DNA from: an uncultured virus (IMG/VR IMGVR_UViG_3300046501_000473)
Lineage: Duplodnaviria > Heunggongvirae > Uroviricota > Caudoviricetes
DNA length: 34,964 nt
Reading direction: 5' to 3' (one strand)
Virus record (IMG/VR): IMGVR_UViG_3300046501_000473
The position numbers and the translations under genes are program-made. The notes beneath the pieces are model-generated. The model did no database searches, was not told the origin of the DNA, and saw only the letters and a program-made list of their open reading frames with translations. This document shows positions 1 through 34,964 of this stretch, piece by piece (within the stretch, counting starts at the first letter, position 1; each line of letters opens with the position of its first letter).

Positions 1-677
1 CCCGGCTTCGGGGGCTGCGCAGCGCAGGCGGTCATCTTGCGCAGATCGGCCTCGAGTTGGCCCTTCAGCCGTACATACTCGGCCGGAACAGCCCCGCGGA
101 CGGTTCCTGGCGGGCCGGGGTCCGCCGCCTTCGCCCGGTCCATGGCCTCGAGCAGCCGGTCCGCGTAGCCGACAGACACACCATGCGGGGAGCAGAAGTC
201 CCGCATCTCCCCCGCGAACTTGCGGGCCGCCGCCACCTCCGCCTTCAGGCGGTCGATCTCCGTATAGAGAAGGTCGATGGTCGGACGGGCCAGATCCGCG
301 ATTTTCTCATCGGTGGTCAGTCGGAGACGCTCCCTGAGTTTCCTCGTCTCCTCTTGGGACTCCTCAAGGCGCTGCCGCAGGACGTCCGCGTCGTCTTCCT
401 CCGGCCGATAGCCAGGCGCCAGCATCCGCTCATACTTCGGCTGCCACTCCAGACACCGCGGGCATGTCACCTCCGTGCCCTCCGGCAGGGCCCCCTGGCG
501 CATCGACTCCCCACACAGGCCGGGACCGGTGGCCCACTCGTCGAACATCGGCAGCCACGAGTAAACGGCCAGGTGCACACCATCCGGATCGTCAGAGATG
601 ATCGTGGCCGCCACCGGACGGAGGTAGCGGCGCGCCTTGTCCAGCTCGGTCGCTTCGGTCGCTGGTTGGTCGGTCAT
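1..677 (-). CDS. hypothetical protein, partial (runs off left edge); CPRC motif and coiled-coil-like stretch
   Basis: ATG at 677 overlaps the TGA of the upstream gene (ATGA). Frame MTDQPATEATELDKARRYLRP...EVTCPRCLEW...LRQRLEESQEETRKLRERL stays open to base 1. Not in the ORF track because there is no stop in the window. Confidence 0.75.
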   Translation of the reverse strand, partial: MTDQPATEATELDKARRYLRPVAATIISDDPDGVHLAVYSWLPMFDEWATGPGLCGESMRQGALPEGTEVTCPRCLEWQPKYERMLAPGYRPEEDDADVLRQRLEESQEETRKLRERLRLTTDEKIADLARPTIDLLYTEIDRLKAEVAAARKFAGEMRDFCSPHGVSVGYADRLLEAMDRAKAADPGPPGTVRGAVPAEYVRLKGQLEADLRKMTACAAQPPKP

Positions 678-871
678 GCTGCTCCTTCAAGGGATGAGGG
701 GTTCCAGGTGTCCGGGCCGGGGATCGTGCGGACACGACGCCCGTGGTGCCGGGTGGGCCAGATACGGCCGATCGGCCTCCCGGACTTCGGGCAGTCGCCG
801 TGCCGGTAAAGCAGGCCGCGGGCGGACAGGCCGACCTCGCGGTGGCAGACCGGGCACGGGATACGAATCAT
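674..871 (-). CDS. small hypothetical protein with CxxC...HxxC (possible Zn-binding)
   Basis: MIRIPCPVCHREVG...YRHGDCP...EGAA; ATGA coupling at both ends. Confidence 0.65.
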   Translation of the reverse strand: MIRIPCPVCHREVGLSARGLLYRHGDCPKSGRPIGRIWPTRHHGRRVRTIPGPDTWNPSSLEGAA

Positions 872-1095
872 CGGACGGTCCTCCGATGCCGGGCCGGGAC
901 AACCCGGGGACGGCGGGAGCGGGCTATGGCCTCCAGCACGGTGGCCAGGCCCATCACCCCGGCCGCGGCGACCGGGTTCACCCACATCGGCGGCCGGTAC
1001 GTACCGGTGACGGCTATCCACACGCCGGCGAACGCCCCGGCGAGGGCGACGATGAGACCGATCTGATCGAACAGGATGCGAAGGCATGGAGGCAT
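868..1095 (-). CDS. small membrane protein (two hydrophobic segments)
   Basis: IGLIVALAGAFAGVWIAV and VAAAGVMGLATVL; GGGAGG RBS upstream. Confidence 0.65.
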   Translation of the reverse strand: MPPCLRILFDQIGLIVALAGAFAGVWIAVTGTYRPPMWVNPVAAAGVMGLATVLEAIARSRRPRVVPARHRRTVR

Positions 1096-1193
1096 CAGCC
1101 CTCCCAGGGTTGGTGTGACGGTGGGTAGTTGCCCGCCTGGGGGCGGAGGAGACTTTCAACGGAATTTCGTCACGCTGCGTTGACTGAGTCGGG

Positions 1194-1640
1194 CTACGGC
1201 TGCCGTTCCGACAGAGCGGCCAGCACGGAAAGGCCTGCCTGGCGCTTCGCCGGAATGTGCATCCACCGTGTGGCCAGCTCTGTCACCCGACGCACGGAGT
1301 CCTCGGCGCGAACGTCAACCGGCTGGGCATGCTGAAGGTCGGCCGGCCCGACAGGCCCCACACCTTGCGTGGTAGCCCGCCGCTTCCACTTCCACGCCCG
1401 CTGGCGCGCGTTCAAGTACTTCCTGCGCAGCTCCGCCTCGTCCGTCTCATCCGACCGACTCTCGGCGAACTGCAGGATGCCGTCACGCAGCCGGCGTCCC
1501 TCGATGTAGTCCAGACCGCCCTTGCGTTCAGCACGAGCAACCAGGATGAGGAGCTGCTCGAGGGTCGGCAGGTTCTTCTGCTTGGACGGGACGGGCCCGC
1601 CACCCTGAGGCGACGGGCCCACCTGCACCGGGGCGGTCAT
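1194..1640 (-). CDS. hypothetical protein
   Basis: 148-aa ORF with high GC3, ATGA-coupled to the upstream gene. Confidence 0.7.
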   Translation of the reverse strand: MTAPVQVGPSPQGGGPVPSKQKNLPTLEQLLILVARAERKGGLDYIEGRRLRDGILQFAESRSDETDEAELRRKYLNARQRAWKWKRRATTQGVGPVGPADLQHAQPVDVRAEDSVRRVTELATRWMHIPAKRQAGLSVLAALSERQP

Positions 1641-1978
1641 CGAACCGGCTCCAAGGCCAGGGCGGCGAGTTCGGCAGCAGCGTCCTCGTCACCAGCAACG
1701 GCCCGCACATCCAGTGGCAGCGTCGACCACACGTCACCGAGCCACTCCATCGCCCACTCGTCAGGCCGGGAAGCCTCCATGGAGCTGTACACGGTGCGCA
1801 GAGCGTCGATGAGCGGCAGGGTCTGCGCACCGGCGTAGGCGGCCACGTTGACCGTCAGCTGGGCTACCAGGTCGGCCGCCCCGTCAGGACTGCCGAGCCG
1901 GATCGGGGTGTCGCGGACGATGTCGGCGATCGTGCGGGCGAGCGGTGCGAGGGGCTTCAACTTGGGTGTTGTGGTCAC
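1637..1978 (-). CDS. hypothetical protein
   Basis: GTG start at 1978 overlaps the stop of the upstream gene (GTGA); VTTTPKLKPLAPLART... Confidence 0.7.
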   Translation of the reverse strand: MTTTPKLKPLAPLARTIADIVRDTPIRLGSPDGAADLVAQLTVNVAAYAGAQTLPLIDALRTVYSSMEASRPDEWAMEWLGDVWSTLPLDVRAVAGDEDAAAELAALALEPVR

Positions 1979-2490
1979 TCGCCACCGCCCAGGCCTGCCG
2001 CGGCAGCCAGGTCGACGGTGTCGATGAAGGCGGTGTCCTTCTCGTGCGCCTCGGTGATGAGCGGCTCCACAGCACGCCAGCGCGCTGCGGCCTGGACGTC
2101 CGGTGCCTCGCGGGCCTCGGTGGAGGCCTTGGACGACTCCGCCAGACGGCGGCCGTCCTTCACCCACTGCTCCATCTCGTCCAGGTCCTTCGCGACGTTC
2201 CGCTCGAGCCAGTCCGTGTGCTCTTCCGGGTCCGGTCCGTCCTCGAACGGGCCCTGGAACCAGACGGTGATCTCCGCAGCCTTGCCCGGGTCGACCTCGT
2301 TCAGGGCGTGCAGGGCTCGCGCGAAGCCGGCAGTCATGGATCCGGCGATGGCCTGCCAGCCCATGGCGGCCGGATGCTTGGGAAGCGGGGAGACGAGAGT
2401 GCGGGTGTGGAGCTCGCCGAGGTCGGTGAGGAGCTGCTCGGGAGTCTGCGGGATCTCAATGTCGGTCTCGGTCTCGGGTGTGGCGGTCAT
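1975..2490 (-). CDS. hypothetical protein
   Basis: MTATPETETDIEIP...; GAGGAGG RBS upstream of ATG 2490. Confidence 0.75.
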   Translation of the reverse strand: MTATPETETDIEIPQTPEQLLTDLGELHTRTLVSPLPKHPAAMGWQAIAGSMTAGFARALHALNEVDPGKAAEITVWFQGPFEDGPDPEEHTDWLERNVAKDLDEMEQWVKDGRRLAESSKASTEAREAPDVQAAARWRAVEPLITEAHEKDTAFIDTVDLAAAAGLGGGE

Positions 2491-2504
2491 GCGGGGTTGC
2501 CTCC

Positions 2505-3050
2505 TCAGGCGGGCAGGTAGTGGATGCGGATGGCCTGGTCGTCGCCCTCGGCGGCGTCCCAGTCGACGAGCCACGGGCACTCGGCGCCCTCGGGCTGCCA
2601 CTCGAAGACCGCCCAGTGCGCGCGGATGTCGTCGAAGTCGACGTAGTCGAGGTCCACGCCGCCCATCTCGTCCAGGTAGGTGCGGGCCGCGGCGATGGCC
2701 TTCGCTCGGTCGCCGGTGAGGACGATCAGGTCACCGTCCTCACCGATGGAACAGAGCGGGACGCCTTCCCATACACCTTCCAGGTCGTCGACGGTGGGGA
2801 TGAAGCGTCCCATCGGAAGGTCGGGGACGGGCACGACCTGCTCGAGGTAGCGCAGGCCCTCGTAGTCGGGGCGGAGGGGCAGGTTGGAGCGCTGCCCGTC
2901 CAGGCGGACCCGCAGGCTGGCCGGGTCGTCGGTGATGGCGGTGATGATGCCCGGCAGGTACAGGGTTTCGGAGTCGTCGTGCAGGCTGCGGTAGTACGCG
3001 AACTCGACACGGCGGCCGATGACGGCCAGGTCCTCGAGGGTGCTCGTCAT
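2505..3050 (-). CDS. hypothetical protein
   Basis: 181-aa ORF, high GC3, coupled start. Confidence 0.75.
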   Translation of the reverse strand: MTSTLEDLAVIGRRVEFAYYRSLHDDSETLYLPGIITAITDDPASLRVRLDGQRSNLPLRPDYEGLRYLEQVVPVPDLPMGRFIPTVDDLEGVWEGVPLCSIGEDGDLIVLTGDRAKAIAAARTYLDEMGGVDLDYVDFDDIRAHWAVFEWQPEGAECPWLVDWDAAEGDDQAIRIHYLPA

Positions 3051-3568
3051 GCGGAATGCGCCCCCGCCCTGGCGAGACGCTTAGCGCAGTCCGTCCAAGC
3101 GACGACAGGCGGGAACTCGCCCTTTCCCCACGGCCCGGTACAGGCCTCGCAGATCTCCATCTCGCTCAGGTGCGAGCAGGTCTCCTTGCCGGGGATCTCG
3201 TTGCCGTCTTCGTCGACGAAGTCGTCGCACTCCTTCTCCAGGCACTCCAGGTCGCCTCCAGTAACGGTGACCGGGGTGTGAGTGAGAGGAGCTTGCCTCG
3301 ACTCTCCGTCGCGCAGGGAACGCTTCCTGGCACGGCAGGAGGCCCACGGCACCATCTCGCCGCACTCCTCGGAGCAGGCGCCGCACGCCTCGCCTGCTGG
3401 TGCATCGAGGCAGATCGGTCCGCTGTCGCTGGACGGGTGTCGTTCCCGCCAGGCATCCCAGGCGTCGCCGAAGAACTCGTACCTCGGCTCGGCCCCGTGG
3501 GGGCACTCCGTGGCGCCTGCTTCCCAGAACCATGGCTCGGGCTTGTGATCCTCAAGGGCGGTCGTCAT
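3047..3568 (-). CDS. Cys-rich hypothetical protein
   Basis: 173 aa with several CxxC/CxH motifs; ATGA coupling. Confidence 0.75.
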   Translation of the reverse strand: MTTALEDHKPEPWFWEAGATECPHGAEPRYEFFGDAWDAWRERHPSSDSGPICLDAPAGEACGACSEECGEMVPWASCRARKRSLRDGESRQAPLTHTPVTVTGGDLECLEKECDDFVDEDGNEIPGKETCSHLSEMEICEACTGPWGKGEFPPVVAWTDCAKRLARAGAHSA

Positions 3569-4011
3569 GGCGTGGTGGTCTCCTTCGGGGTCTTAGAGCG
3601 TCGGGTGAACGGGAGCCGGCCGGAGGGCCGCGTGAACATGCGCCGTACGGGCGGCCGGGACGGGGTACGCGCGGGCTCGAGGACCGCCGTCACGATGTCG
3701 GGATGCCACAGCTCGATCCACACGCCGTGGCGCCGCCACACGCACGTCACACGGCCCGGCGTGCTGTAGTCGAACCCCGGCCGCTGATCGCCGACGCCGC
3801 CCAGAACAAGCGGGTACTCAGACGCGAACAGGCGCAGAGCATGCGCGGCACCCGGGCCGACCACCTCAGCAACCAGCCGCGGTGAGCCGTCCGGAGCCTT
3901 CGTCTCACGCCAGTCGGGCACGCGGGCCCTGAAGTTGCGGTGGTTGGTGAACAGGTACCAGGCCTTCACGGCGTGGTCCTTCTCGGTGGCGACAGTCTCG
4001 GGATCGGTCAT
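3565..4011 (-). CDS. hypothetical protein
   Basis: MTDPETVATEKDHAVKAWY...; AGGAAGG upstream of ATG 4011; C-terminal part of track ORF 3565..4674. Confidence 0.7.
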   Translation of the reverse strand: MTDPETVATEKDHAVKAWYLFTNHRNFRARVPDWRETKAPDGSPRLVAEVVGPGAAHALRLFASEYPLVLGGVGDQRPGFDYSTPGRVTCVWRRHGVWIELWHPDIVTAVLEPARTPSRPPVRRMFTRPSGRLPFTRRSKTPKETTTP

Positions 4012-4035
4012 GAGGCCTTCCTGCGGGTGAGGGAG

Positions 4036-4051
4036 CGGTAGAGGTGGTGGA
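4036..4051. repeat. 16-bp direct repeat CGGTAGAGGTGGTGGA, copy 1
   Basis: Identical to 4839-4854; the two copies bracket the methyltransferase gene. Confidence 0.9.
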
Positions 4052-4061
4052 TGGTGCGGGA

Positions 4062-4817
4062 TCACGCGGCGGGCAGCGTCAACGCCGATAGACGGCGCAC
4101 CGCGGCTTCCGCGTAGGGTTCGTGGGCTTCGATGCCGATCGCCCGGCGTCCGGCCTGGCGGGCGGCGTCCAAGGTGCTGCCGCTTCCGGCGAACGGGTCG
4201 ATGACCAGGCCGCCTTCGGGGCAGGCGTAGGCGATGAGGTGCTCCAGAAGCCCGGTTACCGGCTTCTCCGTCGGATGGATCGCAGCCCGCTGCATCGACT
4301 TCGCGTACAGCACCGACCGTGCGAGGCGGAGTCCGTCGTCGCTGTAGGTGGCGCCGCCGATGTCCCCGGTGTGCGGGGGCCGGGCAGCGCGGGCGCTGAC
4401 GGTGCGGCCCTTGCTGTTGTAGGTGGACGGCAGTCGTGGGACGTCGCGGTGGATGCTGGCCCAGTTGCCGCGGTACCAGTGGGTGGCGATCTCGTGGACG
4501 CGGCGAAAGCGGTCGGTGGCGAATCCGCTGCCGTTGTGCTTCTCCCACACGACGTCCTGGCTGAGCTTCCAGTCGGCGAACTCCGGTCCGCGGTCGAGGA
4601 ACATGCGCATCGAGCCGAAGCACCACATCGACGATGCGGCGGCAGCCGCGAGGGCCGGCCAACCGGTGGGCCACCGGTCCCAGGCGAGGCTGGTTTCCGC
4701 ATACGGTGGATCGGCCACGATCAAGTCGGCCTGCACTCCGAGCTCGGGCAGGACTTCCCGCATGTCGCCCAGGTACAGGGCTATCCCGGTGTCGGTGTCT
4801 TTCCAGTAGGGCTTCAC
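4062..4817 (-). CDS. DNA amino-methyltransferase (m6A/m4C), beta class, orphan
   Basis: Catalytic DPPY precedes the SAM-binding DPFAGSGST; HPTEKP motif; GTG start 4817; no restriction endonuclease recognisable nearby. Confidence 0.92.
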   Translation of the reverse strand: MKPYWKDTDTGIALYLGDMREVLPELGVQADLIVADPPYAETSLAWDRWPTGWPALAAAAASSMWCFGSMRMFLDRGPEFADWKLSQDVVWEKHNGSGFATDRFRRVHEIATHWYRGNWASIHRDVPRLPSTYNSKGRTVSARAARPPHTGDIGGATYSDDGLRLARSVLYAKSMQRAAIHPTEKPVTGLLEHLIAYACPEGGLVIDPFAGSGSTLDAARQAGRRAIGIEAHEPYAEAAVRRLSALTLPAA

Positions 4818-4838
4818 GTGGCGGCCTTTCGCGCGCAT

Positions 4839-4854
4839 CGGTAGAGGTGGTGGA
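4839..4854. repeat. 16-bp direct repeat CGGTAGAGGTGGTGGA, copy 2
   Basis: Identical to 4036-4051. Confidence 0.9.
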
Positions 4855-4892
4855 GGGTTCGGGGTGTGAGCTGCCAGACCGCCAGTGGGTAG

Positions 4893-4909
4893 AGCAGGAA
4901 CGCGGTCAC
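4893..4909. repeat. 17-bp direct repeat AGCAGGAACGCGGTCAC, copy 1
   Basis: Identical to 5673-5689; contains the TGA stop of gene 4906..5289. Confidence 0.9.
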
Positions 4910-5289
4910 GGCGTCCGCCTGCGCAGCCGGCCCGCGGTGTCACGGAGCAGGGCGATCGCCTTGGCTGTGCCGTTGCCCTTGTAGTCGCACCAGGTGGCCA
5001 GGGAAGGCGCATTGGTACGCGCGAGGACTGCCACCACTACGGCCCGGGTGAACGGGTCGCGTCCGAGGTGCAGGGGGGTGCCGTGCATGGCCACGTTGAT
5101 CGCACCGTCCAGGTCCACCGCGCACCGGTCCGGCGGGGTGCCGTCCCTGAATTGCCGGGTGTTGAACAGGTAGTGCTTGTAGAACCCGAACCTGACGATG
5201 TGGGCGCGGGCCCTATCGCAGGCGTCGGCGATCTCCGCGTCGGTAGGCGTGGTGGGCGCGGATACGTTCTGAACGATCACCGCTTGCAC
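4906..5289 (-). CDS. hypothetical protein, DUF6197-like
   Basis: Pattern A..I...G....(C)..DGAINVA...ATWCD...AIALLRDTA resembles DUF6197 phage proteins (by eye). Confidence 0.6.
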   Translation of the reverse strand: MQAVIVQNVSAPTTPTDAEIADACDRARAHIVRFGFYKHYLFNTRQFRDGTPPDRCAVDLDGAINVAMHGTPLHLGRDPFTRAVVVAVLARTNAPSLATWCDYKGNGTAKAIALLRDTAGRLRRRTP

Positions 5290-5603
5290 TCCCCTTCATG
5301 GAGGGGCTTCAGCAGGTGGTCGACCTCCGCGACCAGGTACACGTGGTGCGGGCCCTGCAATGCCAGCACCTCGCCGCGGCCTGGCACGGCACCAGGCGGC
5401 CGGATCTCCCACCGCATACCGTCCGGTGCCGGCCACACGTACAGGCGGTCACCGCGCTTCGCGGCAGCCTGCTGGCCGGTGGCCTCGATGGGGATGCGGA
5501 CCTCGATGTAGTCGGGGGTGGCAGTGGCTGCCCAGCCCAGGCGGGCGAGGTGGTTGGTGACCCTGGCTGTGAATGGGGCGGGCAGGGCGGCGAGGGTGTT
5601 CAT
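5277..5603 (-). CDS. hypothetical protein
   Basis: MNTLAALPAPFTARVTNHLARLGW...; GAAGGG upstream of ATG 5603. Confidence 0.7.
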   Translation of the reverse strand: MNTLAALPAPFTARVTNHLARLGWAATATPDYIEVRIPIEATGQQAAAKRGDRLYVWPAPDGMRWEIRPPGAVPGRGEVLALQGPHHVYLVAEVDHLLKPLHEGECKR

Positions 5604-5672
5604 GGGGTGCCCTTCGGACGTAGGGGCGGGTTCATCCGCGAGGTCTGGGAAAGTGGAGGGTGCGAGGCGTGA

Positions 5673-5689
5673 AGCAGGAACGCGGTCAC
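5673..5689. repeat. 17-bp direct repeat AGCAGGAACGCGGTCAC, copy 2
   Basis: Identical to 4893-4909; contains the TGA stop of gene 5686..6099. Confidence 0.9.
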
Positions 5690-6099
5690 CACGGCGACTC
5701 GCCATCTCCCCAGCCGAACCCGACAGCCGTACGCCCGCGTCGGATGCGGCGCGGCATCCCCCAACGCTGCTCGTCCAGACGGGCCTGGATGCGCAGCCAC
5801 GGGTGGCAGACGTCGGTCTTGCAGTCCGCGCAGTACGGGTCCGCGCTCTCACCGGTGTGGTCCGCAGCCCACGCGGTGGCGGCGTGGTACTTCGCAGGCT
5901 CCGCGGTCAGGCGGGCACTGCGACGCCGCAGCATCCGGCCCAGGATGGTTGCCTGGTCCGGCTTCTCCCAGGTGTGCGTGTCACTGAGAGCAGGCGCCCA
6001 GCGACGGCCGTGACAGTCCTGCGCGGTTCCACACCAGAGGCAGCCGTACGGCGCGTCGAAGGACTTCACCGACTCGGGCAGGTCCAGGGTGATCTTCAC
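5686..6099 (-). CDS. Cys/His-containing hypothetical protein
   Basis: VKITLDLPESV...GCLWCG...CHG...YCADC...C; GTG start with GGAAGG RBS (alternative ATG at 6129). Confidence 0.7.
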   Translation of the reverse strand: MKITLDLPESVKSFDAPYGCLWCGTAQDCHGRRWAPALSDTHTWEKPDQATILGRMLRRRSARLTAEPAKYHAATAWAADHTGESADPYCADCKTDVCHPWLRIQARLDEQRWGMPRRIRRGRTAVGFGWGDGESPW

Positions 6100-6137
6100 T
6101 GTGCGCCTTCCGGCAGTTCGGGTCCGCATAAGGGTGA

Positions 6138-6178
6138 GGGCCGCCCACCGCGGGCTGCGATGTCTGGGTGGGCGGCCC
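6138..6178. other. intergenic 12-bp stem-loop
   Basis: GGGCCGCCCACC (6138-6149) / GGTGGGCGGCCC (6167-6178). Confidence 0.7.
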
Positions 6179-6205
6179 GATCGTGGTGGGGGGTGGGACT
6201 GTCGG

Positions 6206-6352
6206 TCAGTTGGTTCCAGGGCCTACGGCCGGAACGTTGGGGGCCCCCGGCAGGGGAAGACTGAGCGCCTGCCGCAGCGCGTCCATCTGCGCCTGGCTGT
6301 CCGCCAACTCCTCAGCGGTAGCGGTCTCGGTCCAGTCCTGTTCGTTGTCCAT
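6206..6352 (-). CDS. small hypothetical protein (48 aa)
   Basis: MDNEQDWTETATAEELADSQAQMDALRQAL...; GAAGGAG RBS; below the ORF-track cutoff. Confidence 0.65.
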   Translation of the reverse strand: MDNEQDWTETATAEELADSQAQMDALRQALSLPLPGAPNVPAVGPGTN

Positions 6353-6372
6353 GTCGGGCTCCTTCACTTCGC

Positions 6373-6660
6373 CTACGCGGCCAGCAGGCGCTGCGCCGCC
6401 TTGTCGAACAGGCGCCGGTACACCCGCATGCGGTGCCCCGGCTCCTCCTTGCTCATCTGCTGCTCGGTGTCGTGGAGCAGGCCGCGCACCGTCAAGACCA
6501 GGCCGGACGGGATGGCTACCGTGTGGGTGCCGGTGTCCGCGTCCATCTGGGCGTTCTGCAGGGCCAGCTCGATCTCCGGCCCGGCGGTTGTTGCGGGAAG
6601 CGACTGGCGGAGGGCTCGGACGATGCGGGCAGGGAGGGTGATGACGGTGGCGTTCTGCAT
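6373..6660 (-). CDS. hypothetical protein
   Basis: 95 aa; GGAGGA RBS; high GC3. Confidence 0.75.
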   Translation of the reverse strand: MQNATVITLPARIVRALRQSLPATTAGPEIELALQNAQMDADTGTHTVAIPSGLVLTVRGLLHDTEQQMSKEEPGHRMRVYRRLFDKAAQRLLAA

Positions 6661-6696
6661 GTTCGGTCCTCCGTGAGGCGTCGGCCGGGGGGTGTG

Positions 6697-6801
6697 GGGT
6701 CCTGCCCCGAGGTTCCGGGGGGGGCGGGGCAGGACCCTGGGGGGGGGTGGCCTCCGAGGGGGCGGAGGCCGGGGAGGGCCTCCCGAGGGGGGAGGGAGGC
6801 C
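6697..6801. repeat. three tandem stem-loops in a G-run-rich spacer
   Basis: Stems 6697-6709/6725-6737 (13 bp), 6749-6756/6763-6770 and 6777-6784/6794-6801 (8 bp each, both beginning GGCCTCC). Confidence 0.75.
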
Positions 6802-6811
6802 GCTGGTGGCT

Positions 6812-7348
6812 CTACTGGTCGTAGTGGTCGCTGGGGTCGTCGGGCTCGCCCTGCCGGGTCATGTAGGCCGAGCTGTCCGGCCAGAGAGACCTGACGTGGG
6901 CGGCAGTTACGGATGCAGCCCGCGCCCCGCCGGGAAACGCCTGCCGATTGATTCGCGACACGACGGCCCGAAGCGCGGGTCGGCCCTCAGGGGGCACCTC
7001 GCCGACTCGATCCGGGGTCCACAGATCGCCGTATACGGCCTCCCAAGCCAGCCGCCGGCCCTTGCTGGCGGGGACACGCTGGCCAGGACGGGACTCGAGC
7101 AGCGCTATGAAGCGGGACACGGCTACGTGGAAGTCGGCGGTCGGGGGGACGGGCTTGGTGTGGGGTCGGTCGGCAACGATGCGGTAATAACGGACCCTGT
7201 AGCCGAAGTCAGCCCACTCTTCAGCGTGCTTGGCGGCGGCGACGGTGAGGAGTTCCTGGCTGACCTTCTCTTCGTCTTGTGCGGTCACGTTCTCGCGGAG
7301 GGAGTCCGGGACGGTGTGGCCGTTCGGGTCAACAAGGCGCAGGTTCAC
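6812..7348 (-). CDS. hypothetical protein (first gene downstream of promoter P1)
   Basis: 178-aa ORF, GTG start, GGGGA RBS. Confidence 0.65.
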   Translation of the reverse strand: MNLRLVDPNGHTVPDSLRENVTAQDEEKVSQELLTVAAAKHAEEWADFGYRVRYYRIVADRPHTKPVPPTADFHVAVSRFIALLESRPGQRVPASKGRRLAWEAVYGDLWTPDRVGEVPPEGRPALRAVVSRINRQAFPGGARAASVTAAHVRSLWPDSSAYMTRQGEPDDPSDHYDQ

Positions 7349-7387
7349 GTGTCCCCCAGGGACGGTGGTGGTTGGTGCGGTGTGTCC

Positions 7388-7427
7388 ACTCTAGGGCATC
7401 TTCTATTACGTACGCAATACAAGATGC
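7388..7427 (-). promoter_or_regulatory. promoter P1 (housekeeping-sigma-like) with overlapping palindromic operator
   Basis: Minus strand TTGCGT-N18-TAGAGT; imperfect 32-bp palindrome GCATCTTCTATTACGTACGCAATACAAGATGC; 28 bp identical to 14241-14268. Confidence 0.8.
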
Positions 7428-7443
7428 GGGAGGATCACACACG

Positions 7444-7474
7444 AAAGGGGCCCAACCCGAAGGCCAGACCCCTC
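7444..7474 (-). terminator. intrinsic terminator after ssb
   Basis: Minus strand GAGGGGTCTGGCC-TTCG-GGTTGGGCCCCTT with a UUCG tetraloop and G-U pairs, ending in a short T run. Confidence 0.7.
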
Positions 7475-7493
7475 TGCGTACGCCCTCACCAGG

Positions 7494-8000
7494 TCAGAAA
7501 GGAGGCTCGTCCCCAGCCCACGACCCCGCGGCCTGACCCGCCGACTGCGCCGCCGCACCCCACGGATCACCCGACCCCGCCGACTGCTGCTGACGGGCCT
7601 GCTGGAACTCCTGCCGGCCCTGGCCCTGCCCCGAGTTCCCCGAAGCCTTCGTCACCTTCGCCGTGGCGGATCGAAGCGACGGACCGATCGCATCGATACG
7701 GACCGCAATCTTCGAACGCTTCTGGCCGGACTGCTTGTCCTCCCACGACTCCTGCACGGCCCGGCCCACCGCGACCACCTCCATTCCCTTGTCCAGGGAC
7801 TCACAGATGTTTTCCGCGAGCTGCTTGAAGGCCTTGCAGTCCCAGTACGTAGTATCCGCGTCGGACCACTCGCCAGAGGCCGGGTCCTTCACCCGCCGCG
7901 ACGTAACGATGGTGAACGCCGCTACAGCCATTCCCTGCGCGCTGAAACGAAGCTCAGGCGACGCGGTCAACCGGCCGGTCAAGGTCATCGTGGTGCTCAT
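7494..8000 (-). CDS. ssb: single-stranded DNA-binding protein
   Basis: TLTGRLTASPELRFS...W...LAENICESLDKGMEV...IGPSLRSATAKV, with acidic tail DEPPF typical of actinobacterial SSB. Confidence 0.97.
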   Translation of the reverse strand: MSTTMTLTGRLTASPELRFSAQGMAVAAFTIVTSRRVKDPASGEWSDADTTYWDCKAFKQLAENICESLDKGMEVVAVGRAVQESWEDKQSGQKRSKIAVRIDAIGPSLRSATAKVTKASGNSGQGQGRQEFQQARQQQSAGSGDPWGAAAQSAGQAAGSWAGDEPPF

Positions 8001-8962
8001 GCTGCTTCCTCCATCTGGTTCTGCCTCAGGTCTCGTTCACGCGGCACGTACACGCGCCGCCACGGCTCGGTACGGCCCTCCTGGCGGGCCTTCTTCTTGA
8101 TGCGGGACCACGTCTGCCACACCGCGTCGACCGTCATCTCCAGCTGGGCGGCGATCTCTTCCGGGGTGTCGTTGGTCCACTCGAACAGGTGCTGCAAGAC
8201 CTGCTTACGGTCTTCTGAGCGGAGGATGACGGACTCGCCGTGCAGCCACCGGTCCGCGACGTTCCCGCCCTCGGTCGCGACCGGCTCCACCACGTCCGTG
8301 AGCGGCTGCGCTTTCGGGTCGTCGATCGTCTCGTCGTCCCACGCCAGCGGGCCGTTCCAGGAAAGACTCCGCGCATACTGGCGGGTCTCTTCTGCGCGCT
8401 CCGCGTCTACGCCCTGATTCTCCGGACGGACCGACCACAGGTCGTTGTACAACTGGCCCACTCGGGCTGCCACAGTCAGCCGCACCCCAGAACGTCGGAA
8501 GGTCCGGTCAATCCAGCCAGGATGGACACCCAGACGCGCCTCCAGCACTTCTTGCGGCCAGCCCAGCCAGATCAGAGCCTGAATCCGCCGGCGGGTTCCA
8601 ACCCGGTCCACGATCGCCGTCGTAGTGATGATCCCGGTGGGGGACGGCACAGGAACCGACATGATCTTTCGCTCCGAGTCCCGCGTAATGGGCTCGCCAC
8701 GCAAGGCCCGGTAGTACGTGGTACGCGCAATGCCCACCAGCGCCATGACCTCCTTGTCCAGCAACCCGGCGTGCCGAAACGCCTGAAGGCGAGCAGCGGA
8801 CCGGTCAGAGGCCACATCGCCAGGACGGCCCGTGGCCAGAAGAAACTTGTTTCGCTTCCTGCGGTTGCGGCGGGCTTCCAAGCACTCGGTCCGCTTGCAT
8901 CCGTAGTCCGCGCACGACCCGTTGCCGTGCTGTACCCGGCTGTTCGGGGGACGCCTCGTCAC
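7997..8962 (-). CDS. phage-type putative DNA-binding protein (N-terminal HG..C..GC...C motif, HTH-like segments)
   Basis: GTRRRIQALIWLGWPQEVL...PLAWDDETIDDP and C-terminal TPEEIAAQLEMTVDAV HTH-like region. Confidence 0.7.
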   Translation of the reverse strand: MTRRPPNSRVQHGNGSCADYGCKRTECLEARRNRRKRNKFLLATGRPGDVASDRSAARLQAFRHAGLLDKEVMALVGIARTTYYRALRGEPITRDSERKIMSVPVPSPTGIITTTAIVDRVGTRRRIQALIWLGWPQEVLEARLGVHPGWIDRTFRRSGVRLTVAARVGQLYNDLWSVRPENQGVDAERAEETRQYARSLSWNGPLAWDDETIDDPKAQPLTDVVEPVATEGGNVADRWLHGESVILRSEDRKQVLQHLFEWTNDTPEEIAAQLEMTVDAVWQTWSRIKKKARQEGRTEPWRRVYVPRERDLRQNQMEEAA

Positions 8963-9420
8963 ACCGTCACCCCCTGTGCGGCAGCAGCCTGCTCCCGCTC
9001 TGCGTTGAACTGCCTGATTGCCTTCGATACCGCCGTCTTGTCGACGCCCAATTGGCCTGCGATCGACTTCTGAGTGACCCCCGCGTCGAGCTGCTTCTCA
9101 ATCCATGCCCGCTGGCTCAGGCACTTGTCCAGGGATGTTGCCCTCGGCTGGCGCAGGCCCTTGCGCTCACGTTCCGACAGACCGCCCCACACTCCGGCCG
9201 ACTGCCCGGTCTTCAACGCCCACTCGAGGCAGGCCTTCCTTACCGGGCACCCAGCGCAGACCTGCTTGGCATCATCGATTTGCTCCAGCCAGCCGGGCGT
9301 GTGGGCCGTCGGGAAGTGCAGGTCGGGGTCGACGTACCGGCAGGCGGCGCCCGTCCGCCAATCGGTGTCGGGCGCGGCAGGACTCATAGGGAGGCGCGTT
9401 TCGGTCGCGGTGGCGGTCAT
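8959..9420 (-). CDS. WhiB-family Fe-S transcription regulator with C-terminal HTH
   Basis: WRTGAACRYVDPDLHFP...AKQVCAGCPVRKACLEWAL...GVWGGLSERER, then TQKSIAGQLGVDKTAVSKAI. Confidence 0.93.
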   Translation of the reverse strand: MTATATETRLPMSPAAPDTDWRTGAACRYVDPDLHFPTAHTPGWLEQIDDAKQVCAGCPVRKACLEWALKTGQSAGVWGGLSERERKGLRQPRATSLDKCLSQRAWIEKQLDAGVTQKSIAGQLGVDKTAVSKAIRQFNAEREQAAAAQGVTV

Positions 9421-9965
9421 CGGTTGGCTCCGGGAAGGGTGTAGAGGCGGATGATCGCGCCAGGTTCGGTGAGGACGTCGGGGTGGCTGGGGTCGCCGGC
9501 GTAGTACTTGGCGAGTTGGCCGTATTCGACGACTCGAGCGTCGTCCTTCCAGGCGCGGGCGGTGGTGAGGGCGTCTTCGGTGGAGCGGAGGAGCTTGGAG
9601 AGGTCGGGGGATGATGCGGGGCGCCACCAGAGGTATTTGGACCAGGGCAGGGCCTTGAGCCACCAGACGGGCTTGGACTGCGGTTTGGTCCGTACGGCGA
9701 AGATCATGTCTGCGGAGAGGGGTCCGTCGAGGGGCTTCCAGGTCGGGTACTCCCGTATGGCGGCCAGGGCGGCAGCGTGCACGCGTTCCCGCCAGGGCCT
9801 GACCCGTGTGGACTGTTCGAGGAGGACGGCGCTGACGCGTCCGGAGCGGGCGTTTCGGCGGTGACCGGCGTAGCGCTTTGATCCCTGGGGGGCCGGGTCG
9901 CCGTGGACGACGATGGTGAGGCAGAGTTGCCGGTCTATGGCGGGGGCGGTATCGGTGAGCGTCAT
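9417..9965 (-). CDS. rusA: RusA-family Holliday junction resolvase
   Basis: VHGDPAPQGSK...PWRERV...PDLSKLLRSTEDALT..AWKDDARVV...K.Y. Confidence 0.9.
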   Translation of the reverse strand: MTLTDTAPAIDRQLCLTIVVHGDPAPQGSKRYAGHRRNARSGRVSAVLLEQSTRVRPWRERVHAAALAAIREYPTWKPLDGPLSADMIFAVRTKPQSKPVWWLKALPWSKYLWWRPASSPDLSKLLRSTEDALTTARAWKDDARVVEYGQLAKYYAGDPSHPDVLTEPGAIIRLYTLPGANR

Positions 9966-10183
9966 TGGGCGTACTCCTGGACGGGGAAGGGGCCGTGGCG
10001 GCCGGTGCGGAGGTGTGTGGCTTCGCCGTGGCTGTGTCCGATGTGGACGCCGAGGCAGTAGCGGCAGCGGTAGTCGTTGAGGCGGGGGCCGCCTTCGCCG
10101 CGTATCTGCCGGGCTCTGCGGCGTCCGGTGCGGCGGCTGGGGAAGACGGTCTTGAGGTAGCAGCCCGCGAGGAAGCCGTTCAC
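9962..10183 (-). CDS. small putative Zn-finger protein
   Basis: C..KTVF.SRR...YRCRYC.GVHIGH; GTGA coupling to DUF5131. Confidence 0.65.
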   Translation of the reverse strand: MNGFLAGCYLKTVFPSRRTGRRRARQIRGEGGPRLNDYRCRYCLGVHIGHSHGEATHLRTGRHGPFPVQEYAQ

Positions 10184-11292
10184 GGGACCGTGGGGAACGC
10201 GTCGTGGGTACGACCGTCCAGGACACGGCCGGCGTTCTTCTTGCCGACGCGCTGGACGCAGGCCCATCCCTCGAGGTGGTCGTTGATGCCCCACTGGCCG
10301 TGGGTCTGGGTGCGGCCATCGGCGGGGTGGACGTAGAGGACGCGCTTCTCGTTCCAGGCGGAGGCCCTCGCGTCGGCGTCGAGGTCGTCCCGGGAAATCC
10401 AGTTGCCGTGCTGCTTGAACAGGAAGGGGACGTCTGCGGCGGCGCATTCGTCGCGGAGGGAGCGGAACCAGTCGGGGTGTGCCGGGCGGGCTTTCGGACC
10501 GGACTCCCCGCCTGCAACAACCCAGTTCAGACGTTCCGGCTGCCCGATGCCGAGGATGTCGGCGAGTTCCACAGGCCGGTAGTCGGCGGGGATGGGGATC
10601 CAGGAGGCGCTGAGGCGGATCGGGCCGAGGAGGGGTTCGGCGGAGATCCAGCGGACGGCGGCCGGGGTGTCGAGGAGGGCGGGGATGCGAATGTTGGCCC
10701 AGTGCTGGTTTTCGACGGACACGCCGAGGTGGAGGTTCGGCAGGGGCCACGGGGCGTTGTAGACGCGCTGTTCGGCGTCGTCGGGTACGCCGGGGATGCG
10801 CTCGGGGTTGGCCTTCGAGACGGCCCAGGCCATGGCGGATCGGAAGTGGACGCCGGGGACGTGGCCGTTTCCGCACGTGCAGTGGTCGTTCAGGACGGAC
10901 CGCATCCGTGCGTGCCGCTTGGTCAGCAGCTGGTAGGAGTGCTGGGGGGTGAGCGCCATGATGGCGAACACCTTGGCGATGAAGTCGTCGGGGACGTTCT
11001 TGTGGAAGAGGTCGGAGAGAGAGTTGACGAACACCTTCCGGGACGTCTTCCATCGCAACGGCTCGGTGAGGCGGTCGGCGAGGAGGTTGATCCGACCACT
11101 CCAGTCGACGCCCGCTTCGGTGCGCTGGGTGGTGCCGGCGAACGCCGCAGCGATTCGCGGGTGCGGGTTGCCCTCGCGGATCCGGGCGGTGCTGATCGCG
11201 TAGCACGAGTCGCATCCGGGGCTTACCCGGTCGCAGCCGATGATCGGTGACCATGTCTTGTCAGCCCATTCGATGCTGGTGTCGGTGGCCAT
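10180..11292 (-). CDS. DUF5131 (phage Gp37/Gp68) family protein, radical-SAM-like
   Basis: TSIEWADKTWSPIIGCDRVSPGCDSCYA (CX6CX2C), VFVNSLSDLFH, LLTKR, LGVSVE, ISAEPLLG, WVVAGGESG, FLFKQHG. Confidence 0.95.
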   Translation of the reverse strand: MATDTSIEWADKTWSPIIGCDRVSPGCDSCYAISTARIREGNPHPRIAAAFAGTTQRTEAGVDWSGRINLLADRLTEPLRWKTSRKVFVNSLSDLFHKNVPDDFIAKVFAIMALTPQHSYQLLTKRHARMRSVLNDHCTCGNGHVPGVHFRSAMAWAVSKANPERIPGVPDDAEQRVYNAPWPLPNLHLGVSVENQHWANIRIPALLDTPAAVRWISAEPLLGPIRLSASWIPIPADYRPVELADILGIGQPERLNWVVAGGESGPKARPAHPDWFRSLRDECAAADVPFLFKQHGNWISRDDLDADARASAWNEKRVLYVHPADGRTQTHGQWGINDHLEGWACVQRVGKKNAGRVLDGRTHDAFPTVP

Positions 11293-11711
11293 CAGGCGGT
11301 TCCTTCCTGGTGTTCGGCGCGGAGGCGGCCGACGTGCTTGAGGAATGCGGCGATCTCGAGCGGTGCGATGCGCGTGGCTTCGTCGAGGGCGGTCTGGCGG
11401 TCGTAGCGGTAGATCTGCTCGCGGGAGAGTTCGCCGCGGTAGATCCATTGGGTGCCGGTCCAGGCGTGTTCGTTGCCGGGGTTGTCGTTGAGGACGGCCC
11501 ATCCGTCTGCGCGGCCGTCGAGGCGGCGTTTGACGCGGAGGTCGGCGTGGTGCCCGTAGGGATGGCCAGGGCAGGGGATGTGGAACTCCACGGCCTGCTC
11601 GAGCTGGGCGACGAGTTGGGCGATGTAGGCGGGATCTCGGAGGGCCTGCATGGTGGCGTGGTGTTCGGCTGCGGCGAGGGCGGCCGCGAAGCCGGGCGTC
11701 GTCTCGGTCAC
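11292..11711 (-). CDS. hypothetical protein
   Basis: 139 aa; TGATG overlap with the DUF5131 start. Confidence 0.75.
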   Translation of the reverse strand: MTETTPGFAAALAAAEHHATMQALRDPAYIAQLVAQLEQAVEFHIPCPGHPYGHHADLRVKRRLDGRADGWAVLNDNPGNEHAWTGTQWIYRGELSREQIYRYDRQTALDEATRIAPLEIAAFLKHVGRLRAEHQEGTA

Positions 11712-12343
11712 GGCTCGGGGTGTCCCTTCGGGGTCTCGGTGTCGGCGGCGCGGGCGGCGAGGCCGGCGGCGATGGTGGTGACGGAGAGCGGCTCGGTGTC
11801 CGCGGTGGTCTTCTTCGCTGCCTGGATGCCGTCGACGAGCGCCAGCGCTTTGGGCGTGTAGTGGCGGGTGTGGCAGTGGACGGCGTGGGCGACGGCGGCG
11901 CGGAGGCCGTTGGGGGTGTGGATGGGTTCGCAGTGGTGGGCGCCTTGGGCGCAGGGGGTGAAGGTGTGGAAGGGGGCGGCGGAGTTGCCGTCGGGGGTGT
12001 AGGCGAGGAGGGCTCCGGAGGGGAAGGAGCGGGTGACGGTGCCGTCGGGGCGTTCCTGCCAGTCGCGGATGAGGCCGGCGGGCAGGTTGTGCGTACGGGC
12101 GGCGTAGTAGGCGGCGATCTGCAGTTCGGTGATGAACTCGGACTTGCGGACGAGGAGCGGGGCAGGCGGCTTGACCAGGGAGACACGCGGGCGCTTGGCG
12201 AGGGACACGGGCCGGTTGGCGGGCTTCGGAGCTGTCTTGCGGGCCGGCCGGGTGCTGGTGCGCTTCGCGGCCGTCTTCTTGGCGGTGGGCTTCGGGGCCG
12301 GTGCGGGGGTGGTGGCCTGCGCAGCGCGTGTTCTGGTGGTCAT
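11708..12343 (-). CDS. hypothetical protein with basic Lys/Ala/Pro-rich N-terminus
   Basis: PAPKPTAKKTAAKRTSTRPARKTAPKP followed by a globular region; coupled at both ends. Confidence 0.75.
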   Translation of the reverse strand: MTTRTRAAQATTPAPAPKPTAKKTAAKRTSTRPARKTAPKPANRPVSLAKRPRVSLVKPPAPLLVRKSEFITELQIAAYYAARTHNLPAGLIRDWQERPDGTVTRSFPSGALLAYTPDGNSAAPFHTFTPCAQGAHHCEPIHTPNGLRAAVAHAVHCHTRHYTPKALALVDGIQAAKKTTADTEPLSVTTIAAGLAARAADTETPKGHPEP

Positions 12344-12468
12344 TGCTGTTCTCCGTCCTGCGGGTTCTTGGGTGGGGCTGTGGTGCTCCGGGGCTTGTGC
12401 TGGTGGCGGGTGATGAGGAGTGCGATTGCGGTGAGGACGGCGGCGGCGATGCCGTCCGGCCAGGTCAC
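12340..12468 (-). CDS. small membrane peptide (42 aa)
   Basis: VTWPDGIAAAVLTAIALLITRH...; GTGA and ATGA overlaps fill the gap exactly. Confidence 0.55.
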   Translation of the reverse strand: MTWPDGIAAAVLTAIALLITRHQHKPRSTTAPPKNPQDGEQQ

Positions 12469-12614
12469 CGCGCCTTCACCGCCGCGGGCGCGGATGTCGT
12501 CCAGGCGGGCCGGACGGTGGCCGGGGCGGTGGGGTGGGCGCGGCCGGGGGCGGCGAGGACTGCGGCGGCGATCAGGGTGAGGGTGAACGCGATCTGAGCT
12601 ACCCGGGCCCTCAT
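12465..12614 (-). CDS. small membrane/secreted peptide (49 aa)
   Basis: MRARVAQIAFTLTLIAAAVLAAPGRAHP... signal-peptide-like; ATGA coupling. Confidence 0.55.
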   Translation of the reverse strand: MRARVAQIAFTLTLIAAAVLAAPGRAHPTAPATVRPAWTTSAPAAVKAR

Positions 12615-12916
12615 GCCTTGCGCCCGTTCTTGCGCGCCCACCACTTCTGGGACACGTCGGCCTGGGCGTTGACGGTGGCGATGTGTCCGTTGAGGATCCC
12701 GGCGATGCTGGTGGCGTAGCCGAGGCGGTACAGCTCGGCGGGCTGGATGTTCTGGGTCTTCGGGTACTCGGCGTCCAGAAGCTCGTTGGCGCGCCGCTTG
12801 AGGGTGTCGATGGTCTCGCCGGCCTGGTATTCGTCGTAGGCGTCGGCGACTCCGAGGGCGTAGAACGGGTCGCGGGCGAAGGCGTTGTCGGCCGGGGCGA
12901 AGGTCATGGTCGTCAT
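12611..12916 (-). CDS. hypothetical protein
   Basis: MTTMTFAPADNAFARDPFYALGVADAYDEY...; high GC3. Confidence 0.75.
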   Translation of the reverse strand: MTTMTFAPADNAFARDPFYALGVADAYDEYQAGETIDTLKRRANELLDAEYPKTQNIQPAELYRLGYATSIAGILNGHIATVNAQADVSQKWWARKNGRKA

Positions 12917-12951
12917 GGCGGGAGTCCGTTTCGGTGTCAGCGGAATGGTGG

Positions 12952-13572
12952 TCAGGCGCGGCGCAGCAGCTCGTACTTGCGCTCCGCCTCGGGCGAGCGG
13001 TCGAACAGCCAGCCCTCGCCGTGCTGGTCGCAGTACTTGGAGTCCTCTTCGCTGCCGGGGGCGAGCCGACAGTGGTCGTGCTCGTCGACGCGGGGGCAGC
13101 AGCCGCAGGTGGCTTCGCAGCACTCCTCATCGGGGGTGCAGTCGGCGCAGCGGTCGCCGGTGCAGTAGGTGTCGGGCTTCTGCGTCTCGGAGGCGCGGAT
13201 GAGGCGGCCGACGATCTCGGCTGTGGTGGGCGGGGTCTTCTGGCCGATGCCGGGGGCGGCGGTCCAGTTGAAGACGTGCTCGATGACGTCGGGCTGGCCT
13301 GCGGTGTCGGGGACTTCGTAGTCGGCGATGGAGGCGGAGAGAACGCGCAGGGCTTGCATGGCGGGCTCGCTGCGCTCCAGGAGCTCCATGGAGGCGGCCT
13401 GGTCGGTGAAGAAGACGTCGGGGGCGGGCTTGTCCTCGGCGACGATGTACGCGAGGGCGCAGATGTCGAACTGGTCGATGACGCCGCGGTGGCCGAACTG
13501 TTCTCCGGTGTGGAGGCCGTCGGTGTTGATGACGGTGGCCATCTTGCGGAGGATGCGGCCGGTGCTGAGCAT
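12952..13572 (-). CDS. DUF6197-like protein with Cys-rich C-terminal extension
   Basis: ILRKMATVINTDGLHTG...DICALAY...HVFNW...TTAEIVGRLIRA, then CADC..CCEATCGCC; GGGAGA RBS. Confidence 0.7.
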   Translation of the reverse strand: MLSTGRILRKMATVINTDGLHTGEQFGHRGVIDQFDICALAYIVAEDKPAPDVFFTDQAASMELLERSEPAMQALRVLSASIADYEVPDTAGQPDVIEHVFNWTAAPGIGQKTPPTTAEIVGRLIRASETQKPDTYCTGDRCADCTPDEECCEATCGCCPRVDEHDHCRLAPGSEEDSKYCDQHGEGWLFDRSPEAERKYELLRRA

Positions 13573-13645
13573 GCGGGTCTCCCCTGGTGGTGTTCACCCG
13601 GCGCGCGCAGAGCGTGGTCGTGCGCGGCCGGGGAGTTGGCGGGTG

Positions 13646-13813
13646 TCAGGCGACTTCGCCGCGCATAACGGCCATCAGGAAGTCGTCCAGGACGATCGGG
13701 GCGACGTCGGGCCGGGTGGAGTCGTGTAGCTCCAGGTGGCCACCGCTCTCGGATGTCACTCGGATTGCCTCGCCGTTGGGGGCGGACATGTCGATCTTTG
13801 TCGGCTCGTTCAT
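13646..13813 (-). CDS. small protein, degenerate DUF397-like (55 aa)
   Basis: IRVTSESGGHLELHDSTRPDVAPIVLDDFLMAVMRGEVA; strong GGGAGGAG RBS; not in the ORF track. Confidence 0.65.
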   Translation of the reverse strand: MNEPTKIDMSAPNGEAIRVTSESGGHLELHDSTRPDVAPIVLDDFLMAVMRGEVA

Positions 13814-13829
13814 CGGGATCTCCTCCCTT

Positions 13830-14163
13830 TCAGGCGGCGGGGTGCCGGTCGGCGCAGGTGGGGCACTGTCGGATCGGCAGGTTGAAGCCGCAGGACTCTT
13901 CGATGGTTCGGGCGTCCGGGTCGGCGTTGTCGAAGACGACCGGGCAGACGCAAGTGCAGGAGCAGCGGAGGACTTCGCCCGCCGTAGGCGATGTGGATGC
14001 CGGCGAGGGCGGCGACGCCGAGCATCAGGGCGTTGTATTCGCCTGCGTCGCTGGTGCTGTCGGCGAGTTCGAGGACGTGGTCGAGGCGGGCCTGCTGGGC
14101 GTCGGTGAGGTCGCGGTAGTCGACGCTGGTGGGCGCCTTTCGGGCGTGCGTCATCACGGCCAT
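13830..14163 (-). pseudogene. hypothetical Cys-rich protein split by an apparent 1-nt insertion near 13980 (or a sequencing error)
   Basis: High-GC3 frame MAVMTHARK...IHIAYG continues in another frame as GEVLRCSCTCVCPVVFD...QCPTCADRHPAA* ending at 13830, immediately before the next gene's RBS. Confidence 0.6.
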
Positions 14164-14231
14164 GGCGGGCTCCGGGAGGTCAGGAAGGGTGCGAGGACTG
14201 CCTGTTGGGGCGGGTCCTGGGCTGTGTGACC

Positions 14232-14268
14232 ACCGTAACCCATCTTCTATTACGTACGCAATACAAGA
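14232..14268 (-). promoter_or_regulatory. promoter P2 with overlapping palindromic operator
   Basis: Minus strand TTGCGT-N18-TACGGT; CATCTTCTATTACGTACGCAATACAAGA identical to 7397-7424. Confidence 0.8.
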
Positions 14269-14283
14269 GTGCGAGGGGATGAG

Positions 14284-14320
14284 AAAAGCCCCTGCCCCAC
14301 AGGTCTGGGGGCAAGGGCTT
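14284..14320 (-). terminator. intrinsic terminator
   Basis: Minus strand AAGCCCTTGCCCC...GGGGCAGGGGCTT followed by TTCTC. Confidence 0.7.
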
Positions 14321-14339
14321 CACTGGCGGGACGGGGCGT

Positions 14340-14570
14340 TCAGGCGTCGCGGGCTCTGATCTTCACGGCGTGGATCTTCAACAGGGCCGTGTACGAGAAG
14401 TAGTTGGTCTTGCCGCGGCGGACCTTCTTGATGCCCTCCTGGCGGATCCAGTTCTCCAGGGTGCTCTTCGGGGCCGGATGGCCGGTTCGCTGGAACAGCG
14501 CGACAGCCTCATCGAGAGTTACCGGATCGGGGATGCCGGCGATGTTCGGGACAGCGGACGTGATGGCCAT
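14340..14570 (-). CDS. small HTH DNA-binding protein (MerR/excisionase-like)
   Basis: VTLDEAVALF...PKSTLENWIRQEGI..VRRGKTNYF; GGGAGG RBS before ATG 14570. Confidence 0.75.
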   Translation of the reverse strand: MAITSAVPNIAGIPDPVTLDEAVALFQRTGHPAPKSTLENWIRQEGIKKVRRGKTNYFSYTALLKIHAVKIRARDA

Positions 14571-14691
14571 GCGGCCTCCCATGATCGACGGCCACAGTTC
14601 GCAGCTCCGGCGGCCGATGACGGGCGGATTCGAGGAATCCGTTCGTGTGCTTTGTGTGCGGTTGTTGTTCTGTAGACAGGCGGACTGGCAG

Positions 14692-15228
14692 TCAGGTTGC
14701 GCGGATTTTCAAGATTTCTTTCTGCGTCACGTACTGAGTAGCCAGGCGGGCCAGGGTCCATGCCGACGACATTCCGTCGCGTCCACGGCAGTCGATGTTC
14801 AGGCACATGGCCCGCCGCGTATAGGGCTGCCATTGCAGGCCCCATGTCGTGCAGCGGGGGCAGGGGTGCGCGCAGACGACGTCGTGGTCGCCGAGCGCGA
14901 TGGCGTGCTCGAGGCTCTGACGGTAGATCACGATGTCGCGGCGCTGGCGGACTTCAGCGGGGGCGTCCTCGGTCTGTTCCTCCCACCAGGCGTAGACGTC
15001 GCGGACGCGGGCCGGGAGCGGTCCGATGTCGCCGGCGGCCTCGTCACGGGCATGCTGGACGACTTCGTCGACGCAGCGGGACATGTAGTCGACGATGCCG
15101 AGGTTGAGGGGGGCGCCGGGGGTGACGCTGGGGGAGCGGCGTTCGGAGGGGCCGGTCTGGGGATGTTCGCGGTAGTGGGTGGCCAGCAGGTGGAGCCGAG
15201 ATGCGGCGTCTTCTGTGTCGCGGCCCAT
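14692..15228 (-). CDS. hypothetical protein with C-terminal CxxC...CxxxxC Zn-ribbon-like motif
   Basis: MGRDTEDAASRLHLL...HPCPRCTTWGL...CLNIDC; GAGGGGACGGGGA upstream. Confidence 0.75.
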   Translation of the reverse strand: MGRDTEDAASRLHLLATHYREHPQTGPSERRSPSVTPGAPLNLGIVDYMSRCVDEVVQHARDEAAGDIGPLPARVRDVYAWWEEQTEDAPAEVRQRRDIVIYRQSLEHAIALGDHDVVCAHPCPRCTTWGLQWQPYTRRAMCLNIDCRGRDGMSSAWTLARLATQYVTQKEILKIRAT

Positions 15229-15459
15229 GGTGTCCCCGTCCCCTCGGGCGGCCCCCGGGGCGCGGGACGTCCGTACATATGTCGGGGCGCGCGCCGGTGG
15301 CCGGAAAGCGTGATTCCGGGCTGTTTCCGGACGCCCCACTATGGCATGTGAGTGAGGGGACGTGAACGTTCCGTTAGAAAGAACCATTGCTGGTTGCATC
15401 AGTGTTGAGGGGTGGTCATCTTGTGAAGATGAAACAACCCCCGGCATATTCAGACAATT

Positions 15460-15828
15460 TCACAGGAGGCCGGGCGCCGCCTTCATCCCGTCAATCATGG
15501 CGTGGAGTTCCCGGCGCTGCTCATCGTCCACGACCCCGTTCACGTGGGCGCCCGCAAGCATGGTGCTCACCAGGTCCAGCGTGATCTGGTAGGCCTCTGC
15601 GGTATCCGGGTCGGTGAGAGTGCGCTCGCACTTCAGGAAGCGCGCCTCGACACTGTTGGCGAGATTCTGGTGCGGGGACGCTGACGGGTCGCTTGGTTCC
15701 CTGGGGTTCGGCACGGTGTCCTCCCTGCGCCTGCGTCGGCGCTTGGAAGGGCCCTGACGAAACGAAATGACGGTACCGGGGCCGTGGCCACCGTCCGGCC
15801 CGGGGTCAAGGGGCTCTGCTGCGGACAT
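15460..15828 (-). CDS. hypothetical protein
   Basis: MSAAEPLDPG...; GGAGA RBS; C-terminal part of track ORF 15460..16302. Confidence 0.65.
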   Translation of the reverse strand: MSAAEPLDPGPDGGHGPGTVISFRQGPSKRRRRRREDTVPNPREPSDPSASPHQNLANSVEARFLKCERTLTDPDTAEAYQITLDLVSTMLAGAHVNGVVDDEQRRELHAMIDGMKAAPGLL

Positions 15829-16553
15829 GGGGCGTCTCCGCTCCTCCGGCAGAAGTGGGAAGGGTCCTCGTACGCCCGGTCGGTGTCGGCTCCGCCCGGG
15901 CCCCCCGCACGTCCGGCTGCCAGTCCAGACGCTCGGACTTGTCACTGTGGCATCGATACCAGGCGGTCGGTAAGACACTGCCGGGTATTGACCACCTACT
16001 GACATGCATTCGATACGGTTTTGGCCAGAGGGTGACGGAGAGGCTACATCCAGATACGGGAACAGCCCCTGCGGGCGCCAAATGGTCAGGCACTTCGAGG
16101 GGCCGATCGGTTCCTCCCGGGCATGCCCGTTCGTTGACGGCAGTCTAATCCGGGAACTCCCCACGCAGGTAGATGCGTTCCCCCGGTTTCTGTACGGGCC
16201 GGGTGCCCAGCGCGGCCGGGCCGCCCCCGGAGGGCTGCGATCCACAAGGGGCTGTCCCCGGCCGTGCAGCCGCCGGCCGTGGGGACCGGCAGCACCCCCC
16301 ACCCAAGGCGCATATATGCACTCCGGGAAGGGGCTTGCACAGGGATCACTCAGGTGGGTGACAGATAAACCCCGTCATCCGGCACGTATTCGACCGAATC
16401 TGGTCGGCGCATGACGAGGCCCCGCTCTTTACCTCGCGGGCAAAGTGTTCCCGAGCCATCTCCCTTGCCTGGCAGGCCCGTTCGGGTGGCGCAGGCGGTC
16501 GGGCCGCGCCACGTGCGCCTCACAAAACATGATCGCCTGGTAATTTGCTCGCC

Positions 16554-17699
16554 ATGACCCACCCAGGCGCCGAAGAAGCGCGCGAAAAGTTGCTCGTTAA
16601 CCTGACTCCTGAGCTACGCCGTGACCTGCGCATCAGGGCAGCCGAGCACGGGCTGAACATGCAGGACGCCGTCGCCTCCGCCCTCAGTCTCTGGTACGAC
16701 ACCCCGGGCTCCCCGGACATCGAGACCAGGGGATCGAAGTCGTGGGGCGTGTTCCTTCCCGCTGGGGGCCCGCACCGGTTCGCAAGCGAGTGCGATTCCC
16801 GCAGTCTGACGAAGGTCCAGGGCATGGCCCAGGCCATCACCCTGTGGCTGAAGGCCCACCCATCCCCCGACGAGCGCCTCGTCGCCCAGCCCGTGAAGCG
16901 GATCCTGGTGGGCAACCAGAAGGGTGGTGTCGGCAAGACGTTCGTGGCCTCCGGACTCGCCCAGGCCATGGCGGAGGCCGGCCTGCGCGTTCTCCTCGTC
17001 GACTACGACCCCCAAGGGCACCTCACCAGCCGCCTGCAGATCCCTGGCCTTCCCACCGGGTCCGACAGTCTCCTCACGCACATGCTCGGCGAGGCCGACA
17101 AGCACCTGGCCCGCTCCCTCGTCGCGCTCCCCCACGAACGGTTCGGCGGCCGTCTCCACGTTCTGCCCGCGAGCAAGGACGCCTTCCTGATGGACGCCAA
17201 GCTGGCGCTCCTCCAGGTCGGCCGCGACACCTGCCTGGCCCGCGCGCTCGCCCCCGTCGAGGACTCCTACGACGTCATCGTCCTGGACGGCCCTCCGAAC
17301 CTGGGGCTGGCGATAGACCTCGCCATCAACTACGTCCAGCGTCGCCCGGGCGAGCTGATCGACCACTCCGGAATCCTGATGCCCGTCTGGTCGGACCGTT
17401 CCTCGTTCGACGCCTACGAGATGCTGAACGAGCAGATCGACACCCACAGCCGGATGACCGGAGCGGTCGTCGACCAGCTCGGGTTCGTCGTGAACGCCTA
17501 CGACTCCCGCAAGGGCGTTGTCACCCGCGCCTTCTACGACGGGTGGAGCGAGCTCACCACACCCGGTGTGCTGGCCACCCTGAAGGACGCCATCGAGGGC
17601 CGCGAGGCATCCGACTACCAGATCCCGCTGCTCGAGCACGCCCCTGACTCCGGTCAGGCGCAGGTCATGCGCGCCCTGGCCAAGGAGTTGGCGGCGTGA
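16554..17699 (+). CDS. parA: ParA-family partition ATPase with N-terminal tandem ribbon-helix-helix-like extension
   Basis: Deviant Walker A NQKGGVGKT, LLVDYDPQGHLT, DVIVLDGPPNLG; N-terminal LLVNLTPELRRDLRIRAAEHGLNMQDAVASAL. Confidence 0.93.
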   Translation: MTHPGAEEAREKLLVNLTPELRRDLRIRAAEHGLNMQDAVASALSLWYDTPGSPDIETRGSKSWGVFLPAGGPHRFASECDSRSLTKVQGMAQAITLWLKAHPSPDERLVAQPVKRILVGNQKGGVGKTFVASGLAQAMAEAGLRVLLVDYDPQGHLTSRLQIPGLPTGSDSLLTHMLGEADKHLARSLVALPHERFGGRLHVLPASKDAFLMDAKLALLQVGRDTCLARALAPVEDSYDVIVLDGPPNLGLAIDLAINYVQRRPGELIDHSGILMPVWSDRSSFDAYEMLNEQIDTHSRMTGAVVDQLGFVVNAYDSRKGVVTRAFYDGWSELTTPGVLATLKDAIEGREASDYQIPLLEHAPDSGQAQVMRALAKELAA

Positions 17700-18619
17700 G
17701 CTCGAAGAAGGTCGCCCCCGTCATCCCGGTCGTCGGCTCCGGCGGAAGCGGTGACCAGTCCCGCGAGGACCAGCTGCGGCAGTGGGAGGACAGCCAGCGC
17801 AAGCTACGCGAGCAGCATGCCGCGCCCGCGGCTGTGGTGGCGCAGGTCCCGGCACCTGCCGCACCCCCGGCCGCCGTTCTGGCCGTAGCGGAGCCCGCGG
17901 AGACGGAATCGGCGGGAACGGAATCTGTGCCGGCCGTCAGGACCGCGGCGACCGGGTACCTGCCGATGCCGGACTTCACCGAGCCGGACAGCGACGACCC
18001 GGCCACCCGGCTGGAGTTCTATGCGCGGGGCATCCTCGCCGTGCAGTACGCGGCCCGCGCCAACCACGAACGGGCCGAACAGCAGAAACTGATCGGGCTC
18101 GGGCTCCGGCTGCGGGCGATGAAGGTGGAGGAGCTGCACAAGGTCGCCGGACACGACACGTTCGGGGAGCTCGCCGAGGCCCGCTTCGGCATCAAGAAGC
18201 ACCAGGCCAACAACATCATCCGAGTGATGCCGGTGGCGCAGGCACTCGAGGACATCACCACCCAGGAGCTGAAGGAACGCCCCCTGCGGATTCTGGTGCC
18301 GATCCTCGAGACGCACGGCACCGAGGCGGTGCGGGAGACGTGGCTGGAGGCGGCCCGGCACGGCAACGTCATCGACAAGACGCTGCGGGATGCCGCAAAC
18401 TTCCTCGGCTACGGCCCGCCGAAGGAGCTCACCCAGGAGGCGGAGAAGAAGACGGGGCCGAAGGTGCTCACGCCGAGCGAGTCACTGAAGGCGGTGGAAC
18501 GGATCCGCGCCCTGGCGGAGACCGACCTCGCCCGGGCGCGTCGGGAGGCGGAGGAACTCGAGAGCGCGGTGCGTGAACTGCTGGAAGAGCTGGCCGGGAA
18601 CCTGGAGGAGCAGGCCTAG
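17696..18619 (+). CDS. putative partition DNA-binding partner of ParA (non-ParB-CTPase type)
   Basis: GTGA-coupled to parA; disordered N-terminus; TFGELAEARFGIKKHQANNII HTH-like region; C-terminal coiled coil; no ParB/Srx motif recognised. Confidence 0.7.
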   Translation: MSSKKVAPVIPVVGSGGSGDQSREDQLRQWEDSQRKLREQHAAPAAVVAQVPAPAAPPAAVLAVAEPAETESAGTESVPAVRTAATGYLPMPDFTEPDSDDPATRLEFYARGILAVQYAARANHERAEQQKLIGLGLRLRAMKVEELHKVAGHDTFGELAEARFGIKKHQANNIIRVMPVAQALEDITTQELKERPLRILVPILETHGTEAVRETWLEAARHGNVIDKTLRDAANFLGYGPPKELTQEAEKKTGPKVLTPSESLKAVERIRALAETDLARARREAEELESAVRELLEELAGNLEEQA

Positions 18620-18642
18620 CGGGCGCGATGGTGTCGACGTCT

Positions 18643-18672
18643 CAAGGTGGTGACCACGTGGTCACCACCTTG
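18643..18672. repeat. perfect 30-bp palindrome, candidate parS
   Basis: CAAGGTGGTGACCAC|GTGGTCACCACCTTG just downstream of the par operon. Confidence 0.8.
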
Positions 18673-18691
18673 TCGTCTGTCTGACCCAAAG

Positions 18692-18713
18692 GTGGTGACC
18701 ACGTGGTCACCAC
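18692..18713. repeat. second copy, 22-bp palindrome, candidate parS
   Basis: GTGGTGACCAC|GTGGTCACCAC; centres 45 bp apart. Confidence 0.8.
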
Positions 18714-18859
18714 TCCCCGTCTTCTTCGTCCTCCGCGGGCTCCTCGAGGACCGTCGTGTAGGCGGGCTCCTGGAACAGCTTGTGCCGCTCCCACGCGGGC
18801 GCTGGCCCGACCTGCCGAGGCGAGGCGGAAACGTGGGGCGGGGTGGCGGTCTGCGGCAT
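18707..18859 (-). CDS. small acidic hypothetical protein (50 aa)
   Basis: MPQTATPPH...EEPAEDEEDGEW; GAGGAG RBS. Confidence 0.5.
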   Translation of the reverse strand: MPQTATPPHVSASPRQVGPAPAWERHKLFQEPAYTTVLEEPAEDEEDGEW

Positions 18860-18867
18860 CGGGCTCC

Positions 18868-19014
18868 TCAGGCGGCGGTGACGAGGTGTTGGGCGCGGGC
18901 GAAGTCGTCCAGCCAGGCCCGTTCCTCGCGGTCCTGCTGCCGGTGCCACTCGGGGGTGAACTCGGCGGGCGCGTCGGTGTCCTCGAGCGCAGGGTGCGGC
19001 AGGGTGTCCAGCAT
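18868..19014 (-). CDS. small hypothetical protein (48 aa)
   Basis: MLDTLPHPALEDTDAPAEFTPEWHRQQDREERAWLDDF...; GGAG RBS. Confidence 0.6.
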   Translation of the reverse strand: MLDTLPHPALEDTDAPAEFTPEWHRQQDREERAWLDDFARAQHLVTAA

Positions 19015-19082
19015 GGGCGGCTCCGTTCGTGCGGGGTGATCGCGAACAGGCTCCCGCAGATCTTGCCGGGTGTTCCCTCCGC

Positions 19083-19529
19083 TCAGCCGGTGATCCGAAG
19101 GACGGGTATCCCGGCCTTCTTCGCCCGGCGCATGCAGTCCGCTGTGCCGCTGGAGTTCTGGTACGAGGCGGCCACACACAGAAGGGGGCCCTCGTCGACC
19201 ATCCCCTGGTTGCGGCGGTGTCCGGCGAGGGGGCAGTACTCGAGGCCGCGGCGGTTGATGCGCCGGTGTCCCGGCGGGCAGGTGGGCGCGCAGGGGCCGT
19301 TCCAGTCGGCGGGCCGGCGACGACGGGGAACTTCATGGCGGATGGCCCATGCGTCGCCGATCGTGTCTCCGCCTTCGGCGGTGCCGTGCATCAGCTCGAT
19401 GCCGTCGTAGCCGTCTTGGAGGGCGTCGTGCCACACGTCGAGGAGCGTGTCCTCGAGAAACTGCGGATCGGGCCACTTCCTCGAGCTGGTCAGCAGGATG
19501 AGCGCAAGGTGCGCGGTAGCGGTGTTCAT
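19083..19529 (-). CDS. SLOG-superfamily protein (YspA/DUF2493-like)
   Basis: ILLTSSRKW...LMHGTAEGGDTIGDAWA...PADW...AGHRRNQGMVD...SSGTADCMRRAKKAGIPV. Confidence 0.85.
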   Translation of the reverse strand: MNTATAHLALILLTSSRKWPDPQFLEDTLLDVWHDALQDGYDGIELMHGTAEGGDTIGDAWAIRHEVPRRRRPADWNGPCAPTCPPGHRRINRRGLEYCPLAGHRRNQGMVDEGPLLCVAASYQNSSGTADCMRRAKKAGIPVLRITG

Positions 19530-20317
19530 GCGACGTCGAAGGCGCGGCGTACCGGTGCCGCATCGCTGCCGCCGCGCTTGCGGGCGATCGCGGCCCGGCG
19601 GATCATCTCGGCGCGATCCACGGTCGGGGCGGTGAGCCGCTCGAGCTCGGCGACGGCATCGGTGAACGCGGTCTCCGGTTCCCGGTTGTGGGGGTCGGCC
19701 AGCATCCGGTCTTGGCGCTCGATGGCGTCGACGACGTACGGGTTGGTGGGCTCGCCGTCGGCCTGGGCCGCCTGGTGTGCTTCGAGGGTGCGCCGGTAGC
19801 CGGCCGATGCGGTCTCCCGGGTCCGCACGGGCGCCTCGGGGGCGGCTGACTCCGGTGCCGCGGCCTGCTGTTCTGCCGTGGCGACGTTCCCGACCGGCAG
19901 CACGCGGATCGTCCGGACGACCGGGCGGCCCATCTTGTCGTTGATCTGCTTGGCGAGCTGGCCGCCGAGGAGGCGGAGTTGCGCGGCGTAGGAGTGGCTG
20001 CCCGGGCGGAGGTCCAGGCGGCCGGTGTTCTCGTCGTAGTGGATGGGCTGCACCAAGCCGTCGTACTGCGGGCACAGGGTGGGCCACTGGTCGATGACGC
20101 TGCCGCCGGCGACGCCCGCTTCGAGGTGGATGTCGGCACCGAGACCAGCGATGGCGGAGGCCAGGCTGATGGGGTCGCGGCCGGAGCCGGTACGGGCGGT
20201 GCGCCGCGTCTTGGGTCGGCTCGGGGTGTTGGTGGGTGCGGTTCGGGCGGTGCTCTTGTAGGCGGCGAGGGCCTGCCGGGCGAGGTCCCGGCCGGACAAC
20301 TGCGGAGTGTCGGTCAC
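19526..20317 (-). CDS. dciA: DciA (DUF721) family replicative helicase loader homologue
   Basis: SGRDLARQAL...GRDPISLASAI...GSVIDQWP...PIHYD..GRLDL...SHSYAAQLRLLGGQLAKQINDKMG..VVRTIRVL, matching actinobacterial DciA; extra C-terminal domain. Confidence 0.85.
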   Translation of the reverse strand: MTDTPQLSGRDLARQALAAYKSTARTAPTNTPSRPKTRRTARTGSGRDPISLASAIAGLGADIHLEAGVAGGSVIDQWPTLCPQYDGLVQPIHYDENTGRLDLRPGSHSYAAQLRLLGGQLAKQINDKMGRPVVRTIRVLPVGNVATAEQQAAAPESAAPEAPVRTRETASAGYRRTLEAHQAAQADGEPTNPYVVDAIERQDRMLADPHNREPETAFTDAVAELERLTAPTVDRAEMIRRAAIARKRGGSDAAPVRRAFDVA

Positions 20318-20550
20318 GACTGGCCTCCCAAGAGGGCGCGGGCCACGGTGAGGGCGTGATGGTTGGCCGGGCTTCCGCACCAGGCGCACGGTTCGCGCTC
20401 GGTGTAGAGGTGGGCGGTGCGATCGATCTCCGCTTCGTGCTCCAGCCATTCGGCGACCGGGTCGGCGAGTCCAGCCAGGCGACCGGTGATCTCAGGGGCG
20501 ACATCGCGGAGGGTCTGGGCTGCGGCACGAAGTTCGTCGGCGGGTGCCAT
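20314..20550 (-). CDS. hypothetical protein
   Basis: 78 aa; AGGAG RBS; GTGA-coupled to dciA. Confidence 0.7.
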   Translation of the reverse strand: MAPADELRAAAQTLRDVAPEITGRLAGLADPVAEWLEHEAEIDRTAHLYTEREPCAWCGSPANHHALTVARALLGGQS

Positions 20551-20561
20551 CGGGACTCCTG

Positions 20562-22043
20562 TCAGAAGGCGGGGGTGAGTCGGCGGTCGGCGGCGAGGGC
20601 CTGGTCGACGAGCCAGTTGGTGTACAGGCGGCGGGCGTCCCGCTCGGTCATGCCGTTGGCGAGGGCACTGGTGATCAGCGACAGGTCGGCGGATGCTTCG
20701 GCGCGGACCGCCTTGATCAGTTCGCGGTCCAGGTCCTCGAGTTCGGTGCGGGTGTCCTCAGTGATGTCCCAGCACTCCCCGGCGGGGACCGGGCCCGCGG
20801 CGATCTCCTGGTTGCGGCGGAACGCTTCCCGGACGAGATCCTGCACGCTCACGCTGGCCGGGCGCCGGTCGCCGCCGTGGACTTCGTCGTAGCCGGTGTG
20901 CCGGGCCTGCTCCTGCACGCGGGACTCCTGCCACGCCAGTACGGCGGTCTTGCGGCGCTCGGGGGTGGTGTACAGCAGGTGGAGGTTGCCGAGTCGGTCG
21001 GCGAGCAGCCCGGACGGGCGGCGCACCTGGGCGGCGAGGATCGGGCGTTCCTGCTCTGCGATGGCCTGGACCTCGAGGGCCGTCCACCCGGCATCAGCGG
21101 CGTGGCGGATGATCCAGGCGATCCGGGGGATGGATGCGTCCTTGAGCCACGGCACGAGCTGGATGAGTTCGCGGGCGAGCTGGTAGCGGCGGCCGGTCTT
21201 GTTCAGCTTCTTCGGCCCGCGGTTGGACTTCTTCTGGGTGGGGGACTTCGCTTCCCCGCTTGCGAGCTTGCTCTCAGGGGGGGAGTAAGTGTTAGCCGCA
21301 GAAGAAGACGCTGAGGTACCACCCTCCATTGGGGTGCAACGCGCCCGACCCGAAACAGGGGTCCGACGGGGGCGGCGGCGGGTCTTCCGGGCGGCCTTCT
21401 TCGCGAGCTTCCCGAGCAGGCTCCGGTGCTCCGGGGCGGCCCCGACCGGGCGCCGTTGCACCCCTGCACCGACGGTGCGGATCCCGAGCGCCTCATCGAA
21501 CTCGAGGGGGATGACCCGCTCGAACACGGACGCCTGGTTCGGCTGCGAGGAGAGCCGGGTGCCCTTCACCCGGTACACGAGCAGCCCGGCCTCGCGGAGC
21601 ATCGACAGGTGGTACTGGATGGTGCGCTCCGACGCCTTCAGCTTCCGCATCAGGTAGTCGATCCCGGGCCGGCACTCCTTCAGCGCGGCGATCTCCTGCG
21701 CGATGGCGAGGGTCGTTGCACCCCACCGCGGGCCGTGGCTGCGGGAGGGCGTGTAGAGGCCGCTCCCGGCGACCCAGTGGACGGCTTGCATCCAGGAGTG
21801 GGCGCATGTGGCGATGCGGCCGGTCGTGGCGTGCAGCCACTGGCTAGCTGCGGTCACCAGCAGGCGCGCGCCACGACCGGTCTGACCTGCACTGTAGTCG
21901 TACGCGCGTTCGATTTCGACAGTAGGGGCGTGCGTGTCCGGGGTGGATTCGGTGCACGGGGTGCCACCCGACCGGGGGGAGATTCCTCGCGAATCGCCCA
22001 CGGTGGAGTTGCCAAGCTGACAAGAAGGGGTGCGGTGCTGCAC
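20562..22043 (-). CDS. putative plasmid replication initiator (wHTH-containing Rep)
   Basis: RPGIDYLMRKLKASERTIQYHLSMLREAGLL winged-helix motif; large size; position in an operon with dciA, next to par. Start chosen at GTG 22043 (GAAGGCAGG upstream) is uncertain. Confidence 0.65.
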   Translation of the reverse strand: MQHRTPSCQLGNSTVGDSRGISPRSGGTPCTESTPDTHAPTVEIERAYDYSAGQTGRGARLLVTAASQWLHATTGRIATCAHSWMQAVHWVAGSGLYTPSRSHGPRWGATTLAIAQEIAALKECRPGIDYLMRKLKASERTIQYHLSMLREAGLLVYRVKGTRLSSQPNQASVFERVIPLEFDEALGIRTVGAGVQRRPVGAAPEHRSLLGKLAKKAARKTRRRPRRTPVSGRARCTPMEGGTSASSSAANTYSPPESKLASGEAKSPTQKKSNRGPKKLNKTGRRYQLARELIQLVPWLKDASIPRIAWIIRHAADAGWTALEVQAIAEQERPILAAQVRRPSGLLADRLGNLHLLYTTPERRKTAVLAWQESRVQEQARHTGYDEVHGGDRRPASVSVQDLVREAFRRNQEIAAGPVPAGECWDITEDTRTELEDLDRELIKAVRAEASADLSLITSALANGMTERDARRLYTNWLVDQALAADRRLTPAF

Positions 22044-22080
22044 TATGTACCTGCCTTCGTTGATGGCCTTGCGGGAACGC

Positions 22081-22232
22081 AAAAGCCCTCGGTGGCGGTG
22101 AAGTGGTTCGTGGAGAACCTGTTAGTCCGCTCGCTCGGGTTGGCGCCCGGCGGGCCTTAGATCGGCATTGGCGTGCTGATCCGTGGTACGAGGGCCGCAG
22201 AGGCCCGGAGGTGTTTGGCGCACCAGTCCGGG
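22081..22232. ncRNA. structured RNA (rep leader/antisense RNA candidate) with three TTGGCG loops
   Basis: Outer stem GCCCTCG 22085-22091/CGAGGGC 22189-22195; arm GGTTC/GAACC; TTGGCG loops at 22140, 22168 and 22215, each closing a stem. Confidence 0.7.
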
Positions 22233-22272
22233 ACGCGGCCAGGCGGTCGAGGAATCTCCCGCCCAGAAAGCG

Positions 22273-22947
22273 CTACGTCATCTGGTCTCTCTTTCGTGGT
22301 TGTCGAGCACCGTCCCCGAGGCGCGGGGTACGGGAGTCATCGGCGGCCAGCCACCGCTCCTGGTAGGCCAGGGCGAGCGGCAGGCAGCTGTGCCGCGTGT
22401 GGAACACGGCGGTGTTGGACCCGAGGTCGGGACGAATCAGGTTGTCTCCCGGGAACAACATGCTGTGCTCCCGGGGCGTTACGGCCTGGCCGCAGCCGTG
22501 GCAGGCGCCGTGGACCAGCCGCATCTCGAAGTCAATCCGCTTACCCTCGATGGCCATCACGCGGTCCATGAACACTTCGCGGCAGGGCGGCAGGTCGCCG
22601 CAGTGGCTGCACACCGCGTAGTGCTTGGGGAGAACCAGGTACTTCCAGGACGCCGGGGCGGTCCCCACCTTCAGCGGGTCCTTGGTGCGGTCGGTCCGGT
22701 TATGGATGTACAGCGGGCGACCGTTCCACGTCTCATGGTCAGGCTCACCGGCTGCCTGCCAGGCCTGGACGAAGCTGGTCTTCCAGTTGGCGAGGTTGAT
22801 TTCCTCGGTGCGGACGATGAGCAGCGGCTTGTAGTTCCACGCCACCACGGTGCCGGGGACAATCTCGGCGGCCGTGACGACGGTGGTGTCCTGCTCGTCG
22901 GGGGACCACTCGTCATACGGACGGGCGGCATAGCCCCGGGGGCTCAT
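22273..22947 (-). CDS. hypothetical protein with CxxC motifs
   Basis: 224 aa; VCSHCGDLPPC, ACHGCG, FHTRHSC. Confidence 0.75.
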   Translation of the reverse strand: MSPRGYAARPYDEWSPDEQDTTVVTAAEIVPGTVVAWNYKPLLIVRTEEINLANWKTSFVQAWQAAGEPDHETWNGRPLYIHNRTDRTKDPLKVGTAPASWKYLVLPKHYAVCSHCGDLPPCREVFMDRVMAIEGKRIDFEMRLVHGACHGCGQAVTPREHSMLFPGDNLIRPDLGSNTAVFHTRHSCLPLALAYQERWLAADDSRTPRLGDGARQPRKRDQMT

Positions 22948-23060
22948 CGTGTGCTGTGGGTTGAAGTGACAGGACCCGTCTGCATCGCCGGTGTGATCTT
23001 CACGGCGGTGTCCGGGGTTCGACTGTCTGATTGCCCGGGTGTCCGGGTACGCTCTGCCAT
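22944..23060 (-). CDS. possible leader peptide (38 aa)
   Basis: GAGGTG RBS, ATG 23060, stop overlapping the ATG of the next gene (ATGA). Confidence 0.4.
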   Translation of the reverse strand: MAERTRTPGQSDSRTPDTAVKITPAMQTGPVTSTHSTR

Positions 23061-23098
23061 GTCGGCACCTCTACTTCGCAAGGGTCGTGGTGTCGGCC

Positions 23099-23143
23099 CG
23101 GCCCCGCACCTGGTGTTCGCTGCACCGGGATACTGCGGGGCCG
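23099..23143. other. intergenic stem-loop
   Basis: CGGCCCCGCA/TGCGGGGCCG outer stem with inner CCTGGTG/CACCGGG and loop TTCGCTG. Confidence 0.65.
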
Positions 23144-23273
23144 TTCCTATTGTCTTGTGAGCCCCAGCCTGACCTGAATGGTCGTCTGGTGCTAGGCGCA
23201 GCCTATCCGTTGACCCTGCCACTTGTCCCACCCTCTTCCCCCGTGTCTCTAGTCCGACTTGTCACACCGGAGT

Positions 23274-23714
23274 TCAGTGCTCACGGCCGTCCTCGCCGTC
23301 CGCGGGATGCCACTCCGGGGCCCGCTCCGCCGCCACCCGCGACTGGCCCGCCATCCCGCCCATCGCCAGGAACCCCGCCTCCGTCAACTGCCCCTGGAGA
23401 CGCGCCAGCTTGTCCCGGTTGAACCGCGGCGCGTTCATCAACTGGCCCGCCCGCACCCCCACCACGAGCGCCCGATCCCAAATCTCCTGCACCACCGCCG
23501 GATCCACCCCCGGGAACAAGTCCGCCGGAAGCTTCCGCGGCGTGCCCACCGTGTCCAACTGCGCGGCCGCGATCAGCCCCGCGATATGCGCGCCCGTCGA
23601 CACCGCCCGCCCGGCGAGCACGAAGTCCACCGCCGACCCGGCCGGCGGCTCGGCGGCCGAGGCGCTCGAGCTGGTGGAGGCGACGGAAGACGACGGGGTG
23701 GGGATCTGGCTCAT
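23274..23714 (-). CDS. hypothetical protein
   Basis: 146 aa, ATGA-coupled. Confidence 0.75.
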   Translation of the reverse strand: MSQIPTPSSSVASTSSSASAAEPPAGSAVDFVLAGRAVSTGAHIAGLIAAAQLDTVGTPRKLPADLFPGVDPAVVQEIWDRALVVGVRAGQLMNAPRFNRDKLARLQGQLTEAGFLAMGGMAGQSRVAAERAPEWHPADGEDGREH

Positions 23715-24592
23715 GCTGCGGCCTCCAGGCGTGCGGTACGGATGGTGGTGGGGAAGGGAAGCGGCTCAGCGACGTACGGAGCGACGAGGCGGAGTCTCGG
23801 ACGCGGGGAGCGGCGCGCCGAGGCCGCGGCGGACGGGGTGTGGCGCGGCCTCGGCCCGCGACGCGGGGCCGGCTGGCCCGGCCACAGGTTGAGCACCAGC
23901 TGCTGCGGGGCGCCCGCGGCAATCCGGCGCTGCCGGGCCCCGTCCGTCGTCGGCGCCGCCGCCACCGGCCACTGGCCATCCGGAACAATCCGGCACCGGC
24001 GCGGCAGCAGATCATGCGCGGCCGCCACCTGCAGCAGCTGCTCCCGGGTCGCAGTCTCCTTGTTCAACCCCAGCAGCGTGCACAACACCGACCGGTTCCA
24101 GTTCGCCGTCCGGACATCCATGCCCGCCCGGTACGCCACCAGCTCCTCATCCGTCTCCCGCGCCAACGCCGCCAACACCGCCTGCTTCTGTACGGTGCGC
24201 GCCTCCGCCAAATCCTTCCGGGCAGGCAGCGGAGCGTTCGTACGGCGGGCAATCAGTGTTCGATGACGGTCCAGAGCCAACTCCCCGCCCCAGATCCCAT
24301 CCGGCTCCGTCAGCTTCCCGTCCGCAGTTTCCGCGTTCGCGTACACCCGGCAGGCGTCCACGATCGGACACCGGGCGCACACCGCCTTCGCAGCCCGCTC
24401 CCGCGCCAGACGGTCCTTCTGCGGCTCCCCGCCATCCTCAGACGACGACGACCACGCATCCAGCGACAGCCCCTCATCCCCCAGCGCCCGCCCGGCCAGG
24501 TCCGGATCCCAGTGCGGGGCACACCCGCGGTAGTTGAAGAACCGGTGCTCGTAGAAGGCGGCAGCCGCCTCGATCGGATCCAGCGTGCTCAT
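23711..24592 (-). CDS. extended WhiB-family regulator with additional HTH-like C-terminal region
   Basis: YRGC...(long insert)...AKAVCARCPIVDACRVYA...DGIWGG; then VLAALARETDEELVAYRAGMDVRTANW. Confidence 0.8.
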   Translation of the reverse strand: MSTLDPIEAAAAFYEHRFFNYRGCAPHWDPDLAGRALGDEGLSLDAWSSSSEDGGEPQKDRLARERAAKAVCARCPIVDACRVYANAETADGKLTEPDGIWGGELALDRHRTLIARRTNAPLPARKDLAEARTVQKQAVLAALARETDEELVAYRAGMDVRTANWNRSVLCTLLGLNKETATREQLLQVAAAHDLLPRRCRIVPDGQWPVAAAPTTDGARQRRIAAGAPQQLVLNLWPGQPAPRRGPRPRHTPSAAASARRSPRPRLRLVAPYVAEPLPFPTTIRTARLEAAA

Positions 24593-24864
24593 AGAGCAGG
24601 CCCCCCTTCCGGGTCGTGATGGGTAGCGAGAGCGGAGTCCAGGACCAGATCTGCGGCCTCCAGGACCGCCCGGTCCTCAAGCACCGCGTGAAACCGCACC
24701 GAGAACGCCTCGATGTCACGGATGTGCGCGGCGCCCTCGAGACGCCGAACGGCGCGCTCCGCGAGCAGAGCGCGCCGCAACCTGCAGTGCCGGCGCACAG
24801 CGAGCGCACCGACCAGGGCCGCCGCGGTGAGGGCCGCGGCAACGGCTATCGGACGTAGGGGCAT
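24589..24864 (-). CDS. small protein with N-terminal membrane anchor
   Basis: MPLRPIAVAAALTAAALVGALAVRR...; GGAGGTGAAGG RBS. Confidence 0.7.
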   Translation of the reverse strand: MPLRPIAVAAALTAAALVGALAVRRHCRLRRALLAERAVRRLEGAAHIRDIEAFSVRFHAVLEDRAVLEAADLVLDSALATHHDPEGGPAL

Positions 24865-24926
24865 AGCGGCCTTCACCTCCATGGCAGGGGCAGGACGGAC
24901 AGGGACGGGCGGGGCGGGGTTGGGCC

Positions 24927-25202
24927 TCAGAGCCGGGTGGTCGGCTCGTCATACAGCGAACCGATCCGCTCGAACTCCTCGCGCACGATGCGCTGCGCAT
25001 GCGCGGCAGCTTGCTGCTCCCGTTCCACGCGAGCCACGAGCTCGCGGGCCGGCGCGAACACGGAGGGCACACCGGACGGCCGCACGCCACGGGACCGGTT
25101 GCGGCGCCCCCACCAGTGCGAGACACCGGCGTACAGGCACGAGCCACACAAGATGACCGGCGCGGCGAGAGAAGTGATCCAGTCGGACACGGATGCGGGC
25201 AT
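24927..25202 (-). CDS. small membrane protein
   Basis: WITSLAAPVILCGSCLYAGVSHWW hydrophobic segment; GGAG RBS. Confidence 0.65.
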   Translation of the reverse strand: MPASVSDWITSLAAPVILCGSCLYAGVSHWWGRRNRSRGVRPSGVPSVFAPARELVARVEREQQAAAHAQRIVREEFERIGSLYDEPTTRL

Positions 25203-25279
25203 GGCAAGACTCCGTTCGGCGATAGCCGGGTGTGGGTGTGGTGGTAGCCCCGTGGGGTGGGCTGGACGTGCTGGCCGCG

Positions 25280-25777
25280 TTACGCGGCGATGTTCAACCG
25301 GATGAACCAGGTGACCGCCAAGTCAGCGGCCGTGCACGGCTCACACGGGATCTCATGGTGCGCGGTATGCCACTGGTACCCGCTGCGTGTCCCGCACTCG
25401 GGACGCTCGTCAGCGGTGGCGTGGACGCGGCGAGGCGAGTGGTAGCGGTTGCTCTTCGCTGCCTGGCGCGCCACGTCGACCTTCGGTGCAGAACGCCGCG
25501 GCTTGGCTACAGCCTTCCGGCGCGACCGGCGCGGCATCTGGCCGTTCTGAACGATGTACCGCTCCCGGCCATCCAAGCCCCCGCGGATCCCCTCACGGTC
25601 CGACGGCCGCAACCTCTTCTCATCCACCAGAGTGGCGGACAAACATGCCTCCCGGACAGGACAACGGGCACACACGGCCCGCGCCCGATCCGCCTGGCCC
25701 ACATCCCCCTTGGCCGGGTAGAACAGCGCCTGGTCCAGGTTCCGGCACGCGGCCCGCTCCTCCCACCCGGCGGACAT
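25280..25777 (-). CDS. WhiB-family regulator with C-terminal Cys/His domain
   Basis: WEERAACRNLDQALFYP...ARAVCARCPVREACL...GIRGGLDGRER; C-terminal CGTRSGYQWH..HHEIPCEPC. Confidence 0.9.
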   Translation of the reverse strand: MSAGWEERAACRNLDQALFYPAKGDVGQADRARAVCARCPVREACLSATLVDEKRLRPSDREGIRGGLDGRERYIVQNGQMPRRSRRKAVAKPRRSAPKVDVARQAAKSNRYHSPRRVHATADERPECGTRSGYQWHTAHHEIPCEPCTAADLAVTWFIRLNIAA

Positions 25778-26979
25778 CAGGCGGCCTGCCCTTCACCGGC
25801 GTTGGCCTGGGCAGCCTGCTCCTCGAGCGCCTTGATGCGCATGGCCAGGACGTCCTTGATCATGAGGTGGTCGTTGTCGAACGGGATGACCGTGGTCAGC
25901 AGACCCTTCTGCTTCGCCTCAGCCAGCGCCATCCTCGTCGGGCCCAGTTCCTTCCACCCGTTCCGCATCCGGCGCACGAAGCCGTCCACGACGTCCTCGC
26001 CCTCTGCTGAGGCCAGTTCCGCCGCGCGACGTCCCAGGTAGGCGGCCAGCACGTCCGGCTGACCGGAGTCCGGCGCCACAACCCCAGAGTTCCCGAAGTC
26101 CTGCGCCTCCGCAGTGGTGCGCAGGCTCTCCACAGCCTCCCGGGACTCAGCCAGAGCAGCCTGGTTTGCGAAGTCCTGACCGTCCGGGTGCGGCTGGAAC
26201 GACTCCGGATCAACAAACACGGTCCCCGAACCGGTCTCAGCAGCAACCTGCGCGGCCACCGCCGGCGCCTCAGCGGCCTTCCGCTGCTCCCGCTCCGCGG
26301 CCTCCGCCTTCAACGACCTGCCACGCGCCACGATCAGATCCCCGAGGGCCATCTCCTCGCCGCCCGGGGCGTACACGGTCGCCTGCAGCAGACCGTCCGC
26401 CTTCGCCTCCGCGTGCATCGCCAGCAGCGCCGTCGGGTTGTTCCACACCGCAGGCTTCCGCAGCCGTTCCATGTAGACGTCCGCCGGCGAGCGCTGCCCC
26501 TCCGGGTGGTCACGATCCCCGTCATCCAGCGACTTCGAATCCACCGGGATCATGAACGTGTGGATCAGCGCGTACTTCAACGCCGCCGACATCGCCTTGT
26601 TGGACGCCTTGTCCGCGAAGTCCGACCCCTCGCCCATGGTGACGGCGGTGACCTTGTCGCCGTTCGGGCCGTGGAAGTGGAACGCGATCCGCATCAGCAC
26701 CGCATTCTGCCTGCCCCGCACCTCCGTCTTGAAGTCAAGGACCTCCGGGGTCATGACGACACCGTGGTCCCGCAGCGGCTGCGCCAGGGCGCCGATCGCG
26801 TCGTCCACGCCCCGGAACCTGTAGTTCTGCGACTCGTTCGTCCCGTTCTTGCCGATGTTGCGGACGTCCCGCATCACACGGGCCATCAGCTCGTAGACGT
26901 TCGGGGCGTCCTGGTTTTGGGTGTGCTGGGTGGGGCCCTCCGCCGTCGTGCTGGCGGGGGCCTCGGTGGCCGTGGCCAT
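25777..26979 (-). CDS. ERF-family single-strand annealing recombinase with long C-terminal extension
   Basis: IGKNGTNESQNYRFRGVDDAIGALAQPLRDHGV...GEGSDFADKASNKAMSAALKYALIHTFMIP. Confidence 0.9.
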   Translation of the reverse strand: MATATEAPASTTAEGPTQHTQNQDAPNVYELMARVMRDVRNIGKNGTNESQNYRFRGVDDAIGALAQPLRDHGVVMTPEVLDFKTEVRGRQNAVLMRIAFHFHGPNGDKVTAVTMGEGSDFADKASNKAMSAALKYALIHTFMIPVDSKSLDDGDRDHPEGQRSPADVYMERLRKPAVWNNPTALLAMHAEAKADGLLQATVYAPGGEEMALGDLIVARGRSLKAEAAEREQRKAAEAPAVAAQVAAETGSGTVFVDPESFQPHPDGQDFANQAALAESREAVESLRTTAEAQDFGNSGVVAPDSGQPDVLAAYLGRRAAELASAEGEDVVDGFVRRMRNGWKELGPTRMALAEAKQKGLLTTVIPFDNDHLMIKDVLAMRIKALEEQAAQANAGEGQAA

Positions 26980-27005
26980 GAGGTCTCCTTGTGATGCGTG
27001 ATGTG

Positions 27006-27049
27006 GCGGCCGGCCCGGGGAAGTGGTCCTTTCGGCCCGGGCCGGCCGC
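27006..27049. other. intergenic 14-bp stem-loop (terminator/processing site)
   Basis: GCGGCCGGCCCGGG / CCCGGGCCGGCCGC. Confidence 0.7.
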
Positions 27050-27056
27050 GCGGCCG

Positions 27057-27581
27057 CTACTCGGCGGCCGCCTCAGTTCCTTCGGCCGGGGCCGGGTACT
27101 TGCGGGCGATCCACTGCACCGCGATCTGCCGGGCGTTCAGCTTGTAGCCCCGCCCGGTCGGCCAGTCCTTCTCCGCGACCATCCGGTCCGCCGCAGCCTC
27201 CACCTCGGCCACCTTCGCCTTCGGAGCCCGCACATTCAGGACCGACTTCGCCTGACCCGCCCCGTGCGCCGCACGCTGCGGACGCTCCGGCACGAACTCG
27301 CCGGACAGGAAGGCCTCCCAGCCCTCCAGGACATCCGCCGTCAAGTTGGCCGACCCCTCATAGGCGCGCAGGTGCAGCGCCGACTCGATCGGGATCGCCA
27401 CGTTCGGATCCCCGCCCTGCGAAGAACGGGCCTCGGCCTGGCCGGCCGCGTTCAACGCGTACTCGAGAACGGTCTGCACCGCATCCGCCTGCCGTACGGC
27501 GCCACGCGAACGCAGCGACTCGATGGCCAGCTCAACCTGCGGGGCGGCTTCAGTGACGCGGGCGCGCTTGCTCGGGGGCAT
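27057..27581 (-). CDS. putative tandem ribbon-helix-helix DNA-binding protein (repressor candidate)
   Basis: PNVAIPIESALHLRA...NLTADVLEGWEAFL and KSVLNVRAPKAKVAEVEAA...LNARQIAVQWI; GAAGGA RBS before ATG 27581. Confidence 0.6.
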   Translation of the reverse strand: MPPSKRARVTEAAPQVELAIESLRSRGAVRQADAVQTVLEYALNAAGQAEARSSQGGDPNVAIPIESALHLRAYEGSANLTADVLEGWEAFLSGEFVPERPQRAAHGAGQAKSVLNVRAPKAKVAEVEAAADRMVAEKDWPTGRGYKLNARQIAVQWIARKYPAPAEGTEAAAE

Positions 27582-27674
27582 GGGAACGGCGTGTCCTTCC
27601 GGTCGCCGGCGCCGCTCAGTGCGTCCGGGCGGGCGCCGCGTGTGGGGTGTGGGCACGCCTAGTCTCCTCCACTT

Positions 27675-27686
27675 TCTATTGCGCGC
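27675..27686. promoter_or_regulatory. operator partial site upstream of the repressor candidate
   Basis: TCTATTGCGCGC is the exact reverse complement of GCGCGCAATAGA at 27752-27763. Confidence 0.6.
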
Positions 27687-27741
27687 ACACCGGGGGGTGT
27701 GTGCTCCCGGGCCGTTCCCGGTACCCCAGATCATACGCACC

Positions 27742-27777
27742 CTTGTATTGCGCGCGCAATAGATAGATGGGTAAGGT
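27742..27777 (+). promoter_or_regulatory. promoter P3 with overlapping palindromic operator
   Basis: TTGCGC-N18-TAAGGT; perfect palindrome TATTGCGCGCGCAATA (27746-27761); flanks match P1/P2. Confidence 0.8.
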
Positions 27778-27808
27778 GAGACCACACCACAGCGAGGGGG
27801 ACCCCACC

Positions 27809-28258
27809 ATGAAGCACACCAAGAACCAGGACCGGGTCAAGACCCTCGCCGACCTCTACCGAGCCCTCGCCCGCCAGGAGGCCGTAACGATCACCTACCT
27901 GAAGCCCGGCGAGACCGAGCCCACCATTCGCACCATCGAGATCATCGAACTGCGCACCAGCAGCGTGAAGATCTCCAAGACCGGCGAGGTCGAGGGCGGC
28001 GACATCTACGTCATCGCCATGTGCCGTCTTCGGGGCCAGGCAAGGGAATTCGCGTCGTCCGGCATCATCAGCTACACGCTCCACCGCGTGGCGTACGTCC
28101 TGGAGCGTCCCGCCAACACCACCTACCAGACCCCCGAGCCCCAGCCGGCCGACGACGCGGACGCCTTGTTCTTCTACGAGCTGGCCCGCGATCAGGACGA
28201 CGCCGACTACCGGCCGCGCCGCAAGCTCGCTCAGACCGACACCGACCTCGCCGCATAA
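27809..28258 (+). CDS. stand-alone WYL-domain protein
   Basis: LYRALARQEAVTITYLKPGE..TIRTIE...YVIAMCRLRGQAREF...I; GAGGGGG RBS. Confidence 0.8.
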   Translation: MKHTKNQDRVKTLADLYRALARQEAVTITYLKPGETEPTIRTIEIIELRTSSVKISKTGEVEGGDIYVIAMCRLRGQAREFASSGIISYTLHRVAYVLERPANTTYQTPEPQPADDADALFFYELARDQDDADYRPRRKLAQTDTDLAA

Positions 28259-28267
28259 GGGGCCCTG

Positions 28268-28981
28268 ATGCGTACCCACGCCACCGCACAGCTCATCGGC
28301 GACCGCTCCCACCAGTGCGACGCCACCGCCACCTACACCCACAACGGCATCCACGCCTACGCGCTTTTGGACGGCATCGGCTCCACCGACGAGATCCGCG
28401 ACTGGACCCGCACCGCCGCCCGCCGTCTGGCCCGCACCGCCGCCGTCCACGCCGACGCCGAGGCCGGCCTGCGCGCCGTGTACACCCGGTACGCCGCCGA
28501 ACCCGACCGGCAGGACCCGTACAACCGGCTACCGACAGCGTGCGCCGTCATCGCCGTCCACGCCCCCGGGAAGCCGCTCACGGTCGCCTGGTGCGGCGAC
28601 GCCCGCGCCTACGTCCTCACCACCAGCGGCACCACGCTGCGGCTCACCGAAGACCACAACCTGCGGCGCGTCTGGCCGCCTCACGGCAACCGCAACCGGA
28701 TCACGTCGTGGCTGGGTTCGGAGCTGACGGACCAGCAGGTGAAGAGCGAAGTCGGGCACCCGGCGATCGAGACCGCGATCCGACACCCGGTCCGTGAGCG
28801 TCTCCTCCTCGCCTCCGACGGCGCCTACGAGCCGCTCGAAGACAACGGGCTCACCCTGTCCGACTACCTCACCGGCACCCCCGCAGAAGCCGCCCGCCGC
28901 TTCACCGAGTCCGCCATCGCCTTCGCCGGTGAGTACGCGGACAACGCCACCGTCCTCATAGCCGACCTGGCGCACGCATGA
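28268..28981 (+). CDS. PP2C/PPM-family protein phosphatase
   Basis: GDRSHQCDA, ALLDGIG, AWCGDARAY, LTEDHN, ITSWLG, LLLASDG, DNATV. Confidence 0.9.
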   Translation: MRTHATAQLIGDRSHQCDATATYTHNGIHAYALLDGIGSTDEIRDWTRTAARRLARTAAVHADAEAGLRAVYTRYAAEPDRQDPYNRLPTACAVIAVHAPGKPLTVAWCGDARAYVLTTSGTTLRLTEDHNLRRVWPPHGNRNRITSWLGSELTDQQVKSEVGHPAIETAIRHPVRERLLLASDGAYEPLEDNGLTLSDYLTGTPAEAARRFTESAIAFAGEYADNATVLIADLAHA

Positions 28982-28984
28982 CGA

Positions 28985-29015
28985 AGGCCACCGACCCGAA
29001 CCGGGTGGGTGGCCT
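28985..29015 (+). terminator. terminator-like hairpin after the PP2C gene
   Basis: AGGCCACC-G-ACCC-loop-GGGT-G-GGTGGCCT. Confidence 0.6.
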
Positions 29016-29322
29016 GAGATCCACGAATGGCGCAAGCGCAGCTTAGCCGAACATCTCCCCATGCTGGTAGAGGCGTTGAGCAACTTCTGCACCACCCCGG
29101 CCCGCTCCCCGGAAAACGTCCGGGTTGTCAGCGGCCACCACTAGACTTCCGATCCAGCGGCACGACGCGTACGCCGCCAGCCGAACACCCCACCGTCGCA
29201 CCCACGCTGCGACACCGGGCAGGCGAAGGTCTCACGGGGCCCGCGAAGAGCAGCACCTTCCTGTCACGGCACCCCTCTGTGCGGCGGAAGGCGTGGGCAC
29301 CGCCGAGAACCGGAGACTCACC

Positions 29323-29700
29323 GTGCCGAAGAAGCAGTCGACCGCCGCGAAGAAGGCCCGCGCCGCCCAGCGCTTGGCCGGCGGCAAGCACACCGCCCTG
29401 CTGGCCGCGCAGGTGTGCGGCGAGCGCTTGGACCCGTTCCTTGAGTTCCCTGAGACCTGCGCCCGGGCGCCGCACTCCCCGTGGGAACCGCACTCCGAGG
29501 ACCGGGACTTCGACGTCGCCGCGTGGCGGGAGAAGGTGGCCGCCGAGCAGGCGGCGGAGGAAGCCCGTCGGGCCGCCCTCACTGACGAAGAGCGCGCCGA
29601 GGAGGATGAGCGGGCCCGGGAGTGGGAGTACGACGAGATGCGGGCGGCCGCAGCCGCCGAGTACCCGAACGACGAGAAGTACTATGGCGACGAGGACTGA
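29323..29700 (+). CDS. hypothetical protein
   Basis: VPKKQSTAAKKARAAQRLAGGKHTALL...; GGAGA RBS; high GC3. Confidence 0.7.
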   Translation: MPKKQSTAAKKARAAQRLAGGKHTALLAAQVCGERLDPFLEFPETCARAPHSPWEPHSEDRDFDVAAWREKVAAEQAAEEARRAALTDEERAEEDERAREWEYDEMRAAAAAEYPNDEKYYGDED

Positions 29701-29702
29701 CC

Positions 29703-29924
29703 GTGCCCAACACCCGCAACGTCGAAGAGATCGCCCGCGCCTCCGGATACGAGAAGCACGGCACCACCTTCCTGGGCGGCAGCTTCGCCACGTGTATCTG
29801 CCCGAAGGAGGGGTGCGGCGGGGTCGCGTCGGCCGCCGAGCGGGCGGACTGCCCCGAGCACCGTCGGACGCCGGCGCAGTTGTGGCACTGGGCTGCGGAA
29901 TGCCCGGGAGGCGCCGCCGTCTGA
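29703..29924 (+). CDS. small Cys/His-rich protein
   Basis: VPNTRNVEEI...CICPKEGCGG...CPEH...HWAAEC; GAGGA RBS. Confidence 0.65.
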   Translation: MPNTRNVEEIARASGYEKHGTTFLGGSFATCICPKEGCGGVASAAERADCPEHRRTPAQLWHWAAECPGGAAV

Positions 29925-30187
29925 GCGTGCCTGCGGGCCCGGCTGGTGGAGAGCGCGGGCCCGCGGCGGGGGCGGGAGCGCAATCAAGGGGGTACTCGCT
30001 GCGACCGCCGTCCGGGCACCGTACGTCCCCCAGTCCCCGTGAGGGAACACCCCGGACGTGCGGAACTCCGCCGGCTGACGCGCGGCGAGGGGAGCCGGGG
30101 GAACGTCCCGCCGCATCCGGCATAGGTTGCTGTCACGGCCCCCGGGCACCGCCCCCGGATCCCGCCGATACCGCATCTGACCTGCAT

Positions 30188-30307
30188 GATTACAAAACTT
30201 CGGCCCCCACCCTCCAACCCGCACACGCGCGCCGCCCACCCCGCACATCCCCGGGACCCGCACCACAACCAGCACCTGGGCTGAGGCAGCTCAGAAGTTT
30301 TGTAATC
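30188..30307. repeat. perfect 14-bp AT-rich inverted repeat with 92-bp spacer
   Basis: GATTACAAAACTTC (30188-30201) / GAAGTTTTGTAATC (30294-30307). Confidence 0.9.
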
Positions 30308-30341
30308 GATCACCCGGGGGTTTTCGGGCAGGATAGGGGGC

Positions 30342-31205
30342 ATGGACCCCGAGGAACTGCTCAACGACTGGCTCGCCACCAGCGCCCTGCGGCCCTCCAC
30401 CCGCGCCGAATACCACCGCGAAGTCTCGAGCTTCCTCACCTGGTGCGCCCGCCGGCCCCGGCCCGTCGACCCCATCGCGGCCCGCCCCGCCGACATCGCC
30501 CAGTGGTCCCACGACACCTACCTCCGCGAACTCCTCGACGGCCGGCCCTTCGACGGACCCGACGCCCTCGGCTACCTCGCCGACCACCACCCCGACGCCG
30601 CCCGCACCCACGACCGCCGCATCACCGCCCTCACCGGCTACTACGACGCCGCCACCGCCCGCCGGATCATCACCATCCCCCCCGACCTGAAAGTCCTGCG
30701 CTCCGGCGTCCCCCGCCCGCCCGGCGCCAAGAACCGGTTGACGCCCCGCGAACGCGCCGTCCTCCTCGCCTGCACCGGCGCCTGGGGACCCACCCGCTCC
30801 AAGCACTGGGAACGCGACCAGCTCTGCGTCTACCTGCTCCTCGAGGGCCTGCGCCCGGCGCAGATCGTCCGCATCGACCGACGCCACCTCTACCCCCAAC
30901 CCGACGGATCCTGGGACGTCCGCGCCCCCGACGACGCAGAGAACGTCGGCAAGAAATTCACCCTGGACCCGCTCACCGGCGCGGCCTTGAAGGCCTACCT
31001 GGCCGTACGCCCAGAGCCAGCCGACCCCAGCGAGCACACCCTCATCCTCTCCAGCCGAGGCACCGCCACCTTCTCCCGCTGGCCCAACAAGCTGATAGGG
31101 CAGATCGTCGCCACCCACCCGCTGCTCGCCGAACGCGACCCGGCCATCACCGCCGATGCCGTCGCCCACACCGGCCTGTGGGACACCCCCGGACAGGGCG
31201 ACTAG
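30342..31205 (+). CDS. tyrosine-recombinase-like protein, predicted catalytically inactive
   Basis: Core-binding domain LRPSTRAEYHREVSSFLTWC; box I RDQLCVYLLLEGLRPAQI; box II degenerate (ITADAVAHT); protein ends before any LGH/Tyr segment. Confidence 0.8.
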   Translation: MDPEELLNDWLATSALRPSTRAEYHREVSSFLTWCARRPRPVDPIAARPADIAQWSHDTYLRELLDGRPFDGPDALGYLADHHPDAARTHDRRITALTGYYDAATARRIITIPPDLKVLRSGVPRPPGAKNRLTPRERAVLLACTGAWGPTRSKHWERDQLCVYLLLEGLRPAQIVRIDRRHLYPQPDGSWDVRAPDDAENVGKKFTLDPLTGAALKAYLAVRPEPADPSEHTLILSSRGTATFSRWPNKLIGQIVATHPLLAERDPAITADAVAHTGLWDTPGQGD

Positions 31206-31512
31206 ACCGCGCGCGCCGACTTCGCAGCCCTCCAGCAGCGCGACCACAGCCCCAAGTAGTTACTCAGCGCTACACGCCACCTGGCGGTAGCTATACGAGA
31301 ACAGGGCCATCACCACCGGCGCGAAGAAGGGACAGCACCCCTCGCCCGCCACCGTCATGAGGATGCTGCGCGAACACGACGAGCAGACGACCTAAGCACT
31401 CAAGATCATCCCGTTGCCCCTTTGACGCGTATCTCGGTCACACCCCGACTAGGGGCTCGCCGTGAAGCGGTCGACGAGGCGGTCGTACACGGCGACGGCG
31501 GCCGCATGCCAG

Positions 31513-32133
31513 TCATGCCGCGTACTCGGGGGTCCAGAAGCTGTTCATGTGGGCGACCTTGTGGGTGAGGGTGGCGAAGAAGAACAGCCAGACGTCTTCG
31601 GACCCGTAGGGCCAGCGGGCAACGATGCCGCTCTCCCAGAGGTGTTGGAGGGTGCGGGAGGCGTGGGTGTGTCCGATCTCCAGTGGGGCCTCGCTGGCCC
31701 ACTCGCAAAGTGGCTGCTCCACCTCGTTGCCGTGCCCGTCGTCCCACAGCATGACGGCGTCCTGGGGCCAGGACAGGGTTCCATCGCCCTCGTGGCTGAC
31801 ACCGGGGTAGACCTCGGCGGTGAACTCTGGCGGCAGGCCGTTGTTCAGCTTGTCCTGGTTTCGGTCGCGGGCCCGGTCGCGGCTGGGGTCTTCGCCTACC
31901 GGGATACGCACCTTGGTGACGTTGCCGATGGCGACGAGGTGGTGGACCTTGGCGTAGGAGACGACTTGTCCGTCGCTCCATTCTCCGTAGGGCTGCGCGA
32001 TGGCGTCGGTGTAGTCGCCCCCGGCGGGGTCCTCGATCATGTCTCGGTATCGGGCGATGAGGAGGCGGCCCTGCTCGGTCTTGCGGATCTCGCGCGCGTG
32101 GTTGTCGGCGACGCGGGCGTGGATGGTTGTCAC
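31513..32133 (-). CDS. hypothetical protein co-transcribed with the recombinase
   Basis: GTG 32133 overlaps the recombinase stop (GTGA); VTTIHARVADNHARE... Confidence 0.7.
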   Translation of the reverse strand: MTTIHARVADNHAREIRKTEQGRLLIARYRDMIEDPAGGDYTDAIAQPYGEWSDGQVVSYAKVHHLVAIGNVTKVRIPVGEDPSRDRARDRNQDKLNNGLPPEFTAEVYPGVSHEGDGTLSWPQDAVMLWDDGHGNEVEQPLCEWASEAPLEIGHTHASRTLQHLWESGIVARWPYGSEDVWLFFFATLTHKVAHMNSFWTPEYAA

Positions 32134-33158
32134 AGGCCGATTCCAATCAGTGCGTTGTCCTGCTCGTCCCACTGGTCGACGATCTGCATGTAGCCGTCCA
32201 GGACCTTCGAGCCGTCCGCGTGTCCGGTCACCGCGGCGATGGCTTTGCGGTCCTTCCCGGCACGGCGTGCCTCGGTGGCCATGCCGGAGCGCACGGAGTG
32301 CCCCGTGAAGAGTTCCTCGAATCCGGCTCGCAGTCCGGCCGCGGTGATGAGGTCGCCGGCGCGCTGCGGGGTGAGGCCCTGGGGCTGTACGGAGCCGGTG
32401 TGGTGGATACGGCGGAAGGCGTGCCGGTCCGGGTCGGCAATCTGGGCGGCGTCCCGCCAGGCCTTCCACGCGCGGACGGGACACGTCACAGCGTGCTGTC
32501 CGTAGGGGACGGCGACGGTGCGGGGTTCGGTCTTGGAGACGCGGACGTCGACCAGGAGGCCGTTGTCGTCGTCGCGGATGTTCCGCAGCCGGAGCCCGGC
32601 GAGTTCGGCGCGGCGCGCGGCGATGGAGAACCCGAGCAGGATCATTGCGCGGTCGCGGATGCCGAAGATGTCGGTGTCGCACTTGGCCACGATGAGCCGC
32701 AGGTCGACCAGGCGCATTGCGGGCGCCTTCCCGCGGCCGCGCACGGGCTCCTCTGCCTCGTCTGCCTTCTTCTGGTAGTCCTTCAGCAACTCCCGGGCCG
32801 CCTTGGTGGCTTCGGGGTCGACGATGACGCTGTGCTGCTGCCGCAGGGTGACGGTGACGCCAGCGAGCTTACGGTCGACGGTGGAGTACGCGCGCTTCTC
32901 CCGGTTCCACAGGAAGTCGACGAACGCGCGGAGCGTGCCGCGGGTGGCGGCGGTGGGCGGGATCTGGAGCTGGGTGCAGAACGCGGTCCAGGTCTTCCAG
33001 TCCCCGGCATACGCGCGGGTGGTGTTGTCGGGCCGCTGGTCCTGCGCGTGGGTGTCGCTGGCGGCGTCGAGCGCGGCAAGGCGGGCGCGCAGGGCGTCGT
33101 CGAACTGCTCGGGCAGGAGCGGGCGGTCGGCTGGTCTGGTGGGGAGGTTGTCGTTCAT
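32130..33158 (-). CDS. Cre/Xer-like tyrosine recombinase (probable multimer resolvase)
   Basis: RPDNTTRAYAGDWKTW; RDRAMILLGFSIAARRAEL; VSKT; FTGHSVRSGMAT; TGH...VLDGY (R-K-H-R-H-Y intact). Confidence 0.95.
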   Translation of the reverse strand: MNDNLPTRPADRPLLPEQFDDALRARLAALDAASDTHAQDQRPDNTTRAYAGDWKTWTAFCTQLQIPPTAATRGTLRAFVDFLWNREKRAYSTVDRKLAGVTVTLRQQHSVIVDPEATKAARELLKDYQKKADEAEEPVRGRGKAPAMRLVDLRLIVAKCDTDIFGIRDRAMILLGFSIAARRAELAGLRLRNIRDDDNGLLVDVRVSKTEPRTVAVPYGQHAVTCPVRAWKAWRDAAQIADPDRHAFRRIHHTGSVQPQGLTPQRAGDLITAAGLRAGFEELFTGHSVRSGMATEARRAGKDRKAIAAVTGHADGSKVLDGYMQIVDQWDEQDNALIGIGL

Positions 33159-33168
33159 AGTCCGTCCG

Positions 33169-33462
33169 TCAGACGTGCTTCCACTCGGGCAGGAAGTCGG
33201 GGTGGTCGCTCCATTGACGGGCTGCCATCGTCAGGTAGAAGTGCGGCATGCTCGGGTTGTCGCCGCGCGCGATCTCGGCCTGGGCGGCACCCTTGATGAC
33301 GGTCGCCATGTCGAGGAGGGCCTGGTGGGGCCGTTCTTCGGTGGAGCCGTACGGGATGGCGTCGCGCAGGGGCGTGACGCGGGCCTGGATGAAGTCGAGG
33401 ACCTTGTCGATGTCGTCCATGGTCTTGGCGGGTGGCGGCGTGTAGGCGTCGGCCTGAGTCAT
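33169..33462 (-). CDS. hypothetical protein (possibly leaderless transcript)
   Basis: MTQADAYTPPP...ARQWSDHPDFLPEW; TAGAAT -10 lies 6 nt before ATG 33462. Confidence 0.7.
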   Translation of the reverse strand: MTQADAYTPPPAKTMDDIDKVLDFIQARVTPLRDAIPYGSTEERPHQALLDMATVIKGAAQAEIARGDNPSMPHFYLTMAARQWSDHPDFLPEWKHV

Positions 33463-33483
33463 GGTCACATTCTACCGATCTTC

Positions 33484-33511
33484 CCTGGTGATATGTGAGC
33501 TTATCGCGGGT
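33484..33511. other. candidate dif/lox-like recombination site overlapping the recombinase-operon promoter
   Basis: CCTGGTGATAT-GTGAGC-TTATCGCGGGT: imperfect inverted arms G(T/C)GATA(T/A) around a 6-bp spacer. Confidence 0.45.
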
Positions 33512-33580
33512 CAGACGGCGTGATCCCTGGGGCGGACCCGACGCACCGTCAATCTCCTTGCATTGAACGTAGATAGACGC

Positions 33581-33609
33581 TGGACGAACGTGGGGCGCCT
33601 CGGTACGGT
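33581..33609 (+). promoter_or_regulatory. candidate promoter for the cassette operon
   Basis: TGGACG-N17-TACGGT, followed by GGTCAC as in P2. Confidence 0.5.
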
Positions 33610-33658
33610 GGTCACGCTAGACCGACATTCATTCTCGTCTGTTACTACGGGGAGCCGT

Positions 33659-34075
33659 ATGCGAATCACCGTCACCATCGACCAGCCCACCGGGGACTTC
33701 CAGGAGCGGCTGCTCGCCCTACTCGCGGAGCACGCCGCCGATGTAGAGGAGGACGCCCACTGGACCATCCCGCGTGCGGAGAGCTACTACCGGTCCCTTC
33801 CCGCCCGGGCCCGACGGATCGTCAAGGAGGCCGTCATCCGGGACGGCTACGTGCCCGCCGACGAGCTCCGCGACGACGAGAACACCAGCCTTCGCGGCCA
33901 CAGCGCCGCCCTCAAGCGAGCTCTCCAGCGCGGCTTCATGTTGGGGCGTTGGCCGGAGGGCATGCAGCTGCCCATCGAGCCCCAGGGCCCCGGTTTCGGC
34001 AAGGTCGCTGGGTACCGGATGCCCGCCGACCTCGTGCAGACCTTCTACACCGCCATCAAGAACACCGAGAAGTGA
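33659..34075 (+). CDS. hypothetical protein (cassette 1)
   Basis: MRITVTIDQPTGDF...KNTEK*; GGGGAG RBS. Confidence 0.8.
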   Translation: MRITVTIDQPTGDFQERLLALLAEHAADVEEDAHWTIPRAESYYRSLPARARRIVKEAVIRDGYVPADELRDDENTSLRGHSAALKRALQRGFMLGRWPEGMQLPIEPQGPGFGKVAGYRMPADLVQTFYTAIKNTEK

Positions 34076-34090
34076 GGACACCGACCATGG
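34063..34090 (+). repeat. 28-bp gene-junction direct repeat, copy 1
   Basis: CACCGAGAAGTGAGGACACCGACCATGG (TEK codons + stop + RBS + ATG). Confidence 0.95.
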
Positions 34091-34485
34091 GCTTCGAGAT
34101 CAACCTGCACTTCCCGCACGTGGATTGGACCGTGCAGATGCCCGCCGTGCCACGGAAGGGCGACAGGCTGGAATTCGCGGATCCCGATATCGGCGACACC
34201 AGTTGGGACGTCACGGAAGTCGCGTACACCGTGTACACGGACGGCACCGAAGGATCCATCAACCTCGCCCTGGACCCGGCCGACGAGGACACCAAGAAGC
34301 GGTCTGATCAGTTCGAGGCCGATCGTCTGGACGCCCTCCGCTCCGGCCGGGTGAACGAACTCCGCGAGTCCATCCGGGCCAACCGGCCCGAGCCGCTGGA
34401 CGATGCTCCCCTCCGTGACGCGGTGGCCCGGCAGGACGCAGCCATGCGCGACAACCAGGAACCGGACAGCGCCACCGAGAAGTGA
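34087..34485 (+). CDS. hypothetical protein (cassette 2)
   Basis: MGFEINLHFPHVDW...PAVPRKGDRLEF...SATEK*. Confidence 0.8.
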   Translation: MGFEINLHFPHVDWTVQMPAVPRKGDRLEFADPDIGDTSWDVTEVAYTVYTDGTEGSINLALDPADEDTKKRSDQFEADRLDALRSGRVNELRESIRANRPEPLDDAPLRDAVARQDAAMRDNQEPDSATEK

Positions 34486-34500
34486 GGACACCGACCATGG
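34473..34500 (+). repeat. 28-bp gene-junction direct repeat, copy 2
   Basis: Identical to 34063-34090; a degenerate third copy AAGTAGGGACACCG lies at 34785-34798. Confidence 0.95.
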
Positions 34501-34790
34501 CAGCAACCTTCCAGATCACCAACGACCGTCGCACGATCGACCTTCGAGTCAGCGGCATTCCCGGCATCCAACTTCCCAACGGGCTTGCCGTACTACCGGT
34601 TGGCGTTCGGATCGACTACGACCGAGCCTCCTACGGCGACCACGTGGAAGTCCGTATCGACGGGCGCGACGGCAATGGGCACCTCGACTTTTACAACCTC
34701 GCGGACCCGAAAGCCTGGCCGACGTGGCTGACCGAACTGGTCGACAAGTACCGACTGGCCGAGCCCATTGCGCCGATCGACGACAAGTAG
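34497..34790 (+). CDS. hypothetical protein (cassette 3)
   Basis: MAATFQITNDRRTIDL...WPTWLTELVDKYR...DDK*. Confidence 0.75.
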   Translation: MAATFQITNDRRTIDLRVSGIPGIQLPNGLAVLPVGVRIDYDRASYGDHVEVRIDGRDGNGHLDFYNLADPKAWPTWLTELVDKYRLAEPIAPIDDK

Positions 34791-34849
34791 GGACACCGGG
34801 AACGGCGGTCCGTAGACGACAGCATCATGGAGTAGCAAAGAACTCATGG

Positions 34850-34886
34850 CGGTGCCCCCGGCTGAGGAAAGCAGCCGGGGGCACCG
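34850..34886. terminator. hairpin between convergent genes
   Basis: CGGTGCCCCCGGCTG / CAGCCGGGGGCACCG, 15-bp stem. Confidence 0.75.
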
Positions 34887-34895
34887 TCGTGCAGG

Positions 34896-34964
34896 CTACT
34901 TCAGACGGACCGTCACCTGGCCGCCCGCGGCTATCTGCTCCGCGAACTGCGTCAGCTCCGGGTC
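34896..34964 (-). CDS. C-terminal end of a gene entering from the right edge
   Basis: ...DPELTQFAEQIAAGGQVTVRLK*, high GC3, stop just before the hairpin. Confidence 0.5.
   Translation of the reverse strand, partial: DPELTQFAEQIAAGGQVTVRLK

Follow-up and report, generated by a model that had tools for sequence, protein, structure and literature searches.

The mechanisms of the IncI/IncB, R1, ColE1, P1/P7 c4 and P4 CI systems are the background for the comparison made here. Descriptions of replication control in Streptomyces theta plasmids and in actinomycete phage-plasmids have been framed around Rep and adjacent “iteron” DNA, where an iteron-type origin is built of direct repeats of ~17–22 bp that are bound by Rep, with the repeat co-varying with the DNA-binding helix of Rep. 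The described systems closest to our locus are the Inc RNA and repY-repZ of the IncI-alpha plasmid ColIb-P9, RNAI and repB-repA of IncB (Praszkier), and CopA and tap-repA of R1 (Blomberg 1992). The loop motif 5'-rUUGGCG-3' of the ColIb-P9 Inc RNA, to which the original prediction for this DNA had likened its hairpin loops, is real, going by the title of the paper that describes it (Asano 1998, in the reference list of PMC10724649). The literature searched, which did not include the original pZL12 paper, holds no description of the cassette presented below.

We analyzed a stretch of 34,964 nucleotides from an uncultured virus (IMG/VR record IMGVR_UViG_3300046501_000473), which as a whole is referred to as the window. 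It has a G+C content of 69% and carries on the − strand a run of genes for an ERF recombinase, two WhiB-like proteins and several unknowns, next to which lie ORF 22947..22273 (phrog_26381, unknown function), a gap of 190–230 nt, a Rep-like wHTH ORF (22082/22043..20562, −) and a DciA-like gene (20449..19526, −). The Rep ORF gives weak HTH and replication-initiator matches, with the DciA-like gene directly downstream; a ParA-like gene and two tyrosine integrases are found elsewhere in the window. The 501 bases around the cassette match Streptomyces phage ZL12 (2 records, 73.6% identity) and also 39 Streptomyces plasmids, many of ~87–93 kb. Judged by these matches the window is a pZL12-like Streptomyces phage-plasmid. 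The genes upstream of the gap vary among six annotated relatives (hypothetical proteins, DUF6221, DNA adenine methylase), and the gap itself has no annotated feature.

The element occurs once in the nearest virus record (G001). Another relative, pSAM1 of S. ambofaciens ATCC 23877, has the corresponding stretch at about 47,613–47,820 of NZ_CP012383.1, and existing transcriptomes of that strain include this plasmid (PMC11302927). The closest relative of the Rep protein in the genome collection (L003, 63% identity) comes from a record titled Leifsonia sp., which may be a mislabel or a host jump; all other Rep-relative matches are Streptomyces or Kitasatospora. Elsewhere in the window, two perfect copies, 45 nt apart, of a 25–30 nt palindrome (CAAGGTGGTGACCACGTGGTCACCACCTTG, 18643–18713) stand directly 3' of ORF 17648..18619, itself downstream of parA. 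These palindromes are probably a partition (parS-like) site.

Structure and conservation of the hairpin cassette

Three TTGGCG-capped hairpins are present on the + strand where the original prediction had placed them (Table 1), and so are the GGTTC/GAACC arm, the GCCCTCG/CGAGGGC pairing (22086–22092/22189–22195) and the TTTT of the rep strand (22085–22082). Hairpin C has the core CGGG-TTGGCG-CCCG (22136–22149), extended by an outer GCTC/GGGC helix. Hairpin B reads GATCGGCA-TTGGCG-TGCTGATC with one G.T pair on the + strand, and hairpin A reads CCCGGAGGTGT-TTGGCG-CACCAGTCCGGG at 22204–22232, enclosed by an outer GGCCGC/GCGGCC helix (22193–22198/22235–22240). Other pairings compete with the outer stem GCCCTCG/CGAGGGC. 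The proposed cloverleaf, or a tRNA-like fold, is not supported, with ARAGORN calling 0 tRNA or tmRNA genes in 21800–22500. A scan against Rfam, C4-like families included, likewise returned 0 matches at the gathering score over the whole window; at E ≤ 10 it gave only the chance-level matches AS1726 (E = 0.49), mir-8791 (5.7) and c4-a1b1 (9.7), the last of which (clan CL00128) scores 10.2 bits against a gathering score of 46.7.

Table 1. Coordinates of the features in and around the cassette (positions in the window).
Feature	Position	Strand	Remarks
Rep-like wHTH ORF	20562..22043	−	leader part (22043 to ~21880) fused in frame to conserved Rep core
16-nt inverted repeat, 94% complementary	21974–21989 (+) with 22248–22263 (P0)		only in the window's closest relatives
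Candidate countertranscript promoter	22017–22046	+	−35 CTGACA 22017–22022, 18-nt spacer, −10 CACTAT 22041–22046
Shine-Dalgarno-like GAAGGCAGG and GTG start	22059–22051 and 22043–22041	−	start of leader/rep frame
Small hairpin TTGCG-GGAA-CGCAA	22069–22082	+	between candidate start and conserved core; sequence varies among relatives
A-run and GC-rich P1 region	22083–22104	+	rep strand reads ...GAGGGCUUUU; candidate weak terminator/attenuator arm
GGTTC-N5-GAACC arm	22105–22119	+	stem sequence conserved, loop variable
Hairpin C	22129–22155	+	loop TTGGCG 22140–22145; helices 2 and 3 of covariation analysis
Hairpin B	22160–22181	+	8-bp stem, loop TTGGCG 22168–22173
Hairpin A	22193–22240	+	loop TTGGCG 22215–22220; helices 5–7
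P0 hairpin GGCGG...CCGCC	22242–22263	+	inserted hairpin with fourth loop-word copy in many relatives
Mini-ORF box: purine-rich stretch, then ATG ACG TAG	22273–22290	−	TAG is also the stop of ORF 22947..22273

The hexamer itself is common. TTGGCG occurs 31 times in the window against 21.7 expected (31 is reached in 3 of 100 shuffles). The recurrence of any hexamer three times in 166 nt was set aside as evidence, being reached in 68 of 300 shuffles for the window and in 22–104 of 300 for the elements with a count of 3. Since that count is not significant, we used instead a statistic on hairpin loops: three separate loops sharing one common hexamer arose in 2 of 3000 dinucleotide shuffles. The single-sequence folding energies are within the shuffle range (z of −1.34 on the + strand, −1.89 on the − strand and −1.26 for 22053–22266), and the case thus rests on the comparison between relatives. 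Clusters of three TTGGCG also occur at 12195–12284 (+) and 24161–24211 (−), in coding sequence and, by eye, without hairpins; one falls in an Ala/Lys-rich stretch, the other in a WhiB-like gene, and both are probably codon-driven.

This comparison covered 80 loci that code for Rep relatives, plus 8 regions taken from annotated records. In an initial alignment of 11 regions upstream of rep the three hairpins fall into register, with stems changed and loops either conserved or jointly changed. Folding nine close relatives together with RNAalifold gave −53.6 kcal/mol for the + strand and −39.0 for the rep strand, with 10 and 11 pairs, respectively, showing compensatory changes. A covariance model (R1) built from 22080–22246 of the + strand then matched 37 of 89 sources at E ≤ 0.007, with one match per source, and all 37 matches lie upstream of rep on the strand opposite to it. 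In the alignment fitted to this model 95.2% of the cells are paired, compared with 77.0% in column shuffles; both-side changes occur in 34 of 37 pairs, and the covariation score is reached by 0 of 500 shuffles. Sliding the partners by 1–3 columns lowers the pairing to 22–53% (at most 53.4%). These pairing and covariation numbers lean toward the structure to which the alignment was fitted. Hairpin B (helix 4) shows changes on both sides in 8 of 8 pairs, and the GGTTC/GAACC arm (helix 1) is paired in 99.5% of the cells, with a both-side change in some sequence for 5 of 5 pairs. A sequence profile adds L059, L058, L044 and L080, and ten further loci missed by R1 have at least three hairpin loops with a common word upstream of rep. 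The alignment, the model and the covariation show both loops and stems to be conserved, with compensating substitutions, ahead of homologous rep genes, in support of the original prediction.

Two of its finer points stood only in part. The G-U bias toward the + strand applies to the window's near relatives and not to the family as a whole, in which G.U vs. A.C over all hairpins totals 42 for the + strand and 57 for the − strand. A hand tally of the word-bearing hairpins alone gives ~31 (+) vs. 19 (−), and another G.U/A.C count, 62 to 17, comes from an alignment fitted to the + strand. The counts single out neither strand, and the asymmetry was rejected as a strand test. The attenuator (outer stem followed by UUUU) is possible in the window's own group, but in the distant group the U run is poor or missing; the P1 region forms a clear hairpin there, e.g., in L020.

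On the far side of the hairpins, P0 may end the + strand RNA and/or the upstream operon; the terminator scan found it to be without a U run and returned no U-rich terminator for the + strand RNA. The mini-ORF box of two codons is conserved as GGAG-N5-RTG-ACK-TAG beside unrelated upstream genes, being free-standing in pZL12 and forming the end of unrelated upstream genes in other relatives. On the rep-strand RNA the 16-nt inverted repeat could pair P0 with leader codons 19–24; its confinement to the closest relatives makes its generality doubtful.

The loop words differ between elements and agree within them. UUGGCG fills three loops on the + strand in 7 elements (the window, L001, L002 from pZL12, and L083–L086), and GUGGCA/CUGGCA loops are found in 4. 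The exact complement CGCCAA, i.e., UUGGCG on the rep strand, occupies the loops of 11 elements with the same architecture. Other words are CUGCUAA, CGGCUAA (x3), GUGGCA (x3), CUCCCAA and CUGCAA, and among the loci missed by R1 there are UUGGCA (L019, L026, L060–62), CUGACAA (L033, L046, L056) and CGCCAA (L050). A hexamer is common to three loops in 14 of 37 elements and to two loops in another 14, and 12 of the 34 elements listed carry the word a fourth time, at −19 to −21, in an extra hairpin within P0. The cassettes of L007 and L008 are ~95% identical, yet one and the same G/A substitution separates them in each of the four loops (UUGACG vs. UUGGCG); their other differences between P0 and P1 are three single positions and, in hairpin B, a stem swap that is compensated. 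Within an element the loops are thus kept alike and can switch together.

These two loci are also mosaics. Their upstream genes are unrelated (~40% identity), the cassette and the N-terminal half of rep are 84–97% identical, and the C-terminal half of rep is ~45–58% identical. The recombination breakpoints flank the control region. Since the similar block spans the cassette and the N-terminal half of rep, both can be inherited together. One element, L068, mixes the polarities in a single RNA (CGCCAA, CGUCAA and UUGGCC loops), and loop-loop pairing within one molecule would therefore be allowed there. The complement of the loop word has no consistent position within −400 to +1200 of the element, and no pseudoknot partner near the rep ribosome-binding site was found; TTGGCG at +222 to +229 is found in only 3 of the 7 elements of the window's group. 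In the two cases of co-resident replicons (L017/L063, L043/L074) the partners have no detectable cassette.

Leader reading frame and promoter-like motif

The cassette lies immediately upstream of a translation start that feeds rep. On the rep strand of the window the layout is GAAGGCAGG-N6-GTG (22059–22041), and a purine-rich stretch 5–12 nt before an NTG is present at all loci inspected. Measured on the rep strand, the start comes ~37 nt after the element, with a distance of 26–55 nt in 35 of 37 elements and of 65 and 108 nt in the other two. A composite motif, CAT-NN-TG-N18-NNY-CAG, is found in a single copy within the 1300 nt that precede the Rep core at 66 of 87 loci, compared with 4 matches in 643 kb of control sequence. 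The ORF opened by this NTG (GTG in 49, TTG in 12, CTG in 3 and ATG in 2 of the 66) has a stop that overlaps the start of the rep frame (NTGA) at 42 of the 66 loci and is fused in frame to rep at 23, the window included; one locus (L067) has neither. The leaders range from 25 to 377 codons. That the frame stays open up to the rep start across such different lengths shows that the leader is translated and that Rep synthesis is fed from it. Taking GTG 22043 as a rep start only, with no leader, was rejected for the family, since the reading frame that begins at the motif does not stay open as far as the Rep core in the distant group.

In the window itself, the in-frame GC3 is ~0.70 from 22043 to ~21880 and 0.87–1.0 thereafter, a step consistent with a leader under weak constraint that is joined to the Rep core. 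Public records start rep 100–180 nt further downstream or without the leader ORF, and the motif at 66 of 87 loci corrects this annotation of the rep start. Within the low-GC3 leader part there is a block conserved at the DNA level, TCGAAA-N17-TACAGT (21891–21925, −; TACAGT at 21896–21891), which in frame reads EIERAYDY and could be an internal rep promoter.

Read on the opposite strand, the composite leader-start motif of these 66 loci is a promoter-like motif. The family consensus on the + strand is CTGRNN-N18-CANNAT-G, with fixed spacing and pointing into the hairpins; CTGACA is present in 21 of 37 elements and CACTAT in 18 of 37, and the first position of the −10 box is C in 37 of 37. With their fixed spacing and a spacer that is not conserved, the two short boxes resemble a sigma-70-type promoter, which would place the start of a + strand RNA near 22053. 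The rep-strand codons over the −35 box (TCT TGT CAG CTT) are of a rare type at this G+C, suggesting a constraint at the DNA level. The −10 box contains the complement of the start codon, so the conservation of the two boxes is confounded and could stem wholly from the start and the N-terminal leader codons. Both boxes fail a strict consensus scan, and a strict promoter and terminator scan of 21700–22600 gave 0 sites. A search of sequencing runs with 20500–23500 as query turned up no RNA run.

Proposed kissing-loop control and the alternatives to it

The conserved stretch is most likely a switch made of RNA, which probably acts together with an RNA of opposite orientation to set copy number and to determine which related plasmids can coexist. 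In the reading that we favor, with confidence a little above an even balance, a countertranscript and the leader would control rep translation by kissing loops, in a manner like that of IncI and IncFII plasmids without homology to them. Positions 22053–22266 would form a self-contained cassette for RNA-level control of the replication gene. On the rep (−) strand this cassette would be the leader that precedes the Shine-Dalgarno sequence and GTG 22043, and the candidate promoter overlapping the leader start codon would most likely give rise to a + strand countertranscript of ~210 nt. The three UUGGCG loops of this RNA would kiss the three CGCCAA loops of the leader, and the duplex would spread to the Shine-Dalgarno region, blocking leader translation and limiting Rep and thereby copy number. 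Since both RNA partners are read from the same DNA, the loop word would act as a specificity label, and if the word switched in every loop together, a new compatibility type would arise. This mechanism accounts for the fixed position before the start, the co-varying stems, the occurrence of the word in either polarity and its rapid concerted change.

A perfectly complementary antisense RNA does not by itself need identical loops, and their sameness may point to another partner. It is possible that identical loops allow any-to-any kissing, or that they reflect a step-by-step escape from a co-resident relative when few loop words are workable. We put forward a more specific version tentatively and with some doubt: the word would serve as a barcode, in which the 3–4 same-word hairpins of the leader kiss the identical loops of the countertranscript in any combination, giving multivalent and possibly ultrasensitive control, with a single joint switch of the word (like that separating L007 and L008) founding a new compatibility group and the whole acting as a portable module. 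The Rep of pZL12 has 26% identity to the window's Rep and yet the same cassette and word lie upstream of it; the cassette and leader start can thus front unrelated Rep proteins.

The main rival is a single trans-acting partner, i.e., a leader on the rep strand alone, with no countertranscript, whose identical loops bind a plasmid-encoded RNA-binding protein or a small RNA made elsewhere that represses or activates translation of the leader ORF. Such a partner would predict the identical loops of each element and the concerted change in the four loops of L007 and L008; it would suit the translation start 26–55 nt downstream in 35 of 37 elements, and the promoter-like motif may then be merely the start codon and leader codons. 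We nonetheless regard it as unlikely. The complementary word, carried by 11 and more elements, would call for an entirely different ligand, and both polarities of the word, which are neutral for a sense/antisense pair, are hard to explain with a protein ligand. There is no complement of the word at a consistent place nearby, CGCCAA and TTGGCG elsewhere in the window are inside coding regions without hairpins (by eye), and the neighboring genes differ among plasmids with the same word.

The + strand RNA, transcribed away from rep, might also be a stand-alone non-coding RNA that does not regulate rep, either a trans-acting RNA of the immunity type (P1 c4, P4 CI) aimed at phage genes or a primer or origin RNA as in cluster A mycobacteriophages. 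The promoter-like motif on the + strand, the phage-plasmid nature of the element and a weak resemblance to c4-a1b1 (E = 9.7) would suit this view, as would the existence of RNA-based prophage replication in actinobacteriophages (PMC7157519). Against it, the c4 match is far below the threshold (10.2 vs. 46.7 bits), the element is always tied to the rep translation start whichever gene lies upstream, a Rep protein and a DciA-like gene are present, and no repeated complementary targets are evident in the window, which together leave this explanation improbable in our estimation.

Finally, the repeats could act as DNA, in an origin or iteron-like array whose hexamers, exposed on hairpins (extruded or single-stranded), would be recognized by Rep, in line with proposals for the inverted-repeat “iterons” of other Streptomyces plasmids. 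In Streptomyces theta plasmids such as pWTY27, non-coding DNA beside rep binds Rep and has short direct and inverted repeats (PMC3583192); repeats alike within a plasmid and different between plasmids are typical of iterons, the third group has a regular spacing of 36–38 nt, and the L007/L008 cassette is inherited together with the N-terminal half of Rep. We consider this reading very improbable, because the loop word does not follow the recognition helix of Rep: the helix LSERSVEYHLGMLREAGLL is almost invariant across loci with CUGCUAA, CGGCUAA, CUCCCAA, CGCCAA, CUGCAA, UUGGCG, UUGGCA and CUGACAA and is identical in L007 and L008, whereas the Rep of pZL12 has a different helix with the same word; moreover, only 6–7 nt are repeated, the stems differ and co-vary, for which a duplex-DNA site has no need, and there are no direct repeats of at least 12 nt and no AT-rich stretch (GC 0.625–0.655).

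Comparison with known control systems

If kissing-loop control by a countertranscript is borne out, two uses follow from the loop words. Identical loops that switch jointly would be a natural test of how loop words define plasmid compatibility, and sets of mutually compatible replicons with tunable copy number might be built from them for Streptomyces engineering.

The resemblance to the I-complex and IncFII controls would be a functional one. With P1/P7 c4 and P4 CI the cassette shares the character of a structured RNA of phage-plasmids or satellites in which short loop words set specificity, but the match to c4-a1b1 has an E of 9.7 and the cassette is tied to rep rather than to an antirepressor operon. 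ColE1 RNA I/RNA II likewise has three stem-loops, loops that start the pairing, and loop changes that alter compatibility. The ColE1 pair, however, controls primer formation and not the translation of Rep, and its three loops differ from each other, while the cassette has no Rfam match and comes with a Rep protein.

Among the closest systems is CopA/CopT-tap-repA of the IncFII plasmid R1. Its antisense RNA targets the leader in front of tap, a leader peptide whose translation is coupled to that of repA, and more than one stem-loop takes part. The loops of CopA are not identical to one another, there is no homology, and the candidate antisense promoter of the cassette differs in overlapping the leader start codon.

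ColIb-P9 and IncB (the I-complex) are likewise among the closest. Both there and here a UUGGCG/CGCCAA hexamer is displayed on a hairpin loop (in the window CGCCAA three times on the rep strand), Rep can be made only by way of a leader ORF whose end is coupled to the start of rep, the control region is just upstream of the leader ribosome-binding site, and the loop word is the likely incompatibility determinant. The cassette differs in having no sequence or Rfam relationship to these systems, in its 3–4 same-loop hairpins where the known systems have one, and in lacking a detected loop-to-RBS pseudoknot partner of the kind found in the I-complex (and IncL/M). It further differs in the use of the word in either polarity, in its residence in an actinomycete phage-plasmid, in the fusion of the window's leader ORF to rep, and in an antisense RNA that is as yet a candidate. 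If the proposed mechanism is true, the cassette would be a second, independent instance of the enterobacterial IncI/IncB/IncFII strategy, arrived at with the very same loop hexamer.

Follow-up and report, generated by a model that had tools for sequence, protein, structure and literature searches.

Gene A, an open reading frame in the 34,964-nt stretch of phage DNA analysed here (the window), encodes a protein with a tyrosine-recombinase fold that, judging from its sequence and its structure model, is most likely unable to cut DNA. It is carried by a Streptomyces phage-plasmid. The reading to which we give slightly better than an even chance is that A is an exapted recombinase-fold DNA-binding protein acting at a cis element of its own, an inverted repeat located directly upstream of its gene. 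A dedicated pairing of A with the convergent Cre-like recombinase (gene B) was not supported by the sequence comparisons, in which B appears as a positional neighbour. The features are listed in Table 1.

Table 1. Features of the gene A region of the window
Feature	Positions	Strand	Basis or remark
Distal (left) inverted-repeat arm, GATTACAAAACTTC	30188..30201		arm found only here and at the right arm within the window
Element interior, 92 nt, C-rich on the + strand	30202..30293		conserved core on the - strand
Proximal (right) arm, GAAGTTTTGTAATC	30294..30307		ends 34 nt ahead of the ATG of gene A
Inferred promoter of gene A	30306..30334	+	own reading of conserved blocks
Gene A, truncated, catalytically inactive protein of tyrosine-recombinase fold, 287 aa	30342..31205	+	ORF, alignment, AF2 model
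Breakpoint and foreign DNA past the stop of gene A	31188..31450		homology breaks, plasmid matches
Gene C, 206 aa, no known family	31513..32133	-	GTG start overlaps the stop of gene B (GTGA)
Gene B, intact Cre-like tyrosine recombinase, 342 aa	32130..33158	-	PF00589, catalytic set, Cre profile match

Fold and active site of A

Gene A starts with ATG and its frame is uninterrupted, with a GC content of 0.71, 0.53 and 0.92 at the first, second and third codon position, respectively. A core-binding domain (residues ~1-110) is joined by a linker to what remains of the catalytic domain (residues 134-277), which stops after a degenerate HxxR helix. Sequence searches gave little: no match at all was obtained in Pfam and NCBIfam (PF00589 was not detected, nor any further domain by Pfam), nothing was found at E<=0.1 among solved structures by sequence or profile, and the PHROG match was phrog_1 'integrase' (E 3.8e-5). 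The AF2 model (mean pLDDT 89.8) was recognized as the two-domain core-binding and catalytic fold over residues 1-287, with Z-scores of 13-17 against XerH, XerA, Tn1549 Int, XerD, IntI, Cre and lambda Int. The best match was XerH (Z 16.9, rmsd 5.3, 255 aligned residues), followed by XerA (14.9), Tn1549 Int (13.8), XerD (13.4), Cre (13.3) and lambda Int (13.2). Each structural alignment, those by Foldseek included, ended ahead of the Tyr-bearing C-terminal part of the partner, as judged by the residue numbers in Table 3 of PMC10516654 (catalytic Tyr: Y324 in Cre, Y344 in XerH, Y342 in lambda Int).

Within the motif 'EGLRP' (residues 168-172), R171 occupies the Arg-I position. It is paired with R182 of B in a profile-profile alignment by hhalign (probability 78.7%, E 1.7e-5, 224 columns) and is invariant in 66 aligned A sequences. 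The Lys-beta of B falls in the same alignment on the invariant D197 of A; the neighbouring K204 and K205 vary within the family, and a KGGG motif is present in distant relatives. The HxxR positions are taken by D272 and A275, for H and R respectively, both invariant in the 66 sequences and lying in the motif 'ADAVAH' (residues 271-276). As the hhalign alignment stops short of this region, the two positions were assigned by eye from the 'GHSVRSG' of B and from the last helix of the model (271-277). Only 11 residues remain after H276, and none is left to supply His/Trp-III or the Tyr nucleophile. According to these alignments, four of the six catalytic residues and the C-terminal helices are missing from A.

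Gene B is of a different kind. Its PF00589 domain was detected at E 2.5e-13, the full catalytic set is present (R182, K209, H287, R290, H313, Y323), and the designation 'Cre-like' holds because Cre chains are its best profile match among solved structures (E 4.2e-9, nearly full length). The first-pass annotation had described an uninterrupted frame with strong GC3, in which the core-binding domain and the box I Arg are kept and ADAVAH replaces HxxR ahead of a stop preceding the second His and the Tyr, facing a convergent Cre-like enzyme with all of R-K-H-R-H-Y; this description was borne out in each of its parts.

Conservation of the truncation in the A family

A search at E<=1e-3 returned 222 homologues, of which the best 120 span 276-305 aa. 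All 66 aligned members share the ending TAD..AHTG.WD, in which D272, A275 and H276 are invariant; the alignment has 49 invariant columns. Distant relatives of 254-309 aa stop at the same point with the motif T(A/P)D..A. Longer relatives (504-2000 aa) were not found, an absence graded as weak evidence by the search tool itself. The possibility of a split gene was rejected, as none of 11 small ORFs downstream of A in other loci carries PF00589; the 32-aa open frame at 31297-31392 in the window has no Pfam match.

Of 23 loci, 19 have an undamaged A frame, at identities down to 50%, and four (L015, L020, L022, L023) carry degraded copies. With a codon model (GY+F3X4+G4) omega was 0.094 in the first and 0.050 in the final optimisation for 19 A genes, a rough value because the tree is long (19 substitutions per codon site); the corresponding values for six B genes were 0.061 and 0.042. 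The codon model replaced Nei-Gojobori (NG86) ratios (median dN/dS 0.92 over 171 pairs), which were dropped as uninformative because synonymous differences plateau at ~0.25-0.3 with GC3 above 0.9. Taken together, the alignment and the codon model support the view that the whole family lost catalysis long ago and that this loss is kept under purifying selection, a question raised by the first-pass annotation; full-length close homologues with HxxR and Tyr, which it had considered as a sign of recent truncation, were not encountered among the homologues compared.

Three relatives (P0138, P0143, P0149) are fused to an endonuclease VII domain (PF02945, 1e-5 to 4.9e-14), which in such members lies at the C-terminus. 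Publicly, genes of the A family are annotated as 'integrase', 'site-specific integrase' or 'XerC'. No printed description of this Streptomyces family was found in the literature covered, from which subscription journals are largely absent.

An inverted-repeat element upstream of gene A

The conserved core of the element reads, on the - strand, GTGCGGGG..GGG..CGCGCG and TGG.GGGTGGGG. Across the 21 loci in which it was seen the element spans 108-141 bp, with perfect inverted arms of 9-22 nt, a gap of 80-101 nt and the G-rich core, which is better conserved than either the arms or protein A. It was found upstream of A in 18 of the 19 loci with full-length A; the remaining one, L011, is cut by the contig end and shows the proximal arm only. 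The same layout with wholly different arm sequences was present in all three distant relatives inspected (26-31% identity), and the element also precedes the one endonuclease VII fusion that was examined. As a control, such repeats (arms >=11) occurred 27 times elsewhere in 391,387 bases, i.e. about once per 14.5 kb, as against 20 of 21 here. Inverted repeats of comparable geometry also turned up elsewhere in L016, L044 and the window; having no G-rich core, they were set aside as unrelated. The linkage between gene A and the element is strict, and the element is independent of the type of the adjacent recombinase. The nearest virus record (G001, 65.6 kb, 82% complete) has neither A nor the arm motif.

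The arms covary: compensatory changes on both sides were seen at 11 of 14 arm pairs, and one-sided changes of the G-U type are nearly absent. The 13 outer pairs covary likewise in 21 sequences, in which no covarying or conserved inner structure was found in the ~90-nt interior on either strand. On three complete elements of 88-93 kb and in the window, each lineage-specific arm occurs only at its own element. The promoter proposed for A comprises a -35-like TCGATC (30306-30311) overlapping the arm end, a 17-nt spacer and a -10-like CAGGAT (30329-30334) located 7 nt ahead of the ATG; a consensus scan for sigma-70-type promoters gave no match at A. The right arm overlaps with a hairpin plus T-run that resembles a terminator.

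Proposed function of A

We propose that A is a sequence-specific, non-cutting DNA binder whose likeliest target is the 120-bp element that directly precedes gene A. Each of the two 14-bp inverted arms, which have the size of a recombinase-binding half-site, would be bound by one A protomer. As the proximal arm adjoins the -35 region of the A promoter, binding would autoregulate A. The arms lie 106 bp apart from start to start, or about ten helical turns, and their bridging by A could loop or wrap the conserved G-rich interior. Gene A and the element would form a unit that is accessory and self-contained, found on Streptomyces phage-plasmids and on other circular plasmids and not dependent on whichever active recombinase adjoins. 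We infer arm binding, autoregulation, looping and a role in the regulation or maintenance of the plasmid prophage. The endonuclease VII fusions are consistent with the recombinase-fold part serving to target DNA.

The tie between protein and arms consists only of adjacency and covariation in the sequences compared, which shared descent would give too, and a site unique to A's own promoter explains autoregulation, not the purpose of A. Both the high conservation of the core and its occurrence in either orientation are unexpected under a simple operator model. Perfect arms would also be produced by recombination between them or by pairing in single strands, and both were considered as alternatives.

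Invertible promoters are recognized by a short segment that lies immediately ahead of a gene between perfect inverted arms. The layout of the element matches this description, and the asymmetric core is found in both orientations relative to the gene among the lineages (15 loci one way, 6 the other). The arms could then be recombination sites at which a recombinase encoded nearby or by the host flips the 80-101-bp interior, an invertible (phase-variable) or other substrate, with A as its reader or regulator. Orientation, however, goes with phylogeny, as the 15 loci that group with the window are all alike and the other six are the most distant members. Logan contigs from four rhizosphere-metagenome runs (contig records 2, 12, 19 and 25) bridge both arms solely in the orientation of the window, and no strand-switch joint at the arms was found among the contigs of these runs, which drop rare variants. 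Moreover, distant relatives have the element without a tyrosine recombinase nearby, and 80-101 bp is short for inversion. Flipping of the interior is considered improbable.

Pairing of the arms in single-stranded nucleic acid, either in RNA as a long-range stem or in DNA as a hairpin (e.g. a single-strand origin), would let the element work independently of A. It would account for the strong compensatory covariation and for the hairpin and T-run over the right arm. This account is an unlikely one in view of the near absence of G-U intermediates, the interior without conserved or covarying structure and the lack of any Rfam match in 28900-33600 at E<=1; furthermore, even relatives of 26-31% identity still have the element next to the gene, with arm sequences that are entirely different.

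The neighbouring recombinase

The first-pass annotation had suggested that A is an architectural or directionality factor for the active enzyme, within a two-component module also comprising the inverted repeat, a dif-like site and a cassette array. A partner of this kind, architectural, directional or regulatory, might for instance shape the site of the recombinase or accept its C-terminal helix. The expected co-occurrence was indeed seen: of the 19 loci with full-length A, 16 have a convergent recombinase no more than ~4.2 kb downstream (two of them, L002 and L004, with PF00589 scores under the Pfam cut-off and resting also on tblastn to B). Two-recombinase systems with a selector member are known as well, with active TnsF-like proteins acting alongside YRec in Tsy (PMC10293859).

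Against a dedicated partner, at least five non-orthologous types of recombinase (17-35% identity to B) occupy the neighbouring position, and which type is present is independent of the A phylogeny. Locus L019 has an A of 59% and a B of 89% identity, and L002 and L004 have an A of 77% beside a recombinase of ~30%. Full-length A stands without a tyrosine recombinase beside it in L016, L017 and L021, as do the three distant relatives inspected in L043-L045 (~26-31% identical), and pZL12 has a B orthologue without A (statements on pZL12 follow the GenBank annotation and the pSLE1 paper). The inverted repeat goes with A, not with the recombinase type. Backbone homology across loci ends at 31135-31211, in 20 of 22 cases at 31174-31211 around the stop of A (31205), and resumes at the gene boundary of B. 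A complex prediction for A and B scored 0.00 in two runs without controls and carries no weight either way. We therefore see little prospect for a two-component role of A: co-occurrence with a recombinase stood, but the neighbour is swapped irrespective of the A phylogeny and missing beside the distant relatives inspected, and the repeat tracks A instead of B. The supposed cassette array turned out to be a set of repeated gene junctions.

The 924 nt between A and B are not empty; they hold gene C and DNA common to many other plasmids. The stretch past the stop of A is shared by 95 plasmid records, often at or beside genes for a 'recombinase family protein'. Homologues of C (30-32% identity) directly follow B-type recombinases in L003 and L019, and one in L007 adjoins a stretch with weak similarity to B by tblastn (26% identity, E 8.6e-10). 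A lox-type site for B, sought as inverted 11-13-bp arms around a 6-8-bp spacer, was not found in 29700-33600 (11-nt arms, up to 1 mismatch), nor in 31200-31520 or 33100-33700 when 10-nt arms with up to 2 mismatches were allowed. The window contains no tRNA or tmRNA.

Dispersed palindromes and comparison with known repressors

A 30-bp palindrome of lox-like geometry occurs three times in the window, where none is expected. The copy at 7396-7427 had been a candidate lox/dif-like site for B; it was rejected as such, the palindrome being a dispersed repeat found regardless of recombinase type, including on an element with another type. It could instead be the operator of A if A were the master repressor of the phage-plasmid, similar to MrpR and SroF, whose fold it resembles. 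It fits this picture that A is the last gene of a WYL-PP2C group that runs rightward, opposite to early genes (Erf and others) that run leftward, and that the palindrome is present at least four times on each of three A-bearing elements and absent from pZL12, which lacks A. The arm motif of A itself is, however, not dispersed, the palindrome is detectable in only one of 13 A-bearing PLSDB plasmids and in few of the loci compared, and A is absent from 9 of 11 related plasmids found by the Erf marker as well as from pZL12. Another regulator is the simpler candidate, since one palindrome copy lies at the WYL gene's own divergent promoter. A master repressor on dispersed operators is thus very unlikely. 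Of the earlier proposal of an exapted recombinase acting as a DNA-binding repressor, the exaptation is kept: it is the best reading since the catalytic loss appears old, family-wide and under purifying selection, and by analogy it has precedents in MrpR and SroF.

MrpR (YopR of SPbeta) and SroF (phi3T) are recombinase-fold repressors on 15-26-bp sites (PMC10516654; bioRxiv 10.1101/2025.11.27.690993). Like A, they combine a core-binding and a catalytic fold without recombinase activity in a temperate phage; they bind DNA sequence-specifically, as is proposed for A. The model of A matched their chains with Z 11.9 (9rd5_H) and 10.2 (8a0a_A), and no homology was found by sequence or profile at E<=0.1 although both 8a0a and 9rd5 were in the library. 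MrpR and SroF are full length (~320 aa), whereas A ends after the HxxR helix. In Table 3 of PMC10516654, MrpR keeps Lys and Tyr and has lost Arg-I, while A keeps Arg-I and has lost H, R, H and Y. MrpR acts on about ten dispersed SPBRE sites; the candidate for A is one pair of inverted arms, separated by ~90 bp and located at the gene of A itself, and no repeated operator at many phage promoters was found for A on the three complete elements and in the window.

TnsF of Tn6022-like Tn7 transposons is likewise an inactivated recombinase domain reused for DNA recognition in a mobile element, and its active relatives operate beside a second recombinase (PMC10293859). It differs by N-terminal zinc fingers and by the Tn7 machinery; A has no further Pfam domain, and no transposase was seen in the genes examined around it. 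B resembles Cre of the Cre/loxP system of phage-plasmid P1 in its profile and catalytic set and in its residence on a phage-plasmid with a ParA-type gene, but no site was found near B. In structure, A comes closest across both domains to the Xer-type enzymes XerH, XerA and XerD, the difference being the four catalytic residues and the C-terminal helices that A lacks.

Finally, a recently truncated, decaying integrase pseudogene, for which the missing C-terminal third of the catalytic domain and the four degraded copies would speak, is already contradicted by the sequence conservation (identical end point in 66/66 members and in distant relatives, omega ~0.05, intact frame in 19/23 loci, missing part in 0/11 following ORFs) and has practically no standing.

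Significance of the A family

To our knowledge, inactivated tyrosine recombinases serving as DNA readers are few, namely the SPbeta/phi3T repressors, TnsF, yeast Ndc10 and the Crypton-derived genes. As an exapted DNA-binding protein, A would add a large and cleanly delimited bacterial family with a distinct mode of inactivation, that is truncation after the HxxR helix with Arg-I retained. The candidate DNA site, with arms changing alongside the protein, would represent a natural specificity series for DNA reading by the recombinase fold, and the natural nuclease fusions are a third distinctive feature. Integrase annotations can overstate integration capacity: two putative integrases were counted on pSLE1 in the paper describing it, with chromosomal integration suggested as possible, and one of its 'site-specific integrase' genes is a homologue of A.

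A more far-reaching idea, which we hold only tentatively, is that A and its kin constitute an undescribed actinobacterial superfamily of shortened recombinase-fold proteins, each member paired with an element of 108-141 bp in which arms particular to the lineage enclose the G-rich core. Protein and element might form a portable 'address plus reader' module that marks, or in the fusions cuts, one unique place on the plasmid. If so, the family would represent a new maintenance, initiation or exclusion system of plasmids and phage-plasmids, beyond a transcription factor.

Gene A encodes a tyrosine recombinase fold with a dead active site

Gene A has an intact reading frame coding for 287 aa (GC3 0.92). 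The protein gave no match in Pfam and NCBIfam, and was assigned among the PHROGs to phrog_1 'integrase' (3.8e-5). An AlphaFold2 model was built on 66 family sequences (mean pLDDT 89.8). Its best structural matches were tyrosine recombinases and spanned both domains: XerH (Z 16.9, rmsd 5.3, 255 aligned residues), XerA (14.9), Tn1549 Int (13.8), XerD (13.4), IntI and Cre (13.3 each) and lambda Int (13.2). Profile-profile alignment of A with 17 active recombinases from neighbouring genes (prob 78.7%, E 1.7e-5) places RD158-159 and R171 of A on their RD motif and Arg-I, and the invariant D197 at the position of the beta-hairpin Lys. As hhalign ended at residue 257-261, the last helix (271-277) was aligned by eye, with TADAVAH standing against (T)xHxxRH of the active enzymes. 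The protein stops 11 residues after this motif and therefore lacks any counterpart to His/Trp-III or the Tyr nucleophile.

The convergent gene B matches PF00589 (2.5e-13), with R182, K209, H287, R290, H313 and Y323 as catalytic set; Cre is the closest solved structure to its profile (4.2e-9). The first-pass annotation of a dead recombinase facing an intact one with the full R-K-H-R-H-Y set was thus borne out. Both genes are as it described them; the 924-nt gap between them is not empty, and holds gene C and plasmid-shared DNA.

Features of the window and of related loci
Feature	Location	Strand	Remark
Gene A	window 30342..31205	+	recombinase fold
Gene B	window 32130..33158	-	Cre-like recombinase
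Gene C	window 31513..32133	-	
Plasmid-shared DNA	window 31188-31450		just past the stop of A
32-aa open frame	window 31297-31392		
Left (distal) arm, GATTACAAAACTTC	window 30188-30201		perfect inverted repeat
Right (proximal) arm, complement of GATTACAAAACTTC	window 30294-30307		
Arms in three distant relatives of A			15 nt, gap 91; 20 nt, gap 101; 18 nt, gap 93
Endonuclease_7 fusion gene	L045 5001-6377		
CATCTTCTATTACGYRCGCAATASAAGATG palindrome copies	window 7396-7427, 14240-14271, 27742-27765		
ParA-type ATPase	window 16545..17699		
DciA-domain protein	window 19526..20449		
Erf-like protein	window 25777..26979		
WYL/PP2C gene pair	window 27767-28981		
30-bp palindrome	window 18643-18672		
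Second inverted repeat	window 21331-21464		within ORF 20562..22082
28-nt junctions	window 34063-34090, 34473-34500, 34778-34805		

The loss is old and selected

At E<=1e-3, a word-seeded search yielded 222 homologues of A, of which 120 were listed; these span 276-305 aa and 55-99% identity, many lie on contigs of 87-95 kb, and they bear the names 'integrase', 'hypothetical protein' or, occasionally, 'XerC'. A was aligned with 65 of these 120, hand-picked to favour varied identity levels and long contigs. The 66 sequences share 49 invariant columns, including R171, T270, A271, D272, A275 and H276, and all of them terminate no more than a few residues from 'AHTG.WD'. No relative of 504-2000 aa was found, in a search that is weak evidence by its own caveat.

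A full profile search of the family against 1.84 billion representatives gave only 142 matches at E<=1e-3, 24 of them at <=1e-10. The inspected relatives of 254-309 aa all end in T(A/P)D..A(H/L/Q/M)SPSPF-like tails, and are therefore cut at the same point as A. One match, the 340-aa P0145, is a normal active recombinase. Three others (P0138, P0143 and P0149, 458-473 aa) carry a C-terminal Endonuclease_7 domain (PF02945 at 1e-5, 2.3e-9 and 4.9e-14) after the same degenerate ending as A, which fits a recombinase-fold part serving as DNA-addressing module. The nuclease domain is of HNH type, and the fusions belong to a wider dead-recombinase superfamily. On plasmid NZ_CP109498.1, the one locus seen, the inverted-repeat element that also precedes A lies 17 nt before the start of the fusion gene.

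Nei-Gojobori ratios were uninformative for A, as the codon bias makes synonymous differences level off near 0.3. Under a codon model with position-specific frequencies, omega was 0.094, then 0.050 at final optimisation, for 19 A genes, a rough value owing to the long tree (19 substitutions per codon site) and far from neutrality; for six B-type genes omega was 0.061, then 0.042. Eleven small ORFs located after A in other loci were checked, and none of them codes for the catalytic part that A lacks. The common ending and the low omega show, on a point that the first-pass annotation wanted checked, that the catalytic loss is conserved under purifying selection. That A is a pseudogene can practically be dismissed; it is the degraded copies in L015, L020 (beside a Mutator transposase), L022 and L023 that show the look of real decay.

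The neighbouring recombinase is exchangeable

Full-length A was compared in 19 loci (the window, L002-L014, L016-L019 and L021). In 16 of them, a convergent recombinase gene follows downstream, at most about 4.2 kb away; those of L002 and L004 score under the Pfam cut-off and are backed also by tblastn to B and, for L002, by the record annotation. These recombinases form several groups, 17-35% identical to B. Judged by sequence identity, the recombinase group does not follow A: L019 combines 59% identity in A with 89% in B, and L002 and L004 combine 77% in A with about 30% in the recombinase. In 20 of 22 loci, nucleotide homology to the window ends at 31174-31211, around the stop of A; the exceptions are L009 (31135) and L022 (30662). 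Homology restarts at 32108-32130, the 3' end of B, only in B-type loci. Metagenome contigs diverge from the window at 31191-31214.

Plasmid pZL12 has a B orthologue (79% amino-acid identity) and no A. Of 11 related 85-102-kb plasmids found via the Erf protein, only two belong to the set of 13 A-bearing plasmids. An adjacent recombinase is absent in L016, L017 and L021, and at three distant A relatives on circular plasmids of 59-134 kb. Co-occurrence, a check proposed in the first-pass annotation, holds for position, while the type is swapped; the two-component module is not supported, given a neighbour type independent of A, the homology break and pZL12. A partnership of A and B is thus unlikely: A is tied to an active recombinase only by position. 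We read A as a backbone gene, after which comes a slot where recombinases are exchanged, an arrangement common in phage integration modules.

Gene C (206 aa) has no Pfam or PHROG family. Its GTG start overlaps the stop of B (GTGA), and C is translationally coupled to B through this overlap. In L003 and L019, homologues (30-32% identity) come immediately after B-type recombinases on the downstream side, and one in L007 adjoins a weak B-like tblastn match; in pZL12, the EndoVII-like gene pZL12.35c takes this position. The plasmid-shared DNA matches 95 plasmid records at 137 places, often within or beside genes annotated 'recombinase family protein', and its 32-aa open frame has no Pfam match. 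It resembles a leftover of another mobile element, situated at a recombination breakpoint.

A conserved inverted-repeat element precedes gene A

The arms of the window element are 92 nt apart, and the proximal one ends 34 nt before the ATG of A. Arms of 9-22 nt with a gap of 80-101 nt occur in 18 of the 19 loci, the element of L011 being cut by the contig end; in L017 it lies 242 nt upstream of the gene (80 nt if an alternative start is taken). Arm sequences vary between lineages yet remain complementary, with double changes in 11 of 14 arm pairs and almost no one-sided changes. In three relatives of only 26-31% identity the geometry is retained, with arm sequences that are completely different. 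Elsewhere in the 391,387 bases of these loci, perfect repeats (arms >=11 nt, gaps 60-130 nt) occur 27 times; upstream of A they occupy this position in 20 of 21 loci. The few other repeats of similar geometry have no G-rich core, and in the window and on three complete 88-93-kb elements, the arm sequence proper to each was found nowhere else.

Oriented by the G-rich strand, the interior is alignable over all 21 loci and better conserved than the arms, in the order arm, GCTGCCTCAGCCC-like, GGGGATGTGCGGGG.GGG..CGCGCG, TGG.GGGTGGGG, arm. Relative to this asymmetric interior, the gene takes one side in 15 loci (the group of the window) and the opposite side in six (L017, L018, L021 and L043-L045). 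Inversion or recombination of the segment is improbable, as its orientation tracks phylogeny and only one orientation appears among contigs of four runs. It is equally doubtful that the complementary arms pair in single-stranded RNA or DNA; RNAalifold gave no covarying inner helices in the interior on either strand, and the region has no Rfam match.

Between proximal arm and start, the family shares the pattern T(C/A/T)GATC, 17-18 nt, CAnnAT, about 7 nt, ATG. It was read as a putative -35/-10 pair that would yield an mRNA with little or no leader, and was not called by a consensus promoter scanner.

The window and its relatives

The GC content of the window is high (0.65-0.73). Of its complete relatives, NZ_CP109440.1 (circular, 87,853 bp) is the closest; locally the gene order is the same (ERF, WYL-domain gene, PP2C, two small genes, A homologue, convergent integrase), and the plasmid also bears ParA, a DciA-family gene and genes for phage lysis and tails. 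Among the matches listed, near-identical DNA came from 24 runs of 22 studies (rhizosphere, soil and root metagenomes). A conserved pair, also found in NZ_CP109440.1, of a WYL-domain protein (163 aa) and a PP2C-type phosphatase (237 aa) heads the rightward gene group that ends with A.

A perfect 30-bp palindrome with 12-nt arms around CACGTG lies 24 nt past a 307-aa gene that follows the ParA-type ATPase, and is a candidate partition (centromere-like) site. The second conserved inverted repeat (arms 11-12 nt, gap 111-113) lies within a 506-aa ORF adjoining the DciA-domain gene and at similar places in L003, L004, L007, L013, L017 and L019; it may be replication-related. Between consecutive small genes, a junction of 28 nt (gene end, stop, GAGGA, start codon) occurs three times, two copies being identical. 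This set is probably what had been called a cassette array, and suggests recurrent junctions of translational coupling rather than integron cassettes.

Proposed function of A

MrpR and SroF are monomeric recombinase-fold repressors binding 15-26-bp sites (PMC10516654; bioRxiv 10.1101/2025.11.27.690993) and offer a working precedent for A. Such repressors are known from Bacillus phages, besides eukaryotic domestications, and TnsF from Tn7-like elements (PMC10293859). A stands outside the MrpR/SroF family, showing no sequence similarity and a different pattern of lost residues; unlike them it is truncated and its candidate site is not dispersed. Searches of largely open-access literature yielded nothing on the Streptomyces A family. 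Two putative integrases are counted, and not identified, in passages of the pSLE1 paper; one pSLE1 gene annotated 'site-specific integrase' (H22) is an A homologue.

An MrpR-like master repressor would act on a dispersed palindrome. The AT-rich CATCTTCTATTACGYRCGCAATASAAGATG palindrome (~30 bp), present three times in the window against none expected in shuffles, recurs with at least four copies on each of three related complete A-bearing elements, whatever the recombinase type, and is absent from pZL12; the copy at 27742 lies where the WYL-domain gene begins, in its divergent promoter. However, the palindrome was detectable in only one of 13 A-bearing PLSDB plasmids, NZ_CP109440.1, which is also the sole PLSDB plasmid where it turned up; this role is improbable for A. 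Together the copies probably serve as operators for the prophage regulator of this subgroup.

On balance, it is somewhat more likely than not that A is a catalytically dead, sequence-specific DNA-binding protein that targets the arms beside its own gene and represses itself. The data establish the fold, the dead active site, selection, linkage to arms that are lineage-specific and unique, and independence from the recombinase type; binding, autoregulation, looping and biological purpose are inferred. A would bind the pair of arms, each the size of a recombinase half-site. Since the proximal arm overlaps the upstream edge of the putative promoter, A would repress its own expression, and a pair of bound protomers may link the arms, which start 106 bp apart, constraining the G-rich interior.
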